A DNA stretch of 57,505 nt from positions 1 through 57,505 of the forward strand of contig JBAXUB010000007.1 in assembly GCA_037129895.1 (NCBI GenBank), given 5' to 3'. Source of the DNA: Candidatus Tayloriibacteriota bacterium. GTDB taxonomy: Bacteria; Patescibacteriota; Minisyncoccia; Phycocordibacterales; PALSA-1337. The translations under genes were made by a program, and so were the position numbers. This document shows positions 1 through 57,505 of this stretch, one piece after another (the first letter of the stretch is position 1; every line of letters begins with the position of its first letter). The notes under the pieces are model-generated. The model was not told the DNA's origin, ran no database searches, and worked only from the letters and a program-made list of their open reading frames with translations.

Positions 1-79
1 GAGTATTATGTATCTAAATTACCAGCAGAGTGCAGAAATGGGTGGGGTTATTCACCAAGTGGAGGTCTGGCGGTTTTTT

Positions 80-88
80 TGTTATACT
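80..88 (+). promoter_or_regulatory. Candidate extended -10 promoter (TGtTATACT) upstream of murA
   Basis: TG-n-TATACT at 80-88, directly after a T-run. Motif match only. Confidence 0.3.
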
Positions 89-145
89 CATTTTGTCAGT
101 GCTGAATATTGAACGGATAGAGGGCTAGTAACAGGGCTAAAATCA

Positions 146-1459
146 ATGAATAAAGAATCATTCGTCATACAAGGACAAAGTGGAGTGAAGAACCTAAAGG
201 GTTCGATCGTCATAAATGGCGCAAAGAATGCAGCCCTAAAGGCTATGGCTGCATCGATACTCTTTTCTGATAAGGTAGAACTTCGTAACATTCCTCTCAA
301 TGCTGATGTATTCACGATGGTTGAACTATTGAAGAAGATCGGTGCAGACGTGGAGATTGTCAAACCATCTTCAATATTATTGAATCCTAGTACGATCAAT
401 TCTACGGATATAGATCTGAAGCTCGCTTCAACCATGCGTTCGTCTGTCGTCCTAACTGGTCCGCTATTGTCGAGATTCGGTAGTGCGACATTTTCTTCAC
501 CTGGCGGTTGTGTTATCGGTGCTAGACCGATCGATCAGTTCATCAAAGGCTATAAGACTATGGGTGCCACGGTCGAGGAGAATGATTGTATATACAGAAT
601 CAAGTCTATAAACGGCATCGGTGATTCAATCGTGGATTTTGAGAAAAGGACAGTCGGTGGAACAGAAACATTGATGATGGCAGCGGTACTAGGAAATGGT
701 AAGGTCGTACTCAACAATTGTGCCAAAGAACCAGAGATTGTAAATGTTGCCGAATGGCTCAATCAGTGTGGTGCAAATATTGCTGGAGTAGGTACTGATA
801 CGATAACGGTGATCGGCACGAAAGGTGTACTATTGAAACCGACGGTTCCTTATATCGCTATACCAGATCGTATCGAAGCCGGAAGTTATCTATTGCTCGG
901 TGCATTGTGTGCGGAGAGGATCGAGATAAGGAATTGCAGACCTGATCATATGATCTCACTCATCGATCTATTGAAAACATCAGGAGTTCCGATTACGTAC
1001 GATCAGGATAGTATACTGATCGAAAACAATACCGTCCCAAATTCAGATTTCAAAACTTTCAATATAGAGACGAGAGAATACCCTGGGTTTCCGACTGATC
1101 TCCAAGCTCAGATCGTGGTCATGTTGACTCAGGTGACTGGTAGCGGAATGGTCGTGGAAAATATTTTCGAGGGTAGATTCAAATATGTGTTTGATTTGTT
1201 GGAGATGGGTGCGAATATCAACATAGTTGATCCTCACACGATCTCAATCAATGGTCCAGCACCATTACAGAATCTGCCTGAAGGAAAGGTCCTGAATGCT
1301 CACGATATTCGAGCTGGCTTCGCGATCGTCATGGCTGCGCTCGTAGCCAAAGGCACCTTCACCGTGAATAACATCCAATTGATCGATCGCGGCTATGAGA
1401 AGCTCGAAGAGAGGCTCACAGCGCTCGGAGCAGATATAAAGCGCGTGCAATCAAGATAG
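146..1459 (+). CDS. murA: UDP-N-acetylglucosamine 1-carboxyvinyltransferase
   Basis: 437 aa. N-terminal GAKNAALK motif, active-site SPGGCVIGARPID (catalytic Cys loop), and full-length MurA-like organisation. Confidence 0.95.
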   Translation: MNKESFVIQGQSGVKNLKGSIVINGAKNAALKAMAASILFSDKVELRNIPLNADVFTMVELLKKIGADVEIVKPSSILLNPSTINSTDIDLKLASTMRSSVVLTGPLLSRFGSATFSSPGGCVIGARPIDQFIKGYKTMGATVEENDCIYRIKSINGIGDSIVDFEKRTVGGTETLMMAAVLGNGKVVLNNCAKEPEIVNVAEWLNQCGANIAGVGTDTITVIGTKGVLLKPTVPYIAIPDRIEAGSYLLLGALCAERIEIRNCRPDHMISLIDLLKTSGVPITYDQDSILIENNTVPNSDFKTFNIETREYPGFPTDLQAQIVVMLTQVTGSGMVVENIFEGRFKYVFDLLEMGANINIVDPHTISINGPAPLQNLPEGKVLNAHDIRAGFAIVMAALVAKGTFTVNNIQLIDRGYEKLEERLTALGADIKRVQSR

Positions 1460-1463
1460 ATTG

Positions 1464-1472
1464 TGATATAGT
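1464..1472 (+). promoter_or_regulatory. Candidate extended -10 box (TGaTATAGT), 6 nt before the mreB ATG
   Basis: TG-n-TATAGT at 1464-1472, spacer ccagat, ATG at 1479. No SD sequence. Confidence 0.35.
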
Positions 1473-1478
1473 CCAGAT

Positions 1479-2501
1479 ATGAATATATTCAATATATTTT
1501 CACCTAGATTGGGTATCGACCTCGGAACTGCCAATACTCTCGTATTCGTTCCAAACAAAGGTATCGTCTTGAATGAGCCATCAGTAGTTGCGATCTCAGA
1601 AGTTGATAGAAAAGTTTTGGCTGTTGGAAATGATGCAAAGGAAATGATAGGACGAACTCCGGACGGGATCATTGCATATAGACCGATGAAGGACGGGGTG
1701 ATCGCTGACTATAGGGTAACAGAAGCTATGCTTCGGTATTTCATCGATCGTGCTCTCGGAAAGTTTAGTTTCTTCAAACCTGATGTGATGGTATCCGTGC
1801 CGGCAAGTATAACTTCGACTGAGAGGCGTGCAGTTATCGAAGCGGCTATAAGAGCTGGCGCAAAGAATGCTTACGTCGTGAAGGAACCTATATTGGCGGC
1901 TATTGGCGCCGGAATACCTATTCAGGAGGCCAAAGGTCATATGGTTGTCGATATTGGTGGAGGAACAACTGATGTTGCTGTGATCTCACTTGGTGGTATC
2001 GTATCATCGACTTCAGTCAAGGTGGCAGGCAATAAGCTCGATGCGTCTATCGCAGACTATGTAAAGAAGACATTCAATCTGGCTATAGGTGATCACATGG
2101 CCGAGATCATCAAGATAACTATAGGTTCTGCAATACCACTGGATCAAGAGCTTGGTATGATGGTCAAGGGTCGAGATTTTATCTCGGGCCTGCCACGTTC
2201 AACAGAGATCAAGACGAATGAGATAGTCAAAGCCCTGGCCGCACCACTTCGAGATATGATAAAGGCGATGAAGGATGTACTACAGGAGACTCCTCCGGAA
2301 TTGGCAGCTGATATCATCGATCAAGGGATCATCATGACCGGTGGATCTTCTATGTTGCGTAATTTGCCAGAATTGGTTTTTCGTAGAACAGGTGTAAAGG
2401 CAAAACTGGCTGATGAACCATTATTATGTGTCGCCAAGGGAACTGGGACAGTTCTGGATCACCTCGATAGTTACAAGAAGACCATCATTACGAAAAGGTA
2501 A
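1479..2501 (+). CDS. mreB: Rod shape-determining actin-like protein MreB (copy 1)
   Basis: 340 aa. IGIDLGTANTLV phosphate-1 motif, DIGGGTTD phosphate-2 motif, MTGGSSML adenosine motif. Confidence 0.93.
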   Translation: MNIFNIFSPRLGIDLGTANTLVFVPNKGIVLNEPSVVAISEVDRKVLAVGNDAKEMIGRTPDGIIAYRPMKDGVIADYRVTEAMLRYFIDRALGKFSFFKPDVMVSVPASITSTERRAVIEAAIRAGAKNAYVVKEPILAAIGAGIPIQEAKGHMVVDIGGGTTDVAVISLGGIVSSTSVKVAGNKLDASIADYVKKTFNLAIGDHMAEIIKITIGSAIPLDQELGMMVKGRDFISGLPRSTEIKTNEIVKALAAPLRDMIKAMKDVLQETPPELAADIIDQGIIMTGGSSMLRNLPELVFRRTGVKAKLADEPLLCVAKGTGTVLDHLDSYKKTIITKR

Positions 2502-2535
2502 TTGCTAAATCTGTAATTAGCTATACAATTGCGGT

Positions 2536-3246
2536 ATGTCTCTGTCCGAACAAATACAGAATCTATCCCATCATGCGTATACACTCGTAGGTAGTGATGC
2601 GATAGTTGATGAACTCATCAATCTCCTGACTACGAGATTTCAGGTCAAATCGGCAGGCAATCAAGATTTCATTTTCAATAAGTATACAAATTTTTCGATA
2701 GATGATGCTAGAGAGATCAAGTCAGCGCATCTCATGAGACCTGTGACAGAGCTTGGCAAGAAGATATTTGTCTTGCAGATGGATAATATCACGCTAGAAG
2801 CGCAGAATTCTTTTCTAAAATTGCTCGAGGAACCAGCTGAATATGCACACTTCTTTCTGATCGTACCTTCTATTCATCTATTACTTCCTACGGTTAAGTC
2901 GAGATTGCATGTCATCACTCCAGACAAAGGTGTCACTAGAGGCGGAGTAGAGAATAGGGATGTGGTAGATAGTGCCGCAAATCATGATGCTGCAAAGTTT
3001 ATGAAGTTGAATAGAGCTTACAGATTGGAAATGGTGAAAGATCTCATGGACAAGGTTTCGAAAGATAAGCTTCCGAAGCAACATTTATTGGACATATTGA
3101 ACTCTCTTCAAGTCTCGGTGTATCGTGAAAAAGGTATAAAGATCGGTAAGCAGAGTATAGAGACGATAGAACTTGCACGAAAATACATGAATGATAGATC
3201 ACCATCTCTCAAGATGTTGCTCGAGTACGTAGCGGTCAGTATATAG
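2536..3246 (+). CDS. holB: DNA polymerase III delta-prime-like clamp-loader subunit (short, no Walker A)
   Basis: 236 aa. HAYTLVG start and FVLQMDNITLEAQNSFLKLLEEP box typical of HolB/DnaX module. No GxxGxGK P-loop. Confidence 0.6.
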   Translation: MSLSEQIQNLSHHAYTLVGSDAIVDELINLLTTRFQVKSAGNQDFIFNKYTNFSIDDAREIKSAHLMRPVTELGKKIFVLQMDNITLEAQNSFLKLLEEPAEYAHFFLIVPSIHLLLPTVKSRLHVITPDKGVTRGGVENRDVVDSAANHDAAKFMKLNRAYRLEMVKDLMDKVSKDKLPKQHLLDILNSLQVSVYREKGIKIGKQSIETIELARKYMNDRSPSLKMLLEYVAVSI

Positions 3247-3325
3247 ATCTCGGTCATGAGTCAGCTCATATATGGAAAATATGAGTTATGCTATACTGGT
3301 CTCATATAAGCTAATAGTAACTACC

Positions 3326-3877
3326 ATGTATGACTTCAACCCATTAAAAAAGCAATTAGCCGGTGTAGAAGAGTGGCTCAAGAAAGAACTTCAGCAGATT
3401 AGAACTGGGCAAGCTTCGCCTAGTATATTGGATGGGGTAAAAGTCGAAGTATACGGTGCGCCTATGAGCCTCAAGGAAGTAGCTAGTGTTGTTATCGAAG
3501 GTGCAAGGACATTGCGTATAGCGCCTTGGGACAAATCACAGACAAAGGAGATAGAAAAGGCTATAACTTTGGCCAATCTTGGCCTTTCGGTTGTTGTTGA
3601 TGATCAGGGTCTAAGAGTCAATTTTCCAGAGCTTACCGCTGATAGACGCGTCAGCTTCGCAAAGCTTGCCAAGGACAAGGTAGAAGATGCAAAGAAACAG
3701 ATCAGACAACATCGTGATGTAGTCATCAAGGATCTAACGGCCAAGGAAAAGGCTGGTGGATATGGTAAAGATGACATTTTCAGACTGAAGAACGACGCAC
3801 AGAAATTGATCGATGAATTGGTCAAGAAACTCGACGTGATGTATGAAAAGAAAGAGAAAGAAGTAATGGGCCAATAA
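3326..3877 (+). CDS. frr: Ribosome recycling factor
   Basis: Frr-like sequence (LKKELQQIRTGQASPSILDGVKVEVYG, RVNFPELTADRR). The start is placed at the internal ATG at 3326 (MYDFNP) because the upstream ORF extension is not Frr-like. Confidence 0.92.
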   Translation: MYDFNPLKKQLAGVEEWLKKELQQIRTGQASPSILDGVKVEVYGAPMSLKEVASVVIEGARTLRIAPWDKSQTKEIEKAITLANLGLSVVVDDQGLRVNFPELTADRRVSFAKLAKDKVEDAKKQIRQHRDVVIKDLTAKEKAGGYGKDDIFRLKNDAQKLIDELVKKLDVMYEKKEKEVMGQ

Positions 3878-3878
3878 T

Positions 3879-4976
3879 ATGACAGTTATAATATTTCTAA
3901 TAGTACTTGCAGTTCTCATATTCGTACATGAGTTGGGACATTTTCTGTTCGCGAGATGGAATGGCATCAGGGTAGATGCTTTCAAGATTGGTTTTGGACC
4001 TAGGATTTTGAAATGGAAGAGAGGTGACACTGAATACGGATTGAATCTCATTCCATTCGGCGGATTTGTGAAGATTCACGGGGAAAATCCTGATCAAGAT
4101 TCGACTGATGGTCCAGACAAAGATAGAAGCTTTGTACACAAGAATCGATGGAGACAAGCTAGTGTTTTGGTTGCTGGAGTATTATTCAATTTTCTATTTG
4201 CATGGTTGATATATTTTGGAATCATGGTTATAGGGGGTAATGTGCCAGTCAGCGCCTTCGCTGATTATAAGCAGTATATGAGTGATCATAGAGTCATCAT
4301 TTTGGATTCCACTCCTGATTCACCAGCGATCAAGGCTGGTATGGGTATAGGGGATGTTGTCTCTACAGTTGAGAGTAATGGTCAAGCGGTACATATCGCA
4401 TCTGCTTCTGATCTTCAGAACGCAGTTAATGGTAGTGGAGGTAAAGAGATATCTATTATGTATATGAAAGACGGTCTGGCCAAGAATGTTAACATCACAC
4501 CAGTCAAGGGACTCATCGAAAATAAATACGCCATCGGTGTATCTATGGATGAGATAGCGTACATTCATATGCCATTCTTCGCGGCTATCAAATACAGTTG
4601 TATTTCTACAGTAAATATCATTTGGGGCACTATCGTCGGTTTAGTTGGATTCATCGGTGGATTATTCCATGGAGCATCATCATTCTCTGATGTTACAGGT
4701 CCGATCGGGATAGCCGTCATCATAGGTAATGCTTTTAAACTGAATATTTCATACCTATTGATCGTCGTCGCTATTATCTCTGTCAATCTAGGAGTTATAA
4801 ACCTTGTACCATTTCCAGCGTTAGATGGTGGTAGAACTCTGTTCGTGGGTATTGAAGGTGTGATACGTCGCAGGATTTCTGCAAAGTTTTTCAATGTCGT
4901 GAATACAATAGGCTTCGTATTGCTCATGATACTCATGGTTGTCGTCACTTATAGGGATATCGTAGGACTTCTATAA
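3879..4976 (+). CDS. RseP/M50-family site-2 zinc metalloprotease with PDZ domain
   Basis: 365 aa. HELGH in the first TM helix, C-terminal NLVPFPALDGG motif, and a central PDZ-like segment (SPAIKAGMGIGDVV). Confidence 0.88.
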   Translation: MTVIIFLIVLAVLIFVHELGHFLFARWNGIRVDAFKIGFGPRILKWKRGDTEYGLNLIPFGGFVKIHGENPDQDSTDGPDKDRSFVHKNRWRQASVLVAGVLFNFLFAWLIYFGIMVIGGNVPVSAFADYKQYMSDHRVIILDSTPDSPAIKAGMGIGDVVSTVESNGQAVHIASASDLQNAVNGSGGKEISIMYMKDGLAKNVNITPVKGLIENKYAIGVSMDEIAYIHMPFFAAIKYSCISTVNIIWGTIVGLVGFIGGLFHGASSFSDVTGPIGIAVIIGNAFKLNISYLLIVVAIISVNLGVINLVPFPALDGGRTLFVGIEGVIRRRISAKFFNVVNTIGFVLLMILMVVVTYRDIVGLL

Positions 4977-5002
4977 TGCCGCGCTGACTTTAATATTGGT
5001 TA

Positions 5003-5011
5003 TGCTAATAT
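5003..5011 (+). promoter_or_regulatory. Candidate extended -10 box (TGcTAATAT), 7 nt before the proS ATG
   Basis: TG-n-TAATAT at 5003-5011, 7-nt spacer, ATG at 5019. No SD sequence. Confidence 0.35.
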
Positions 5012-5018
5012 ATATTCA

Positions 5019-6254
5019 ATGAAACAATCACATCTATTCACAAAAACCAGACGTGAAGCACCAAAGGACGAGGTATCGAAAAATGCGCAATTACTCATTC
5101 GTGCAGGTTATATTCACAAGGAAATGGCCGGGGCATATGATTTTCTGCCTCTAGGGCTACGTGTGTTGAATAAGATTGTCGGTATTATTCGTGAAGAAAT
5201 GTTGAAGATTGGTGGTGAAGAAGTATATATGACAGCTCTGCAAGATAGGGCGAAGTGGGAGATGACGGATAGGTGGGACGTAAAGAAAGTAGATATTTGG
5301 TTCAAGACAAAACTTCAGAATGATACTGAACTAGGTCTCGGATTCACACACGAAGAACCTATAACAAGTATTCTGAAAGATCATATAAGGTCATACAAAG
5401 ATCTTCCTCGAGCAGTTTTCCAGTTTCAGAACAAATTCAGGAATGAAACCAGAGCAAAGTCGGGAATATTGAGAGGACGTGAATTCCTAATGAAGGATCT
5501 ATACTCATTCAATATCGATGAGAAAACGCATGAAGAATATTACGAGGCCGCAAAGATGGCGTACAAGATCATATACGATAGATTGGGTATAGGTGGTGAT
5601 ACTTATGTCACGTTTGCTCTGGGTGGTACTTTCTCAAAATACTCGCATGAATTTCAGACATTGTGCGAAGCTGGCGAAGATGTCATCTATGTTGATGAGG
5701 CAAAGAAATTGGCGGTGAACAAAGAAGTTTTGAATGATGAAGTTCTCAAGGATTTAGGATTGAAGAGAGAAGATCTGAAGGAGCGCAAGGCGATCGAGGT
5801 TGGGAATATATTTAATCTCGGGACAAAATTTTCTTCAGCATTAGGACTAAATTACAAAGATGAGAAAGGTGAGTCAAAGCCAGTCATCATGGGTTGCTAT
5901 GGTATCGGACCTAGCAGAGTGATGGGAACGATCGCTGAAGTCTGGTCTGATGAAAAAGGTTTGGTATGGCCTGAATCAGTGGCACCGTTCGGTGTTCATC
6001 TCATTGTATTGAATAGTGCAGACTCGAAAGTCAAAGATGCAGCTGACCTACTCTATAGGTCTTTGACATCAAAGGGTGTAGAAGTCCTCTACGATGATCG
6101 AGATTGCAGCGCTGGAGAGAAGTTTGGTGATGCAGATTTGATCGGTATTCCATGGAGGTATGTTATAAGTGAAAAGACTTTGGCATCTGACTCAGTGGAG
6201 GTAAAAGATCGTAAAACTGGAACCGTCACCATGAAGAAAATATCGTCTCTCTGA
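5019..6254 (+). CDS. proS: Prolyl-tRNA synthetase, bacterial-type core lacking the INS editing domain
   Basis: 411 aa. N-terminus resembles bacterial ProRS. Class II motif 2 is FRNETRAKSGILRGREFLMKD and motif 3 is GCYGIGPSR. Only a short linker sits where INS is normally inserted. Confidence 0.9.
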   Translation: MKQSHLFTKTRREAPKDEVSKNAQLLIRAGYIHKEMAGAYDFLPLGLRVLNKIVGIIREEMLKIGGEEVYMTALQDRAKWEMTDRWDVKKVDIWFKTKLQNDTELGLGFTHEEPITSILKDHIRSYKDLPRAVFQFQNKFRNETRAKSGILRGREFLMKDLYSFNIDEKTHEEYYEAAKMAYKIIYDRLGIGGDTYVTFALGGTFSKYSHEFQTLCEAGEDVIYVDEAKKLAVNKEVLNDEVLKDLGLKREDLKERKAIEVGNIFNLGTKFSSALGLNYKDEKGESKPVIMGCYGIGPSRVMGTIAEVWSDEKGLVWPESVAPFGVHLIVLNSADSKVKDAADLLYRSLTSKGVEVLYDDRDCSAGEKFGDADLIGIPWRYVISEKTLASDSVEVKDRKTGTVTMKKISSL

Positions 6255-6295
6255 TTTTCTTGTAAACAAATTCGATAGTGTGTTAAGGTAGACTC

Positions 6296-7360
6296 ATGTT
6301 CAGTGAATACAAAAAGAAGTTATTCGATAGATTTTCTAACGAGATCGGTATAGACCTGGGTACAGCAAATACTCTGGTATACGTTCGTGGAAAAGGTATC
6401 GTCGTCAATGAACCCTCGGTCGTTGCGGTTAACCAGAAGACCGGTCAGGTTGTTGCGGTCGGTATCGCTGCAAAAGAGATGTTAGGCAGGACCCCTGGAC
6501 ATATAGTTGCTATAAGGCCATTGGTTGATGGAGTTATATCAGACTTTGAAGTTACAGAAGAAATGCTCGCATATCTAATGAGGAGAGCGGGAGAGTTTTT
6601 GCCAAAAAAATACTTGGGTCCACGAGTCGTCGTAGGGGTTCCATCAGGTGTTACGAACGTCGAGGTACGCGCTGTGCGAGATGCGACAAAGAATGCTGGC
6701 GCTAGAGAAGTATTCATCATCGAACAACCTATGGCTGGAGCGATCGGTATCAGACTACCAGTACATGAACCAGTTGGGAGTATGGTTATCGACATTGGTG
6801 GAGGAACTACTGATATCGCTGTGATATCACTAGGTGGTATTGTGAGATCGAAGAATCTGAAAATTGCTGGTGATAAGTTGAACAATGATATCATTTCTTA
6901 TATACGTAATGAGTTCAAGATATTGATCGGTGAAACGACTGCGGAACAGGTGAAATTGGCCGTTGGAACGGTATTGCCGGGTGAACCTATCGAGACTACA
7001 ATACGAGGTAGAGATTTGATAACTGGACTGCCTAGAGAGGTCATCATCACCGACTCTGACATACGAGAAGCGATGGCTCAGTCGATAGAGATACTAGTCA
7101 ATTCAGCCAAGGAAGTATTGGAGACGACACCGCCTGAAATCTTGTCTGATGTTATGAAACGTGGTGTTCACTTGGTGGGCGGTGGAGCACTCATAAGGGG
7201 ATTGGATGAGTTGTTGTCACAAACACTCAAATTGCCAGTGGCCATAGCTGAAGAACCTCTGACGGCGATAGCTCGGGGTGCCGGTATCGTATTGGAAGAC
7301 TTGGAGAAATATCGATCAGTTCTAATAGAAAGTGATGATGACATATATTCAAAATCATAA
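6296..7360 (+). CDS. mreB: Rod shape-determining actin-like protein MreB (copy 2, heads the mreCD-like cluster)
   Basis: 354 aa. IGIDLGTANTLVY, DIGGGTTDIAV and LVGGGALIRGL motifs. Paralog of 1479-2501. Confidence 0.93.
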   Translation: MFSEYKKKLFDRFSNEIGIDLGTANTLVYVRGKGIVVNEPSVVAVNQKTGQVVAVGIAAKEMLGRTPGHIVAIRPLVDGVISDFEVTEEMLAYLMRRAGEFLPKKYLGPRVVVGVPSGVTNVEVRAVRDATKNAGAREVFIIEQPMAGAIGIRLPVHEPVGSMVIDIGGGTTDIAVISLGGIVRSKNLKIAGDKLNNDIISYIRNEFKILIGETTAEQVKLAVGTVLPGEPIETTIRGRDLITGLPREVIITDSDIREAMAQSIEILVNSAKEVLETTPPEILSDVMKRGVHLVGGGALIRGLDELLSQTLKLPVAIAEEPLTAIARGAGIVLEDLEKYRSVLIESDDDIYSKS

Positions 7361-8117
7361 TGACAATCGTGGGAGAAGTTATAGAAAATCAGGCTATATC
7401 GTATTCATTTTGATAGTTATAATTATCGCCTTCAGAATATTTATGCCGAATGTTACTTCTGGATTCTTTACTGCGATCGCTAGACCTTTTTGGAGAATTG
7501 AGTTTTCTATCAACAACGGTCAACTTCGCTCGAATGAACAGTTATTGAATGACAATCAGGAATTATTGAGAAAACTAGAAATCAGAGATGTAGAACTCAA
7601 GTCTACAGCACTCCTAGTTGATGAAAATGAAGAGCTCAAGTCTCTCTTGGGGCGCGCATCTAGTACGAAGAATATATTAGCCGCAGTATTACAGAGACCT
7701 CCTATAGCTGTATATGATGAATTAGTCATAGATATTGGTGCTGATATGGGTCTGTCAGATGGCGATATCGTCTATGCAGCGCATAACGTACCAATAGGCA
7801 AGATTGTTGATATTTCTGCACACACATCGAAAGTACTTCTATTTTCATCACCAGGTCAGTCCTATAATGTATTTATTGGAAAATCCAATATTGCAGCGAC
7901 GGCGATAGGGAGAGGTGGTGGTCAATATAGTGTTGAGCTGCCTAGATCTGCTGACGTTTCTCAAGGTGATCATGTATCGATACCTAGTATGAGAGGCAAT
8001 CTATATGGAATAGTTGGATCAATAATAGCCGACCCGTCAGCAACATTTGAGACAGTATTGTTTTCAGCGCCGATCAATATTTATCAACTAAAATGGGTCT
8101 ATGTGGAGAAGAAGTAG
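7332..8117 (+). CDS. mreC: Rod shape-determining protein MreC
   Basis: 261 aa. N-terminal TM helix, a coiled-coil stretch (LLNDNQELLRKLE..ENEELKSLL), then a beta-rich domain. It overlaps the end of mreB, which is the canonical mreB-mreC order. Confidence 0.8.
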   Translation: MMMTYIQNHNDNRGRSYRKSGYIVFILIVIIIAFRIFMPNVTSGFFTAIARPFWRIEFSINNGQLRSNEQLLNDNQELLRKLEIRDVELKSTALLVDENEELKSLLGRASSTKNILAAVLQRPPIAVYDELVIDIGADMGLSDGDIVYAAHNVPIGKIVDISAHTSKVLLFSSPGQSYNVFIGKSNIAATAIGRGGGQYSVELPRSADVSQGDHVSIPSMRGNLYGIVGSIIADPSATFETVLFSAPINIYQLKWVYVEKK

Positions 8118-8192
8118 GTCGCAACTCGGGCTTGAGTATGTGTGACGAGACTAGTTATAGCTGTAGAAATAGATGTATAATACTATCAATAT

Positions 8193-8465
8193 ATGATATT
8201 CAAATTTTTGAGAAGGATAATATTCGATGTGGCTATACTAGCCTGTCTAGTACAGGGTTGGTGGTATGCTGCACTCATAGTAGCGGTTATCGCTGCATGG
8301 AATCACAAGATGTATGTCGAGCTCATAATCGCTGGACTGATCTATGATTCATTGTATGGGCCTGTTTCGATGAATAATATGACTACACATATCGGTTTGA
8401 CAATATGCGTTGTATTGTTCATATTGATCGGTATCATGAAGAAAGTGATCAGAATGAGAGAGTAG
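8193..8465 (+). CDS. Small three-TM membrane protein in the MreD position
   Basis: 90 aa and hydrophobic, immediately after mreC. It is much shorter than typical MreD, so the assignment rests on position only. Confidence 0.4.
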   Translation: MIFKFLRRIIFDVAILACLVQGWWYAALIVAVIAAWNHKMYVELIIAGLIYDSLYGPVSMNNMTTHIGLTICVVLFILIGIMKKVIRMRE

Positions 8466-8487
8466 TGTATAATTCGAAATATATATT

Positions 8488-9036
8488 ATGAAAAATGAAA
8501 AACAAACAATGAATGACGATCTCGACGATTCTGTAGTCGCAGAGGAGAATGCCGCAGAGATTATAAAGAAGTTACGAGAAAAGCTCAAGGTTACTGAAGC
8601 CACTAAGCTCGAGTATTTGACGGGCTGGCAGAAAGACAAGGCTGAGTTCATAAACGCACGCAAGCGAGATGAAGCGGACCGCAAGGACTTCATGAAGTTC
8701 GCCAATGAGCAGTTGATCTTCGATCTTATACCAGTTCTCGAACATTGGGACCTCGCCATGAGTCACAAGGAATCCTGGGAAAAAGCTGACAAGAATTGGA
8801 GGGTTGGTGTCGAGTCGATCTTCGCTCAACTAAAGAAGACACTGACTGATAATGGTTTGACTGAGATTAATCCTGTAGGTGAGAAGTTCGATCATGCAAA
8901 ACATGAGGCGATGGCGTATGAACTGGTTAGTGACAAGAAACAGGATCATACGGTGCTTTCTGTCATCCAAAAAGGCTATTTCTACAACGGTAAAGTATTG
9001 AAGCCGGCGAAGGTCAAAGTCGGAGAGTTTAAGTAA
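8488..9036 (+). CDS. grpE: Nucleotide exchange factor GrpE
   Basis: 182 aa. Acidic N-terminus, long helix (KLEYLTGWQKDKAEFINARKR), and a C-terminal beta domain (GYFYNGKVLKPAKVKV). Confidence 0.92.
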   Translation: MKNEKQTMNDDLDDSVVAEENAAEIIKKLREKLKVTEATKLEYLTGWQKDKAEFINARKRDEADRKDFMKFANEQLIFDLIPVLEHWDLAMSHKESWEKADKNWRVGVESIFAQLKKTLTDNGLTEINPVGEKFDHAKHEAMAYELVSDKKQDHTVLSVIQKGYFYNGKVLKPAKVKVGEFK

Positions 9037-9412
9037 AGTATTAGGTCTGGAGAATAGGATATAAACACAAAAACTCCCTAAGGAGTGTTGTGTTGAAACC
9101 GGATTTTATGTCCACCAGTCGAAATATTCCGACAAACCAATTCTACTACCACTCGCGGTCTGTAGTCAATAGTGTGTACAGTTAACCTTATGAGGTGACA
9201 GTTGTGAATACGACATTGTCATAATTGTGGACATAAGGCGACTTGCGCCCCCAGCTTGTCCGGTTTCAGCGGTCAGCTGCACTATGCTATGCCCACCGAA
9301 TGAATTCATCATTCGCAGATCAATAGTATCAAGGTGCTGATAAAATCCTGATAAAATTCTATAAGTTATTGTGACCCTTGCACAACTGCAACATTTTCTA
9401 TAATATAATCGT

Positions 9413-9781
9413 ATGACTGACATGTCAGTAAAGAATAACCTATCTCTAGCACCTATCTCCAATGCGACGGTACCGCAGTTTATGAGTCGTGTTTTCAGTG
9501 ACAGGAACGGCCGTCTATACCGCTTTACATTTCTAGTTTCTTTTGTAAATGGGGAAATGAAAGGGCAACTAGTGAGTGCTGAACCGGTTTCAACATCACA
9601 TTCAGCATCGAGTGAGGCTAGCCCTTATTCAAATGGTCAGATATTCATGCTGCCGGTATGTTTCCCTGTAAAGAAGCCAGAGACAGCTTATGTATTTTCA
9701 TTTGCGCCAGTCGTTTCACCATATTTCTCCGTTGATTTTCTTATAAATTGCCAACCTACGAGGGCGCCTGCTAGTAAATAA
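9413..9781 (+). CDS. Hypothetical protein (orphan ORF in the grpE-dnaK gap)
   Basis: 122-aa ORF with no recognisable motif. A TTGCAC box and tandem TATAAT boxes lie just upstream (9378-9409). Coding status is uncertain. Confidence 0.35.
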   Translation: MTDMSVKNNLSLAPISNATVPQFMSRVFSDRNGRLYRFTFLVSFVNGEMKGQLVSAEPVSTSHSASSEASPYSNGQIFMLPVCFPVKKPETAYVFSFAPVVSPYFSVDFLINCQPTRAPASK

Positions 9782-9951
9782 GTCCTCCTCGTTTTTTCTG
9801 GCCTATTTGTTGTGGCCGCAAATTTCTGTCAGAGGAGGTGAATGCTCCGTAAGCGTTATATCATATGTGGTATAACTGGCGCGGAGTATGTCGTACCCAT
9901 GTCATACCCATCTCTTGCCACTTATTAATCATTAGTTAACATTATATTATC

Positions 9952-11910
9952 ATGTCAAAAATCATCGGAATAGACCTCGGAACGACTTTCTCGGCAGTTG
10001 CTGTCATGGAAGCTGGAACACCGAGAGTTCTAGAAAACGCTGAAGGTGCGCGTACAACACCTTCGATTGTCGCCCAATCAAAAACAGGCGAGAGGCTCGT
10101 TGGACTCCTAGCAAAACGCCAGGCGGTCACGAATCCAAAGAATACGATATTCCAAGTCAAACGCTTCATGGGTCACAACTTTGATGATCCAGAAGTTCAG
10201 AATGATATAAAGAATGTGTCATTCGACGTCAGGAAGTCTGCAACAGGCGGTATAGAGGTGAACTTGTCAGGCAAGTGGCTTCGACCAGAGGAAGTCTCAG
10301 CTATGATACTTCAAAAGCTAAAGAATGACGCTGAGACACGTCTTGGCGAAAAAATCACAGAGGCAGTGATCACAGTTCCTGCGTATTTCAACGACTCTCA
10401 GCGCGCGGCAACACGTGATGCTGGCAAGATCGCAGGATTAGATGTTAAAAGGATCATAAACGAGCCTACTGCAGCTGCACTAGCTTACGGCTTCAACAAA
10501 AAGAAAGATGAAAAGATCGCTGTCTTCGATTTTGGAGGCGGTACTTTCGACATATCAGTACTTGATGTCGGTGGTGACACTATCGAAGTTAAGTCTACCG
10601 ACGGTGACTCACACCTCGGAGGTCGTGACATTGATGCCAAGATTGTAAACTGGCTAGCAGATACGTTCAAGAAGGAAAATGGTATCGATCTCAAGAATGA
10701 TGCTCTCGCCCTACAGAGACTCGATGAGGCAGCTGAAAAGGCAAAAATTGAACTCTCTACTGCTATGCAAACTGAGATCAATATTCCTTTCGTAACATCA
10801 GGATCTGATGGGCCAAAACATCTATTGGTAACTATGACTCGTGCGATGTTAGAAGAGATGACAAAGGAGTTCCTAGATCGCGCGATGATGATAACCAAGC
10901 GTGCTATAGAAGCTTCACCATTCAAGGTTGGTGAGATCAATGAAGTTGTTCTAGTCGGTGGCCAAACACGCATGCCGGCTCTCCAAAATGCAGTCAAACT
11001 GTTCTTCGGAAAAGATCCTCATATGGGAGTGAATCCCGACGAGGTGGTTGCGGTGGGCGCCGCTATTCAAGGCGGAATATTGGGTGGTGAAGTTCGAGAT
11101 GTATTACTCTTGGATGTTATACCACTATCTTTAGGAATCGAAACGCTCGGAGGAGTCGCAACAAAGCTTATAGAAAAGAATACGACTGTTCCTACCCAAC
11201 GATCTCAGATCTTCTCGACTGCAGCTGACAATCAGACTTCAGTAGAGATACATATCTCTCAAGGTGAACGCGCTATGTCAGCAGATAACAAATCACTAGG
11301 TAGATTTATTCTAGACGGTATTCCTCCGTCACCTCGTGGTATGCCTCAGGTTGAGGTAACATTCGACGTTGACGCGAACGGTATATTGAATGTGACAGCG
11401 AAGGACAAAGCTAGCGGCAAGGCCAATTCGATAAAGATCACTGCTTCATCTGGTTTGTCCAAAGAAGAAGTGGAAAAAATGAAGGCTGAGGCAGCAAAGC
11501 ATGAGGCTGAGGACAAGACCAAACATGAAGCTGTTGAGGCCAAGAATATTTCTGAACAATTGATATACACTTCAGAAAAGGCATTGAAGGAGGCTGGAGA
11601 GAAAGTTCCTGCTGATCTGAGAAAAGGCATTGAAGATAAGGTGGCGGATTTGAAGCTTGTAAAGGACGGGGCTGATGTTGCAGCTATCAAGAAGGCAACT
11701 GAGGCTTTGTCTACAGAGATTCAGAAGATTGGACAATATATGAATAAGGAGGCTGGCGCCGCTGGCAAGAACCCACTTGAGGACATTATGAACGACAAAA
11801 AAGGTGGAGCTGGAGGTAATTCAGGCGGCCAGAATCCAAATGGTGGCAAAGGTCCAGAGACTGGTGCAGACGGCAATGTGAAGGATGCAGAGTTCAAGGA
11901 GAAGAAGTAG
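9952..11910 (+). CDS. dnaK: Molecular chaperone DnaK (Hsp70)
   Basis: 652 aa. [20 protein letters not shown] and [10 protein letters not shown] signatures, with a Gly-rich C-terminal tail. Confidence 0.98.
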
Positions 11911-11914
11911 GTTT

Positions 11915-11939
11915 ATGTAGGAGGGCTACCCTCCTACAT
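11915..11939 (+). terminator. Perfect 11-bp hairpin after dnaK
   Basis: atgtaggaggg-cta-ccctcctacat, 5 nt after the dnaK stop. There is no T-run, so it may act as a stabiliser or attenuator rather than a classic terminator. Confidence 0.45.
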
Positions 11940-11952
11940 CGCCTACAAAAAA

Positions 11953-11981
11953 GCCGACCATGCCAATGAAGGGTGGTCGGC
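11953..11981. terminator. Second hairpin between dnaK and dnaJ (8-bp stem)
   Basis: gccgacca-N13-tggtcggc, with an A-run on the 5' side. Confidence 0.35.
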
Positions 11982-12003
11982 GGATAAAATAATATTGATA
12001 TAT

Positions 12004-12936
12004 ATGAAAGACTACTACAAAATATTAAATGTAAATAAAGGAGCATCTCAGGACGAGATCAAAAAATCGTTCAGAAAACTCGCGCACGAGCATCATCCTG
12101 ATAAAAACAAGAATGATCCCACTTCTTCTGCAAAATTCAAGGAAGCAAGTGAAGCGTATTCAGTATTGTCTGATGAGAGTAAACGCAAACAGTATGATAT
12201 GTTCGGTTCAGCTGGTCCTGGAGGGGCCGGGTTTAGTGGCCAAGCCGGCCAAGGTGGCTACAGCGGGTTCAATGGTGCACAAGGGTTTAGTGGTTTTGAT
12301 TTTTCAGGTTTTCAGAATAGTGGTGGATTTAATTTTTCACAAGGAGGTGTAGAGTTTGATCTCGGAGACATATTCGGAGATTTTTTCGGTGGTGGTGGAA
12401 AGCGACGACCTAGGAAAGGCGCCAATATTACTGTAGATGTTGAGCTATCATTCAAGGATTCAATATTTGGTATTGAAAAGGAGATTACAGTTAATAGTGA
12501 AAGATTATCTGTGAAGATTCCGGCTGGTATAGAGAATGGTCAAGGGCTTCGTGTAGGAGGAAAAGGTGAGGATGGTCAAGGTGGTAAGGGCGATCTCATC
12601 GTGAGAGTGTGGGTCAAGGAGCATCAAACATTCAAAAAGGAAGGTCTCAATCTCATTATGGAATTGCCGATAAAACTTTCACTTGCATTAACTGGTGGTC
12701 TTATCGAGTTGGAAACTCTTGAAGGAAAGATAGATCTTAAGATTCCTGCTGGAACTTCTCATGGTGAAATATTACGTGTAAAAGGTAAAGGTGTGCCTTA
12801 TGAGACACAAGGTGCGATTTTTGGAACCAATGGACGAAGAGGTGATATCTTGATAGTAACTCATGTCATTATGCCAAAGAAACTCTCAAAAGAGGCTTTG
12901 AAATTGATTGATATGTTGAAGGGTGAAGGTATATAG
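12004..12936 (+). CDS. dnaJ: DnaJ-family co-chaperone lacking the zinc-finger domain (class II / CbpA-like architecture)
   Basis: J domain with HPD (HEHHPDKN), a long G/F-rich region, and C-terminal beta domains. The protein contains no cysteine. The start is placed at the ATG at 12004 ([10 protein letters not shown]). Confidence 0.9.
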
Positions 12937-12962
12937 ACTGAGTGTAAAAAAGTTGCAATACC

Positions 12963-12971
12963 TGCTATTAT
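12963..12971 (+). promoter_or_regulatory. Candidate extended -10 box (TGcTATTAT), 6 nt before the trpS ATG
   Basis: TG-n-TATTAT at 12963-12971, spacer tacagc, ATG at 12978. Confidence 0.35.
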
Positions 12972-12977
12972 TACAGC

Positions 12978-13940
12978 ATGACTAAAATCTTACTTTCAGG
13001 CGTTAAGCCTACAGGCCGTCCACATATTGGAAATTATTTTGGTGCGATGAAACAGTTTGTCGATTTGTTAAATTCTGGTGATTATAATTGTTTCTTCTTT
13101 ATCGCTGATTATCATGCGTTGAATCTGATACAAAATGCTGCCGAAATGAGACAGAATATATTAGATCTAGCTATTGATTATATGGCAATCGGTTTGGATC
13201 CGGCGAAAGCTACGCTTTTTAAACAATCAGATGTTTCGGCACATACTGAGTTATCATGCATATTTGACGCTATAGTGACGATGCCATACCTTATGCGCGC
13301 TCATGCTTATAAGGATGCTGAAGCGAAGAACAAAGAGATCAATGTTGGTACTTTCAATTATCCAGTACTTATGGCCGCTGACATTCTACTATATGACGCT
13401 GACGTAGTCCCTGTCGGTCAGGATCAGAAACAACATGTTGAATACGCTAGAGATATTGCACTCAAGTTCAACAATATATTTAAGTCAGAAACATTCAAAT
13501 TACCTGAGGCCCTCATTATGAAAGACGTCGCTACTGTTCCAGGAGTTGATGGTCGTAAGATGTCCAAGAGTTATGGGAATACGATCCCACTATTCGCTAC
13601 CAGAGAGGAGATAACGAAGGCAGTGATGTCCATAGTCACTGATTCCAATGGTCCAGAAGCTGGAGGAATACCAGCTAATGTATTTGCAATACACAAACTA
13701 TTTAAGTCTGAGGCTGAATTGAATTCAGTATATGAAGCAAACAAGGGTAAATACAAGATTTTGAAGGAGGCGCTCATCGAAGATATAGATGCGTTCATAA
13801 AGCCGATGCGCGAAAGACGTGCTGAGTTAGCCAAGGATACTGATAAAGTCTTGTCAGTTCTAAGAGATGGAGCATTGGTCGCTACGAAAGTTGCCAGCGC
13901 AAAGTTGGAGGAAGTGAAGAAACAGATTGGAGTACTATAA
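12978..13940 (+). CDS. trpS: Tryptophanyl-tRNA synthetase
   Basis: 320 aa. A HIGH-type motif (GRPHIGNYFG), KMSKS, and the GQDQKQH motif typical of TrpRS. Confidence 0.95.
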   Translation: MTKILLSGVKPTGRPHIGNYFGAMKQFVDLLNSGDYNCFFFIADYHALNLIQNAAEMRQNILDLAIDYMAIGLDPAKATLFKQSDVSAHTELSCIFDAIVTMPYLMRAHAYKDAEAKNKEINVGTFNYPVLMAADILLYDADVVPVGQDQKQHVEYARDIALKFNNIFKSETFKLPEALIMKDVATVPGVDGRKMSKSYGNTIPLFATREEITKAVMSIVTDSNGPEAGGIPANVFAIHKLFKSEAELNSVYEANKGKYKILKEALIEDIDAFIKPMRERRAELAKDTDKVLSVLRDGALVATKVASAKLEEVKKQIGVL

Positions 13941-13950
13941 CTCTTGAATC

Positions 13951-14673
13951 ATGTCGTTTACAATAAAAACTCAATCATTTGAGGGTCCACTAGATCTGCT
14001 ATTGGATCTCATAGAAAAGCGCAAGTTATTCATAAGTGATATATCATTGGCCAAAGTCACTGATGACTTTATAAATCACATAAAACAGTTTGAAAATATG
14101 CCGATGGGGGAATCAGCACATTTCATATTGATCGCTTCGACATTACTTCTCATAAAATCTAAGTCACTATTGCCGTCGCTTAGTCTTACATCCGAAGAAC
14201 AAGGGGATATCAAGGATCTAGAAACTAGATTGAAAATATTCAAGAAGATCAAGGAAGCTAGTCGTCATGTCGCCAAACTGTTTGGTGAGGAAATAATATT
14301 TACTCAATCTCAGTCACGTCTAGTAACTCCTGTATTTACACCGGCAGCAGAATTTTCTATCGAAAAAGCACTGCAAACTATCGGGGATATAGTCAAACGT
14401 TTGCCAAAAAAGGAAAGTTTGCCAAAACATCTGGTCCAGAAGGTCGTCAGTCTCGAGGAAATGGTAGATACGCTAACTACACGTATAACGAGTCATTTGC
14501 GAATTAGTTTCAAAGAATTTACAAAAGAGCACCGGGAAAATCGAGTTAATGTTATCGTGAGTTTCCTCGCCATGCTCGAGCTAGTCAAGGAGGGTATCAT
14601 GCACGTCTCCCAAGAGTCCGCATTCGGCGATATCCAGATGGAGACGAAGGATGTGGGCGTGCCGAGGTATTGA
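13951..14673 (+). CDS. scpA: Segregation and condensation protein A (kleisin)
   Basis: 240 aa. FEGPLDLLLDLIEKRKL start typical of ScpA, followed by scpB. Confidence 0.88.
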   Translation: MSFTIKTQSFEGPLDLLLDLIEKRKLFISDISLAKVTDDFINHIKQFENMPMGESAHFILIASTLLLIKSKSLLPSLSLTSEEQGDIKDLETRLKIFKKIKEASRHVAKLFGEEIIFTQSQSRLVTPVFTPAAEFSIEKALQTIGDIVKRLPKKESLPKHLVQKVVSLEEMVDTLTTRITSHLRISFKEFTKEHRENRVNVIVSFLAMLELVKEGIMHVSQESAFGDIQMETKDVGVPRY

Positions 14674-14746
14674 TATTCAATCTCACAGTACGTTTTGACT
14701 TTGATGAATATTTCCCATTAAGTGTATTTTCGATTATAATTGAAAT

Positions 14747-15391
14747 ATGAATCCGACAGATCTAGCCATAAATCCAACTTCAGAATCATCAATTGAAGAT
14801 AATGGAAGAAAGATTTCGCAACAGATAGAGGCAATTTTGTTCTGGAAGGCAGAACCTGTGCAGATAAAGAAATTGGCCGAGATGTTATCTGTTGATGGAC
14901 AAGTGTTAAATGTAGGCATTCTGGAACTGGAAACGATCCTCAAAGATCGTGGTCTCACATTAGTTCGAACTGCAGATGAGATAATGCTGGGAACTTCCAA
15001 GGAGTTGTCATCACTTATAGAAAAACTCACAAAAGATGAACTCAATCGCGATCTAGGTAAAGCTGGACTGGAAACGTTATCGATCATTCTATATCAAGGG
15101 CCGATCACGCGAGCTGAGATTGACTATATACGTGGTGTAAATTCGCAATTCGTAGTCCGAAATTTGTTAGTGAGAGGTCTTATAGAGCGAGTCGACAATC
15201 CGAAAGATGCTCGTAGTTTTCTATATAAGACGACATTGGATCTATTATCACTTCTTGGGGTTTCAAAGATCGAGGATCTTCCTGAATATGCGAATATTCG
15301 TGCGGAGATAGAGGCATTCAAGTCTGATCGATCAAAAGAACAACAACCGCAGGTGTCGGAACTGACTCCTGAAGAACCAAATGTCGCATAG
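14747..15391 (+). CDS. scpB: Segregation and condensation protein B
   Basis: 214 aa. IEAILFWKAEPV start, two winged-helix-like halves (ETLSIILYQGPITRAEIDYIRGV). TATAAT at 14735-14740 lies 6 nt before the ATG. Confidence 0.85.
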   Translation: MNPTDLAINPTSESSIEDNGRKISQQIEAILFWKAEPVQIKKLAEMLSVDGQVLNVGILELETILKDRGLTLVRTADEIMLGTSKELSSLIEKLTKDELNRDLGKAGLETLSIILYQGPITRAEIDYIRGVNSQFVVRNLLVRGLIERVDNPKDARSFLYKTTLDLLSLLGVSKIEDLPEYANIRAEIEAFKSDRSKEQQPQVSELTPEEPNVA

Positions 15392-16478
15392 TCGCCAAAA
15401 AATCGATCGATTTTTTTTGATTTCTGCTGTAGTACTAACGATTGCTGGCTTTACGGTATTTTTATCAGCGTCACTAGGTCTATTGGCGCAAAGTGGCGCG
15501 AACTTTGGTGTAGTTGCTGCAAAACAGGCGGTAAGTCTGTGTATTGGTATCACATTTTTCTTCATTTTTTCAAAGATTCCATATATTCAACTAAAGAAGT
15601 ACGCTCTGTTCATATTACTCGGCGCAATCGGTGTCAATTTGCTACTATTCATTCCTCAGCTCACCCTACATTATAATGGTGCCTCGAGATGGCTCATGAT
15701 AGGGACACTCTCTTTCCAGCCTTCAGAATTATTGAAGATCGCATTTATTATTTACATCGCTGCTTGGGCCCATTTTGCCAAAGATAAACTATCAACAATC
15801 AGATTTGGTTTGATGCCTTACATTTTATTGGTGGGAATCTTGAGTGCTTTGTTGTTAGCTCAATCAGACACAGACACACTAGTCATTATCTCAGTTACAG
15901 GCTTCATAATGTTACTTATTGCTGGTGTAAAGATGCGTCATATGGCTATAGGCGGGGTTTTGTTGATATTACTGGTGGTTTGTGTTGTCATTTTCCGTCC
16001 TTATGCATTACAGCGCGTCAAGACATATCTCAATATAAGCAAAGATACCCAAGGGTCGAGTTATCAGATAAATCAATCATTGATCGCTATAGGTTCTGGA
16101 CAAATATCAGGAAGAGGTTTCGGACAAAGTGTTCAGAAATTTGGATATTTGCCACAACCGACAGATGACTCGATCTTCGCTGTCGCAGCTGAGGAATTCG
16201 GATTCATAGGGAGTATCATTTTGCTTATCTTGTATTTAATGTTTGCGGCTAGTTCGTTTCGTGTAGCGAATAGAGCGCCAGACATCTTTGGTGGTTTACT
16301 TGCGATCGGTATAGCAGTTCTCATAGTGATCGAATCATTCATGAATATGGCAGCAATGATGGGATTACTACCATTGTCGGGTATACCACTACTTTTCGTA
16401 TCTCATGGTGGTACAGCACTCATAATGGCACTCATAATGGCAGGAATGGTAGCCAACGTATCGAAGCACAGGAGGTAG
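15381..16478 (+). CDS. SEDS-family peptidoglycan polymerase (RodA/FtsW)
   Basis: 365 aa and polytopic. Motifs QPSELLKI, SQSDTDT, GRGFGQS, LPQPTDDSIFA and PLLFVSHGGT. RodA and FtsW cannot be told apart from sequence alone. Confidence 0.9.
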   Translation: MSHSRQKIDRFFLISAVVLTIAGFTVFLSASLGLLAQSGANFGVVAAKQAVSLCIGITFFFIFSKIPYIQLKKYALFILLGAIGVNLLLFIPQLTLHYNGASRWLMIGTLSFQPSELLKIAFIIYIAAWAHFAKDKLSTIRFGLMPYILLVGILSALLLAQSDTDTLVIISVTGFIMLLIAGVKMRHMAIGGVLLILLVVCVVIFRPYALQRVKTYLNISKDTQGSSYQINQSLIAIGSGQISGRGFGQSVQKFGYLPQPTDDSIFAVAAEEFGFIGSIILLILYLMFAASSFRVANRAPDIFGGLLAIGIAVLIVIESFMNMAAMMGLLPLSGIPLLFVSHGGTALIMALIMAGMVANVSKHRR

Positions 16479-16559
16479 TCTACCATTCTCGGCGCACTAC
16501 GGGAATTACCCCGTGAGGGGAGACACGTGCAGTTATCAACAGTCTATGTATTTGGCGTG

Positions 16560-16568
16560 TGATAGAAT
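16560..16568 (+). promoter_or_regulatory. Candidate extended -10 box (TGaTAGAAT) upstream of the giant-protein array
   Basis: TG-n-TAGAAT, 54 nt before the ATG at 16622. Motif match only. Confidence 0.3.
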
Positions 16569-16621
16569 GTACAGTATGTTGTCTACCAACTCGTCTATTA
16601 ATTATTAAAATATCATTATAT

Positions 16622-19600
16622 ATGAAAAAAATATTTCATTGTCTATTATTGGTTTCGATTGTAACTCTCGCGATAATTCCGATGACGACATTTGCTGCGA
16701 CATTGGTTACACCAGGGACGACAGATTCCACTGGTCAAAGTAGTGACCCAGTGATGATAGCATCACTCTCTATAGATAATCTGAAATATTCATATAATGA
16801 CGTTGATCGTAAGATTCAGGTCAGTTTCGATTTATCGAATGAAGATCAATCATTGAATAATGTCGGTTATTCATTGTTAGTATCATCTGATAATGGTGCA
16901 GAGAAGTCATTTGTATATAACAGGAATCTGTTTATAGCATCAAATAGCAAGATAAGTGAGAGTATAGATGAAACTATACCGGATTATATTTTTGGAAACG
17001 TAAATATATTAGTACAGGTTAGTAATTCGAGTGGTATACCTCTCGGCGTTCGTATGCGTGACGGAATTATGGTCAGTAAAATCGTAGACAGTATCCATGT
17101 GGATAGCAGTTCATGTTATCTCACTGTATCTGGAAATACCAAGTACAATCTGATACAAGGTGTTGATGTGGATCCTACTGAACAACTTTTTTTGAATTGT
17201 GGAATCATAGGAAATATACAGACACCATTTTTGCTCACATTGCCTAGTATGCGGACGTATGAACGATCTATCTCGGGTCCTCTCGTGGACGATTCTACAC
17301 TACCTACTATCACTCTGAAAAAGGGCGACTCGACGATCAAAATTCCAGTAAAGATTCCTACAAAACCTCAAGCTTATAGCTCTATAATCTCTGTGCTCAA
17401 TGGAGATAAATCTGATAAATCTATAGGTGATATTGAATTTCATTATGTGGTGAGGGGCGAAAGCGGTACGATGAATATGGCTCAAACAGATAAAACATCT
17501 TATGTGAAAGGTGATATAGCGCAATTGAAAATATTATGGTCACCAAGGGCTGACTATTTCCCGGGAGCGAGAGCCTCTAGTACAGCGGTAACAGGATCTT
17601 TGTCTGGAACTGTTTATATGACCTCAAACGGTAGTTCTTGTGGTGATCCAGTGTCGTTTACTCCTTCAAAGGAGACTGAAGAAGGTATAAACTTGAGTGT
17701 TCCGATGAAGATTGACTGCAATGGTTTCAGTACGAGAATAGAGGTCAAGGATGCGGATAGAGGGAATGTTATTGTCGATACGTCATTCAATACACCTGTT
17801 GATCCGAATTTCGGTAGAATCGACTGGCTTCAGTATATTATAGCTATTGGGTCTCTGTTAATAGCGATCATTCTGATAGTTGTTCTCATACGATTGAAGA
17901 AGAAACATTTGGATTCAAAGGTTTTACTCATTGCTTTCTTTCTTTTGGCATCAACCGGGATCGTGCAAGTGGCTAGGGCGTATACTCTGACATCGTGGTT
18001 TGCTTTCGATGGGTATGTATGGGTTATGACATTGTTGGGTGATTTTGAAGTTTATAGGTCAAGTGATTCTGCAACTTCTGGTTTCAAAGTTGGGGATAGT
18101 TTCACGGTTCATGATTACAAAAATAAGGTGTTTATGAGATGTGGCAATGGTGCTTATGTTGCTGTAGTTTCGAAAGTAACAGTTACAGGACCGACTGGTC
18201 AAAAACTGTTGTCTACATCATATCGAAAGTGTGATGGTGTAGAAGGAAAATATTGCATAAATGACGCTACTTTTTCGGCAAATTCTGTGGGAACCTATAC
18301 GATCACTGTGACATTTAAGATTGTTGATAATCAAGCAGGTTCATCGAAGGACATGCCGTTTACAAAAACGATCACGATAAGTCCAGAACCAGGTGCTGCC
18401 CCAGCTGCCCCACCAACACCGCCAGCGTCACTTCTACCTGTTACTGGCCTAGCTTCATCGATAGGTAGTTGCGGATCAAAGACGATCAATCTATCGTGGG
18501 ACATAATGTCTGGCGCAACACAGTATGTTGTTACTCGCACAGGAAGTGGTTCTACTAAGATCGTATACATAAACCAACCAGTATCAACCACTAGAGCGAG
18601 TTTCAGCAGCACGGGATTATTAGATGGAGCCCCTTATCAATATAGTGTCAAAGTTCGCTATCCGTCACCGTCAGGATTGTCACCAGCAGTAACAACGAAT
18701 GTCACGTCACCTGCCGTTTGTGGGCAACCTACGGTGTCATTGAGGGCAACTCCAGCGTCTATAACGGTTCGTGGTGTATCAGCACTTACATGGGAATCAG
18801 AGAACGCGACATCGTGTACCACCTCAGGAGATTGGCTATTGCAACAGACAAGTCCCGCGAGTCCATTTGGCGGCGTTAGTACCGGCGTACTGAGTACAGT
18901 GAAAACTTATACATATAATATTGTATGTACTGGTCCAGCTGGTACGAGTCCTGTCAGCACAGCAACAGTTACTGTGGTTCCAGTTAACTGCATTGCGAAT
19001 CCATTAGCTTCGGGATGTCCCCAAGTGCCAGTGGCAGACCCAGTTATTTCCTGTAGCATGACAGCTAGTCCGACTTCGGTAAACACTGGTGGTACTACGA
19101 CTCTTACATGGAATTCCAGTAATGCAACAATTTGCGTTCCACCTACAGGTACCGGGAGTTCTGGGACCACACCGTACTTGAATGGTAGTACTACTGTGCA
19201 CCCATATTCTGGTCATAATACTTTTACTTTGTCATGTTCAAATACTGCTATATTAAATTCTTGTAGTGCTCCAGTTACTGTGTCGATAAATGCTGGCGGA
19301 GAAGCACCAACTGCTTCGCCAAATATATACCTATGGTTTGGTAACAGATCAACACCGTTGATCGCTGATCCAGATGTATTGGGTCATATGAATAATCAGA
19401 CACCATTGACGGTTGTATTTGGTGAGGATGTGCCTATCAAGTTTAGTTGGCCAGATACAGTGACTAGGTGTAACGGTTATGAATTATCTGGACCAGATAT
19501 GACCACTTCTGGATGGACTGGGCCACTTAGTCGTGGTACGACCAAGGATACTACAACTGATCAATTGTTCGGTTCGTCTACGTTACGAAACCTTCCAGTT

Positions 19601-19744
19601 GGTACGTACAACCTCAAATTGAGTTGTGGCACAGATAGAACGGTAACCTCAGCTGACGGAACATCCTCCACAGTTACTGATACGAGTTTCAGTGCAAATT
19701 CAATAAAGTTATATGTCATCAAGTCTCTAATAAATGAAGACTAG
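16622..19744 (+). CDS. Giant secreted/membrane-anchored multidomain protein, paralog A
   Basis: 1040 aa from the ATG at 16622 (MKKIFHCLLLVSIVTLAIIPMTTFA signal peptide). The upstream ORF extension is rejected. Order of parts: an N-domain of about 400 aa shared with paralog B, an internal TM hairpin ending ARA|YT, a beta domain, a Pro-rich linker, an FN3-like module, two SW-S-NAT-C modules, and the shared C-terminal module. Confidence 0.85.
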   Translation: MKKIFHCLLLVSIVTLAIIPMTTFAATLVTPGTTDSTGQSSDPVMIASLSIDNLKYSYNDVDRKIQVSFDLSNEDQSLNNVGYSLLVSSDNGAEKSFVYNRNLFIASNSKISESIDETIPDYIFGNVNILVQVSNSSGIPLGVRMRDGIMVSKIVDSIHVDSSSCYLTVSGNTKYNLIQGVDVDPTEQLFLNCGIIGNIQTPFLLTLPSMRTYERSISGPLVDDSTLPTITLKKGDSTIKIPVKIPTKPQAYSSIISVLNGDKSDKSIGDIEFHYVVRGESGTMNMAQTDKTSYVKGDIAQLKILWSPRADYFPGARASSTAVTGSLSGTVYMTSNGSSCGDPVSFTPSKETEEGINLSVPMKIDCNGFSTRIEVKDADRGNVIVDTSFNTPVDPNFGRIDWLQYIIAIGSLLIAIILIVVLIRLKKKHLDSKVLLIAFFLLASTGIVQVARAYTLTSWFAFDGYVWVMTLLGDFEVYRSSDSATSGFKVGDSFTVHDYKNKVFMRCGNGAYVAVVSKVTVTGPTGQKLLSTSYRKCDGVEGKYCINDATFSANSVGTYTITVTFKIVDNQAGSSKDMPFTKTITISPEPGAAPAAPPTPPASLLPVTGLASSIGSCGSKTINLSWDIMSGATQYVVTRTGSGSTKIVYINQPVSTTRASFSSTGLLDGAPYQYSVKVRYPSPSGLSPAVTTNVTSPAVCGQPTVSLRATPASITVRGVSALTWESENATSCTTSGDWLLQQTSPASPFGGVSTGVLSTVKTYTYNIVCTGPAGTSPVSTATVTVVPVNCIANPLASGCPQVPVADPVISCSMTASPTSVNTGGTTTLTWNSSNATICVPPTGTGSSGTTPYLNGSTTVHPYSGHNTFTLSCSNTAILNSCSAPVTVSINAGGEAPTASPNIYLWFGNRSTPLIADPDVLGHMNNQTPLTVVFGEDVPIKFSWPDTVTRCNGYELSGPDMTTSGWTGPLSRGTTKDTTTDQLFGSSTLRNLPVGTYNLKLSCGTDRTVTSADGTSSTVTDTSFSANSIKLYVIKSLINED

Positions 19745-19776
19745 GATGTTAATTGTGCATGTAGCTAAGCATTAAA

Positions 19777-22700
19777 ATGAGAAAAATATTTTACTTCATT
19801 ATACCCCTATGTATAGCTGTGCCGATCATGGTATTTGGTCAGACGACGGCACCTACAACCTCTTCGCGGGCAACTGCGCCACAGAGTAATGTCGAGCCTA
19901 CGACGGTGGCTTCTCTGTCTATAGAGAATCTAAAGTATTCATACGATAATGTGACGAGACAAGTATTGGTATTCTTTGATCTGGTTAATGATCAAGAGTC
20001 GATCCCAGATGTAAACTACTCACTATCGATAATCTCTGACAATGGGATTAGAAAGGACTTTGTCTATAATAAAAATATTTTCTTGGCAAAAGGTGCATCT
20101 GTTTCTCAGGGTATAAATGAGATAGTCCCAGAATATATATTTGGAAATATTACTCTTTTGTTGCAAGCAAAATCTTCAAGTGGAGTTCCACTTGGTGTTC
20201 GTATACGTAAGGGAATAGAGATAAAACCCACTTTGAATACGGCGTACCTAGATAGTAGTTCATGCTATCTATCTGTGGCGGATTCGACGAAATATAACCT
20301 TACTCAAGGAGTTGATATAGATCCAACGGAACAATTGTATATAAACTGCAGTGTTATCAATATATTGAAGAATCCGTACACACTCGTACCTAAGATCAAG
20401 ACTTATGAGCGTTCAATATCTGGAAAATTGGTTGAGGAGTCCAAATTATCCGAAACATTCATAGATAAAGCGACATCAACCGTCAAGATATTGATCCCTG
20501 TTCCAAATAAGCCACAAGCTTATACATCTATACTGTCGTTGAATAGTGGTGGTATTTCTATAGGTGAAGTTTCATTACACTATGTTGTACGAGGTGAGAG
20601 TGGTACAGCTAGTCTAGTCCAGATGGATAAATTGTCATATTTATCTGGAGACATAGCAAAGGCAAAGATACTTTGGTCACCTAGAGCTGATTCATTTCCA
20701 GGTGCGAGAGCATCTTCAACAGATGCGAGTGGCTCATTCATGGGCAAACTATCTATATTGAAGAGTGGAACACCTTGTGCTGACCCTGTCACATTTTCAC
20801 CATCGAAGACCGCTGACCAGAATATAGAACTCGATGTACCAATTACTACAGATTGTAATGGCTATGAGACCAAGGTTGAAGTAAAAGACTCGAATAATAA
20901 TGACAGTATTGCTGCGGTTTCCTACAAGACTCCTGCGGTTATATTCCCATTGATGACAAATTGGCTACAATATGTCATAGCTCTTGCTGTACTCATCGTT
21001 GTATTAGCAATCTTAGCCGTTGTCGTCGCTATTATAAAGAGGAGAAGGAAATTTATAGACTCGATATTCGTATCGGTGGTAATACTCTTCCTGGTTTCAT
21101 TCTTGTCTGTTAGAGATGTCAGAGCGTATTTATTTACGGTATTGTTTACGAGCGACGGAGGTTCAGTATATATGACATTTTTCGGTGATTTTGAAGTGAC
21201 GGACTTTAATAGTGAAGCGAAGACAACATTCATTAAAGGCGCGGGTGTAAGAATAACCGATTACAAGACAAAGATGTTTCTAAGATGTGCGAATAATGGT
21301 GGAGCCTATGATTCCGTACAGTCAAAAGTGACCGTGACCAGAAACGGCGTAAGCCAGATATTGAGAAATTATACGTCTGTATGTGATTCCTCATCGTTAT
21401 CAGATTATTGTTACAATCATGTAGATTGGTTACCAATATATTCTGGCACGTACACAGTCACAGTTACTTTCAGGGCATTAGAGACGAATTCTACAGCGTG
21501 GGGTAATGAATATTCATATTCAAAGACGATAACAGTCATTGAGCCTAAACAATTGGATATTTCATTTACTGGTACTGGAGCAAGTCAGGGTAAGGTAAAT
21601 CTAGCCAATGCATCAGAATCATCATGTATTGGTCCTTCTCTGTGTACGGTGCCAGTAGCAGTCAATTCTACGGTAAGCGTAACTAATGCTATAGCAAGAT
21701 CGACCACACTGAATACCAACAATCTAACATGTACAATATCGAATCCAGGTTCGTACTATATGGCTACATACAGTGGTTCAATATCAGGCGGTACAACACC
21801 TTATGTGATATATCTGAAAAATGTCATCACTAATGGTTCGCCGGTCTCATACTATGTGTCATATGTGCCGAGTTATACGCAATTCAGGAGTCTTCGTACT
21901 GACACATCATCTGCGTATGTGGAGGTTTCATCCGCTGATGGGCAAATGAGTCAAGTGAGTTGCGGAGGTGCTAGTGTACCCAACCTGACCAGAGGGTATA
22001 CTCAGTTCACTGGATGGGCAGGTGCATGTAGCGGAACAGGTAGTTGTTCTGTTTTGATGAATACTGATAAGAGTGTCCAAGCAGGATATAATTGGGTTCC
22101 ACTTACTCCGAACCACAATCCATCAGTGCCAGTCGTTACTTCAGCTTCTAGTTGCTCTGATATTACGGGTAACATGCCGTATAAGCTGTCATTTGTTATG
22201 ACTGACCCCGATTCTGATCAGGTTCAATTATATGAAGACAAGGGATATCCATCATATTATCAGCCCTATGGCAGTATGATGAATTCTGGCTCGTCCGTTA
22301 TCTATTCAAAGAGTTACACAACTACGGGGGTAAAGACGATTAACTTCAAAGTATATGATGTAAATGGTGCCAATTCTACAATATATTCAACTACAACAAC
22401 CATAGTCGCAAAATGTGCACCAGTAGTGACACTTGTAGCTGACCCTATCTCTATAGTGACCAGTGCGTCTTCGAGTCTGTCTTGGTCATCAGTTAATGCG
22501 ACAGCCTGTGTAACCTCTGGAGATTGGCCTTCGCCACAGACGAGTACAACCAGTGCAAAGTTGACCGGAGGTAAATTGAGCACTGGCATTTTGTCCGTTG
22601 CAAAGACATATTCATACAGTATGAGCTGTACGGGTACAGGTGGTAAGAGTGCTACGAGTACGGTGACGGTGTCGGCAGCCAATGTTGTACCGTTAGCCCT

Positions 22701-23595
22701 CACGTGTAGTGCAAATAATACGTCAGTACCTCCGCAAGGCCTAGAGACTATATTTAGAGGTGCAATTTCTGCTAGTGATCCAGGTACTGGACCCTATTAT
22801 TGGAATAACATGACTTCATCGTCGGTATATAACGCCACAAATACGACGATATTCTATCAAAATGGTACGACTTCACCACCGACATTCAGTGTCAAAGACT
22901 CATCCAATCCGCAAAGAATAGGTAACGTAGCTTGTGCACCGATACGTTTAGAAACTACATTGATGAAGTGTGACCTGAAGATAGACGGTAAAGATAATAA
23001 TGTGGTGGCCTCTCCAGGTTATAATATGCCAGTGACTTGGTCTTCAACTAATGCTCTAAGTTGTATAGTGGACCCTATGGACTGGAAAGATCTGAGTGGT
23101 GGTAAGGATGAATATAATGTTAATGTTACTGAAACAAATACCTACACGTTAAGTTGTACGAACACTAGAGCAACCCCACCAATTTGTACTGACTCTATTA
23201 CTCTTAGAATGGTTACTGGTGATGGTATCCCGAATGCGGTAGTCTGGTTTGATTCTCAGTTTCCGAATGTTTCTGAAGCACCTGATAATGTTCAGGCTTC
23301 TAAAAAAACGTTATCTGTTCAAGAGGGTACCACAGTTAAAATTGGAAATAGTTGGAATGAGAATCTTATTGCATCATGTAAAGGTGTTACGATATCTGGT
23401 CCTTCGAATAATGGATGGACTAATACCTCTTTGCCGAATAACACTTTAAAGATTCTTCCTTCAAATCTATCTGTTGGTACATATAAGTTAAGCATGACTT
23501 GTGACGGTATACCTTCTGAAGAGAGTACTGTAGAAACTTATACGAGCAACACGATCCGTCTCATAGTGACAAAGTCTATACTAAAGGAAAATTAA
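19777..23595 (+). CDS. Giant secreted/membrane-anchored multidomain protein, paralog B
   Basis: 1272 aa. Signal peptide, N-domain alignable to A (NLKYSY, TYERSISG, HYVVRGESGT, ILWSPRAD.FPGARASST), and an internal TM hairpin ending VRA|YL. It also has an InlB-B-repeat-like FTGWAGACSGTGSCSV segment, a PKD-like module, SW-S-NAT-C modules, and the shared C-terminal module. Confidence 0.88.
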   Translation: MRKIFYFIIPLCIAVPIMVFGQTTAPTTSSRATAPQSNVEPTTVASLSIENLKYSYDNVTRQVLVFFDLVNDQESIPDVNYSLSIISDNGIRKDFVYNKNIFLAKGASVSQGINEIVPEYIFGNITLLLQAKSSSGVPLGVRIRKGIEIKPTLNTAYLDSSSCYLSVADSTKYNLTQGVDIDPTEQLYINCSVINILKNPYTLVPKIKTYERSISGKLVEESKLSETFIDKATSTVKILIPVPNKPQAYTSILSLNSGGISIGEVSLHYVVRGESGTASLVQMDKLSYLSGDIAKAKILWSPRADSFPGARASSTDASGSFMGKLSILKSGTPCADPVTFSPSKTADQNIELDVPITTDCNGYETKVEVKDSNNNDSIAAVSYKTPAVIFPLMTNWLQYVIALAVLIVVLAILAVVVAIIKRRRKFIDSIFVSVVILFLVSFLSVRDVRAYLFTVLFTSDGGSVYMTFFGDFEVTDFNSEAKTTFIKGAGVRITDYKTKMFLRCANNGGAYDSVQSKVTVTRNGVSQILRNYTSVCDSSSLSDYCYNHVDWLPIYSGTYTVTVTFRALETNSTAWGNEYSYSKTITVIEPKQLDISFTGTGASQGKVNLANASESSCIGPSLCTVPVAVNSTVSVTNAIARSTTLNTNNLTCTISNPGSYYMATYSGSISGGTTPYVIYLKNVITNGSPVSYYVSYVPSYTQFRSLRTDTSSAYVEVSSADGQMSQVSCGGASVPNLTRGYTQFTGWAGACSGTGSCSVLMNTDKSVQAGYNWVPLTPNHNPSVPVVTSASSCSDITGNMPYKLSFVMTDPDSDQVQLYEDKGYPSYYQPYGSMMNSGSSVIYSKSYTTTGVKTINFKVYDVNGANSTIYSTTTTIVAKCAPVVTLVADPISIVTSASSSLSWSSVNATACVTSGDWPSPQTSTTSAKLTGGKLSTGILSVAKTYSYSMSCTGTGGKSATSTVTVSAANVVPLALTCSANNTSVPPQGLETIFRGAISASDPGTGPYYWNNMTSSSVYNATNTTIFYQNGTTSPPTFSVKDSSNPQRIGNVACAPIRLETTLMKCDLKIDGKDNNVVASPGYNMPVTWSSTNALSCIVDPMDWKDLSGGKDEYNVNVTETNTYTLSCTNTRATPPICTDSITLRMVTGDGIPNAVVWFDSQFPNVSEAPDNVQASKKTLSVQEGTTVKIGNSWNENLIASCKGVTISGPSNNGWTNTSLPNNTLKILPSNLSVGTYKLSMTCDGIPSEESTVETYTSNTIRLIVTKSILKEN

Positions 23596-23627
23596 ATTAT
23601 TAATGTGGGAATTAAAATCAAAAAACG

Positions 23628-26600
23628 ATGAAAATTATTAGCAAATCGATCATTATAATTCCACTACTTGCATTATCGCTATATATTTCGCAAGCAAATG
23701 CTGTTAGAGCCCAATCAAATGATGTTGAACAGTTAGAAGTTACAAGCTGTTTTGATCATTACAAATTTGGTGGTGTAGAGGTTAGTTTTATATCTTCACC
23801 AAGCGAGCGATTTTCGGCCGGTACGAAGCTGGATTTTAGTGGAAACATAATTAATACAAATGATTATCCGATTCTCGATGTGATGATCTACGCAAAGATA
23901 TTCAAGAGAAATACGGTAAATAGTCAAGATGATCAGGTAGATCAATTCATTGTTATGGACGGTTTCAATCTAAAAGCTTTGGATAAAAGATCGGTCCATT
24001 TTACTTGGTCAATACCTGCATACGCTCTAAGCGGTGACTACACATTGAAGACGTATGTTATTTCCAGTCAGCGATTCAATCATAGCGGTCTATCATTTAC
24101 TGAAGATGTTTCGGCAAGTATGATGAGTTTTGGCGTATACGGAGAGCGGAAAGGTATATTGAATTTCGATAAAGACAAGGTTTATGTGAATGATGCGAAA
24201 TTTAACTTTGCCGCATTCATTCCGCAGGTAGATCGATATAAACCTATTGACGTTAAAGCATTAATATCCAACCGTTCCTCCAATGATGAGTCGGCTATTA
24301 TCACTTACAAATTGTATAAATGGGACGGTATTCGGCCTGAAAACCTTGTCTCAAGTTCAGAAGAGATTCGAACTATCAAGGCAAATAGTGATTTGGATGT
24401 ATTCTATAAAATTGAGGACAATTCGACTTCAGTATATTATCTGACAATCGAAGCGCGGTATAAGGATACAAAATCAATTCTCAACGTTAGAGTTGCTAGA
24501 AATGGAGCTGATGTACCCAGGATCAATTCAGTGGGTGTCAGTAAATATCCAATAGATGTAAATACGACAATATTTTCTTGTGTACATAATACAGGGCAAA
24601 CCACGGAGATTGACGGTTACCATATGGGTATAGAATTGAGTAATGAGTATGGCGATACCCTATATCAAGGAGAATATCGGGGAAAAATTTCTAGTGCTGT
24701 AATGGGGTTAGAGAATGTTCTTTCAGGTGTAAAAGAACCTTTGGGTAATTTCGATATACAAGTAATGCTATACGACAAGGATGATGTCGTTATTGATAAA
24801 GTTGTGCTTATTTATGATTGCAGTATTATCGATCCAACAAAGTGTAGTAGTTCATCTACTTTAATCTTGAACTATATAGGACATAATTTGTTGGTATCAT
24901 TTATAATAATGGCATTATTTATCATATTGACAATGACGATCATTACTACCAGACACAAGAAGATCCAACACAATCATCCCACACTAACTATGCTGTTACT
25001 TGGTGGAATACTTTTTGGTAGTGCATATGTCAATATACCGTATTTTGTAGAGGCAGAAGAAGTTAAACAAAATATATTTTTACCCAATCCAGGTGTAGGT
25101 GATATTTCGTATCTTTCTAATTTCATGAGATCCAGCGGCACTAATTCTGCAACCATGAATACAGGTTTTTTTGGAGGTGCTAGTGGATATAGTCAAATGT
25201 ATCTTACTGTTAATACATATTATGGGATAAATATTTATAAGAAGTCTTCTTACCTTGGGATGTACGAGAAGATTGGAAGTGATGCTATAGTCAAGGTCGG
25301 TGAATTTATTAAAATTGAGAGTTGGAATATAGGTGCTTCAGGCAGTCTGGCAAACAACGTATCTTGGAATGGTTCGGGTTCCGCAGCTGATACACCATAC
25401 GTATATTGGGTTTTGCGTGATTATCAAAAACCCTATGATAATACGGGGTGTAATGAAAATGATTACGTATTTAAGACCACCTACCCCAACCATCCTGGCA
25501 GAAAATATCGTTTCTACTATCCAGTTACTATAACTATACCGAGCTTTAATACTAGCGGTACGAGCGCAAGAGAGACTTCCGTAGGCACAAATGAGTGGAT
25601 GGTTACAGATGCCGGTAAGATAGATTTTACTGCTACAATAGGTGCGACTAAGGCTCATCCATATATTGCTAGTGAGTTTGATATCTGTGAAATACAGAAC
25701 CAAGCTATAACAGATGGAGTAAATCATATAGTAATAGACGGCCATACTTTCAATTTTACATTGACTGCTGTACCCCCTACACCTGCAAATCAAGCACCAA
25801 GTATACCAACTGCTAGTGTAACTAGTTCCTGTGCGGACTCGACAGGAAGCAGTCCAATTACTTTTATAATTTCTGCAACTGATCCTGAGAGTAATCGTGT
25901 AAAATACAGCATAGATTACGGTGATGGCGGCGGATGGACATCGACGGGAATGTTTTATGATTCTGGTCAGCCAGTTACGTATTCTAAGAATTATGCTTCA
26001 CCAGGAACTAAACAAATAAGTATCAAAGCAGAAGATACAAATGGAAGTGTGTCGTCAGTATTAACTGTTACTTCAAACGTTTTAGCGAATTGTAACCTTT
26101 TGAATGCTACTTGCAGCCTTAATCCGCCTAGTGGTGCGCTATCTAGCGACGGGGGTAGTGTAAGATTCACTGAAACTGCCAATACGGATACGTCAAAATA
26201 TGTCTATCAATGGAATAATTCAACACTTTCTAATCAGCCAAATAATCTATCGCTTGTATATCCACAGAATACAACTAATAAAGCTATAGTATCGCCTGGA
26301 CCAGAATTGATTCTAACTAGAAAGTCTGACCTTGTCTCAATGAGAATACAGTGTGGCAGTGTAACTACGGCACTAAATAATACGCTCTCATGTGGTTCAT
26401 TGACGGTTAGTCCACAGTCGATCCCAGTAAATGGAACGGTATATATTTCGTGGAAGTCTACGAGTAATGCATCGAGTTGCCTCCTAAACACTGTCTCGGT
26501 AGCGACATCGAGTGGCAATCTATCTGATAATCCAAGTCAAAATACTACATATTCATTACAATGTACCAATTCAAATACTATACCGACAAGCTGTAGTTCA

Positions 26601-27026
26601 AACAGTCAGATTGTAATTATAACTAGACCAGCCAACTCTGGAAAAGTTAAACTATTAATATCTAGATCAAACGCGACTACATTATCGGTGACTGATCTGA
26701 CGGATGCGACATTGGGAAATACATATTACACGTCTTCAAATAAATTTCTTTCCGTGAGACTTGGCGAGTCGTTCAAGTTGCAGACAAACATCGGGCCCGA
26801 TTTTCGAAGCTGTTCAAACAGTATCTCAAAAAGTTTAACTCCGTCTGCTAATGAATGGTCAGGTATGACGTCTACCTCAACTTCTTATAGTAAGACCCTC
26901 GCGACTGATTCAAATACTGAATTGGGAACATATATATTCAGAATTTCGTGTATTGATGATGTGGGGACGATTGCATCTAGCTCAGTCAAGTTGAATATTA
27001 CAAATACTGTATTGAATGAACTGTGA
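23628..27026 (+). CDS. Giant secreted/membrane-anchored multidomain protein, paralog C (distinct N-domain)
   Basis: 1132 aa. Signal peptide (ends NAVRAQS), a different N-terminal beta-rich region, and an internal TM hairpin ending VEA|EE. It also has a PKD-like module (DYGDGGGW), one SW-STSNASSC module, and the shared C-terminal module. Confidence 0.85.
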   Translation: MKIISKSIIIIPLLALSLYISQANAVRAQSNDVEQLEVTSCFDHYKFGGVEVSFISSPSERFSAGTKLDFSGNIINTNDYPILDVMIYAKIFKRNTVNSQDDQVDQFIVMDGFNLKALDKRSVHFTWSIPAYALSGDYTLKTYVISSQRFNHSGLSFTEDVSASMMSFGVYGERKGILNFDKDKVYVNDAKFNFAAFIPQVDRYKPIDVKALISNRSSNDESAIITYKLYKWDGIRPENLVSSSEEIRTIKANSDLDVFYKIEDNSTSVYYLTIEARYKDTKSILNVRVARNGADVPRINSVGVSKYPIDVNTTIFSCVHNTGQTTEIDGYHMGIELSNEYGDTLYQGEYRGKISSAVMGLENVLSGVKEPLGNFDIQVMLYDKDDVVIDKVVLIYDCSIIDPTKCSSSSTLILNYIGHNLLVSFIIMALFIILTMTIITTRHKKIQHNHPTLTMLLLGGILFGSAYVNIPYFVEAEEVKQNIFLPNPGVGDISYLSNFMRSSGTNSATMNTGFFGGASGYSQMYLTVNTYYGINIYKKSSYLGMYEKIGSDAIVKVGEFIKIESWNIGASGSLANNVSWNGSGSAADTPYVYWVLRDYQKPYDNTGCNENDYVFKTTYPNHPGRKYRFYYPVTITIPSFNTSGTSARETSVGTNEWMVTDAGKIDFTATIGATKAHPYIASEFDICEIQNQAITDGVNHIVIDGHTFNFTLTAVPPTPANQAPSIPTASVTSSCADSTGSSPITFIISATDPESNRVKYSIDYGDGGGWTSTGMFYDSGQPVTYSKNYASPGTKQISIKAEDTNGSVSSVLTVTSNVLANCNLLNATCSLNPPSGALSSDGGSVRFTETANTDTSKYVYQWNNSTLSNQPNNLSLVYPQNTTNKAIVSPGPELILTRKSDLVSMRIQCGSVTTALNNTLSCGSLTVSPQSIPVNGTVYISWKSTSNASSCLLNTVSVATSSGNLSDNPSQNTTYSLQCTNSNTIPTSCSSNSQIVIITRPANSGKVKLLISRSNATTLSVTDLTDATLGNTYYTSSNKFLSVRLGESFKLQTNIGPDFRSCSNSISKSLTPSANEWSGMTSTSTSYSKTLATDSNTELGTYIFRISCIDDVGTIASSSVKLNITNTVLNEL

Positions 27027-27072
27027 CGGGCGATTAAATGTTATTTATAATAATCAGTAATAAAAAAATCAT

Positions 27073-28236
27073 ATGAGCAAAAGAACAGTTTTACGTGCAG
27101 TATCAATATCACTTGCAATATTTTTCATTAGTTTGTCATTATCGGCATTGGTCCGAGCAGAAACGACTACGTCGACTGGTATTTGTCCAAAAAGGTTTAT
27201 TTGCGTAAAAACAAAAGCGAGTTGTCCTATAGGATATGTTTGTACACCAAATGATGAAAATAGTTACGGAACGATAAAAATGCAGGCAATGACTAGTAAT
27301 ACCAATTATGTACCAGGAACGTGGTATAACAATGCAATTTTAATCAATGATAGAACTATGAATAGCAGTATGTCAACAAATGCGGTGAGAGCGACAAATT
27401 TAGTAGGCACTACTAGTAGTACAGCATCAGTATCTGGTCAAGAAACAGATGCGAATAGTTCGTCTAACAGCGCATCCGCATCGTCTAACCCTGAAGTATA
27501 TTCAGGCCTTGTTACTAGGGATGATAGTGTGTGGCAGCATGCAACGAATTTGTCGTGGACAGCGTATACGACTGATCAACCTGGTGCGCTTATCACATTG
27601 TGTAGATTTCCCATAACTGACGATGGGGCTAGATTGTGGCAACAAGTTTTGAGAGAGCGAGGCATTAATGCAGATTTCTTGACTGATGATTCAACACTCT
27701 ATGTTACTTGGACAGCAAGTTCATATAGAACGTATCTCGCACAATCAAAAACTCAATCTGCAGGCAAGGCTAGCCAGCAATTCCCAGCATCGAGACTTGC
27801 GAGATGTCTAGATTCGGACTATGTATCAAACTTTCCTGAATGGTCTAGTCACTTTACGAGCGTTTTGACACCAAAAGCAGCTCCGTTACCGCCACTTGCA
27901 ACATCGTCTGTATCGTACAATGTAAGTGTGAATTATAGTTCTTTTGCGGCAGAAGCACAGCAAAACCATTACACCTCAATCTATACTGGTTCAGGAACAA
28001 AGATTGTTTCTGTAACGGTATTCAAGTTCAATGATAGTCCTACGATGACAGCTGACCAAGTGATAAGTAACCTGAACAGTCTCGGTTATCGTCCAGCGGT
28101 TATCTCTGAGCTCGCAGCTCTACGAACAGGGTTAGGAATTGTTGCTCTGGGTACTAACCTCGGTGGGAGCTATGGTTATCCAGTCACAGGCACTGGTTCC
28201 AACGGCTCGTTCAATCAAGTGACTGGTCTCGGCTAA
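27073..28236 (+). CDS. Secreted protein with Cys-rich N-terminus. Possibly the 5' part of a frame-disrupted giant-protein gene
   Basis: 387 aa. Signal peptide (LSALVRA|ETT), GICPKRFICVKTKASCPIGYVCTP segment, Ser/Thr-rich. Its stop overlaps the open frame of the next ORF. Confidence 0.7.
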   Translation: MSKRTVLRAVSISLAIFFISLSLSALVRAETTTSTGICPKRFICVKTKASCPIGYVCTPNDENSYGTIKMQAMTSNTNYVPGTWYNNAILINDRTMNSSMSTNAVRATNLVGTTSSTASVSGQETDANSSSNSASASSNPEVYSGLVTRDDSVWQHATNLSWTAYTTDQPGALITLCRFPITDDGARLWQQVLRERGINADFLTDDSTLYVTWTASSYRTYLAQSKTQSAGKASQQFPASRLARCLDSDYVSNFPEWSSHFTSVLTPKAAPLPPLATSSVSYNVSVNYSSFAAEAQQNHYTSIYTGSGTKIVSVTVFKFNDSPTMTADQVISNLNSLGYRPAVISELAALRTGLGIVALGTNLGGSYGYPVTGTGSNGSFNQVTGLG

Positions 28237-28297
28237 ATATGATCGTGTCCCGGCAAATACGGTTGTTCACCCAAATACTGCCCCTGTATTCAATAAT

Positions 28298-29782
28298 GTG
28301 CAGTCTATAGGAGACTGCTACGACATCACAGGGAGTCACCCTGTACAAATATTTATTTCTGTTCGAGACCCTGAGTCTGATCTAATGGCTTTGTGGGTAC
28401 AATATGGTGATAGTGACGGGTATGTAAATACTGATAATGGAAATGCTTTCGGTGGTAATATATCTAAAGATTATTCGTCTATTGGCGACAAAATTACAAA
28501 TATCAAGGTTATTGATGAACACGGTGCAGTTTCTAATATAGTGTCTGTTACTTCAAAAGTTGTAGCGAATTGTAACCCGGCTCCGACTGTTACACTTACT
28601 GCTTCACCGACGCAAGTCGGAACGAATAGTGACTCAGAACTTAGTTGGACTTCAACAAATGCTACAGCATGTGTTACTGCTGGTGATTGGACGGTACCAC
28701 AGAGAGCTACTAGTACAATTAATTATAATACCGGTCCACTTACGATAGAAAAAAATTATACGTATTCAATCAGTTGCACTGGTCCAGGTGGTAAAAGTGC
28801 GACCAGTACGGCAACAGTAACAGCGACGGGTCCTATAACACTAACATGTACGCCGAGTATAGAGACTGTCAGTCCTAATGGAGAGAATGTTACATTTACA
28901 GCAAATATTGTAGGAGTTTCAAAACCTAATTATGATTGGGGTGTGTCCATACTACCAGTACGAGCTATGACACAAAATTCATCATCCGCGTCGTATAAAT
29001 ATCTTGCGGTAAATTATAGTCCAAACAGTACAGGTCCAACATTCCACGTAGTTGATTCGTCAGAACCTCAGCAGCGCAGTGCATCTGTAACCTGTGCAAG
29101 TTTACCGGCATATGTTCCACTAAATATATCATGTAATTTGTCGGCTAATCCGCAATTCTTATTTACAACCGGTAATACTAAACTGTCATGGACGTCGACC
29201 AATGCGACAAGTTGCTCAATTGATAATGTACCAGCTAAGGATTCTAATGTACCTACAGGATCACTGGGAAGTGGGAATATAGTATTAAATACAACATCCA
29301 CCGGAGTTACAAGGTTTACAATGACATGTCTCAATCCACTAGCCGCAAATACTACGTGTAAAAGTTCAGTCGACGTAACAGTCGGTGATGGAACAGCTGA
29401 CGCCATTTTATGGTTTGATTCTCAGTTTACAGGCCAAAATGGAGCACCGTTATTGACCGCCATACAAGCCAAGCCACCTCTCACTGTTAATCAGGGTACA
29501 GATGTAACTATAAAGACAGACTTTGATACGAGCGTTATTGAATCCTGTACTGGTATTAAGAAATCGGGTCCGTCAGGCGCTGCGATGAATATGTGGACAA
29601 CTTTATATATTTCTCCTCAGACAAAGACTGTCACACTGACAGGAACCAGTCTATCGATCGGTACATATGAACTTGGTCTAAGTTGTAAGGGTTACACACC
29701 AGCTGTAGGTACTGCTCAAACATACCCGAGTGACAATACAATCCGTTTGAAGGTTATAAACTCCGTATTACGAGAGATTTAA
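28298..29782 (+). CDS. Paralog fragment with no signal peptide: PKD-like module, SW-S-NAT-C modules and the shared C-terminal module
   Basis: 494 aa from a GTG. The frame is open from 28223, and the upstream translation (PANTVVHPNTAPVFNN) aligns with the linker preceding the PKD-like module in B and C. There is no in-frame ATG and no signal peptide. Confidence 0.65.
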   Translation: MQSIGDCYDITGSHPVQIFISVRDPESDLMALWVQYGDSDGYVNTDNGNAFGGNISKDYSSIGDKITNIKVIDEHGAVSNIVSVTSKVVANCNPAPTVTLTASPTQVGTNSDSELSWTSTNATACVTAGDWTVPQRATSTINYNTGPLTIEKNYTYSISCTGPGGKSATSTATVTATGPITLTCTPSIETVSPNGENVTFTANIVGVSKPNYDWGVSILPVRAMTQNSSSASYKYLAVNYSPNSTGPTFHVVDSSEPQQRSASVTCASLPAYVPLNISCNLSANPQFLFTTGNTKLSWTSTNATSCSIDNVPAKDSNVPTGSLGSGNIVLNTTSTGVTRFTMTCLNPLAANTTCKSSVDVTVGDGTADAILWFDSQFTGQNGAPLLTAIQAKPPLTVNQGTDVTIKTDFDTSVIESCTGIKKSGPSGAAMNMWTTLYISPQTKTVTLTGTSLSIGTYELGLSCKGYTPAVGTAQTYPSDNTIRLKVINSVLREI

Positions 29783-29823
29783 ATGTATTGTGTAGGTTAA
29801 AGAGACGCCGTACACCGTCGTAT

Positions 29824-29852
29824 TTGACTTCAAGCCTATATTTTGATAGCCT
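29824..29852 (+). promoter_or_regulatory. Candidate sigma70-type promoter for rpsB-tsf
   Basis: TTGACT (29824-29829), 17-nt spacer ending in TGa, then TAGCCT (29847-29852). Confidence 0.4.
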
Positions 29853-29863
29853 ATATGGTACAT

Positions 29864-30562
29864 ATGGATACAAAAAAGACCATCGATTCGATGTTTGCAG
29901 CCGGAGCCCATTTTGGACTTGGCCGCTCACGTAGACACCCAACAGTTGCTCCATTCATTTTCGGTACAAAGAACAGTACCGACATATTCGATTTGGAAAA
30001 GACTGAAGGTTTACTTACAAAAACAAAGACTTTTATCAATACATTAGCCAAGGAAGGCAAGGTTGTTCTATTCGTAGGTGGCAAGAAAGAGGCATCTCAG
30101 AGCGTCAAGAACACGGCCCAGTCACTCAATATGCCTTATGTCGACGGTCGTTGGATTGGAGGCACCATAACCAATTTTGGACAGGTAAGGAAGCGTATAG
30201 AACGCTATGAGAAGCTAGTTTCTGACAAGGAGAAGGGAGAACTTGCAAAATACACCAAGCGTGAGCGTATGCTCATAGACAAGGAGATCGCATCTTTGGA
30301 AAAGATGTTCTTCGGTATAGTATCTCTAAAGAAAGCACCTGATGCACTATTTATCATAGATCCTCGACGTGAGAAGATCGCCCTCAAGGAAGCTTTGGAT
30401 TTCGAAATACCAGTTATAGCCCTTTGTGGTTCTGACTGCAATATTAGTGAGGTCAAGTATCCAGTAGTCGGTAATGACACATCAAAGGCAAGTATACAGT
30501 ACTTCCTAAGTGAGATTTCTACTGCTTATCAGAGTGGAAAAAAAGTACAAGTACAAGCTTAG
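29864..30562 (+). CDS. rpsB: 30S ribosomal protein S2
   Basis: S2 signatures (AGAHFGLGRSRRHP, VLFVGGKK, GRWIGGTITNF, PDALFIIDP). The start could be 29843, 29855 or 29864. 29864 was chosen from the promoter position. Confidence 0.93.
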   Translation: MDTKKTIDSMFAAGAHFGLGRSRRHPTVAPFIFGTKNSTDIFDLEKTEGLLTKTKTFINTLAKEGKVVLFVGGKKEASQSVKNTAQSLNMPYVDGRWIGGTITNFGQVRKRIERYEKLVSDKEKGELAKYTKRERMLIDKEIASLEKMFFGIVSLKKAPDALFIIDPRREKIALKEALDFEIPVIALCGSDCNISEVKYPVVGNDTSKASIQYFLSEISTAYQSGKKVQVQA

Positions 30563-30723
30563 TTTATACAATTAAATGATCGTCCATGTTAAGTCCATTC
30601 CTCCTGCGATATAGAAAGAAACGGATTTCCGAGCTAGAAGATCTGAGTAAAGGCGTTGCCCAATCAGACCCAAAGAAGCAAACATTAACAAGGAAACAGA
30701 TAGATATTCAGTCAAAAACAACC

Positions 30724-31341
30724 ATGCCATCAAATAGTAAACCAACAACTCCAGTTATAACAACAGAATTGATCAAGGAACTTCGCGATCAAACAGGTAT
30801 ATCTATAATGCAATGCAAAAAAGCATTGGAAGAAGCTGGTGGTGATATGGAGAAGGCGCTCGTTATATTAAGGAAGAAAAGTGGCGAAATTTCGGCCAAA
30901 AAAGGGGATAGGACGTTCAAAGCAGGTACAGTACAAGCATACATTCATGCCAATGGTAACGTAGGTACGATAGTCGAATTGAACTGCGAAAGCGACTTTG
31001 TCTCAGGAAATGAGGAATTTATAGCTTTGGCTAGAAATATTGCGATGCACATAACCGCGACAAACCCGAAGTTTTTGAAGAAAGAAGATATAACAGAAGA
31101 AGACAAGCGCGCTGCCAAGGAAGTATTCGAAAACGAGGTCAAAGGCAAGCCAGAAGCAGTAAAGAAAACCATATTGGACGGAAAGTTGAACGCGTACTTT
31201 GCAGAAATGGTGCTGATGGATCAACCATTTATAAAGAATAGCGAGATGACGATACAGCAATTAGTAGATGCAGCAGTACAGAAGTTCGGAGAGAAGATGG
31301 CGGTAGGGAGATACAAGAGATTCAAGATCCTTGAGAGCTAA
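30724..31341 (+). CDS. tsf: Elongation factor Ts (short form)
   Basis: An ATG at 30724 gives 205 aa. UBA-like start ELIKELRDQTGISIMQCKKALEEAGGDMEKA, then the IVELNCESDFV core. The upstream part of the 251-aa ORF is not EF-Ts-like. Confidence 0.9.
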   Translation: MPSNSKPTTPVITTELIKELRDQTGISIMQCKKALEEAGGDMEKALVILRKKSGEISAKKGDRTFKAGTVQAYIHANGNVGTIVELNCESDFVSGNEEFIALARNIAMHITATNPKFLKKEDITEEDKRAAKEVFENEVKGKPEAVKKTILDGKLNAYFAEMVLMDQPFIKNSEMTIQQLVDAAVQKFGEKMAVGRYKRFKILES

Positions 31342-31349
31342 ACAAAAGA

Positions 31350-31724
31350 ATGTACGTAATAATATCAATATTTTACATATCACTCATCGGCATCATCATC
31401 ATGCCGCTTTTGAAGCGTCATGAGGTGAAAACGGGCAAAGCAACGATAGTAAATAGGTTGGGAAGAGGAACGGATCATATATTTCAGCATATCTTTACGT
31501 CTGTTCGTAAGGCGATATCATATGTAAATAAGAAAACATTCATTGCACTAGCTCAATGGATCGCTTACCATATCCTATTCCATATTCGCAAGGTTTATGT
31601 AGATCTGAAACACCTGTTCATCTCCAATCCTCATGGTAAGAAATTGATAGACGCAGTCAGGGGCAGAGGAGATGTAAAGGATCATGGAGCGTCATTCTAT
31701 TTGAGAAGGATCTCTGATAGATAA
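31350..31724 (+). CDS. Hypothetical membrane-associated protein
   Basis: 124 aa, with an N-terminal TM helix and a basic remainder. No recognisable motif. Confidence 0.45.
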   Translation: MYVIISIFYISLIGIIIMPLLKRHEVKTGKATIVNRLGRGTDHIFQHIFTSVRKAISYVNKKTFIALAQWIAYHILFHIRKVYVDLKHLFISNPHGKKLIDAVRGRGDVKDHGASFYLRRISDR

Positions 31725-31821
31725 TTGGGTACACTGTTTACTTTAGAGAAAATTATTGCTAGTATTTCATGGAACTTTTGCATTGATTTATGCGCCACGT
31801 TAGCTGTCTTGAAAATTTCAC

Positions 31822-31897
31822 GCCACCTTAGCTCAGTTGGTAGAGCAACGCTTTTGTAAAGCGAAGGTCCCCAGTTCAAGTCTGGGAGGTGGCTCCA
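31822..31897 (+). tRNA. tRNA-Thr (anticodon UGU), CCA encoded
   Basis: Manual cloverleaf: acceptor GCCACCT/AGGTGGC, D-arm GCTC-AGTTGGTA-GAGC, anticodon loop TTTGTAA, T-arm CCCAG-TTCAAGT-CTGGG. There is an A27-A43 mismatch. Confidence 0.85.
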
Positions 31898-31914
31898 AAA
31901 AGTCTCATAGTCAG

Positions 31915-32595
31915 TTACTGGTTACGAATAATTTTCGAGGAAGTTGCGGTACTGGTTGCCGTCAGGATCGGCAATATTTTCTCGATACTTTCTATAGATT
32001 GTAATCCGCTCAACGTCTTTCCGCCGATAACAATATTCGGAAATGGTTCAGCGATTTTGTGAATATTCGCCAATGTTCTTACCGCTGACACGTCAAGATC
32101 ATGATCGAATGAATATACTCGCAATACATCAGGATTGTGTTGTCTCAGATAGGTCAGTATTTGACCTTGTCTATCACAATCAGGACAATTCGCTTTGTAG
32201 AAATACAGGATCGTAACAGGCCTAGATGGGCACTTCGATGCTGCAGAATTACTGAGCAGGTAGTCTCGAATCTCGAGAAGTGAGTAGTATTTCTTTAGAG
32301 TTACAACATCTGTATCGTTACCTCTTCCTATAGATTCCATGTAAGAGAGTTTATCTGACAAACTGCCAAGTTCCTGACCAATTGATGAATTGAATAGATC
32401 ACTGCATGAAGCATCTCTCAATAGATTGAACTGTACATCAGATGAAAGAAGGTTAACTGATATAGAGTCCTGAATATTGCGTAGTTCATCAACTCGTTGG
32501 CTGTTGATCCAGGAACTTATGAGTAGTGCCGTTACAACTATAGCAGCAGTAAATATGAACGTAATTATGTATCTTTTCCAATCGAATATATGCAT
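31915..32595 (-). CDS. Membrane-anchored thioredoxin-fold protein with CPDC redox motif
   Basis: 226 aa. N-terminal TM helix, then a C-terminal segment (ILYFYKANCPDCDRQGQIL) typical of a CxxC thiol:disulfide oxidoreductase. It starts 3 nt after the GT2 stop. Confidence 0.65.
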   Translation of the reverse strand: MHIFDWKRYIITFIFTAAIVVTALLISSWINSQRVDELRNIQDSISVNLLSSDVQFNLLRDASCSDLFNSSIGQELGSLSDKLSYMESIGRGNDTDVVTLKKYYSLLEIRDYLLSNSAASKCPSRPVTILYFYKANCPDCDRQGQILTYLRQHNPDVLRVYSFDHDLDVSAVRTLANIHKIAEPFPNIVIGGKTLSGLQSIESIEKILPILTATSTATSSKIIRNQ

Positions 32596-32598
32596 ATG

Positions 32599-33849
32599 TT
32601 ATCTCCAAGACATCTTCTTTTGTAGGGCGACGTTATATAGGGATTTGATAACCCATAATGGAGCTATAAATGAATATAAACATACATAGGGAACAATCTC
32701 AAGTACTTTAGGCTTGTTGTCCGTAGATATCCGAGAGCCGAGAATTATGAAAATCAGAACTATAGACATAGCCGCAATTCCACAGAATAGAAGCGGGGTA
32801 GTCTGTATATAGAACCAATTGAATGATGGCCATGACCATTCGAACATATTGAGTCCTATCGAGGAGTATCTCAGATACCAAGCTTGGACCATCGTTATGA
32901 GATCATAGCCTATCGAAGTTATAACGAATAGAACACATATTGATGACACTATCATGAATGGCATAACGAACATGCCAATATTCCCGTATTTGAGATTGAA
33001 TAACATATGCTTGTAGTCCCGCGCATTGTTGAGAAATCCAGAAGTCCACCTAACCCTTTGCTTGTATAAAGTCTTGACGCCTCTAGGTGATGAAGTATAG
33101 ACAACAGCATCATGAGCACTAGCTATATGCATTCCATTGACCTGCATACGCATTGCCATTTCCATATCCTCTGTATTGTGAGCTTTCCTATAATAGCCGA
33201 CGATTTCAAATACCTCCCTTCTGAATATTGAAAATGGTCCAGGTGTCACATATAGAGCATTCATCTCAGCTAGGATGGCCCTCATGAATGCCCCTATAAC
33301 ATATTCAACTTTCTGAATCTTCTGTATCAATGTCTTTGGTTCGAATACTTGTAGAGATGGAACTACAGCCATGACTTCTGGTCTGTCGAACTTCATTATG
33401 ATCCGAGCCAATGAATCAGGACGTGCATAAGAATCTGCATCCAAACATCCAACAAACTCTGTATTGGACTGTTGTAGGGCAAGATTTAATGCCGTGTGTT
33501 TTCCTCCATTTTCCTTATTCAATATTTCGATATGAGGGTAGTTACGATATGATTCCAAGACCTTCAAGGTATTGTCAGTAGAGCCATCATTAACCACAAC
33601 GATTTTCAATTTTGTCTGTGGATATTCCAGTGCTAGCAATGAGTCTAAAGTTTTACTAACTGTATGTTCTTCATTGAAGCAGGGAACAATGACGGTCACA
33701 CGGGGCAGATCATCTCCAGTTCTAGTCTTCACCGAGAATACACCGTGAATCTTCTTCCTGCGCTCAATGTACGTTACGAGTAGAAATATCTCGTAATACA
33801 GTGAGACGAATAGTATGGCCAAGGTTAGGATATCCCTCCATGAATTCAT
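32599..33849 (-). CDS. Processive family-2 glycosyltransferase (PgaC/IcaA/cellulose-synthase-like polysaccharide synthase)
   Basis: 416 aa. N-terminal TM helix, VIVPCFNEE, VNDGSTDNT, CLDADS, NTEDMEM, QRVRW (QxxRW), and a C-terminal multi-TM bundle. Confidence 0.85.
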   Translation of the reverse strand: MNSWRDILTLAILFVSLYYEIFLLVTYIERRKKIHGVFSVKTRTGDDLPRVTVIVPCFNEEHTVSKTLDSLLALEYPQTKLKIVVVNDGSTDNTLKVLESYRNYPHIEILNKENGGKHTALNLALQQSNTEFVGCLDADSYARPDSLARIIMKFDRPEVMAVVPSLQVFEPKTLIQKIQKVEYVIGAFMRAILAEMNALYVTPGPFSIFRREVFEIVGYYRKAHNTEDMEMAMRMQVNGMHIASAHDAVVYTSSPRGVKTLYKQRVRWTSGFLNNARDYKHMLFNLKYGNIGMFVMPFMIVSSICVLFVITSIGYDLITMVQAWYLRYSSIGLNMFEWSWPSFNWFYIQTTPLLFCGIAAMSIVLIFIILGSRISTDNKPKVLEIVPYVCLYSFIAPLWVIKSLYNVALQKKMSWR

Positions 33850-33908
33850 GCCGATAGTATCGCATTATTTGTGAGATTTTCCAAGCCAGACATGGTAAAA
33901 TATGGCAA

Positions 33909-34892
33909 ATGCATTACATTCAGAGAAACATGCTACTGCTCATTGTTCTATGTGTAACGATATTGGGTATTACGGCGGCGTCGCGTATCTCCAATGAATC
34001 ATTGACCAAGCCAACTATAGCTGTCGATTCAAATACGAGTCTAGTTGATCAAGGCAATGCCGATAGAGATAATTCTTCAGGTATATATACCGGAAATGAT
34101 ATTTCCGCGCCCACTGAAGCTTCCAAGGTGGTTCAGCCACAAGTAATGATTAACAAAGACGGTATCTCTGCTCTGGCATATATAGCGGCTAATGTAGAAA
34201 CAGGCGAGATCTATGTAGAGAGAAATTCGTCAGAGGTTCTACCCGTTGCCTCGATGTCCAAATTGGTTACAGCTTTCGCTGCGACAGATATATTGGCCGC
34301 ATCGACTAGTATTACGATATCAAAATTTGCTGCAGACGTTCCGCCAGATGGAAGTGGTATCAGAGAGGGTGAGACATACACACTGGACGAAATACTGTAT
34401 CCATTGCTCTTGGACTCATCAAATATAGCGGCTGAAGCCCTATCGTCATCAACTACCAAGCGCTCAAAGTTTCTCGAACTTATGAGCAGTTATGCCTGGG
34501 AAATCGGCATGAGCTCGGCATATTTCGCGGACCCATCTGGCGTCAGTTCACATAATGCTGCTAGTGCTTTCGATCTATTGGCACTGGCAAAATACCTCTA
34601 CAAATTTAGACCTGATATATTGGCTCTGACTCGCACTTATATGTATGAAGTATCTACAACAACCGAACATGATTCACATACATTCGTTAGTACACACCCG
34701 TTCGTAAACGATGTCAATTTTATTGGTGGCAAGACTGGCCGAACTCCAGAAGCTGGTGATACGATGCTCACCATCATGAATGTTGGTGGCAACCCAGTGG
34801 CCATCATTGTCTTGGGGTCAAATTATAATACGCGAGCAATAGATACAAGAAAGATACTCGATACTGTGACGAGGATGATCAAAACGCAGTAG
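33909..34892 (+). CDS. D-alanyl-D-alanine carboxypeptidase (PBP5/6-type, S11)
   Basis: 327 aa. Signal/anchor sequence, SMSK (SxxK), DSSN (SxN) and GGKTGRT (KTG) motifs. Confidence 0.85.
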   Translation: MHYIQRNMLLLIVLCVTILGITAASRISNESLTKPTIAVDSNTSLVDQGNADRDNSSGIYTGNDISAPTEASKVVQPQVMINKDGISALAYIAANVETGEIYVERNSSEVLPVASMSKLVTAFAATDILAASTSITISKFAADVPPDGSGIREGETYTLDEILYPLLLDSSNIAAEALSSSTTKRSKFLELMSSYAWEIGMSSAYFADPSGVSSHNAASAFDLLALAKYLYKFRPDILALTRTYMYEVSTTTEHDSHTFVSTHPFVNDVNFIGGKTGRTPEAGDTMLTIMNVGGNPVAIIVLGSNYNTRAIDTRKILDTVTRMIKTQ

Positions 34893-35628
34893 ATAGTAGT
34901 TGTTTTGTCTCATCTGGACTATGAACTTGTATACAATCGATACCAGAGGCTTTAACAGGGAAATCATTTCCGCCTGAAAATATCGCATCACCGATAAATA
35001 TTAGTGACTCCGGTCCGACCTTCAAATATTCTTCAACCTTGCGTATACCGTAGCCTTTATTGACGCCTCTCTTGGTTATGTCTACCGATGTTAGGCCACC
35101 GATTCTCACGTCATAATTTGGTAGCTTACTTTTCAGTTCCTCTACGATCTTGCTCCTGAATATACGCTCCCTGTCCCACTTTTCCTTGAGTTCCGTTGGT
35201 GCGTTCTCTCCCAGACCAGAAAAAGTAATCTGTGTGCCTCGATCTTGTATAACCGATCCGAAAGTTTTCTCCGGCATTGACCAACCGAGCTTACGCAAAG
35301 CAGTATTCAGGGAAACAAATATTTCTTCTTTACTCTTTGCTGCTATATGTTCGGTGTAAACTTCAGTCCATGCACCTTTCCAGGTCAGCATTTTCGAAGC
35401 TGAAGAAGGTAGGATTAACAGGTTCGTGAGTATATTCGCATTCGTACGGAATGAGTTGAGAAACTGCGTCTCGATCTTCGGAAATCCACACCCTGATATG
35501 ATCACGACTTTTCGTTCCACTAGCAGTTTCGTCAATAACTCGGCCATCTCTGCATCTAGAACACCGCCGTTCGGTACTAGAGTGCCATTGAAGGAAAATA
35601 TGACTACCTTTTTTTCCGGTTTAATCAT
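34879..35628 (-). CDS. HAD-IIB (Cof/PMM-like) family protein with a degenerate motif I
   Basis: 249 aa. Motif II (VVIISG), motif III Lys (DITKRGVNKG) and motif IV (GDAIFSGGNDFP) are present. Motif I reads FSFNGT instead of DxDGT. Confidence 0.65.
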   Translation of the reverse strand: MIKPEKKVVIFSFNGTLVPNGGVLDAEMAELLTKLLVERKVVIISGCGFPKIETQFLNSFRTNANILTNLLILPSSASKMLTWKGAWTEVYTEHIAAKSKEEIFVSLNTALRKLGWSMPEKTFGSVIQDRGTQITFSGLGENAPTELKEKWDRERIFRSKIVEELKSKLPNYDVRIGGLTSVDITKRGVNKGYGIRKVEEYLKVGPESLIFIGDAIFSGGNDFPVKASGIDCIQVHSPDETKQLLSTAF

Positions 35629-35643
35629 GGCTTTTATATTATA

Positions 35644-36321
35644 TTATTTGTGGGCCGTAATCGAAATGATTTTACCATCATCGATCTTCACGACTTTTTC
35701 CGCATTGCGGCCATATTCTTCCTCATGCGTTACCATGATGATCGTCTGTCCTTCTTTGTGTAGTTTTAGGAATATATCCATAATGATTCTCGATGATTCA
35801 TTGTCTAGGTTAGCCGTTGGTTCATCTGCAAAGAGAATCTTTGGATTGTGAGCGATAGACCTCGAGATACTAACTCTCTGTTGCTCACCACCAGATAGCT
35901 GACTAGGTAATTGTTCCAGGTGTGGACTCATTTTCACCCTGTCGAGTGCGTCCGCGGCTTGTTTATAGGCTTTTGCTTTCGGTAAACCCTTCATAAGTAG
36001 TGGCAATGCAACGTTCTCGAGTGCGTTTAGTTCAGGAATCAGGGCATAATCCTGGAATACGTAGCCAAGCTCCGACAATCTGAATAAAGTCTTTTCATCA
36101 TTACTCATATTATGCGCAATATGTCCGTCAATAACGATCTCACCACTCGTTGGTTCATCGAGCAAACTCATCTGATACAAGAGAGTACTCTTGCCGGCTC
36201 CAGATCGGCCCATTATAGCTATAAATTCTCCTTCCTTGACCTTGAGGTCGATGCCTTTCAATACTTCAGTTACGGAAGTTCCGTTTTGAAATGATTTTTT
36301 GAGATTACGTGTTTCTATCAT
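35644..36321 (-). CDS. ABC transporter ATP-binding protein (MacB/LolD-type)
   Basis: 225 aa. Walker A GRSGAGKST, signature LSGGEQQRVSISR, Walker B ILFADEPT, H-loop VTHE. Confidence 0.93.
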   Translation of the reverse strand: MIETRNLKKSFQNGTSVTEVLKGIDLKVKEGEFIAIMGRSGAGKSTLLYQMSLLDEPTSGEIVIDGHIAHNMSNDEKTLFRLSELGYVFQDYALIPELNALENVALPLLMKGLPKAKAYKQAADALDRVKMSPHLEQLPSQLSGGEQQRVSISRSIAHNPKILFADEPTANLDNESSRIIMDIFLKLHKEGQTIIMVTHEEEYGRNAEKVVKIDDGKIISITAHK

Positions 36322-36373
36322 ATGTGTTATTGAATATTTTTCAGAATAATTATACCATCAATCTGTTATCGGG

Positions 36374-37630
36374 CTATTTACGACCTAGTATTGAATCCAG
36401 AGTATTCTTTCTGACAATCATTCGCGCTGGTATGTAGCCAGCTACTATCGTTGCGACTATGAGTAACGCCATACGAAGTAGTGTCCCAGTCAATGGCGCC
36501 ACTAATATTCCATCACTGAAAGGAAAGTCGATGGGGTATGCACGTATCAGTGGTTCTAAAACCAGATAGACGAGAGCAACACCAACAACTGATCCGGTTA
36601 TTGCGTAAAATATCGATTGGAAGATGTATGACATTTCTATCGCTTCACCTGATATGCCTATACCTTTCAATATCCCGATGAATTTACGTCTAGTAATGGC
36701 GTTAATAAATATAACGATAAATATTGTTATTGATGCTACAACCAAGCCTATAGAGCTCAACAAATTTCCTAGAAGCGCGAAGGTGTCGATCATGTCCTTG
36801 ATGAACTTTGGTTCCGCATCTGCAAACGTCTGAACTTTCGCAAAATGACCGACACCACTCTGGATCAGTGTGTCTCGTACCAGATTGGGATCAGACCCTG
36901 GTTTCAACTGGGCAACGATCTCGGAGACGTTGTAGTCATTTCGACCTATCAGGCTGCGAAATTGACTATCCACCATGAATGCTCTCATGCTAACTTCATC
37001 AACCTTGGCTTTGATTATTCCCTTAATAGTCACTTCGCGTTGTATACCATTGATATTCAGACGCACCTTAGTTCCAGGGCCCACGTCGTTTAGTGCCGTA
37101 AAACCTGGATTATCTATCGGCAAATACTTCTTGTTTAGGTATGCACCGAGCAGGATCTTATCATAATCACCAGGTTCCAAGTATGAGCCCTCAATCATAA
37201 ATTTTGATAAGCCGGTGATCTTGTCTTCAGCAATAGGGTCGATACCAACAATGTTCGTGGCGGCTATATTCGGTTTGTCATTTGTATTAGTTCTCGTCTT
37301 GTAGTTGGCTTCTATCGTACCTCCTTTCAAGTATCTAGAGCTAACATTTTCAACCTGTGGCAATGACTTCAAAATATTCAATACATTAGGGCTATTCTCT
37401 ATGTACGTCTTATTGTTCAGTGTTGAGATTATGATATCGCTAGTATAGTGCTCGCGGATCGAGTCAACAGCACCCTGGATAAGTCCTACCAATATTCCCG
37501 ATACAACTACGAGGTTCAAAAAAGTCAGTATCATCACAAAGATGATGAGTGATGTAGTCCATATACTAGACCTTTTGATTTGTCTTACTGCCAGAAATAA
37601 TCCGATTCTGGTATTTAATATAGAAAACAT
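36374..37630 (-). CDS. ABC transporter permease, FtsX/MacB-type
   Basis: 418 aa. TM1, a large extracytoplasmic domain, and a C-terminal FtsX-like three-TM bundle (RRKFIGILKGIGISG). Confidence 0.85.
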   Translation of the reverse strand: MFSILNTRIGLFLAVRQIKRSSIWTTSLIIFVMILTFLNLVVVSGILVGLIQGAVDSIREHYTSDIIISTLNNKTYIENSPNVLNILKSLPQVENVSSRYLKGGTIEANYKTRTNTNDKPNIAATNIVGIDPIAEDKITGLSKFMIEGSYLEPGDYDKILLGAYLNKKYLPIDNPGFTALNDVGPGTKVRLNINGIQREVTIKGIIKAKVDEVSMRAFMVDSQFRSLIGRNDYNVSEIVAQLKPGSDPNLVRDTLIQSGVGHFAKVQTFADAEPKFIKDMIDTFALLGNLLSSIGLVVASITIFIVIFINAITRRKFIGILKGIGISGEAIEMSYIFQSIFYAITGSVVGVALVYLVLEPLIRAYPIDFPFSDGILVAPLTGTLLRMALLIVATIVAGYIPARMIVRKNTLDSILGRK

Positions 37631-37633
37631 ATA

Positions 37634-39148
37634 TTAGTTGGGTTGATTCAGGATTATAATATCATTATCCTGTAGCCCTGATATTATCTCTATTTGACCA
37701 AATGATGAAATACCACCAGTTGTAACCTCATGTGGTACAGCTTTTCCGTTTTCATTTAACTGTACATACTTCTTGCCGTCTTTGGTAGTAATAATTCCCT
37801 GAGGTACCACAACAACATCAGATTTCTTCGCCGTTGTTATAATGACGTTGGCAGTCATGCCAGACTTTATACGATCATCGACATCATCGAATTGGAGCTT
37901 CGTCTTATAAGTTGAGACTCCATCTCTCACAGTCTCTGCAGGATCTATCGCTTGTATCGAAGCACCGAATTTTACTTCATCACCATACGCATCGAGAGTG
38001 ATATCAGCATGATTATTGAGAGAAATGGCAGCTATATTGATCTCTGGCACATAGCTATCGATCTCGAATGCTCCAACAGACATGAGTGAAATTTCAGAAA
38101 CCTGAGGTGAGGCGATCTCACCAACTTTCGCATCCATCTTGGTTATGATGCCATCAAAAGGGGCGACTATAGTAGTCTTGGATAGTTGTGCGCGAGTACT
38201 ATCGAGATCAGCCTGCGCAGCTCGTACACTAGCCAATTGCGCGTCAATCTTTTCTTTTGTTGTACCAGAAGATACCAGTGTCAATGATTCCTTAGCTGAA
38301 CTCCAGTTGGACTCTGCTGTTTGCTCAGTTGATGCAGCACTCGAAACGCTCTGTGCTCCTGCATTTACAGTCAATTTGTACTCATCGATAACAACTTGAG
38401 TCAATCCTGAACTTCCTGGTGTAAGATTGGCAACCGTAGAACCTAATCGATCAAAAAAACTTTTTGCAGCTGTCAGGCTATTATATGTTACAAGTCTTGC
38501 ATTATTGATAGAAGCAGTCGATGTTCCCATATTTGCAAGTGTCGATTTCCAATTGATGAGATTATCTCGAAGTACCAATCGATCAGATTCTAGCGATCTT
38601 TTTTCAGTATCACTCTGGGCTTGAATATTAAGTGTAGGATTTACGGAGTCGCCATTGGTGAATAGTGAATCAGCTTTGTTTTTGGTAGCGTACTCGGTCT
38701 GTAGATACGCACTCTTCATGGCGACACTAAGGGCTGAAATAGTGTCATCATATTTCTGTTGAGATACAGCAACCTCCTCAGGCCTTGTTCCGACTTTGAG
38801 CGACGCGAGGTTGGCAACTTCTTTCTCCAGATTGGCCTGCTTTTGGTATATATTTGACTTGATATCGCCATTGTCTATCGAAGCTATCACGGTTCCTGAT
38901 TTGACTGAGTCGCCAACCTTCACATGGATCGCGTTTACTCTACCACTTTGATCGAAACCTAGATTGGCATACTGTTTTGCGACGACTTTCCCAGAAACAG
39001 AGACAGTACTCACGAATTCGGAAGGGTGTATGATCAATGTCCGCAACTTTGTACTAGATTTGGAAAATACTAGTACAATGATGATCACTATACATATAAG
39101 TGCGATTATTGAATAAATGTAAAAGTTCTTCTTGGATCGTTTTTTCAT
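37634..39148 (-). CDS. HlyD/MacA-family membrane fusion (periplasmic adaptor) protein
   Basis: 504 aa. N-terminal TM helix, a lipoyl-like half-motif (GKVVAKQYANLGFDQSGRV..VKVGDSVKSGTVIASID), a long coiled-coil, and a beta-barrel C-terminus. Confidence 0.82.
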   Translation of the reverse strand: MKKRSKKNFYIYSIIALICIVIIIVLVFSKSSTKLRTLIIHPSEFVSTVSVSGKVVAKQYANLGFDQSGRVNAIHVKVGDSVKSGTVIASIDNGDIKSNIYQKQANLEKEVANLASLKVGTRPEEVAVSQQKYDDTISALSVAMKSAYLQTEYATKNKADSLFTNGDSVNPTLNIQAQSDTEKRSLESDRLVLRDNLINWKSTLANMGTSTASINNARLVTYNSLTAAKSFFDRLGSTVANLTPGSSGLTQVVIDEYKLTVNAGAQSVSSAASTEQTAESNWSSAKESLTLVSSGTTKEKIDAQLASVRAAQADLDSTRAQLSKTTIVAPFDGIITKMDAKVGEIASPQVSEISLMSVGAFEIDSYVPEINIAAISLNNHADITLDAYGDEVKFGASIQAIDPAETVRDGVSTYKTKLQFDDVDDRIKSGMTANVIITTAKKSDVVVVPQGIITTKDGKKYVQLNENGKAVPHEVTTGGISSFGQIEIISGLQDNDIIILNQPN

Positions 39149-39233
39149 AATTTGTACAATATATATTTAATAGGCCTGTAAAAGTATCGCTAAACATTAT
39201 ACAGGATTGTATGATATATTTAAAGTCTAGATT

Positions 39234-40283
39234 ATGTATAAATACTTTTTAAAGCCCATATTATTCAGATTTGACCCAGAAGTTGTCCATGATTTCTTCA
39301 TATGGACAGGTAAATGGCTAGGCAGGTGTTACCTTGGAAGGAAATTGATCGATGTGGTGTATGGATATCACGGAAAAGATATTTCAAAGACTGTCGATGG
39401 TATAACATATCGCACACCTTTCTTGCTTTCTGCAGGTTTCGACTACAATGCTAACTTGTTTAACATTTTGCCACACATAGGACTTGGTGGCGAAGAGGCC
39501 GGATCTGTAACCGCGAAACCCTGCGACGGTAATCCAAAACCTAGACTCAAGAGATTGCCTCGATCGAGGAGTATAATCGTCAACAAAGGCTTGAGAAATG
39601 ACGGTGTCCTCAAAATTATCGACAAATTGAAGAAGAAAGGCGATAATAGTTCTGACAAATTCATTGTTGGCGTCTCTATCGCCAAGACCAATTGTAATGA
39701 TGCGGCAACTGTTGATGGTGCGATTGAGGATTATGCATATTCCTTCAGACTTTTGAATGAAGAAAAGGTAGGCGACTACTATACGATCAACATCTCATGC
39801 CCGAATGCGTATGGTGGGGAAGCATTCATAACCGCTCCATTACTGGAAAAACTACTGGCTGATCTATCGAAAGTACCTTGTGATAAGCCTATTTATGTAA
39901 AGATGCCGATCAATATCCCTTGGGATCAGTTCGACTCGTTATTGAGCATCATTGATAGATACAAATTACATGGTGTTGTTATAGGTAATTTGAACAAGGA
40001 TTATGATTCACTAGAGTATAGAGATGAAGCCCCAGCTGATTTCCATGGTGGCTTGTCAGGAAAGCCGACTAAAGCACTTTCAACAGAGCTAATACGTAAG
40101 ACTCGCCAAAAATATGGCCGTAGATTCACCATAATGGGCGTTGGTGGTGTTATGTCGCCCGAGGACGCCAGGGAGAAGTTCGACGCTGGTGCAGATCTCA
40201 TACAACTCATTACTGGAATGATCTATGAAGGACCGGGGCTTATAAAGAAATTGTGTAAGTGGTATGCGGAATATGTAGATTAA
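39234..40283 (+). CDS. pyrD: Dihydroorotate dehydrogenase, class-2-like scaffold with Cys at the catalytic-base position
   Basis: 349 aa. Class-2-like N-terminal extension (FLKPILFRFDPEVVH), GNPKPRLKRL, INISCPNA, GGLSGKP, IMGVGGV. Confidence 0.85.
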   Translation: MYKYFLKPILFRFDPEVVHDFFIWTGKWLGRCYLGRKLIDVVYGYHGKDISKTVDGITYRTPFLLSAGFDYNANLFNILPHIGLGGEEAGSVTAKPCDGNPKPRLKRLPRSRSIIVNKGLRNDGVLKIIDKLKKKGDNSSDKFIVGVSIAKTNCNDAATVDGAIEDYAYSFRLLNEEKVGDYYTINISCPNAYGGEAFITAPLLEKLLADLSKVPCDKPIYVKMPINIPWDQFDSLLSIIDRYKLHGVVIGNLNKDYDSLEYRDEAPADFHGGLSGKPTKALSTELIRKTRQKYGRRFTIMGVGGVMSPEDAREKFDAGADLIQLITGMIYEGPGLIKKLCKWYAEYVD

Positions 40284-40325
40284 TATTTGATATTTTGGGA
40301 TATATTGGCATATCAAATAAAATAG

Positions 40326-40354
40326 AAAGGCGGCCCGTAGTTTGGACCGCCTTT
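40326..40354. terminator. Bidirectional hairpin between convergent pyrD and the 149-aa ORF
   Basis: aaaggcgg-N13-ccgccttt (8-bp stem), A-rich on the 5' side and T-rich on the 3' side. Confidence 0.55.
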
Positions 40355-40380
40355 GTGTGTCTAAAGATCAACTGGTCAAA

Positions 40381-40830
40381 TTAATGGCACATACTAGCCG
40401 CGAAGTGACGAATGCAGCGATCTGTGGTTTTGAAACGCCTCATCGATTTGCAGCGCGCGGTATAGATGACCTTGTCTTTCTGATGCTTGGCCAGATTGAT
40501 GATGAGTTTGATACACTTGATCACCCTACTGATAACGCGGCTGATGTGTTCTTCGGCCGTCACGATGACGACCGGAATGAAAATGCCAAAACGGTGCGAC
40601 TTTTCGAACTTCCTTTTTCCACGTGCCGAACTTTTGACTTGGAGCGGGATATCCATCCCGTTCTCGAGTCGGACGAGGAAGTCAATGCCACGACGATCCA
40701 GGTTTGAATTGGGATCGGCGTGAATATAACTACGTATCGGCGGCAGGTCATCACTCTTCTTTCTGCTGATGGTTTGAATAGCCTGCTCAACCAACGCTTC
40801 GCTAGCTGCACCGCGATGTACTCTAGTCAT
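40381..40830 (-). CDS. Hypothetical protein, possible PD-(D/E)xK nuclease fold, in a GC-richer islet
   Basis: 149 aa. RGIDFLV ... IPLQVKSS ... IPVVIV spacing resembles the D...(E/Q)xK core. Four overlapping long ORFs here signal a local composition shift. Confidence 0.4.
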   Translation of the reverse strand: MTRVHRGAASEALVEQAIQTISRKKSDDLPPIRSYIHADPNSNLDRRGIDFLVRLENGMDIPLQVKSSARGKRKFEKSHRFGIFIPVVIVTAEEHISRVISRVIKCIKLIINLAKHQKDKVIYTARCKSMRRFKTTDRCIRHFAASMCH

Positions 40831-41009
40831 AATTGTTAACGTTTTCTAACTAGATGAGAACACCTCACCTTTCTGGTTTGAAGTCTACCACTGGACACAT
40901 CTTGTGCAAGGCTTTTGGCTGTGTATAACTAAATAATCATGCTACAATAATCGAGATAAATGTTGTGTTCGATTTATTCAATTTGAATTAATTTAATAAT
41001 ATATAGCAT

Positions 41010-42041
41010 ATGAAAAAAATTCGTGTTGCAATCAATGGTTTTGGTAGGATCGGTAGGGCATTCCTGAAAGTCGCCAGAGAAAGACAGGAGATAGAGATTG
41101 TTGCTATCAATGATCTAGGTGACATCAAGAATTTTGCATACTTACTGAAGTACGATACGGCCTACGGTGTCAGTCAATTCGATGTTGCTATCAATGAAAA
41201 GACCAACTCTTTGGTCGTTGACGGTGCTGAAGTTCTGTTTATCAGTGAAAAAGATCCTACACAATTGCCTTGGAAGAAACTCGACATCGACATTGTTGTT
41301 GAAGCTACCGGGCTGTTTACCTCTAGTGATAAGGCTCAAGCTCATATTGATGCTGGTGCAAAGAGAGTAGTCGTAACGGCACCTGTCAAAGACGCTCCTG
41401 ATTCGAAAGTAAAAGGTGAAACCGTACTCATGTCTATGAACGAGGCCAAACTGGAGGGTTGTCGTATATCATCGAATGCATCGTGTACAACCAATGCTGG
41501 ATCTCCACTTATTGCCATCTTGGATGAAACTATAGGTATTGAGAAGGCTCTACTCAATACTGTTCACGCATATACTGCATCACAGGCTTTAGTCGACGGT
41601 CCTTCAAAGAAAGATCTTCGTGAAGGTCGTGCTGCTGCACAGAATATCGTTCCGTCATCAACTGGTGCAGCTATAGCTGTTACACAGGTGATGCCTCATT
41701 TGAAAGGTCTATTTGACGGAATATCTATTCGTGTACCTGTAGTTACTGGATCTATCGTCGACATTACATTCATTTCCAAGAGAGAAACTTCTGTCGAGGA
41801 AGTCAACAAACTATTGAAGAAAGCTGCTGCCGAGGACAGGTGGAGGAATATCTTTACTACTACTGAGGAAGATCTAGTTTCGCATGACATCATAGGTAAT
41901 AGGCATGCCTCGATCGCCGACCTCGCTTTTACTCGAGTTGTCGGTGGTAACTTGGTCAAAGTTATGGCTTGGTATGATAATGAAATGGGGTATACGTATA
42001 CATTGGTGGAGCATGTGATTAAGGCGGGGAGGTTAATCTAA
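41010..42041 (+). CDS. gap: Glyceraldehyde-3-phosphate dehydrogenase
   Basis: 343 aa. INGFGRIGR, active-site SNASCTTN, WYDNEMGY C-terminal signature. Confidence 0.97.
   Translation: MKKIRVAINGFGRIGRAFLKVARERQEIEIVAINDLGDIKNFAYLLKYDTAYGVSQFDVAINEKTNSLVVDGAEVLFISEKDPTQLPWKKLDIDIVVEATGLFTSSDKAQAHIDAGAKRVVVTAPVKDAPDSKVKGETVLMSMNEAKLEGCRISSNASCTTNAGSPLIAILDETIGIEKALLNTVHAYTASQALVDGPSKKDLREGRAAAQNIVPSSTGAAIAVTQVMPHLKGLFDGISIRVPVVTGSIVDITFISKRETSVEEVNKLLKKAAAEDRWRNIFTTTEEDLVSHDIIGNRHASIADLAFTRVVGGNLVKVMAWYDNEMGYTYTLVEHVIKAGRLI
41969..42041 (+). repeat. gap 3'-terminal segment, copy A (functional)
   Basis: 73 nt, repeated at 42314-42386. The first 33 nt are identical. Confidence 0.9.
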
Positions 42042-42051
42042 CTTAACTAAA

Positions 42052-42306
42052 ATGGAAATCAGTATTGGCGAAAGAATCTTTGACTTCAGTGTAGCATTCC
42101 TCTTATTTGTAGGTGTTCTATATACTGCTTATAGAGGAAAGTTGTTTATAGGTCTCGGATTTGGCCCAATGCAAGATCCTAGAACACCAACTCAAAAGTC
42201 AAATCCACCGGCATACTGGGCATTAACAATCTTCTGGGTCCTATTCCTTGTCAGTGGTATGGTTATAATAGTCTGGTTCCCAGATTGGATACCAAGACAC
42301 CAATAA
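42052..42306 (+). CDS. Small two-TM membrane protein lying between the two gap-tail copies
   Basis: 84 aa with two hydrophobic helices and a Pro-rich loop. No recognisable family. Confidence 0.5.
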   Translation: MEISIGERIFDFSVAFLLFVGVLYTAYRGKLFIGLGFGPMQDPRTPTQKSNPPAYWALTIFWVLFLVSGMVIIVWFPDWIPRHQ

Positions 42307-42313
42307 ACATAGG

Positions 42314-42386
42314 TTGGTATGATAATGAAATGGGGTATACGTATACGCTGGTCGAGCATGTTATAAAAGTGGGGAGGTTAGTCTAA
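42314..42386 (+). repeat. Orphan copy B of the gap 3' end (relic, includes its own TAA)
   Basis: Reads WYDNEMGYTYTLVEHVIKVGRLV* in the gap-equivalent frame. It differs from copy A by 6 synonymous and 2 conservative substitutions. Confidence 0.9.
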
Positions 42387-42398
42387 TCAATTAAGCAA

Positions 42399-42665
42399 AT
42401 GGATCCTCAAACAAAAATCAAAGGAAAATCTGCATTAGTGGTCCTTGGAATTGTGATTATTGCGTTTGCTGTACTGGTCTTTGGGTCATACAAGATTGGA
42501 ATGTTGAGAGCTATGGGTGCATTAATCACTTTTTATGGATTAGTGACATTCATTGGTGGAATTTATGCTATTGCAAGAAAAAAGGATAACGTAATGATGA
42601 AAAACGGTACGATTGTTATTACTGGAATTTTGACGATCGCACTTGGTCTGGTATTCATTATTTAG
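42399..42665 (+). CDS. Small three-TM membrane protein
   Basis: 88 aa and hydrophobic, 12 nt after the relic gap stop. No recognisable family. Confidence 0.5.
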   Translation: MDPQTKIKGKSALVVLGIVIIAFAVLVFGSYKIGMLRAMGALITFYGLVTFIGGIYAIARKKDNVMMKNGTIVITGILTIALGLVFII

Positions 42666-42802
42666 GATGGTGTCGCATTGAAATAAGGCATACCTATACA
42701 CCTTTACCCCCCAGTAAAATTCGTCAACTTTTTTGATGCTTTTTACTGGGAGTGAATACTACATATGCCGTGAGAGCCTTGTTGTGAGATGATTTGCAGC
42801 AA

Positions 42803-42831
42803 TTGGTAAAATATCCTAGTTGTACTATAAT
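42803..42831 (+). promoter_or_regulatory. Candidate sigma70-type promoter for rpiB
   Basis: TTGGTA (42803-42808), 17-nt spacer, TATAAT (42826-42831). Confidence 0.45.
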
Positions 42832-42851
42832 TAGCTCTAATACCTATCAAC

Positions 42852-43334
42852 ATGAACATCATCCTTGCATCAGATCACGCAGGCTTCGCATTGAAAGAAA
42901 TAATAAAAAAGCACCTAACGTCAAAAGGCTTGGCGGTACTCGACGTTGGTGCACATGAACTAGTGCCTGGTGACGACTATCCGACTTACATGATAGCCGC
43001 TGCAATGAAGGTTGCTGCAGATATAAAAGGTGAGACAAAAGCCATCATATTCGGTAAAACTGGACAAGGTGAAGCGATGGTAGCCAATAGATTCCCAGGA
43101 GTTAGAGCTGCAGTCTGGTATGGAAATCTGTCGAAAATTGATGGGGAAAATACAGGCGCTGATGCCGTCACCAAACTGTCTCGTGAACATAATGACGCCA
43201 ATATCTTATCTATAGGAGCCGGGCTGGTCACAGAAGAAGAAGCAAAGAGAGCTATAGATTCCTGGCTTGCAACTGCATTCAGTGGAGACGAGAGACATGA
43301 GAGGAGGATCAAACAGATGGACAATATTGAGTAG
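42852..43334 (+). CDS. rpiB: Ribose-5-phosphate isomerase B
   Basis: 160 aa. MNIILASDHAGFALKE start and overall RpiB/LacAB length. Confidence 0.9.
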   Translation: MNIILASDHAGFALKEIIKKHLTSKGLAVLDVGAHELVPGDDYPTYMIAAAMKVAADIKGETKAIIFGKTGQGEAMVANRFPGVRAAVWYGNLSKIDGENTGADAVTKLSREHNDANILSIGAGLVTEEEAKRAIDSWLATAFSGDERHERRIKQMDNIE

Positions 43335-43363
43335 ATCAGATTATCTGCTACAATGAACGCATA

Positions 43364-44044
43364 ATGAAACAGCAAAGCCGCCCAGAGATCATACCTGCAA
43401 TATTACCAGTAGACTTTCTGGACCTTACAGACAAGATCGAGATGGTATTGGGATTTACAAAGACGATACAAGTCGATATTTGTGACGGCCAATTCACCCC
43501 TTCACCATCATGGCCGTATAGAAAGCATGACGATAGTTTCGAAAAACTAGCCGCCCAAGAAGACGGCTTACCGGGTTGGGAGAAGCTCGACTACGAGTTT
43601 GATCTCATGGTCAATAGACCAGAGGAGATAGTTCTACAATGGGTAGAAGTCGGAGCTACTAGGATCATCATTCACGCCGAATCAAAAGGCGATATTACCG
43701 AGGCTCTAGCAAGGCTAGACGGCAAAGCTGAAGTCGGCATTGCGCTCGGTATGGATACACCTATAGACGTACTAGAACAATACATTGGCAAGTTCTCGAC
43801 AGTACAACTCATGGCTATTGATAGGATCGGCTACCAAGGCCAGTCATTCAATGTTGCGGTAATAGAGAAAATCAAGGCAGTAAAGCAGAGATACCCGGAA
43901 CTTCTCATATCCGTAGATGGTGGCGTCAATCTAGATAATGCCGCGAGTCTCATCGATGCAGGAGCAAACAGACTGATCGTTGGTTCTGCAATATTCGAAT
44001 CAGATAATCCATTGGATACAGTGCAGAAGTTCAATCATTTGTAG
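43364..44044 (+). CDS. rpe: Ribulose-phosphate 3-epimerase-family TIM-barrel protein (divergent metal site)
   Basis: 226 aa. IIPAILPVDF, VDICDG, IIIHAES, GYQGQSF, SVDGGVN and IVGSAIF align to Rpe. TGcTACAAT at 43346-43354 lies 9 nt before the ATG. Confidence 0.75.
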   Translation: MKQQSRPEIIPAILPVDFLDLTDKIEMVLGFTKTIQVDICDGQFTPSPSWPYRKHDDSFEKLAAQEDGLPGWEKLDYEFDLMVNRPEEIVLQWVEVGATRIIIHAESKGDITEALARLDGKAEVGIALGMDTPIDVLEQYIGKFSTVQLMAIDRIGYQGQSFNVAVIEKIKAVKQRYPELLISVDGGVNLDNAASLIDAGANRLIVGSAIFESDNPLDTVQKFNHL

Positions 44045-44112
44045 GATAATTGTGTGTTATAATTAGTGCATCAATTTTGAGTTGCTCAAATGTGAAGCTT
44101 TACATAATATAT

Positions 44113-44946
44113 ATGTCCTTGACACAAGATAAAATACATTTACTCGAGAAGAAAGCGACAGCTATACGCCGCTCTGTAGTAGATATGTTGATCGAGGCAA
44201 AATCAGGTCACCTTGCTGGTGCGCTAGGAATGGCTGATATATTTACATACCTATATTTTTACGGCCTGAAACACGATCCAAAGAATCCAAAATGGAAATA
44301 TCGAGATAGATTAGTATTGTCGAACGGCCATATTTGTCCAGTACTTTATGCTTCAATGGCTCATTCCGGTTATTTCCCAGTCGCCGAGTTAAAAACTCTG
44401 AGAAAATTCGATTCACGACTGCAAGGACATCCTCATCGTGATTTTTTGCCGATGTTAGAGACATCATCTGGACCACTTGGCTCTGGACTATCACAAACCA
44501 TAGGTATGGCTCTAGCAGATCGTATTGATAGCGGAAAATCATCTGGCCGTGAATTTTACTGCTTGATGAGTGATGGAGAATTGGACGAAGGCAATTCCTG
44601 GGAGGCTATTATGTTAGCTGCCAGAGAGAAGATACAGAATCTCACAGTCATCATAGATCGTAACAATATCCAGATAGATGGCTATACCGAGGAGATTATG
44701 CCCTTGAATCCTCTAGTCGATAAATGGCGATCATTCAATTGGCATGTCCAAGAGATCAACGGACATGACTTTAGAGAGATCGACAGGGCAGTCACTGAAG
44801 CCAGATCTGTGTTTGGTAGACCATCTGTCATCATCGCACATACGATACCATCGAAGGGTATACCATCATTTGAAAAGAAGTTCGAATGGCACGGAAAGCC
44901 ACCGATGACAGCAGCCGAGATCAAGACTGCTAGAAACGTAGAATAA
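44113..44946 (+). CDS. tkt: Transketolase, N-terminal (TPP-binding) subunit
   Basis: An ATG at 44113 gives 277 aa. GHLAGALGMADI, LSNGH and SDGELDEGNSWEA motifs. The upstream ORF extension is rejected. Confidence 0.92.
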   Translation: MSLTQDKIHLLEKKATAIRRSVVDMLIEAKSGHLAGALGMADIFTYLYFYGLKHDPKNPKWKYRDRLVLSNGHICPVLYASMAHSGYFPVAELKTLRKFDSRLQGHPHRDFLPMLETSSGPLGSGLSQTIGMALADRIDSGKSSGREFYCLMSDGELDEGNSWEAIMLAAREKIQNLTVIIDRNNIQIDGYTEEIMPLNPLVDKWRSFNWHVQEINGHDFREIDRAVTEARSVFGRPSVIIAHTIPSKGIPSFEKKFEWHGKPPMTAAEIKTARNVE

Positions 44947-44957
44947 TTAATCGAAAT

Positions 44958-46007
44958 ATGCTTAAACACGATTCAAAACTCAATCCAAAAATTTTTGACA
45001 AGAATGTCGAGCTTGGTTCAGTTCGGCAAGGCTTTGGACTCGGCATAGTTAGAGCTGGTGAGATAGACAAGAACGTGGTTGCTCTATGTGCAGACCTTAC
45101 GGAATCATTGCAATTGGATAAATTCAAAGCCAAATTTCCAAATCGATTCATAGAAGTGGGTGTTGCAGAGCAGAACCTCGTAACTATCGCAAGTGGTATG
45201 GCTAGAGCAGGCAAGATCCCATTTATCGGTTCATACGCAGTATTCAGTCCTGGGAGAAATTGGGAACAGATAAGGACGACAGTTTGCTATAACAATTTGC
45301 CAGTTAAAATCATTGGATCACATGCTGGTGTAACGGTTGGTCCTGATGGAGGTAGTCATCAAGCATTGGAAGATATTGCACTGATGAGAGTTCTTCCTCG
45401 AATGGTTGTTATTTCACCGTGTGATGCTCTAGAAGCCTACAAAGCGACGATCGCAGCTGCAAAGACCGCTGATCCTACATATATTCGCCTTGCTCGTGAC
45501 AAGACTCCTATCATATCCACAGAGTCTACACCATTTGATATAGGCAAAGCCCAGGTCGTGTACGAATCTGATATTACTTCAAATATTCACAATACAAGGA
45601 AGTCATCTCTCGAAATGAATGGTCCCAAACACAAATTTGACGTAGGTATCATCGCGACCGGTCCCTCTGTATACAGGGCATTGATGGTTGCTCGAAAACT
45701 CGATAGAGAGCTGAAGAGGGTAAAAGTATTGAATGTCTCAACTATCAAACCTCTAGATGAACACGCCGTCCTATCGATCGCACACGACTCCAGATCTCTA
45801 GTAACAGTCGAGGATCATCAGATATCTGGAGGTTTGGGATCAGTGATAGCAGAGTTTTTGTCGCACAATTTTCCGACTCACATCGAATACATCGGCATAA
45901 GGGATCAGTTTGGGCAATCTGGAACTCCAGAGGAATTGGTCGAGCATTATAGAATCGGCGAGAATGATATCTACGATGCGGCTCACAGAGTGATGTTGAG
46001 AAAATAA
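44958..46007 (+). CDS. tkt: Transketolase, C-terminal (pyrimidine-binding) subunit
   Basis: 349 aa. FIEVGVAEQNLVTIASGMA, GPDGGSHQALEDIA, VEDHQISGGLGS. Confidence 0.92.
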   Translation: MLKHDSKLNPKIFDKNVELGSVRQGFGLGIVRAGEIDKNVVALCADLTESLQLDKFKAKFPNRFIEVGVAEQNLVTIASGMARAGKIPFIGSYAVFSPGRNWEQIRTTVCYNNLPVKIIGSHAGVTVGPDGGSHQALEDIALMRVLPRMVVISPCDALEAYKATIAAAKTADPTYIRLARDKTPIISTESTPFDIGKAQVVYESDITSNIHNTRKSSLEMNGPKHKFDVGIIATGPSVYRALMVARKLDRELKRVKVLNVSTIKPLDEHAVLSIAHDSRSLVTVEDHQISGGLGSVIAEFLSHNFPTHIEYIGIRDQFGQSGTPEELVEHYRIGENDIYDAAHRVMLRK

Positions 46008-46939
46008 CGCGTTGGTGTTATGCTTTATATCGAATGAACTTTCAAGATCTTTTAAGAAAAGGTCGTAAGAAGGTCAAGACGAGTGGACTATCGTCTGTAG
46101 CGGACCGGCCGCGGATACAATCAAAGGGATTCGTTCCTTTTGGTGGTCTCCTCCGCCGAGGAAAACACACAAAACCGTCGACGTACCAGCATCGCTTGCC
46201 TCATCTGATTGAGCGCATGTCATACTAGGTATAGTCTACAACAACATGAGTCTCGCAGGCCCCAATCGGTCTGCGAGCTCTTCTTTTTCTACTCAATATT
46301 ACGAATATGCGATGTCTCCATACCTGTGTATAACTACTGTTTACAACACTTGCATTATTAATGGGCAGAGCTATACTTATATCCACAAATGCGTTCATAT
46401 AATATTACATCCGTCTCCGTCAAGAATCTCATCACAACTATGATGAGAGTTTGGAGTCGGTCTGTGTAATGAATTGGGAGGATTAATTACAGAAACGGGC
46501 TCCAAACAGAAGGAGTCCATTTTTATAGTTCTTTTGCTCTTTCAAAATTTCCTCTCCACCTATTGTGGTGAGGTAGTTAGGTAAATAGTCAGTGATAGAT
46601 AAAATAGAAAGTAATATGTATGAAACAAACTGGAACTGTTGAAATGCCTATCGAAAATCACAAACTGTATTGTGATTCGTTCGGCGAAAGTGTTGTGATG
46701 CACCCAAATCCGGGTGACATCGTCTTCATCGATGATTGTGAAGGAGGCTTCAGTCGTCAGCCCGTCAAAATCACATCGCACCTTACCATGGTGCAACTTG
46801 GCGACGCTGACTGATGCGTTAGCCAAAAGGACTTCAGTACCAACTGTTGATCCCAGCTCAAAGCGCCCGTGATTCATACTCGCGGGCCTTTTCTATTTCT
46901 ATTTCTGCAATTTTACTTGTTGAAGTCGCATTTTTGTCA

Positions 46940-46945
46940 TATAAT
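46940..46945 (+). promoter_or_regulatory. TATAAT box 7 nt upstream of the uvrB ATG
   Basis: TATAAT at 46940-46945, spacer cgatcat, ATG at 46953. No SD sequence. Confidence 0.35.
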
Positions 46946-46952
46946 CGATCAT

Positions 46953-49022
46953 ATGTCAAAACAGGTATTCCAACTAGCAACACCCTATGCACCAGCCGGC
47001 GATCAGCCAAGAGCTATCAAGGCACTCGTAGACGGCCTAAATAGTGGCTATGATAAGCAGACATTGCTCGGTGTTACCGGCTCAGGCAAGACCTTTACCA
47101 TGGCAAATGTTATCGCCAAGATCGGTAAACCAACATTGGTTATAGCACACAACAAAACACTGGCCGCACAACTAGCCCAGGAATATCGTGAGTTTTTTCC
47201 CAATAATGCTGTTCACTACTTCGTATCATATTACGATTACTACCAACCCGAAGCGTATATTCCATCTAGTGATACGTATATAGAAAAGGAGGCTATGATC
47301 AACGAGGAGATCGAGAGACTCCGTCACGCATCTACTCAAGCTCTATTGACTCGTAAGGATGTGATCATCGTTGCATCAGTATCTTGTATATATGGTTTGG
47401 GAAGCCCTGAGGAGTATGTGAAGGTCAATATGAAATTGAGTGTTGGAATGGAGATATCAAGGGCAGAACTGATTCGTAAACTGATCAATATACATTTCGT
47501 AAGGACAAATGCCGATCTAAAATCGGGCAATTTTAGAGCAGTAGGTAATACTATCGAGATTATGCCAGTGAATGAAAAGACAATATTTCGTATCGAATAT
47601 GATTCTTCATCCATATCACATATAACTGAGTTGGATCCGGTGTCACGCTCGGTCCGCGGTACCCACACTGACATATTCGTCTTTCCAGCTAAACATTTTA
47701 TCTCGAGTGATGAACAGAGCAAAAACGCATTGAAAACGATAAAGGCAGAGCTTGAAGGCAGACTCAAAGTTTTAGATAGGGCAGGAAAAGTATTGGAGTC
47801 AGAACGTCTGAAGAGACGAGTCAAATACGATCTAGCAATGATCCGTGAGATCGGCTATACGAATGGTATTGAGAACTATTCTAGACATTTCTCTGGAAAG
47901 ATGCCCGGTGACCCACCTGATTCACTCTTGTCATATTTTCCTCATACAAAGGATGGTAAAGCTGAATTTCTCACAGTTGTTGATGAATCTCACGTCACGA
48001 TTCCACAATTGAATGGAATGTACGCCGGCGACGCATCTCGTAAAGACACACTAGTTGAGCATGGATTCCGATTACCATCAGCAAAAGATAACAGACCACT
48101 CAGGTTTGACGAATTCCTAGAGAGGATCGGGCCTATGATCTACACATCAGCAACTCCGGGTAAGTATGAAAACGCTAACAGTGAACAAGTGGTGGAGCAG
48201 GTCATTCGTCCGACTGGTCTCATAGATCCTCAGGTTGAAATACGACCTATCAAAGAGCAACAACCGATGCTGTCACATACTTATAGAGGTCAAATATTCG
48301 ACTTCATAGATGAGGCTGAGAAAACCATAAAGAAAGGCGACCGTGTGCTCGCAACTACATTAACAAAGAAGATGGCTGAAGACCTAACTGAATTTCTGAA
48401 GGAAAAAAACATAAAATCAGCCTATCTCCACAGTGACGTAAAAACAATAGAACGTATAACGATTCTTACCGATTTCAGAAAAGGGAAGTATGATATTTTG
48501 GTCGGAGTCAATCTCCTACGCGAGGGGCTCGATCTGCCGGAAGTATCACTTATAGGTATTCTAGATGCAGACAAGGAAGGATTTCTACGGTCGGAAACAG
48601 CACTGATACAGACTATTGGCCGTGCCGCGCGCAATGCGGCTGGAAAAGTTATACTCTATGCTGACAACATAACAGGTTCCATTGAGAGGGCACTGAGAGA
48701 AACAGACCGTCGTCGCGCTATCCAGGTTGCGTATAATACCGAGCATGGGATCACACCTCAAACTATAATAAAGAAGATCCACGATATAACTGACCAATTG
48801 CGTACTGAACATGACAAGGCAGTGAATGAACTGATGGTGATCGATGATGAGCTGGCTCGTGTGAACCCCAAACAACTAATGAAGCAGAAGGAAGCCGCTA
48901 TGGAGGAGGCTGTAAAAATGCTTGATTTTGAAACGGCGGCACTCATACGAGACGAGATATTCAAGCTAAAGGAGAAGTTTGGTGAAAGCATGAAATATCG
49001 AGACGGTCACAATCTGTTGTGA
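46953..49022 (+). CDS. uvrB: Excinuclease ABC subunit B
   Basis: An ATG at 46953 gives 689 aa. PAGDQPRAI, GVTGSGKT, helicase motifs, and a C-terminal UVR motif (LDFETAALIRDEI). Confidence 0.97.
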   Translation: MSKQVFQLATPYAPAGDQPRAIKALVDGLNSGYDKQTLLGVTGSGKTFTMANVIAKIGKPTLVIAHNKTLAAQLAQEYREFFPNNAVHYFVSYYDYYQPEAYIPSSDTYIEKEAMINEEIERLRHASTQALLTRKDVIIVASVSCIYGLGSPEEYVKVNMKLSVGMEISRAELIRKLINIHFVRTNADLKSGNFRAVGNTIEIMPVNEKTIFRIEYDSSSISHITELDPVSRSVRGTHTDIFVFPAKHFISSDEQSKNALKTIKAELEGRLKVLDRAGKVLESERLKRRVKYDLAMIREIGYTNGIENYSRHFSGKMPGDPPDSLLSYFPHTKDGKAEFLTVVDESHVTIPQLNGMYAGDASRKDTLVEHGFRLPSAKDNRPLRFDEFLERIGPMIYTSATPGKYENANSEQVVEQVIRPTGLIDPQVEIRPIKEQQPMLSHTYRGQIFDFIDEAEKTIKKGDRVLATTLTKKMAEDLTEFLKEKNIKSAYLHSDVKTIERITILTDFRKGKYDILVGVNLLREGLDLPEVSLIGILDADKEGFLRSETALIQTIGRAARNAAGKVILYADNITGSIERALRETDRRRAIQVAYNTEHGITPQTIIKKIHDITDQLRTEHDKAVNELMVIDDELARVNPKQLMKQKEAAMEEAVKMLDFETAALIRDEIFKLKEKFGESMKYRDGHNLL

Positions 49023-49028
49023 TATACT
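49020..49028 (+). promoter_or_regulatory. Candidate extended -10 box (TGaTATACT), 6 nt before the ATG at 49035
   Basis: It overlaps the uvrB stop codon. Spacer is tagaac. Confidence 0.3.
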
Positions 49029-49034
49029 TAGAAC

Positions 49035-49862
49035 ATGACCGTAGAGCAATCTAAAGCATCAAAGAAAGATAAGATCCTAGTAGTAGAAGGTAATGTCATA
49101 TTTGGCCAGCAGATAGCGGATAGACTCAATCATGAAGGTTATGAAGCCATCTTGGTCAAGAACGGCGTTGAAGCATTGAAACTATTATACAATGTTCTAC
49201 CTAGACTCGTACTCATGAACGTTATCCTGCCAGGATACGATAGTTATGCTCTGTTGAAGCAAAAGATGGCAGAGCCGCTACTTCGCAAAATTCCAGTTTT
49301 TCTTTTGTCGACTCAGGGTCTTCCGATCAATATGAACAAGATTCCACAAGATAGTGTGGCCGAATTCGTCATGCAGTTCAAGGAAGATGCGTCAAGTATA
49401 GTCAATAGAGTAAAGACATTTCTCGGAGATACTACTTCGAAAACCACCGTTGGTTCAAAGACTACCGAGTCAGCTTCAGGCACTATCAATGGTAATAAGA
49501 AGAAAATACTGTGGGTTGAAGATGACAAATTGATATCAAATATTCTCGGTAAAAAATTGATAGCGTCAGGATTTGAGCTTCTGCATGTTGTCAATGGTGA
49601 AGAAGCATTGAGAACATTATCGACTGAGAGACCGAATATCATAATATTGGACTTACTATTGCCTGGAATGAACGGCCTAGACATACTACAGAAGATCGAA
49701 TCGAACCCGATATACAAGGCGGTACCTGTCATGATACTCACAAACCTAGACAAACAGAGTGACCGAGATAGAGCGAAGTTGCTAGGAGCAAGAATTTTTC
49801 TAGTCAAAGCCAATACTTCACTTGATCAGATCGTAAAAGAAATCCAACAATACTGTTCATAG
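49035..49862 (+). CDS. Tandem receiver protein: pseudo-receiver followed by a canonical receiver, no output domain
   Basis: 275 aa. REC1 has VVEGN and LMNVILPG, with Asn at the phospho-acceptor position. REC2 has WVEDD, ILDLLLPGMNG, ILTN and LVKAN. Confidence 0.8.
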   Translation: MTVEQSKASKKDKILVVEGNVIFGQQIADRLNHEGYEAILVKNGVEALKLLYNVLPRLVLMNVILPGYDSYALLKQKMAEPLLRKIPVFLLSTQGLPINMNKIPQDSVAEFVMQFKEDASSIVNRVKTFLGDTTSKTTVGSKTTESASGTINGNKKKILWVEDDKLISNILGKKLIASGFELLHVVNGEEALRTLSTERPNIIILDLLLPGMNGLDILQKIESNPIYKAVPVMILTNLDKQSDRDRAKLLGARIFLVKANTSLDQIVKEIQQYCS

Positions 49863-49941
49863 CAACGATCGTTAAGCGTTGGTGTTGGTTCATGTGGCGT
49901 CCTTGCGGGAAGCCATTTTTTGTGATATTCTTCGCCCACTC

Positions 49942-52584
49942 ATGTCATCCCCAAAAATTAACAAACCTGCGCGAAAACAGATCATTGGTGAAAACAAGAT
50001 CGTTGTTAAAGGTGCACGTACACATAATCTGAAAAACATAACTGTAGAAATGCCGCGCAATGCGATGATAGCTATAACTGGCCTATCTGGGTCAGGTAAG
50101 TCATCATTAGCGTTCGATACGATATTCGCAGAAGGACAAAGACGTTACGTCGAGTCGCTATCTGCATACGCTAGACAATTCTTGCACAAAATGCAAAAAC
50201 CAGACGTAGATGAGATCACCGGACTTTCACCCGCTATTTCGATTGACCAGAAATCGCGCTCAAATAATCCCAGATCAACTGTTGCGACTATAACCGAAAT
50301 ATACGATTATTTGCGCATACTATTCGCTAGAGTTGGAAAACCTCATTGTCTAGTATGTGGACGCCTCATTCATCGAGTTTCAAAAGAAGAGATCATGGAT
50401 ACAGTACTACGGACTGTATCAGCAAAGACAACCAAAGCAAAAAACGTGTTTGGTATAGACATTACCGATGCGAAATTGCGCATATATGCACCTGTCGTAG
50501 TCGGTAGAAAGGGTGAGTACTATCAGATGCTCTATGACATGTTAGGTAAGGGTTATGAAAAAGTGCGAATAGACGGGAAGATATATCGCTTGAGAGATCA
50601 AATTGTACTAGACAAAAACAAGAAGCATGATATCGACGTATTGATCGATGAGATATTCATAAGTGAATTCAAGACCGGAAAGAAGGGGACTGAGGCCGAG
50701 ACAAAAGCAGGCGATAACGCCAAGGAGCGTCTTTCAGAGAGCCTCGAGCGAGCTACCAACGAAGCAGAGGGTCTGATACGGGTTGAGTATCCAGGCGATG
50801 AGGAAGTTCTAATGTCAGTTAGGTTCATGTGTCCGTACGACGGATTCTCGTACCCGGAGATAGAACCTAGACTATTTTCTTTCAACTCGCCATACGGAGC
50901 GTGTGCTACATGTAACGGTCTAGGAACAGAGAGTATATTCAGTGATGCACCATGCAAGGCATGTAAAGGTGCCCGTCTCAGAGATGAAGCTCTCAACGTA
51001 AAGATCAGCGACATCAACATAGTCGATGTCGTAACTATGTCTATAGAAAAGGCGGTGCCATATTTTACTGATATTCAATTGACCGAGACAGAAAAGGATA
51101 TAGCAAAGGTTGTCCTCAAGGAGATCCGCGCGAGACTCTCATTCATGGTCAATGTAGGAATAGAATACCTGACACTCGATAGAAGGGCTCACACCTTATC
51201 AGGAGGCGAAGCACAACGCATCAGATTGGCTTCTCAGCTGGGTTCTGGACTCGTCGGTGCACTCTATGTACTCGATGAACCAACGATCGGTTTACATCAA
51301 CGCGATAACGATAGACTGATAAATACGCTCATACGCTTGCGCGATCTGGGCAATACGATAGTTGTAGTAGAACATGACGAAGATACGATGTACGCGTCAG
51401 ACTACATCATCGATATAGGTCCTGGTGCAGGAGTTCATGGTGGTAAAGTCGTTGTATCAGGATATCTAGACGAATTACTGACTGCCAAAAAGAATACTTC
51501 AAACTCGCTTACTCTGTCATATTTGAGAGGTGAAAGTGTAATACCACAACCAAAGACGCGCAGACAGCCAAAGGGTAAGATCATGGTTCGTGACGGAAAC
51601 GTTTTTAACATAAAAAATATGAATGTTGATATACCACTTGGATGTCTAAATGTCATAACCGGAGTATCTGGATCAGGAAAGTCATCTCTCATGTATGAGA
51701 TACTCTACCGCAATCTCGCATCTCGATATGAGACGAGGCACAGATCCAATGAAACAATCAACTGCAAGAGCTTTACCGGTTCTGAATATGTAGGTCGAGT
51801 CATATTGATCGATCAAAGCCCGATCGGTAGGACTCCTAGATCTAACCCAGCGACATATACTGGGTCATGGACGCACATACGAGATCTATTCGCGAGCGAA
51901 CCAGAAGCACGAGCGAGAGGTTGGGGAGCGGGTAGGTTTTCATTCAATAGACCTGGTGGGCGTTGTGAGAATTGTGAGGGAAATGGTGAGATAGCGGTTG
52001 AAATGCACTTTCTACCAACTGTGTATGTAGTTTGTGATGTCTGTAATGGCAAGAGATTCATGAAGGAAACTCTGGATATCAAATACCGCGGCAAGAATAT
52101 TCATGAAGTTTTGGAACTAACAATAGAAGAAGCTCTATCATTTTTCAAGGACATTCCTGCGGTTGAAGATAGACTAGCCACTTTGAACGAAGTAGGTTTG
52201 GGATACGTCAAATTGGGCCAATCAGCTACAACTCTATCAGGTGGCGAAGCGCAACGTGTGAAAATCTCATCTGAACTATACCGAGCACATATGCAGAAGA
52301 CTATATACTTGCTCGATGAACCAACTGTCGGTTTGCATTACCAAGATGTTGCGAAACTTATAGAAATTCTTCAAAGTTTAGTAGAAAAAGGAAACACTGT
52401 CGTCGTCATCGAACACAATCTGGATCTGATAAAGAATGCTGACTATGTGATAGACGTCGGACCAGAAGGAGGCGAGCGTGGGGGAAATATCGTTGCAACA
52501 GGGACTCCGGAGGATATTGCCAGAAATGGAAAAAGTTATACAGGTAAATATTTGAAAAATATTTTAAAAAAAGACCGCCTTTAG
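49942..52584 (+). CDS. uvrA: Excinuclease ABC subunit A
   Basis: An ATG at 49942 gives 880 aa. Two ABC modules (GLSGSGKSS, GVSGSGKSS, two LSGGEAQR) and zinc-finger Cys pairs (CxxC). Confidence 0.97.
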   Translation: MSSPKINKPARKQIIGENKIVVKGARTHNLKNITVEMPRNAMIAITGLSGSGKSSLAFDTIFAEGQRRYVESLSAYARQFLHKMQKPDVDEITGLSPAISIDQKSRSNNPRSTVATITEIYDYLRILFARVGKPHCLVCGRLIHRVSKEEIMDTVLRTVSAKTTKAKNVFGIDITDAKLRIYAPVVVGRKGEYYQMLYDMLGKGYEKVRIDGKIYRLRDQIVLDKNKKHDIDVLIDEIFISEFKTGKKGTEAETKAGDNAKERLSESLERATNEAEGLIRVEYPGDEEVLMSVRFMCPYDGFSYPEIEPRLFSFNSPYGACATCNGLGTESIFSDAPCKACKGARLRDEALNVKISDINIVDVVTMSIEKAVPYFTDIQLTETEKDIAKVVLKEIRARLSFMVNVGIEYLTLDRRAHTLSGGEAQRIRLASQLGSGLVGALYVLDEPTIGLHQRDNDRLINTLIRLRDLGNTIVVVEHDEDTMYASDYIIDIGPGAGVHGGKVVVSGYLDELLTAKKNTSNSLTLSYLRGESVIPQPKTRRQPKGKIMVRDGNVFNIKNMNVDIPLGCLNVITGVSGSGKSSLMYEILYRNLASRYETRHRSNETINCKSFTGSEYVGRVILIDQSPIGRTPRSNPATYTGSWTHIRDLFASEPEARARGWGAGRFSFNRPGGRCENCEGNGEIAVEMHFLPTVYVVCDVCNGKRFMKETLDIKYRGKNIHEVLELTIEEALSFFKDIPAVEDRLATLNEVGLGYVKLGQSATTLSGGEAQRVKISSELYRAHMQKTIYLLDEPTVGLHYQDVAKLIEILQSLVEKGNTVVVIEHNLDLIKNADYVIDVGPEGGERGGNIVATGTPEDIARNGKSYTGKYLKNILKKDRL

Positions 52585-52619
52585 GAGACGGCCATATACG
52601 AATGTTATACATGATTTCA

Positions 52620-52745
52620 TCAATGTGCACGTACATAACCGATGAGTATCGAAATTAGTGCGCTTATGATGATCGCTACCATGAATATTGTCAATGAAAC
52701 CTTGAAACCTCTCGACAGGTCATCGACAGTTGGTTTCCTATTCAT
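52620..52745 (-). CDS. Candidate 41-aa small tail-anchored membrane protein (below the ORF-track cutoff)
   Basis: Hand-translated as MNRKPTVDDLSRGFKVSLTIFMVAIIISALISILIGYVRAH. It is preceded by gagaggggg 7 nt upstream and resembles the C-terminal half of the next ORF. Confidence 0.35.
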   Translation of the reverse strand: MNRKPTVDDLSRGFKVSLTIFMVAIIISALISILIGYVRAH

Positions 52746-52819
52746 GGTGAACCCCCTCTCAATCTAGATAGAACTATCTCGTAAATCCGATTACGAATGT
52801 TGATCATAATATTCCTCCA

Positions 52820-53053
52820 TCAATTGGTTAAGAAATCGAATGGCTCAGTGATCAGTGGACCATGACTATGAGTAACGTAAGCCAGAAATATAGTCGCAAG
52901 GACGATGATGACCAAAATCATGAAGAATGTAAAAACAGATAGAGGGTTCGAAACGAACCGCTTTCTCGGTGGAGCTTTGTACGAATCTAAACCGATCGCT
53001 TGGCCAATACATGGCATGGATTTTCTCGATTGTATAGAGCGTGAGTACTTCAT
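52820..53053 (-). CDS. Small membrane protein (77-aa ORF, true start uncertain)
   Basis: One TM helix (FTFFMILVIIVLATIFLAYV) preceded by a basic PPRKRF segment. Confidence 0.4.
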   Translation of the reverse strand: MKYSRSIQSRKSMPCIGQAIGLDSYKAPPRKRFVSNPLSVFTFFMILVIIVLATIFLAYVTHSHGPLITEPFDFLTN

Positions 53054-53131
53054 ATATTTTCAAACCCTAGGTGTGGGCTTCAGTCTATGGCGCACTTGCG
53101 TCATTTCTTCAAATACCATACTCTTAACTTC

Positions 53132-54385
53132 ATGATCCGTCAATATGTGAACAAACTGAATTTACCCCGAGAACCAGGTGTATATATATTCCGGGATTAC
53201 AAGGAGAAACCTATATATATTGGCCGTGCCACATCGCTCAAGGATAGAGTGAAAAGCTATTTTTCGATCGATCTTATCAAAACTCGCGGTCCCAGGATCA
53301 TCGATATGGTGACAAGGTCCAAGTCGCTTTCATTCGAAGAGACTGACTCGGTATTGGAGGCAATCATCTTGGAAAGTAGTTTGATCAAGAAATATCAGCC
53401 GAAATACAATGTCGATGAAAAGGACGATAAAAGTTCAGAATACGTTGTGATCACAGATGAATTGTGGCCGAGAGTATTTCTGTCGAGATCAAGGGATATC
53501 GATCAATCGATAAAGGCAGGAACATTACCATACAAGATCGATAAGCTATTTGGTCCATATCCATACGGTGGAGTTATCAAGGATGCATTACAGATCTTGA
53601 GAAAACTATTTCCATTCAAAGATGAGAAATCCCTCGACCCGAGGCATGATCGATTCTATAGATCGATAGGTCGATCTCCATCGATAGGTGAACAGACGCT
53701 GGATGAGGCAAACAAGCAATACCACAAGACGATCAAATATTTGATTCTATTTTTTCAGGGCAAGAAGAAGACCATACGAAACAAGGTTATGAAAGATATG
53801 ATTCGTCAGGCAAATACCATGCATTTTGAGGACGCCCAAAGGTCAAAGAAACTACTCTACGCTCTCGATCATATAGATGACATGGCCCTCATAAAGAATG
53901 AGGACAATGGTGATACTAGTCACTCAGTCGGATCGTTTCGTATTGAAGCTTATGATGTTGCCCATCTCTCCGGTACCAATGTTGTAGGCGCTATGGTCGT
54001 TATGATAAATGGGAAAAATATGTCATCTGAATATAGGAAATTCAATCTGAGCAGACAAGTGAATAATGATGCTTCATCTCTAGCGGAGATCTTGCTTCGC
54101 CGTTTCAATCACACGGAATGGACTTATCCAGATCTCATCATTGTTGACGGTAATCACATACAGAAGAATGTAGCTGAAAGTGTACTAAAGTCACGACGTC
54201 TCGATATTCCTGTTGTAGCAGTCACCAAAAACGCGGCACATAAAGCCGAGAACCTGCTGGGTGACGGAGTAACGATAGATAGATACAGACGAGAGATCAT
54301 CAAGATCAACACTGAAGCACACCGTTACACTATCAAACATCATAGGAATGTTAGATCAAAAGTATTTAAACCTGTGATACAATAA
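53132..54385 (+). CDS. uvrC: Excinuclease ABC subunit C, short form lacking the C-terminal (HhH)2 domain
   Basis: An ATG at 53132 gives 417 aa. GIY-YIG (PGVYIFRD...IYIGRATSLKDRVKSYF), a UVR-like helix (MHFEDAQRSKKLL), and an endonuclease domain (IEAYDVAHLSG ... EAHRYTI). The protein ends right after that. Confidence 0.85.
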   Translation: MIRQYVNKLNLPREPGVYIFRDYKEKPIYIGRATSLKDRVKSYFSIDLIKTRGPRIIDMVTRSKSLSFEETDSVLEAIILESSLIKKYQPKYNVDEKDDKSSEYVVITDELWPRVFLSRSRDIDQSIKAGTLPYKIDKLFGPYPYGGVIKDALQILRKLFPFKDEKSLDPRHDRFYRSIGRSPSIGEQTLDEANKQYHKTIKYLILFFQGKKKTIRNKVMKDMIRQANTMHFEDAQRSKKLLYALDHIDDMALIKNEDNGDTSHSVGSFRIEAYDVAHLSGTNVVGAMVVMINGKNMSSEYRKFNLSRQVNNDASSLAEILLRRFNHTEWTYPDLIIVDGNHIQKNVAESVLKSRRLDIPVVAVTKNAAHKAENLLGDGVTIDRYRREIIKINTEAHRYTIKHHRNVRSKVFKPVIQ

Positions 54386-54389
54386 TGTC

Positions 54390-55373
54390 ATGAATCATCG
54401 CACTCGTGTAGGAGTATTACGTGGTGGACCTAGTACTGAATATGAGGTGTCGATAAACTCTGGCGCTACGGTCTTGAGCGCACTTCGGAATCACCACGAA
54501 AATAGATACCAGGCGAGAGATATATTCATCGATCGGTCTGGTGTTTGGCATATAGACGGCATACAGACTAAGCCGGAAGAAATCGTGAACTCTGTAGATA
54601 TTGTATTCAATGCTTTACATGGATCCTACGGGGAAGATGGCAAGGTTCAATCATTCCTTGAACACCATGGCAAGACTTTTACCGGATCTGGGTCATTGGC
54701 CTCTGCGATCGGTATGAACAAGATTCTTTCTAAGAAAGCATTCAGAGATAACGGTGTCAAGACTCCAATGCACATGGAATTATCTAGTGATTATATACCT
54801 CAAAATACTGAGACAATAGTAAAGGAGCTTTTCCAGACATTATTGTTACCTGCTATCGTCAAACCATGTTCAAGTGGTTCATCTATAGGGGTTACTGTTG
54901 TGAGATCTTACGATGATATAGCGAAGGCACTTCTCGAAGCTGCAAAGCATAGTCCGGTCGTAATGATCGAGGAGTTTATCCCTGGTATCGAGGCAACTTG
55001 TGCCGTCATCGAATCATTCCGCGACCAAGAACTGTACGCACTTCCACCGATAGAGATACGACATTCTAGTCAATTCTTTGACTACAAATCAAAATATGAT
55101 GGTCAATCAATGGAGATAGTGCCAGCAACATTCGCAGACAAATTCAAGCATGCGATCGAAACCACTTCCAAAAAGGTTCATAAGGCCCTCGGACTCAAAC
55201 ACTATTCAAGATCCGACTTCATCATTCATCCAAAGAGGGGAATATACGTACTCGAAGTCAACACCTTGCCTGGTCTAACCGAAAACTCACTGCTACCGAA
55301 AGCCCTAGTGGCAGTTGGTAGTGATATGCCGGAATTCGTATCACATGTGATCGAACTTAGTAGAGATAATTGA
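54390..55373 (+). CDS. ddl: D-alanine--D-alanine ligase
   Basis: 327 aa. VLRGGPSTEYEVS start, HGSYGEDG, ATP-grasp core (IVKPCSSGSSIGV), EVNTLPGLT. Confidence 0.95.
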   Translation: MNHRTRVGVLRGGPSTEYEVSINSGATVLSALRNHHENRYQARDIFIDRSGVWHIDGIQTKPEEIVNSVDIVFNALHGSYGEDGKVQSFLEHHGKTFTGSGSLASAIGMNKILSKKAFRDNGVKTPMHMELSSDYIPQNTETIVKELFQTLLLPAIVKPCSSGSSIGVTVVRSYDDIAKALLEAAKHSPVVMIEEFIPGIEATCAVIESFRDQELYALPPIEIRHSSQFFDYKSKYDGQSMEIVPATFADKFKHAIETTSKKVHKALGLKHYSRSDFIIHPKRGIYVLEVNTLPGLTENSLLPKALVAVGSDMPEFVSHVIELSRDN

Positions 55374-55393
55374 TCATGCAATCTATATTTAAT

Positions 55394-55421
55394 AAAAAGG
55401 ACTCACTTTGAGAGCGAGTCC
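55394..55421 (-). terminator. Hairpin plus T-run (read on the minus strand) downstream of the 83-aa ORF, also 3' of ddl
   Basis: ggactc-N11-gagtcc, with a five-A run on the plus-strand 5' side (a T-run on the minus strand). Confidence 0.4.
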
Positions 55422-55459
55422 GCGACATGTGTGAATAATATCTATAGAGACAGTGCCAA

Positions 55460-55711
55460 TCACTTTTTGAATAGTTCCTTCATCAGCGTAAAGAACGCTC
55501 CGAACTGGTCACTATTGATCGCATAACAACCACTCGGCAAAAACTTTGTTGTTATCACTTGAGCATCAGACAAGGTCTCCAATTCTAACATTCTACGCTC
55601 TGCAACTGAGCCGAATTCCAGCGCCAGAGACAGATCAGCGAACGGACCGACGTATCGATCTATTGGCTGATTGCCAGCATCGAACAAACGTACGAATACA
55701 TATCTTTTCAT
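55460..55711 (-). CDS. Hypothetical protein
   Basis: 83-aa ORF co-directional with the upstream tRNA-Ala. No recognisable motif. Confidence 0.4.
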   Translation of the reverse strand: MKRYVFVRLFDAGNQPIDRYVGPFADLSLALEFGSVAERRMLELETLSDAQVITTKFLPSGCYAINSDQFGAFFTLMKELFKK

Positions 55712-55769
55712 CTACACCAATGCTTACATGAGAACGTAAGCGAGTCAATATCAGTCCTAGAAATTCTTT

Positions 55770-55846
55770 TGGTGGACCCGAGCGGACTTGAACCGCTTGC
55801 CTCCGCTTTGCAAAAGCGGCGCTCTAGCCAGATGAGCTACGGGCCC
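55770..55846 (-). tRNA. tRNA-Ala (anticodon UGC), CCA encoded
   Basis: Manual cloverleaf: GGGCCCG/CGGGTCC acceptor with G3:U70, anticodon loop TTTGCAA, T-arm AGCGG-TTCAAGT-CCGCT. Confidence 0.9.
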
Positions 55847-55919
55847 GTAATATCGATGCAATGTACTGCCTGACTAGAATACACTAATATTGAACAAAAT
55901 TCAATACGACTACAATACG

Positions 55920-55945
55920 AAAAAATCACCTTGTTTAAGGGTGAC
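55920..55945 (-). terminator. Weak intrinsic terminator after the DUF378 gene
   Basis: Minus-strand TCACC-N9-GGTGA followed by TTTTTT. Confidence 0.4.
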
Positions 55946-55975
55946 TTCTTCAATAATTGAGACACAATAACTAAA

Positions 55976-56197
55976 CTATACTGTTGCTACTGGTGCAGCT
56001 GCACAATTCCTGCAAGCCTTCTTGTGTGTGACTACGAGAAGTAATGCTGAAAGACCAACCAAGATATATACTATCTTAGCCAAGACACTTCCTGCACCAA
56101 AGATCGCATCAACTAGATTGAAATTGAATGCTACCAATAACCAATTCAAGCCTCCTACGATGACCAATATGAACGCTATAACATGTGCTACTTTCAT
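55976..56197 (-). CDS. DUF378-family small membrane protein
   Basis: 73 aa. The GGLNWLLVAF..FNLVDAIFG....IVYILVGLSAL pattern is characteristic of DUF378. Confidence 0.7.
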   Translation of the reverse strand: MKVAHVIAFILVIVGGLNWLLVAFNFNLVDAIFGAGSVLAKIVYILVGLSALLLVVTHKKACRNCAAAPVATV

Positions 56198-56298
56198 TGT
56201 ATTTTTATATTAATTAATAATTGATAATAAGGAACTGCATTTATTATAGCAGATATCTATTAAGTCAACGTCGCGGTTATACACAGGTGACTGTTCTG

Positions 56299-56369
56299 TG
56301 GACCTACCGAGAATTGCACTCGGGCTTCGGCAATGCGAATGCCGCGTAATACTACTTTACTATAGGCCC
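56299..56369 (-). tRNA. tRNA-Ala (anticodon CGC) with non-canonical D- and T-loops, no CCA
   Basis: Acceptor GGGCCTA/TAGGTCC with G3:U70, D-arm GTAA-AGTAGTA-TTAC, anticodon loop TTCGCAT, T-arm CCGAG-TGCAATT-CTCGG (TGC instead of TTC). Confidence 0.6.
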
Positions 56370-56392
56370 TAGCGAGAATCGCTACTCAATTG

Positions 56393-56463
56393 TCGGGGTG
56401 CCGGGAATCGAACCCGGACCTCACACTCCCGAAGCGTGTATACTACCACTATACTACACCCCG
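56393..56463 (-). tRNA. tRNA-Pro (anticodon CGG), no CCA
   Basis: Acceptor CGGGGTG/CACCCCG, anticodon arm CACGC-TTCGGGA-GTGTG (G37), T-arm CCGGG-TTCGATT-CCCGG. Confidence 0.85.
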
Positions 56464-56538
56464 ATAGGTACAAGAGTATCAATTTTAAGGGTATTAGTCT
56501 AATTGAAGTGTTACAACGTAAAACGACCTATAAACAAG

Positions 56539-56611
56539 TGGACCATACCGGATTCGAACCAGTTGCCTCTTCCGTGCCACGGAAGCGCTCTACCAAGTGA
56601 GCTAATGGCCC
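56539..56611 (-). tRNA. tRNA-Ala (anticodon GGC), no CCA
   Basis: Acceptor GGGCCAT/ATGGTCC with G3:U70, D-arm GCTC-ACTTGGTA-GAGC, anticodon loop GTGGCAC, T-arm ACTGG-TTCGAAT-CCGGT. Confidence 0.88.
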
Positions 56612-57276
56612 GAATTTATCAATTTTGAAATTATTGCAAGTTCATTAAATATATCAGCTGAATAATACGTTATTCTGCAAACACCTTTATAGTGTTCTTT
56701 TCTTGTTGATTTGCCTATAGTCCTGCTGTCAATTTGTGCCTTACAGAACTGACTCAGTGGAATATTTGTAATCAAAGACCAATATTTTTCCAATTCTGGT
56801 ACAACCTGATCTGCTCTACATTGGACAGTACAGCGAAATTTCTCCAGATAGAGTTTATAACACGTTCTCAGTAATTGCAAAAACAGTTTAATAATCGCCA
56901 CATCCGAGTTTGCAAAGGTTAAAAAACCGCCACGTTTTGAGCCTTCGGCCAAATATAGCATTGCCAAAGCAATCTTTGCCACATTCACATCCACTATTAA
57001 GGAACATAGATGAATATTTTCCTTTTTCAATTTGTCCAAATATGCATTGCGTTTTTCGGCAATAGATTGAAGTCCGCTTTTCTGTGCGGCTGCAAGGTTA
57101 ATTGCGGCATTTTTCATTAATATATTCGCAGCCCTTTTTGACAGTACGATCCCGGCAAACCAGGATGCCATAGTTGACTTTGGAACTGATACATTTAGAG
57201 CATTGCAAATATCAGAGTATGATTTACCCCGCTTTCGTAATGCAATGGCAGCTTTCCTAACTTCAGTATTTACCAT
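56602..57276 (-). CDS. HTH plus LAGLIDADG-type homing-endonuclease-like protein (free-standing, in the tRNA island)
   Basis: 224 aa. N-terminal resolvase-like HTH (RKRGKSYSDICNALNVS), a single LAGLIDADG-like helix (IALAMLYLAEGSKRG) followed by FANSDVAIIKLFLQLLR, and ...YWSLITNIPLSQF. This is the pattern of the LAGLIDADG_3-type family. Its stop codon lies inside tRNA-Ala(GGC). Confidence 0.65.
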   Translation of the reverse strand: MVNTEVRKAAIALRKRGKSYSDICNALNVSVPKSTMASWFAGIVLSKRAANILMKNAAINLAAAQKSGLQSIAEKRNAYLDKLKKENIHLCSLIVDVNVAKIALAMLYLAEGSKRGGFLTFANSDVAIIKLFLQLLRTCYKLYLEKFRCTVQCRADQVVPELEKYWSLITNIPLSQFCKAQIDSRTIGKSTRKEHYKGVCRITYYSADIFNELAIISKLINSGH

Positions 57277-57375
57277 AATAAATGAATCATACTACAATAT
57301 AAATCTTCAGTCACACAATTTGAGCTTTCTTCAATAATGACTTATGCTAATGACGTCCCACGATAGGGAATGCGA

Positions 57376-57446
57376 CGGGCTGTAGTATAGTGGTAGTATA
57401 CATCCATGGGGTGGATGCGGTCCGGGTTCGATTCCCGGCAGCCCGA
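57376..57446 (+). tRNA. tRNA-Pro (anticodon GGG), no CCA
   Basis: Acceptor CGGGCTG/CAGCCCG, anticodon arm CATCC-ATGGGGT-GGATG, T-arm CCGGG-TTCGATT-CCCGG. D- and T-arms are identical to tRNA-Pro(CGG). Confidence 0.85.
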
Positions 57447-57505
57447 GAGTTGATCTGTACCCCATAAAGTGGACACAGATTTCACAATTCATTGGTTTCT
57501 TTTGT

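Follow-up and report, generated by a model that had tools for sequence, protein, structure and literature searches.

The conserved SlaB protein of Sulfolobus comprises a signal peptide, three beta-sandwich domains and a C-terminal transmembrane (TM) segment, and SlaA is a soluble, beta-rich and more variable protein of ~1400 aa (PMC10903991). In S. aureus, LtaS is cut by SPase I (SpsB) after an internal TM segment (PMC12260438). Secreted Ig-like/PKD proteins are highly expressed in Paceibacteria (PMC10936435). We analyzed a 57,505-nt stretch of DNA (hereafter the window; contig JBAXUB010000007.1) of a Candidatus Tayloriibacteriota bacterium, in which ORFs A to E, separated by 32, 32, 46 and 61 nt and totaling 4325 aa, are set among housekeeping genes and adjoin rpsB (Table 1). 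The ORF coordinates agree with the five + strand ORFs and the spacings given in the original prediction. We propose that the array is probably a hypervariable, recombination-shaped cluster of cell-surface anchor-passenger precursors, found so far in Patescibacteria only, which would be split by SPase I into a base and a fibre.

Organization of the array and the protein family

Table 1. Positions of the array genes, their segments and the boundary genes in the window.
Feature	Position	Strand	Size, basis or comparison
ftsW/rodA (SEDS), upstream boundary gene	15381..16478	+	98% identical to L001
Gene A, complete anchor-passenger precursor	16622..19744	+	1040 aa; ORF; orthologues L1a (81%) and L5a (66%)
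A signal peptide, Sec-type, N-terminal, aa 1-25 (...TTFA|ATLV)	16622..16696	+	hydropathy and sequence; putative cleavage position
A N-domain, aa 26-398, three tandem beta-sandwich domains	16697..17815	+	AF2, profile
A TM anchor, basic loop (RLKKKH) and internal signal peptide ending VARA|Y, aa 403-453	17828..17980	+	hydropathy
A passenger, aa 454-1040, C-terminal module ending ...LINED	17981..19741	+	AF2, all-beta
Gene B, complete anchor-passenger precursor	19777..23595	+	1272 aa; orthologues L5b (89%) and L1b (63%)
B signal peptide	19777..19839	+	
B N-domain	19840..20946	+	
B anchor and internal signal peptide (...DVRA|Y)	20956..21126	+	
B PKD-like module	22096..22416	+	
B C-terminal module (...LKEN)	23044..23592	+	
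Gene C, complete precursor, other N-domain on the common chassis	23628..27026	+	1132 aa
C N-domain, non-homologous to the A/B type	23712..24857	+	
C anchor and internal signal peptide (GSA|Y or VEA|E)	24873..25058	+	
C PKD	25770..26093	+	
C C-terminal module (...LNEL)	26475..27023	+	
Gene D, small secreted protein, 3'-truncated, unrelated to A/B/C/E	27073..28236	+	387 aa
Deletion joint	28223..28297	+	E frame open here; D stop codon overlapped
E, 5'-truncated remnant of the ancestral third array gene	28298..29782	+	494 aa
E PKD	28304..28576	+	
E C-terminal module (...LREI)	29198..29779	+	
rpsB, downstream boundary gene	29843..30562	+	98% identical to L001

The frame of gene A opens upstream, with a GTG at 16559, and the ATG at 16622 is the start used by its orthologues. 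By hydropathy, signal-like hydrophobic N-terminal segments were found in A, B, C and D, and double hydrophobic segments were found in the middle of A, B and C. A and B had been described as aligning along their whole N-domains and are 44% identical across residues 1-587. C, on the other hand, had been described as carrying a different N-domain on the same chassis, and homology to the A/B type was indeed undetected by hhalign (probability of 0.5%). Homologues of C comprise both short (P0011/P0014) and long forms (P0012/P0013).

The passenger of A is composed of an MG-like first domain, a Pro-rich linker, an FN3-like module, two Cys-bracketed LxWxSxNAxxC Ig modules and the C-terminal module. Pairwise similarities corroborate the sharing of modules of the SW-S-NAT-C type, PKD-like modules and a common C-terminal module: residues 789-1271 of B share 37.5% identity with E, the PKD modules are 38-43% identical in the B/C and C/E pairs, and A, B, C and E have related C-terminal modules (E = 1e-5 to 1e-17). 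Two LxWxSxNAxxC modules are present in each of A, B and E, and C bears a variant that is one residue longer (ISWKSTSNASSC). The PKD module of C scored 22.5 bits against its Pfam model, below the 27-bit cut-off, and matched PDB PKD domains by profile.

The AF2 model of the A N-domain (pLDDT 83.6, pTM 0.76) is all-beta with three beta-sandwiches, and Foldseek returned generic MG/FN3 fold matches only. The passenger of A was modeled as an all-beta chain, of which the first domain had a pLDDT of ~80 and the C-terminal module was modeled poorly (~45); its Foldseek matches were FN3/Ig strings only. Many family members open the passenger with an MG-like 'LDK..Y.PGE' strand. No enzyme domain was found by Pfam, NCBIfam and PDB sequence searches, the last of which matched no solved structure except for the PKD modules. 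Likewise, Pfam and NCBIfam gave no known adhesin, S-layer or sorting domain and only the sub-threshold PKD match. The searches of profiles and structures placed neither the N-domain nor the passenger in a characterised family (Pfam, NCBIfam, PDB, Foldseek and open-access literature). Altogether, the domain searches, AF2 and Foldseek uphold the original view of extracytoplasmic, non-enzymatic, modular proteins on a common chassis, devoid of a known adhesin, S-layer or sorting signature, and their location at the cell surface is well supported.

Neither Pfam nor NCBIfam has a model for the A/B N-domain, the profile of which matched 1751, 1313 and 927 clusters at E<=1e-3, 1e-10 and 1e-30, respectively. 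All of the 29 genome loci of this family were from Patescibacteria. As judged from these profile matches, the A/B N-domain defines a large family confined so far to Patescibacteria genomes. The conserved feature of the C-terminal module, in the sequences compared, is its extreme C-terminal Phi-x-E-x tail (commonly WKEVAP), an unrecognised motif detected in 76% of the long forms, for which some role may be assumed. One tail type is borne by proteins with two unrelated N-domains, and the partner of the tail therefore need not be the N-domain.

Deletion and recombination in the array

D was not similar to any other protein of the array. Its homologues are stand-alone proteins of 326-443 aa, and the alignment indicated that D is devoid of ~19 C-terminal residues kept in all of them (the absent tail being ...SAGPF...FAAV). 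E comprises a PKD module, two Ig modules and the C-terminal module with no signal peptide, and shares 67% identity with residues 787-1293 of L1c and 47% with L5c. It corresponds to about the last 500 of the ~1290 codons of an ancestral third gene, the intact version of which is present in close relatives; no third A/B-type N-domain was found in the window. The only start available to E is GTG, as against ATG in 33 of the 33 other genes. Upstream of this GTG, the E frame stays open over 25 codons and overlaps the last four codons and the stop codon of D, and the region of the joint (~28223-28297) encodes a pre-PKD linker homologous to those of B, C and L1c. A single deletion joint truncates both D and E. 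The original prediction was correct in that E has a PKD-like module and no N-terminal parts, but E is a 5'-truncated remnant instead of a short form by design. With E being what is left of a gene, and D being unrelated and truncated, the supposed five-member paralogous array is reduced to three intact members (A, B and C) plus debris. C is absent from the close relatives. C and D would have been gained in this window relative to them, and a later deletion would have joined the truncated D to the 3' remnant of the third gene.

Two other explanations for this region were considered. D and E might form one gene through a programmed +1 frameshift, yielding a D-E fusion bearing a signal peptide, as the open E frame overlapping the end of D and the lack of a signal peptide in E would allow. 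We regard this as the least credible of the alternatives, hardly worth retaining: the D homologues are stand-alone with a conserved C-terminal tail missing from D, the 14-nt overlap (CTGGTCTCGGCTAA) contains no slippery run, and the gene to whose 3' part E is orthologous has, in relatives, an N-domain of its own. An assembly chimera, in which the C-D segment or the D/E joint was mis-joined and the real genome reads A-B-c like the relatives, is very improbable as well. C and D were found on this contig alone in the protein database, GC drops to 36-38% across C, and one point truncates both D and E. However, two mis-joins would be needed within a 57-kb contig with otherwise colinear flanks, the left joint falls exactly after the stop codon of B, and arrays of this kind can be expected to gain, lose and truncate genes. 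The joints and their surroundings hold no repeat long enough to mislead an assembler; among the internal DNA repeats the longest measures 45 nt (73% identity), and another, of 33 nt (94%), is placed 250 nt into E. The former figure also argues against a duplication made by assembly, as does the presence of three giant genes in the same slot in two independent assemblies. Neither of the findings that would have spoken against the original prediction, a characterised family or an assembly duplication, was obtained.

Between the window and L001, identity is 98-99% in the flanking FtsW, RpsB and Tsf. A is 95% identical to its L001 counterpart in the N-domain, 40% in the first passenger domain and 92% in the C-terminal module; B is less conserved (Table 1), and the third position is restructured. 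The dN/dS values were 0.02-0.12 for the flanks, 0.14 for the A N-domain, 0.63 for the A passenger and 0.51 for E. A gene-conversion tract of ~150 nt spans the hairpin in L001. As had been suggested for checking, synteny and copy number were compared among related genomes, and the slot upstream of rpsB held 1, 3 or 5 copies between conserved flanks. These sequence comparisons show the array to be a recombination mosaic relative to near-identical relatives, with its outer parts evolving fastest, and support its being accessory and variable inside an otherwise conserved core region. The swap of the first passenger domain in A against a conserved N-domain speaks against the anchor and that domain forming a tight interface and co-evolving.

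Anchor, internal signal peptide and passenger

In A, B and C, TM1 is followed by a K/R-rich loop and a TM2 ending with [A/V]-x-A. The putative SPase I site has an invariant Ala at -1 (A453 in A) and A or V at -3 in 9 of 9 aligned homologues (22-82% identity). The same layout, usually ...A-[KRQ]-A|D-T-F-T, recurred in ~35 ORFs of Patescibacteria MAGs labeled as Parcubacteria, Moranbacteria, Taylorbacteria, Nomurabacteria, Saccharibacteria or unclassified. Among the 153 best representatives, 132 (86%) possess the anchor and the internal signal peptide, and 81 of these 132 carry A|[DEN][TS][hydrophobic]. The 'mid-protein membrane hairpin' predicted originally thus stands as a pair of hydrophobic segments, which are really a TM anchor and an internal signal peptide with a conserved SPase I site.

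In L037 (Ca. Taylorbacteria), the two halves are separate genes overlapping by 14 nt. Gene 1 encodes a signal peptide, the N-domain, a TM segment and a basic tail followed by a stop, and gene 2 starts with a signal peptide (MKINNFLKISLFSFFLLIGVFSVGVGEVKA|DTVD). Anchor-only short forms (~430-490 aa) are known for both N-domain types. As far as sequence can tell, the internal signal peptide is shown to be homologous to the real N-terminal signal peptide of L037, and the combined arrangement descends from two genes. Since the passenger of L037 has only a cleavable-looking N-terminal signal peptide and no other anchor, a free passenger is a viable state in the A/B-type N-domain family.

We propose the following layout, from the N- to the C-terminus, for the products of the intact genes: a Sec signal peptide is followed by a conserved ectodomain of ~370 aa and a TM anchor; a short and basic loop in the cytoplasm then leads to a second hydrophobic segment acting as an internal signal peptide with an SPase I site, after which come a variable chain of MG/FN3/PKD/Ig-like domains and the shared C-terminal module with its Phi-x-E-x-COOH tail. 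The N-domain would be exported first, with TM1 as a stop-transfer sequence, and the internal signal peptide would restart export for the remainder of the protein. SPase I is predicted to cut the precursor at both signal peptides, which would leave a conserved base anchored in the membrane and, in a 1:1 ratio at the same site, a variable beta-sandwich fibre set free from it. The fibre, presumably retained on the cell surface, would be the exposed, fast-evolving part. Analogy and evolutionary rate suggest that it may contact host or partner cells or surfaces and be a target for phages or antagonists. No LPXTG with TM and no SLH, LysM or CWB2 domain was found, leaving no retention mechanism among those searched.

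An AXA motif after a helix can stay uncut, and the hairpin may be permanent, so that a single polypeptide displays two membrane-held ectodomains and AXA is a relic of fusion. This topology fits equally well, and it would solve the problem of retaining a passenger for which no retention domain was found. We nevertheless consider it doubtful, albeit the strongest competitor: a relic should decay, yet -1/-3 and +1 to +4 (D-T-F-T) are conserved at <30% identity, and the L037 passenger exists with only a cleavable-looking signal peptide. Somewhat less likely is a two-component S-layer-like envelope, in which a SlaB-like base and a SlaA-like passenger would build a lattice around the cell rather than separate adhesive fibres. 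The architecture parallels SlaB/SlaA (PMC10903991), the short forms fit the SlaB plan, and the housekeeping setting next to rpsB as well as the expression of the Paceibacteria proteins (PMC10936435), should these belong to the array family, would suit it. On the other hand, no solved structure besides PKD modules was matched, the coiled-coil stalk is absent, 3-5 divergent paralogues per locus with copy-number variation are less typical of a single lattice protein, and the predicted beads-on-a-string form suggests a fibre rather than a tile. Gene adjacency could also point to accessory proteins of the cell wall or division working with the SEDS/bPBP/FtsZ machinery, as family genes directly follow ftsW/rodA in the window, L001 and L005 and PBP2 in L003, lie near scpAB-ftsW in L017, and follow ftsA-ftsZ in L013. 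Of ~30 loci, only ~6 provide independent cases, and several of these are linked by phylogeny; most loci have no such neighbour and the upstream neighbour on the contig of P0003 is Band_7. Hypervariability, copy-number change and dN/dS of 0.5-0.6 are unlike a partner of core machinery, and we find this role improbable.

Comparison with described systems

In fold, the N-domain comes closest to runs of MG domains, as in alpha-2-macroglobulin and complement proteins. We rejected membership in that group, as TM-scores were ~0.25 and the thioester motif, bait region and TED/CUB domains are absent. Ig/FN3/PKD fibres and adhesins such as the Aureispira grappling hook GhpA and RbmA resemble the array proteins in being rapidly diversifying, non-enzymatic, extracellular beads-on-a-string beta-sandwiches, but Foldseek TM-scores were just 0.15-0.3 at ~10-18% identity. 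Those systems use T9SS, T1SS or sortase, whereas the array family is characterized by an anchor in mid-protein together with an internal signal peptide and the Phi-x-E-x tail.

Sulfolobus SlaB and SlaA, encoded by adjacent genes, likewise pair a conserved anchored protein of ~450 aa with a large variable beta-rich outer protein (PMC10903991). They are, however, archaeal, bear no sequence homology to the array proteins, always remain two separate proteins and lack an internal signal peptide. SlaB possesses a long coiled-coil stalk, and for the array proteins a lattice is hypothetical. LtaS/SpsB provides a bacterial precedent for releasing an extracellular domain from a membrane-embedded N-terminal part, although LtaS is a five-TM enzyme rather than a surface fibre, lacks a large ectodomain at its N-terminus and shows no sign of having arisen by gene fusion (PMC12260438). 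The viral glycoprotein polyproteins exemplified by bunyavirus Gn/Gc are ER-processed products of eukaryotic viruses with no homology to the array proteins, but they share the logic proposed here: stop-transfer and signal sequences alternate in one precursor, and signal peptidase yields two ectodomain proteins in a 1:1 ratio (PMC7926653).

Composition of the array and its counterparts in relatives

The array is flanked by ftsW/rodA on one side and rpsB-tsf on the other, and the intergenic gaps A/B, B/C, C/D and D/E are 32, 32, 46 and 61 nt, respectively. The rest of the window comprises housekeeping genes (murA-like, two mreB, mreC, rseP, dnaK/J, scpAB, dacA-like, ddl and uvrABC), and no mobile-element, sortase or secretion-system gene was found in it. 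Promoter and terminator scans gave signals at chance level.

Open reading frames of the array
ORF	Coordinates	Strand	Product
A	16622-19744	+	1040 aa
B	19777-23595	+	1272 aa
C	23628-27026	+	1132 aa
D	27073-28236	+	387 aa
E	28298-29782	+	494 aa

The five ORFs had been regarded as paralogs sharing modules, and BLASTP among the five proteins agreed with this for all except D, which resembled none of A, B, C and E. A and B were 44% identical over residues 1-587, B and E were 37.5% identical over B 789-1271, the PKD-like module was shared by B, C and E, and the C-terminal module was common to A, B, C and E. The anticipated Cys-bracketed Ig-like modules (LxWxSxNAxxC) were located, two apiece in A, B and E, and the variant in C is one residue longer. 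The N-domain, the ectodomain preceding the first membrane helix, was also correctly predicted to be of a different type in C: its homology to the A/B type was undetectable (hhalign probability 0.5%), and we therefore do not regard the two types as homologs.

The original prediction had allowed for the array being an assembly duplication or collapse. The longest DNA repeat inside the array is 45 nt at 73% identity, which argues against a duplication, and the lack of long repeats together with the independent synteny in two relatives rules out both artefacts. These relatives, the metagenome contigs L001 and L005, were assembled independently and keep the scpA-scpB-ftsW ... rpsB-tsf frame with three giant genes inside (products of 1045, 1269 and 1293 aa in L001 and of 1029, 1285 and 1300 aa in L005). 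In a third relative, rpsB is preceded by just one such gene, encoding 1374 aa. The orthologs of A are 81% (L001) and 66% (L005) identical to it, and those of B 89% (L005) and 63% (L001). The match of E is confined to the final ~500 residues encoded by the relatives' third gene (67% identity to residues 787-1293 in L001; 47% in L005). That third gene encodes a normal A/B-type N-domain and the mid-protein double hydrophobic element in both relatives, and no third A/B-type N-domain is present in the window. In DNA alignment, the window and L001 are colinear as far as 17903 (94.5%); similarity then disappears over the first passenger domain of A (17903-18413; the passenger being the part after the second hydrophobic segment), continues at 76% to 22808, is absent at 22808-28523, and returns at 85% through rpsB and tsf. 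Colinearity with L005 ends exactly at the B stop codon. The first 720 residues of C and the whole of D have no counterpart in L001/L005-type loci.

Other Patescibacteria encode homologs of D as stand-alone secreted proteins (326-443 aa), and D lacks the ~19-residue C-terminal tail (...SAGPF.T....FAAV) kept in all six of them. The frame of E is open for 25 codons upstream of its GTG, a stretch that overlaps the stop of D and specifies the linker found before the PKD module of B, C and the third giant protein of L001. E has no signal peptide, and GTG is its only start, as opposed to ATG in 33 of the 33 other genes examined. A Shine-Dalgarno test of this start gave no information because the organism has no such motifs. 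Window-wide, Shine-Dalgarno motifs are essentially absent, and ATG starts are preceded by A/T-rich leaders. Most simply, the locus first acquired C and D and then underwent one deletion, by which the 3' end of D, the spacer and ~2.3 kb at the start of the ancestral third gene were lost. E is thus a remnant of that gene, and a putative single deletion joint (28223-28297) truncates both D and E. That D and E are one frameshifted gene is rejected, since the homologs of D stand alone and D lacks their conserved tail. The dN/dS of E against the third gene of L001 is 0.51, close to that of the intact passenger of A (0.63), and E may still be translated.

GC content is 36-38% across C (window 23000-26000) versus 40-44% in the flanks, and the closest homologs of C are just 30-34% identical; the low GC is consistent with the acquisition of C from another lineage. 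A 33-nt direct repeat of 94% identity (26065-26097 and 28545-28577) lies at the ends of the PKD modules of C and E, near 28523, where DNA homology to L001 resumes, and may be a recombination footprint. The B ortholog on a further relative contig, L002, was considered as a pseudogene, and its break (7150-7165) proved to be a scaffold gap (a run of N) and no mutation.

Several other features of the window were recorded. Two mreB paralogs (45% identical) and mreC occur at 1479-2501, 6296-7360 and 7332-8117 in this reduced genome. Two ORFs without a Pfam match (31350-31724, 124 aa; 31915-32595, 226 aa) keep their position after tsf in L001, L005 and the contig encoding the homologous protein P0003. 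A MacAB-like tripartite set (ABC ATPase, FtsX-type permease and HlyD-family adaptor) lies on the minus strand at 35644-39148 in a bacterium that is presumably monoderm. Five tRNA genes occupy 55770-57446, with Ala-TGC, Ala-CGC, Pro-CGG and Ala-GGC on the minus strand and Pro-GGG on the plus strand.

Membrane anchor and putative internal signal peptide

A mid-protein membrane hairpin had been proposed for A, B and C. The hydrophobic pair is indeed present in all three, but its identity is better described as a transmembrane (TM) anchor followed by an internal signal peptide, a topology that we base on hydropathy, the positive-inside rule and motif conservation. In each protein, a strongly hydrophobic helix is followed by a K/R-rich loop (RLKKKH in A, KRRRK in B and TRHKK in C) and a weaker second hydrophobic segment, which ends in VARA/Y in A, VRA/Y in B and GSA/Y or VEA/E in C (slashes mark the putative cleavage site). 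Small residues at positions -3 and -1 are the rule for signal peptidase I (SPase I). All nine homologs in the alignment (22-82% identity) have Ala as the last residue of the segment and either A or V at position -3. Altogether, the features expected of an internal SPase I site are present: a positive loop before the second segment, an h-region, small residues at -3/-1 and an in-to-out orientation. The [A/V]-x-A motif occurs in all long-form members of the window and of the family loci, and in 132 of 153 family representatives, namely those with the second segment. This layout, typically as ...A-[KRQ]-A/D-T-F-T, is shared by some 35 different family ORFs of Patescibacteria MAGs, which are labeled as Parcubacteria/Paceibacterota, Moranbacteria, Taylorbacteria, Nomurabacteria or Saccharibacteria or left unclassified.

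Short and split forms bear on the same point. The short forms stop 5-8 residues past the first helix, both in the A/B type (loci L022, L031 and L037) and in the C type (database proteins P0011 and P0014). In locus L037 (Ca. Taylorbacteria, CALRAJ010000002.1, 9971-14006), anchor and passenger are split into two genes overlapping by 14 nt. The first encodes a signal peptide, the N-domain, a TM helix and KKRFYENK before its stop; the second begins 14 nt ahead of that stop with an ordinary N-terminal signal peptide, MKINNFLKISLFSFFLLIGVFSVGVGEVKA/DTVD..., downstream of which is an Ig-chain protein with no other membrane anchor. The fused proteins thus carry, as their second helix, a homolog of a true signal peptide, and the giant proteins derive from a two-gene unit that became fused. 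From the anchorless split passenger and the conserved AXA and D-T-F-T motifs, we infer that the fused precursors are probably cut by SPase I at the internal signal peptide. Viral glycoproteins are the textbook example of an internal signal peptide used in polyprotein fashion, and we know of no comparable widespread case in bacteria. LtaS of S. aureus provides a bacterial precedent, in which SPase I cuts after an internal TM segment (PMC12260438).

Family extent, folds and C-terminal tail

Membership of the family was defined by an N-terminal signal peptide, a ~370-aa N-domain matching the profile A2 and a TM anchor; the long forms by definition add the internal signal peptide, the passenger and the C-terminal tail Phi-x-E-x. 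A and B possess all of these features, C has the same chassis with a non-homologous N-domain, E retains only the 3' part of the passenger, and D has none. The family had appeared extremely rare in a word-indexed search, which returned nine relatives of B, and this view was overturned by an exhaustive HMM search of 1.84 billion cluster representatives, in which the N-domain profile matched 1751 at E<=1e-3, 1313 at E<=1e-10 and 927 at E<=1e-30. The best 153 representatives include 132 long forms with both hydrophobic segments and 14 anchor-only short forms. All of the 29 family loci found among ~185,000 species genomes are of Patescibacteria. The locus therefore reveals a large family of about a thousand 50%-identity clusters with a rule-like architecture, and no model of its N-domain exists in Pfam or NCBIfam.

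Structure predictions rested on shallow alignments of 8 sequences. For the A/B-type N-domain (A residues 26-398), three successive beta-sandwich domains were predicted with a pLDDT of 83.6 and a pTM of 0.76, and Foldseek matched the model only to MG/FN3 runs, such as those of C5, alpha-2-macroglobulin, RbmA and phage FN3 proteins, with TM-scores of 0.2-0.3 and ~10% identity. The model of the A passenger (454-1040) is beta throughout, with a pLDDT of ~80 in the first domain, ~61-82 in the first LxWxSxNAxxC module, ~50-64 in the FN3-like module and ~45 in the C-terminal module; it matched FN3/Ig strings, including the Aureispira grappling-hook protein. Within A residues ~600-700, where the AF2 pLDDT is only 50-64, there was no Pfam fn3 match at E<=1, and the best Foldseek matches were FN3 strings. 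Fold searches against PDB and viral structures yielded nothing beyond generic Ig/FN3/MG strings.

Placement in a characterized family was weighed on several grounds. The prediction of no enzymatic domain and no known family stood in searches of Pfam, NCBIfam and PDB sequences; no enzymatic domain was found even in distant members, the passengers of which carry PKD, Gly_rich_2 or GBS_Bsp-like repeats. The five proteins and the family profiles gave only PKD-like signals in these databases. The sole Pfam/NCBIfam signal of the five was that of C to PKD (PF18911/PF00801) at 22.5 bits, against a gathering cut-off of 27 bits; B and E had no match to Pfam PKD. Family profiles matched solved PKD domains (KIAA0319L, E=5e-5; 4xed, E=9.5e-13), and the homolog P0028 passes Pfam PKD. 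On these profile matches, we assign the module of B, C and E as a divergent PKD-like domain. A sortase-type C-terminus was sought; over the final 45 residues of A, B, C and E, hydropathy reaches at most 0.33-0.91 and no hydrophobic segment was found. LPVTG occurs just once in these proteins, internally, in a Pro-rich linker of A (aa 605-609; 18434-18448); it recurs in the L001 ortholog and reads LPVNN in that of L005, and is probably not a sortase signal as neither a TM segment nor a basic tail follows. No S-layer or cell-wall-binding family (SLH, CWB2, LysM and SlaA) was matched in Pfam, NCBIfam or PDB sequence searches. The likeness to alpha-2-macroglobulin is limited to a generic MG-run fold at TM-scores of 0.2-0.3, and its thioester motif C[GL]EQ is absent.

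The C-termini read ...LINED in A, ...LKEN in B, ...LNEL in C and ...LREI in E, with a penultimate Glu that never varies in the passenger alignment. Phi-x-E-x(1-5)-COOH ends 100 of the 132 long-form representatives, against 4.4 +/- 2.0 (maximum 14; 200 trials) when internal positions of these proteins are drawn at random. The commonest tail is W-[KRQ]-E-V-[A/S/T]-P-COOH; no hydrophobic segment follows it and no curated model recognizes it. The tail was also found on non-family secreted proteins encoded beside family genes in three loci. Those of L030 (4899-5855) and L042 (10938-12074) are small, lack the family N-domain and end in ...AWKEVAP and ...EWREVKP, so that the tail is not limited to the fused family; in L037, an upstream 2103-aa giant (2529-8840) and the passenger both end in ...GSFIEF. 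We regard the tail as a candidate signal for sorting, retention or assembly. In the window, one tail type occurs on proteins with two unrelated N-domains, implying that the tail tracks the lineage and not the N-domain type, and this weakens the idea that the N-domain is the receptor of the tail.

Evolutionary dynamics, interpretation and known analogs

Against L001, FtsW, RpsB and Tsf are 98-99% identical and B is 63% identical; within A, identity is 95% in the N-domain, 40% in the first passenger domain and 92% in the C-terminal module. The dS values range from 0.11 (scpB, ftsW and the A N-domain) through 0.54-0.79 (rpsB and dnaK) to saturation (the first passenger domain of A, and B), indicating a recombination mosaic. 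The dN/dS values are 0.02-0.12 for housekeeping genes, 0.14 for the A N-domain and 0.63 for the A passenger. Within L001, a ~150-nt tract (~11180-11330 and ~18225-18375) that covers exactly the double hydrophobic element of the first and third genes is 97-100% identical between flanks of 50-68%, from which we infer gene conversion within the array. A diversity-generating retroelement was considered as the mechanism and rejected, as there is no reverse transcriptase among the window ORFs and no TR/VR repeat pair in the array. As a separate observation, the dS of core genes at 9952-16478 and 29843-31341 is uneven between the near-identical genomes of the window and L001, which suggests that homologous recombination among strains is frequent even in core genes.

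Further paralogous secreted proteins, found in 9 loci, are the sole recurrent neighbors of family genes. Division or elongation genes (ftsW/rodA, PBP2, ftsA-ftsZ or scpAB-ftsW, depending on the lineage) adjoin them in the window (ftsW/rodA, 15381-16478), L003 (8218-9930), L013 (4034-6744) and L017 (12167-15345). A cell-wall role was considered on this adjacency, and the cases are too sparse to rely on.

Altogether, we are highly confident that the proteins are extracytoplasmic and non-enzymatic and are built of beta-sandwich modules, that their membrane-proximal base is conserved while their distal part evolves fast, and that they descend from an anchor gene and a passenger gene. SPase I would split the precursor into two chains, and the passenger would be retained at the surface, where it would contact partner cells or surfaces or form an envelope layer. 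More tentatively, the family could be a display system common to the Patescibacteria lineage, in which base and fiber are made as one polyprotein, split by SPase I, and a tail tag is read by a partner. The base would be the conserved, membrane-anchored domain (three beta-sandwiches in the A/B type) and the fiber the variable part; the tag, Phi-x-E-x-COOH and typically W-[KRQ]-E-V-x-P-COOH, would mark the fiber and other secreted proteins encoded nearby, and its partner would hold or assemble the fiber on the cell surface. The proposal predicts a defined neo-N-terminus after the internal signal-peptidase site, 1:1 production of anchor and fiber, and a partner that recognizes the conserved C-terminal tag.

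A large part of bacterial diversity belongs to the Patescibacteria/CPR, which apparently live attached to other cells. To our knowledge, their envelope and attachment proteins are largely unidentified, type IV pili excepted. If the proposal is true, the display system could underlie the long-sought envelope layer or host-attachment fibers of these ultra-small bacteria. The strain-level mosaicism makes the array genes probable determinants of partner or phage specificity, and they should be useful as strain-tracking markers.

Ig-repeat surface proteins are an already known general kind in bacteria. No description of a fused precursor of anchor, internal signal peptide and passenger was found in the open-access literature, in which the fused precursor, its occurrence in Patescibacteria only and the C-terminal tail appear to be undescribed. 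The closest architectural analog is the archaeal SlaB/SlaA pair: SlaB is conserved and comprises a signal peptide, three beta-sandwiches and a C-terminal TM segment, and SlaA is large, beta-rich and variable (PMC10903991). There is no homology between the two systems, and the array proteins differ in having no coiled coil. Within the lineage itself, Kuroda et al. reported secreted proteins with Ig-like and PKD folds that are highly expressed by Paceibacteria (PMC10936435).

Follow-up and report, generated by a model that had tools for sequence, protein, structure and literature searches.

In plastids, the PsbY polyprotein inserts as hairpins, each composed of a signal peptide and a mature transmembrane (TM) segment, and the thylakoidal processing peptidase, a homologue of type I signal peptidase, cuts it so that one precursor yields two proteins; its insertion and processing were reportedly described by Thompson, Robinson & Mant in 1999 and by Mant & Robinson in 1998. 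The SlpA precursor of C. difficile is cut after export by a dedicated cysteine protease, Cwp84. In Sulfolobus, SlaA and SlaB are encoded by separate genes, SlaB being a membrane-anchored stalk with a C-terminal TM segment. A co-translational signal peptidase cut gives rise to the N- and C-terminal domains of the mammalian immunoglobulin superfamily member 1, IGSF1 (PMC5841168). The Gn-Gc precursor of bunyaviruses and phleboviruses and other viral envelope polyproteins hold two ectodomain proteins per open reading frame (ORF): the first ends with a C-terminal TM segment and a cytoplasmic tail, the hydrophobic internal signal peptide of the second follows, the host signal peptidase cleaves extracytoplasmically, and the two products commonly remain associated (PMC7926653, PMC4974537). 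In S. aureus, type I signal peptidase (SPase I) SpsB cuts LtaS after an internal TM segment, the last one, and the same is described for the LtaS-type enzymes of B. subtilis (PMC12260438). We found no bacterial description in the literature of a membrane anchor fused to an internal signal peptide.

Here we analysed three neighbouring genes, A, B and C, in a stretch of 57,505 nt (the window). We propose, with a probability of roughly 0.7 judged from sequence, that they are natural fusions of two adjacent secretory genes and that SPase I cuts their products at the end of an internal signal peptide. In a tiny bacterium of the symbiotic type (Patescibacteria), three adjacent genes would thus each really be two exported surface proteins in one.

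Layout and kinship of the three genes

Each protein comprises, in this order, an N-terminal signal peptide, a beta-sandwich ectodomain of ~400 aa, a first TM segment (TM1), a Lys/Arg loop, a shorter second hydrophobic segment (TM2) with small residues at -3 and -1, and an all-beta C-half of 590-820 aa. Besides the N-terminal hydrophobic signal-like segment, each has exactly two more, within residues ~400-476. The features are as follows (+, forward strand; ↓, predicted cut).

16622..19744 (+): gene A, 1040 aa from ATG (MKKIF); the database gene call, P0001, is also 1040 aa
16622..16696 (+): A, N-terminal signal peptide, residues 1-25, predicted cut TFA↓AT
16697..17824 (+): A, N-half ectodomain, residues 26-401, beta-sandwich domains in the model
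17825..17890 (+): A, TM1, putative stop-transfer anchor, residues 402-423, WLQYIIAIGSLLIAIILIVVLI; modelled helix 402-425
17891..17920 (+): A, basic loop, predicted cytoplasmic, residues 424-433, RLKKKHLDSK
17921..17980 (+): A, TM2, putative internal signal peptide, residues 434-453, VLLIAFFLLASTGIVQVARA, ending VARA↓YT
17980/17981 (+): A, predicted SPase I cut, after Ala453
17981..19741 (+): A, C-half, residues 454-1040, from YTLTSW to ..YVIKSLINED, all-beta domain string
19777..23595 (+): gene B, 1272 aa, paralog of A
19777..19839 (+): B, N-terminal signal peptide, residues 1-21, predicted cut VFG↓QT
20962..21036 (+): B, TM1, residues 396-420, WLQYVIALAVLIVVLAILAVVVAII
21037..21060 (+): B, basic loop, residues 421-428, KRRRKFID
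21061..21126 (+): B, TM2, putative internal signal peptide, residues 429-450, SIFVSVVILFLVSFLSVRDVRA, ending DVRA↓YL
21126/21127 (+): B, predicted cut, after Ala450
21127..23592 (+): B, C-half, residues 451-1272, from YLFTVL to ..IVTKSILKEN
23628..27026 (+): gene C, 1132 aa, distant paralog with the architecture of A and B
23628..23711 (+): C, N-terminal signal peptide, residues 1-28, predicted cut VRA↓QS
24888..24950 (+): C, TM1, residues 421-441, LLVSFIIMALFIILTMTIITT
24951..24980 (+): C, basic loop, residues 442-451, RHKKIQHNHP
24981..25055 (+): C, TM2, putative internal signal peptide, residues 452-476, TLTMLLLGGILFGSAYVNIPYFVEA, ending FVEA↓EE
25055/25056 (+): C, predicted cut, after Ala476
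25056..27023 (+): C, C-half, residues 477-1132, homologous to stand-alone C-half genes with a signal peptide (e.g. L005:2378-5197)

The mechanical ORF list starts gene A at GTG 16559. For the N-terminal signal peptide of C, an alternative cut, ANA↓VR, lies after residue 25. Translating the window recovered the three hairpin peptide strings of the original prediction; its coordinates were in frame for C (24885) but one nucleotide out for A and B, whose true codon starts are 17825 and 20959.

The description of A, B and C as three paralogs held in part. A and B share 44% identity over 595 aa (signal peptide, N-half, hairpin and first C-half domain) and by this measure are plain paralogs, but C is distant: BLASTP found no similarity to A/B in its N-half or hairpin, nor did a shallow profile comparison find a link, and only a deep profile comparison joined the N-halves of C and A/B, collinearly up to TM1 (hhalign probability 97.8%, E 8e-13, 315 columns). 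P0002, a close relative of A, matches it at 93-100% identity in the N-half but at only 30-53% in the hairpin and first C-half domain, which fits poorly with a tightly co-evolving interface between N-half and C-half.

An AlphaFold2 model of residues 1-600 of A (pLDDT 85, pTM 0.80) places a helix at residues 2-22, followed by a disordered stretch, and its N-half may be read as three beta-sandwich domains. TM1 is modelled as a 24-residue helix; helix 2 spans just 12 residues (432-443) and gives way to coil with pLDDT <50 at 444-451, and the first beta-strand of the C-half begins at residue 454, exactly +1. The signal-peptide layout proposed for the second helix is borne out by its Lys/Arg n-region, its hydrophobic span of ~17 residues, the small residues at -3/-1 and this short modelled helix. 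In C, the h- and c-regions of TM2 are long (25 residues) with a Pro at -6, which counts against cleavage by SPase I.

The hairpin and its junction across a superfamily

The genes belong to a large, unannotated superfamily of Patescibacteria, with 1065 representatives (clusters at 50% identity) at E<=1e-3 and 510 at E<=1e-30, in which the N-half ectodomain of A is a conserved module. Among the top matches, all 135 long members examined carry the hairpin (133 detected automatically, P0049 and P0083 by eye). Every top match extending beyond TM1 has a second hydrophobic segment 1-17 residues past it, 14 top-match proteins end 8-22 aa past TM1, and no case of a single TM segment with a long tail was found among the superfamily top matches examined. 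The pattern is also present in 29 fused C-family genes of species-representative genomes, plus C of the window. Hence, the recurrence of the hairpin is far beyond chance, and the layout of A, B and C is the norm for this superfamily. The loop between TM1 and TM2 has a median length of 6 aa and median contents of 4 Lys/Arg and 0 Asp/Glu, and the hydrophobic span is ~17 residues in TM2 versus ~20 in TM1. Whole cassettes can be concatenated: P0016 carries two hairpins, and in P0051 two N-half modules are linked via TM1-RLRAK-..GVSAHA↓QA.

We read the cleavage columns from a MAFFT alignment of 133 representatives mutually <=50% identical, with no hand-picking of sites. Position -1 of TM2 is Ala in 95%, the remainder being mostly Gly/Ser/Thr, and is therefore among the most conserved positions of the protein; -3 is Ala in 68%, Val in 23%, Thr in 5% and Ser in 3% (together 99%), -2 is Lys/Arg/Gln/Glu/His, and -11 is Gly in 66%. 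Conservation of the AxA site in homologs, a check named in the original prediction, was thus found, the opposite of its loss. Ala453 is among only 34 nearly invariant columns when 75 sequences, most of them 20-27% identical to A, are aligned. At the determinant positions, the N-terminal signal peptides of these proteins favour the same residues (-1 Ala 92%; -3 Ala 43%, Val 30%, Ser 10%). With a PSSM trained on them, TM2 reached only a moderate median of 2.6, compared with 13.0 in the training set, -0.5 in shuffled sequences and -5.8 in TM1, and the B site had -6.7; we ascribe these scores to training sequences that carry residues peculiar to the family at -2, +1 and +2. Positions +1 to +3 are conserved as well, as D-T-F in the A/B superfamily and as K-S-V-x-W in the C family, so that conservation of the junction may partly reflect the fold of the first C-half strand and not protease recognition.

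Split genes in relatives

In many genomes the N-half is a gene of its own that ends just past TM1 with a basic tail; in split pairs, the homologous C-half is in the next gene, from a 61 nt overlap to +24 nt away and often with an ATGA overlap, the one exception (L053) having an assembly gap there. In species-representative genomes, the C family comprises 30 fused genes (C of the window included), 21 split pairs and 13 genes that are N-half-only or undetermined. By hmmsearch, the downstream genes of the C-family pairs are homologues of the fused C-half (E 6e-76 to 2e-18), and most open with a classical signal peptide with the junction [AV]-x-A↓[KE]-S-V-x-W, as in fused forms. For the A/B family, the gene behind P0061 overlaps it by ATGA and begins with MKHTIIQFRRYSVAKMVLVVLVLLAPLCVVRA↓DTFYS, and the one behind P0027 begins with ..FPGEVRG↓DTAVD. 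In both subfamilies, the -3/-1 residues and the +1..+5 motif of the fused forms end the N-terminal signal peptide of the split forms; TM2 is orthologous to the N-terminal signal peptides of separate genes, and the basic loop of A equals the tail of a split-form N-half gene plus the signal-peptide n-region of the split-form second gene.

The splits are real, as stop codons and reading frames attest: the first genes end in TAA (14), TAG (4) or TGA (3), each TGA stop shares nucleotides with the start codon that follows (as ATGA in L016 and L020) and the gene behind it lies in another frame, and gene 2 differs in frame from gene 1 in 17 of the 21 pairs. Fused and split forms are intermingled on a neighbour-joining tree of 64 N-halves, which calls for at least 13 switches. 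Split orthologues and this interleaving together indicate that TM2 is an internalised Sec signal peptide, and we regard the split-gene comparison as the decisive evidence for this reading. The view of each gene as two secreted proteins encoded as one ORF is directly borne out by these natural split forms in both subfamilies. Both halves should likewise be extracytoplasmic, as first proposed, given the N-terminal signal peptide, the Lys/Arg-rich loop (positive-inside rule) and the signal peptides of the split C-half orthologues.

Proposed maturation

Since the same pair often exists as two separate genes in related genomes, the long protein is most likely cut in two during export. Gene 1 would have encoded a surface protein anchored as a type I membrane protein, in which a signal peptide and a beta-sandwich ectodomain of ~400 aa precede a TM helix at the C-terminus and a short basic tail; the product of gene 2, built of several beta-sandwich domains, would have been secreted by means of a Sec signal peptide of its own. 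Upon fusion, the anchor of the first would have become TM1, its tail together with the n-region of the second the Lys/Arg loop, and the second signal peptide TM2. The N-terminal signal peptide would begin Sec translocation of the N-half, TM1 would halt transfer and leave the basic loop in the cytoplasm, TM2 would restart translocation in N-in/C-out orientation, and SPase I would cut behind the conserved A/V-x-A (Ala453 in A, Ala450 in B, Ala476 in C). The expected products are an N-half held in the membrane by the TM1-loop-TM2 hairpin and a free C-half, which may be released or stay bound to the surface, with the new N-terminus YTLTSW.. (A), YLFTVL.. (B) or EEVKQN.. (C), in a 1:1 ratio and from one translocon; they probably act jointly as anchor subunit and displayed subunit of a cell-surface structure. 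No SPase I gene was found in this window, and the presence of the enzyme in the organism is therefore assumed; SPase I genes are predicted in the cultivated Patescibacterium TM7x (10.1101/2022.03.25.485537).

Alternative explanations

An uncleaved hairpin anchor, in which TM1 and TM2 staple a single polypeptide at mid-length and both halves lie outside, covalently joined, predicts the same topology; the A-x-A would then be a relic of the signal-peptide origin of TM2, or would belong to the fold of the first C-half strand. The conserved +1..+3 residues and the beta-strand starting at +1 would suit a partly structural junction, and the B site is poor by the family-trained PSSM. We nevertheless consider this unlikely: a relic would not keep 95% Ala at -1 and 99% small/aliphatic residues at -3 amid ~20-27% identity, the two subfamilies differ in the +1..+5 motif and have only the -3/-1 rule in common, a 12-residue modelled helix with a disordered c-region is short for a stable membrane span, and the same motif ends genuine N-terminal signal peptides in split orthologues.

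Another protease might cut at or near the junction, for instance an intramembrane protease of the rhomboid or site-2 type, or a surface maturation enzyme dedicated to A↓DTF or A↓KSV; the conserved +1..+3 residues could be its recognition motif. Alternatively, cleavage might be regulated and partial, as with LtaS, whose cutting by SpsB in S. aureus is subject to control (PMC12260438). Such schemes appear quite improbable, since +1..+5 differs between subfamilies while the common -3/-1 pattern fits the SPase I rule, and the ordinary Sec/SPase I route suffices for the split forms. SPase II was excluded (no Cys at +1), as was prepilin peptidase (no G↓F..E motif at the n/h boundary). That an assembly or sequencing error, or pseudogenisation, erased a stop codon between two genes might be suspected because fused and split forms differ only inside the short loop and one split case (L005/L006) is readable as a frameshift. 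The pattern recurs so often that this is effectively refuted: three fused genes stand side by side in the window, >130 independent representatives are fused, 29 further fused genes come from species-representative genomes of many studies, and the loops are in frame, conserved in character and free of stop codons.

Comparison with known systems

By analogy, the systems closest to the proposed SPase I-processed fusions are IGSF1, the bunyavirus glycoprotein precursors, PsbY and LtaS. IGSF1 is eukaryotic, depends on the ER signal peptidase complex and signal peptide peptidase and has no sequence relationship to A, B and C; its C-terminal part has its own TM anchor and its N-terminal part is kept in the ER, whereas the C-halves here are without TM segment, and the natural split-gene versions further set these families apart. 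LtaS offers a bacterial SPase I cut that frees a large extracellular C-terminal domain, as proposed here, but its N-terminal part is a polytopic membrane domain without ectodomain, hence not two secreted proteins per ORF; it has no N-terminal cleavable signal peptide, and its sulfatase-like fold is unrelated (A, B and C gave no LtaS/sulfatase-like Pfam or NCBIfam match). PsbY shares the signal peptide/TM hairpin, a type I signal peptidase homologue and two proteins per precursor; unlike A, B and C, it is a nuclear-encoded protein of a eukaryotic organelle with tiny single-TM products and Sec-independent insertion. The surface layers built from SlpA and from SlaA/SlaB, with two subunits derived from a single precursor or operon, likewise combine an anchor or stalk with a displayed partner, the two being co-encoded and produced in stoichiometric amounts, and SlaB, with its membrane anchor and C-terminal TM segment, resembles the N-half; however, SlpA is not cleaved at an internal signal peptide, and SlaA/SlaB are two genes. 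The Gn-Gc precursor has the same layout, with the anchor and tail of a first protein followed by the internal signal peptide of a second, but it is a viral protein that matures in the eukaryotic ER and has no kinship in sequence or fold with A, B and C, whose two products would both be beta-sandwich arrays of a cellular organism.

Hairpin architecture of three neighbouring genes

Between 16.5 and 29.8 kb, where base composition shows nothing unusual, the window carries five consecutive + strand ORFs. Upstream of this row lie genes that we take, from their translations, to be scpA, scpB and an FtsW/RodA-like gene; rpsB and tsf were found downstream with Pfam. Housekeeping genes also flank superfamily members at the other loci examined, with ruvX, map, secY, adk and ruvA as neighbours. 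The arrow marks the predicted cut by signal peptidase I (SPase I).

16622-19744, + strand: gene A, 1040 aa from ATG 16622; TM1 at residues 402-423, loop RLKKKHLDSK, TM2 at 434-453 ending VARA↓YT
19777-23595, + strand: gene B, 1272 aa; TM1 at residues 396-420, loop KRRRKFID, TM2 at 429-450 ending DVRA↓YL
23628-27026, + strand: gene C, 1132 aa; TM1 at residues 421-441, loop RHKKIQHNHP, TM2 at 452-476 ending FVEA↓EE
27073-28236, + strand: ORF D
28298-29782, + strand: ORF E, 494 aa, GTG start

Hydropathy scans revealed that A, B and C each combine an N-terminal signal-like segment with exactly two more hydrophobic segments (TM1 and TM2), both within residues ~400-476. We call TM1, the basic loop and TM2 the hairpin, the ectodomain before it the N-half and the all-beta part after it the C-half. 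The three hairpin peptides named in the original prediction were all recovered on translation, although the starts proposed for A and B lay 1 nt out of frame; the true codon starts are 17825 (A) and 20959 (B). MKKIF at 16622 is the start of A in the database gene call and in all homologues, and it gives a normal signal peptide. The mechanical ORF of A begins at GTG 16559, 21 codons 5' of this ATG (16559-16621).

The three genes had been proposed to be paralogs, a description that fits A and B closely and C only at a distance. A and B share 44% identity across a 595-residue stretch that takes in the signal peptide, N-half and hairpin together with ~130 residues at the start of the C-half, and they additionally have distal modules in common. 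By BLASTP, C matches A and B in distal C-half modules only. When the N-halves of A/B and C were compared as shallow profiles, TM1 alone aligned; with a 75-sequence profile, the C-family N-half is collinear with that of A/B as far as TM1 (hhalign probability 97.8%, E 8e-13, 315 columns). Thus, C is a distant paralog of A and B, which are close paralogs of each other, and we treat the A/B and C families as two subfamilies of one superfamily. No Pfam-A or NCBIfam model scored above cut-off for A, B or C; PKD, DUF4625 and Y_Y_Y appeared as Pfam hints below threshold only.

ORF E is 37.5% identical to residues 787-1271 of B, a region made up of distal C-half modules including the C-terminal motif, and it has neither a signal peptide nor an N-half. 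ORF D lies immediately 5' of E in a different frame; it begins with a classical signal peptide (..SLSALVRA↓ETT) and resembles none of A, B and C. E could be a remnant, or a frameshift could have broken one gene into D and E.

Fused and split forms

The evidence that we consider decisive on TM2 comes from naturally split forms of these genes, in which its orthologue is the N-terminal Sec signal peptide of a gene that is separate and translationally coupled. The homologues P0006 and P0009 are C-family N-halves ending right after TM1 and a basic tail. A 939-aa gene that overlaps P0009 by 17 nt in another frame starts with MTRIFSIISSCLFAVTVLLNGASNVEA↓ASKS and is collinear with the C-half of C (E 3e-11). 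Across species-representative genomes, the C family comprises 30 fused genes (C of the window counted), 21 split pairs and 13 loci that are N-half-only or undetermined. Gene 2 of the split pairs starts anywhere from a 61-nt overlap to 24 nt beyond the stop of gene 1, except at one locus with an assembly gap, and the downstream genes match the HMM of the fused C-half with E values of 6e-76 to 2e-18. In most pairs, gene 2 opens with an ordinary signal peptide whose terminal junction is that of the fused TM2 (..VRGVEA↓KSTIW, ..SSARA↓ESVLW, ..VVSHA↓ESVMW, ..VGRAEA↓KSDTW). In the aligned C-family junctions, 26 of 30 fused and 16 of 21 split forms have Ala at -1, and [KE]-S-V-x-W follows in both. 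Split forms also occur in the A/B family, where P0061 is followed by an ATGA-overlapping gene that starts with MKHTIIQFRRYSVAKMVLVVLVLLAPLCVVRA↓DTFYS, and P0027 by a gene starting ..FPGEVRG↓DTAVD.

The N-halves of the split pairs stop at TAA (14), TAG (4) or TGA (3). Each of the three TGA stops overlaps the start codon of gene 2 (ATGA in loci L016 and L020), gene 2 being in another frame there, and over all pairs gene 2 differs in frame from gene 1 in 17 of 21. This stop-codon usage, the overlaps and the frame changes rule out genetic code 25 and read-through of stop codons as the source of the split forms. When 64 N-halves are placed on a neighbour-joining tree, this requires at least 13 changes between fused and unfused states, a rough count since it comes from a quick distance tree that is unrooted in practice and ignores paralogy.

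Many genomes encode N-half-only genes and separate C-half genes, that is, the two halves as independent proteins. The suggestion in the original prediction that each ORF encodes two secreted proteins is borne out by the natural split pairs in both subfamilies; since TM2 is orthologous to the signal peptide of a separate gene, the fused ORF would be a type I anchored protein and a secreted protein in one frame. At the N-half-only loci (L001-L004, which carry P0006, and L017, L022, L023, L027 and L032), the downstream neighbours are unrelated, for example a GT2 glycosyltransferase, GAPDH or ribosomal protein L3. Hence, the anchored N-half can exist without an adjacent C-half partner.

TM2 as an internal signal peptide

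We aligned 133 hairpins with MAFFT and read the columns at the ARA↓YT position of A, with no site picking. These alignment column counts replaced a simple best-site picker, which suffered from selection bias and misplaced some sites.

Residues around the predicted cleavage site in 133 aligned hairpins
-20 to -12: core of Leu/Ile/Phe
-11: Gly 66%
-3: Ala 68%, Val 23%, Thr 5%, Ser 3% (Ala/Val/Thr/Ser 99%)
-2: Lys/Arg/Gln/Glu/His
-1: Ala 95%, the remainder mainly Gly/Ser/Thr
+1 to +3: Asp 56%, Thr 79%, Phe 53%

The small residues at -3 and -1 are thus kept in homologues, and Pro is absent from the six commonest residues listed at -3 to +1 in these hairpins. Positions -3 to -1 read A-R-A in A, V-R-A in B and V-E-A in C. 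In an alignment of sequences mostly 20-27% identical to A, just 34 columns are nearly invariant, and the Ala at -1 (residue 453 of A) is among them. The true N-terminal signal peptides of these proteins have Ala at -1 in 92% and Ala (43%), Val (30%) or Ser (10%) at -3; at the determinant positions -3/-1 they have the same preferences as TM2.

The basic loop has family medians of 6 residues, 4 Lys/Arg and 0 Asp/Glu, and the loops of A, B and C each provide a positively charged n-region. The hydrophobic span is ~17 residues in TM2 against ~20 in TM1. An AlphaFold2 model of residues 1-600 of A, built from a 75-sequence alignment (pLDDT 85, pTM 0.80), contains a 24-residue helix for TM1 and a helix of 12 residues only (432-443) for TM2; residues 444-451 are coil with pLDDT <50, and the first strand of the C-half begins at residue 454, exactly +1. 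The short span, the Gly at -11 and the modelled helix describe a short h-region followed by a helix-breaking, extended c-region. Loop, span, column and model data together match the n/h/c anatomy of an SPase I substrate, in agreement with the layout originally predicted for the second helix. The location is internal in A, B and C (residues ~430-476) and N-terminal in the split orthologues.

A position-specific matrix, EM-trained on the N-terminal signal peptides of the family, was discarded as a test of TM2: it placed TM2 between true signal peptides and shuffles because inherited residues at -2, +1 and +2 (xFA↓QE) dominate it; the comparison at -3 and -1 was all that was retained from it. Other signal classes were rejected. 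For a lipoprotein (SPase II) signal, +1 would be Cys, which is not among the frequent residues there; A, B and C have Tyr, Tyr and Glu. For a type IV pilin (class III) signal, no G↓F/M-x-x-x-E occurs at the loop/TM2 boundary, and the conserved site lies after the h-region.

A comparison of A with its close relative P0002 gave an uneven pattern. The N-halves are 93-100% and most of the distal C-halves 80-100% identical, and the hairpin with the first C-half domain (17825-18420, residues ~400-600) is just 30-53% identical, P0002 still having small -3/-1 residues (VWA↓V). Such a pattern would fit replacement of precisely the junction module as a cassette, or its strong diversification.

Size and spread of the superfamily

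A word-indexed search returned three relatives of A and four of C. TM1 is kept in 7/7 of them, and the five that extend beyond TM1 all have small -3/-1 residues (VWA↓V, VRA↓Y, ARA↓Y, AFA↓L, AEA↓K). Used in an exhaustive HMMER search, the A/B profile retrieved 1065 representatives of 50%-identity clusters at E<=1e-3, with 510 remaining at E<=1e-30. Among the best 150 of the 1065, which were inspected for the hairpin, a second hydrophobic segment follows TM1 after 1-17 residues in all proteins that continue (133 detected automatically, plus P0049 and P0083, which the automatic threshold had missed), 14 proteins stop 8-22 residues past TM1, and none has a single TM followed by a long tail.

Scanning species-representative genomes with the C-family N-half gave 70 loci, the majority labelled Patescibacteria/CPR (Kaiserbacteria, Moranbacteria, Paceibacterota, Parcubacteria and others). 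Roughly a dozen were automatically labelled otherwise (Bdellovibrionales, an archaeon, a gammaproteobacterium, plain 'bacterium'), and we regard these labels as wrong. A profile of the first C-half domain of the C family gave no matches in a word-indexed search of the database; fused and split forms were told apart at genome loci.

The distal C-half ranges from ~200 to 1500 aa across the family. P0051 (869 aa) carries a tandem pair of N-half modules linked by TM1-RLRAK-TM2 (..GVSAHA↓QA) and terminates in a TM and KRRTANQ, and P0016 (1887 aa) has two hairpins in series (412-455 and 849-893, the second ending ..AHSVHA↓GIT) and may yield three products. Whole cassettes, too, can be concatenated.

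Predicted folds and the C-terminal motif

In the AlphaFold2 model, the N-half of A consists of beta-sandwich domains over residues 44-390, which we read as three. Foldseek searches of this half against the PDB retrieved generic arrays only (complement C3/C5, alpha-2-macroglobulin MG domains, fibronectin) with TM-scores <=0.21, and gave no functional lead. The C-half of A is modelled, with modest confidence (pLDDT 67.5, pTM 0.29), as a string of beta-sandwich domains. Its first ~130 residues are conserved between A and B, and the family consensus at the C-half start has the conserved positions A.ADTF...VN..K..Y.PGE.I.

C-halves of both subfamilies, fused or split, carry a conserved motif with an invariant Glu at the extreme C terminus, seen also in the homologues P0017-P0157 and at the loci of relatives. 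The ends in the window are:

19712-19741, + strand: end of A, ..YVIKSLINED
23563-23592, + strand: end of B, ..IVTKSILKEN
26994-27023, + strand: end of C, ..NITNTVLNEL
29750-29779, + strand: end of E, ..KVINSVLREI

One form, ..[NG]-W-[KR]-E-V-[ASTN]-P-COOH, was found in 49 of 135 A/B-family representatives and in many C-family members; the other, ..V-x-[VI]-x-P-x-[FIWY]-x-E-x-COOH, in at least 30 of the 135, and A, B, C and E of the window are of this second form. Known C-terminal sorting signals (LPXTG, PEP-CTERM, PGF-CTERM) were considered and rejected: the C-halves end without a terminal hydrophobic segment, and the Glu motif differs from these signals because no TM follows it. Literature searches gave no match to the motif, which may be a retention, sorting or strand-complementation signal of the freed C-half.

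Proposed processing and its alternatives

We propose that the N-half is translocated through Sec until TM1 stops transfer, that TM2 restarts translocation, and that SPase I would then cut after Ala453 in A, Ala450 in B and Ala476 in C. The N-half would stay anchored via the hairpin, and the C-half would be freed with the predicted N-termini YTLTSWFAFDGYVWVMTLLGDFEVYR (A), YLFTVLFTSDGG.. (B) and EEVKQNIFLPNPG.. (C). The architecture, its conservation and the orthology of TM2 are seen in the sequences, while topology, cleavage and later events are inferred. We put the probability that SPase I cleaves after TM2 at roughly 0.7. The main rival is that the hairpin is simply an uncleaved anchor, in which case the two halves would remain one protein. 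We consider this unlikely: it does not account for -1 and -3 ranking with the best-conserved positions, or for two subfamilies with different mature N-termini having the -3/-1 rule alone in common. Cutting by another protease, or regulated partial cleavage, strikes us as a good deal less probable still, while the chance that the whole pattern is an artefact is negligible in our estimation.

For SPase I itself, Pfam searches of ten 180-250-aa ORFs and a motif scan, both of the window, detected no gene, nor did a motif scan of 735 kb of flanking sequence from relatives; we regard these negatives as uninformative. SPase I is predicted in the cultivated Patescibacterium TM7x (10.1101/2022.03.25.485537).

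Our guess at function is a two-subunit cell-surface assembly of an anchor and a displayed, diversifying subunit, for which fusion would guarantee 1:1 co-export. The superfamily probably makes up a main part of the cell surface with which these episymbionts face their hosts. The fullest reading, which we offer tentatively and at somewhat less than even odds, would be a phylum-wide polyprotein of Patescibacteria that encodes the anchor and displayed subunit of a major surface assembly in one ORF, is resolved by SPase I at the Sec translocon, has flipped repeatedly between fused and coupled-split forms, and keeps hold of the freed subunit through an undescribed C-terminal Glu motif (..N-W-K-E-V-A-P-COOH or ..hydrophobic-x-E-x-COOH) common to both subfamilies.

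Significance and comparison with known systems

Should cleavage be confirmed, bacteria would, as far as our searches show, have here their first widespread example of a secretory polyprotein that the general signal peptidase resolves. To our knowledge, the principle has so far been tied to enveloped viruses, a few eukaryotic proteins (IGSF1) and plastid PsbY, and in bacteria we know of it only for single-domain release, as in LtaS. Gene callers and signal-peptide and topology predictors read these ORFs as single two-TM membrane proteins, so inventories of the Patescibacteria proteome, secretome and surface would miscount and misplace more than 1000 protein clusters of a large and unannotated superfamily. 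The interleaved fused and split forms are a natural experiment on concatenating stop-transfer anchors and signal peptides, and bear on why minimal genomes might select stoichiometric co-export.

The layout of A, B and C (signal peptide, ectodomain 1, TM, cytosolic loop, internal signal peptide, ectodomain 2) is that of a signal-peptidase-processed polyprotein of the IGSF1 or viral glycoprotein precursor type, which is a mechanistic class and not a homology family. The closest mechanistic match is mammalian IGSF1, which has the same blueprint and whose cleavage by signal peptidase has been demonstrated (PMC5841168). Bunyavirus Gn-Gc and other precursors of viral glycoproteins (PMC7926653, PMC4974537) follow, as does the plastid PsbY polyprotein (works cited in PMC4823308). 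The bacterial likeness is LtaS, cut by SpsB (PMC12260438), but its layout, a polytopic N-terminal membrane domain and an extracellular sulfatase fold, is not that of A, B and C, which have two internal hydrophobic segments only, no sulfatase domain above cut-off and all-beta models. None of these systems is related to A, B and C by descent. In literature searches, we met no account of an architecture of this kind from bacteria, Patescibacteria included; an S-layer survey preprint mentions new S-layer proteins in Paceibacterales, in too little detail to tie them to the superfamily. The principle itself is already known; its bacterial, phylum-wide, fusion/fission-polymorphic instance and the superfamily that carries it appear to be undescribed.
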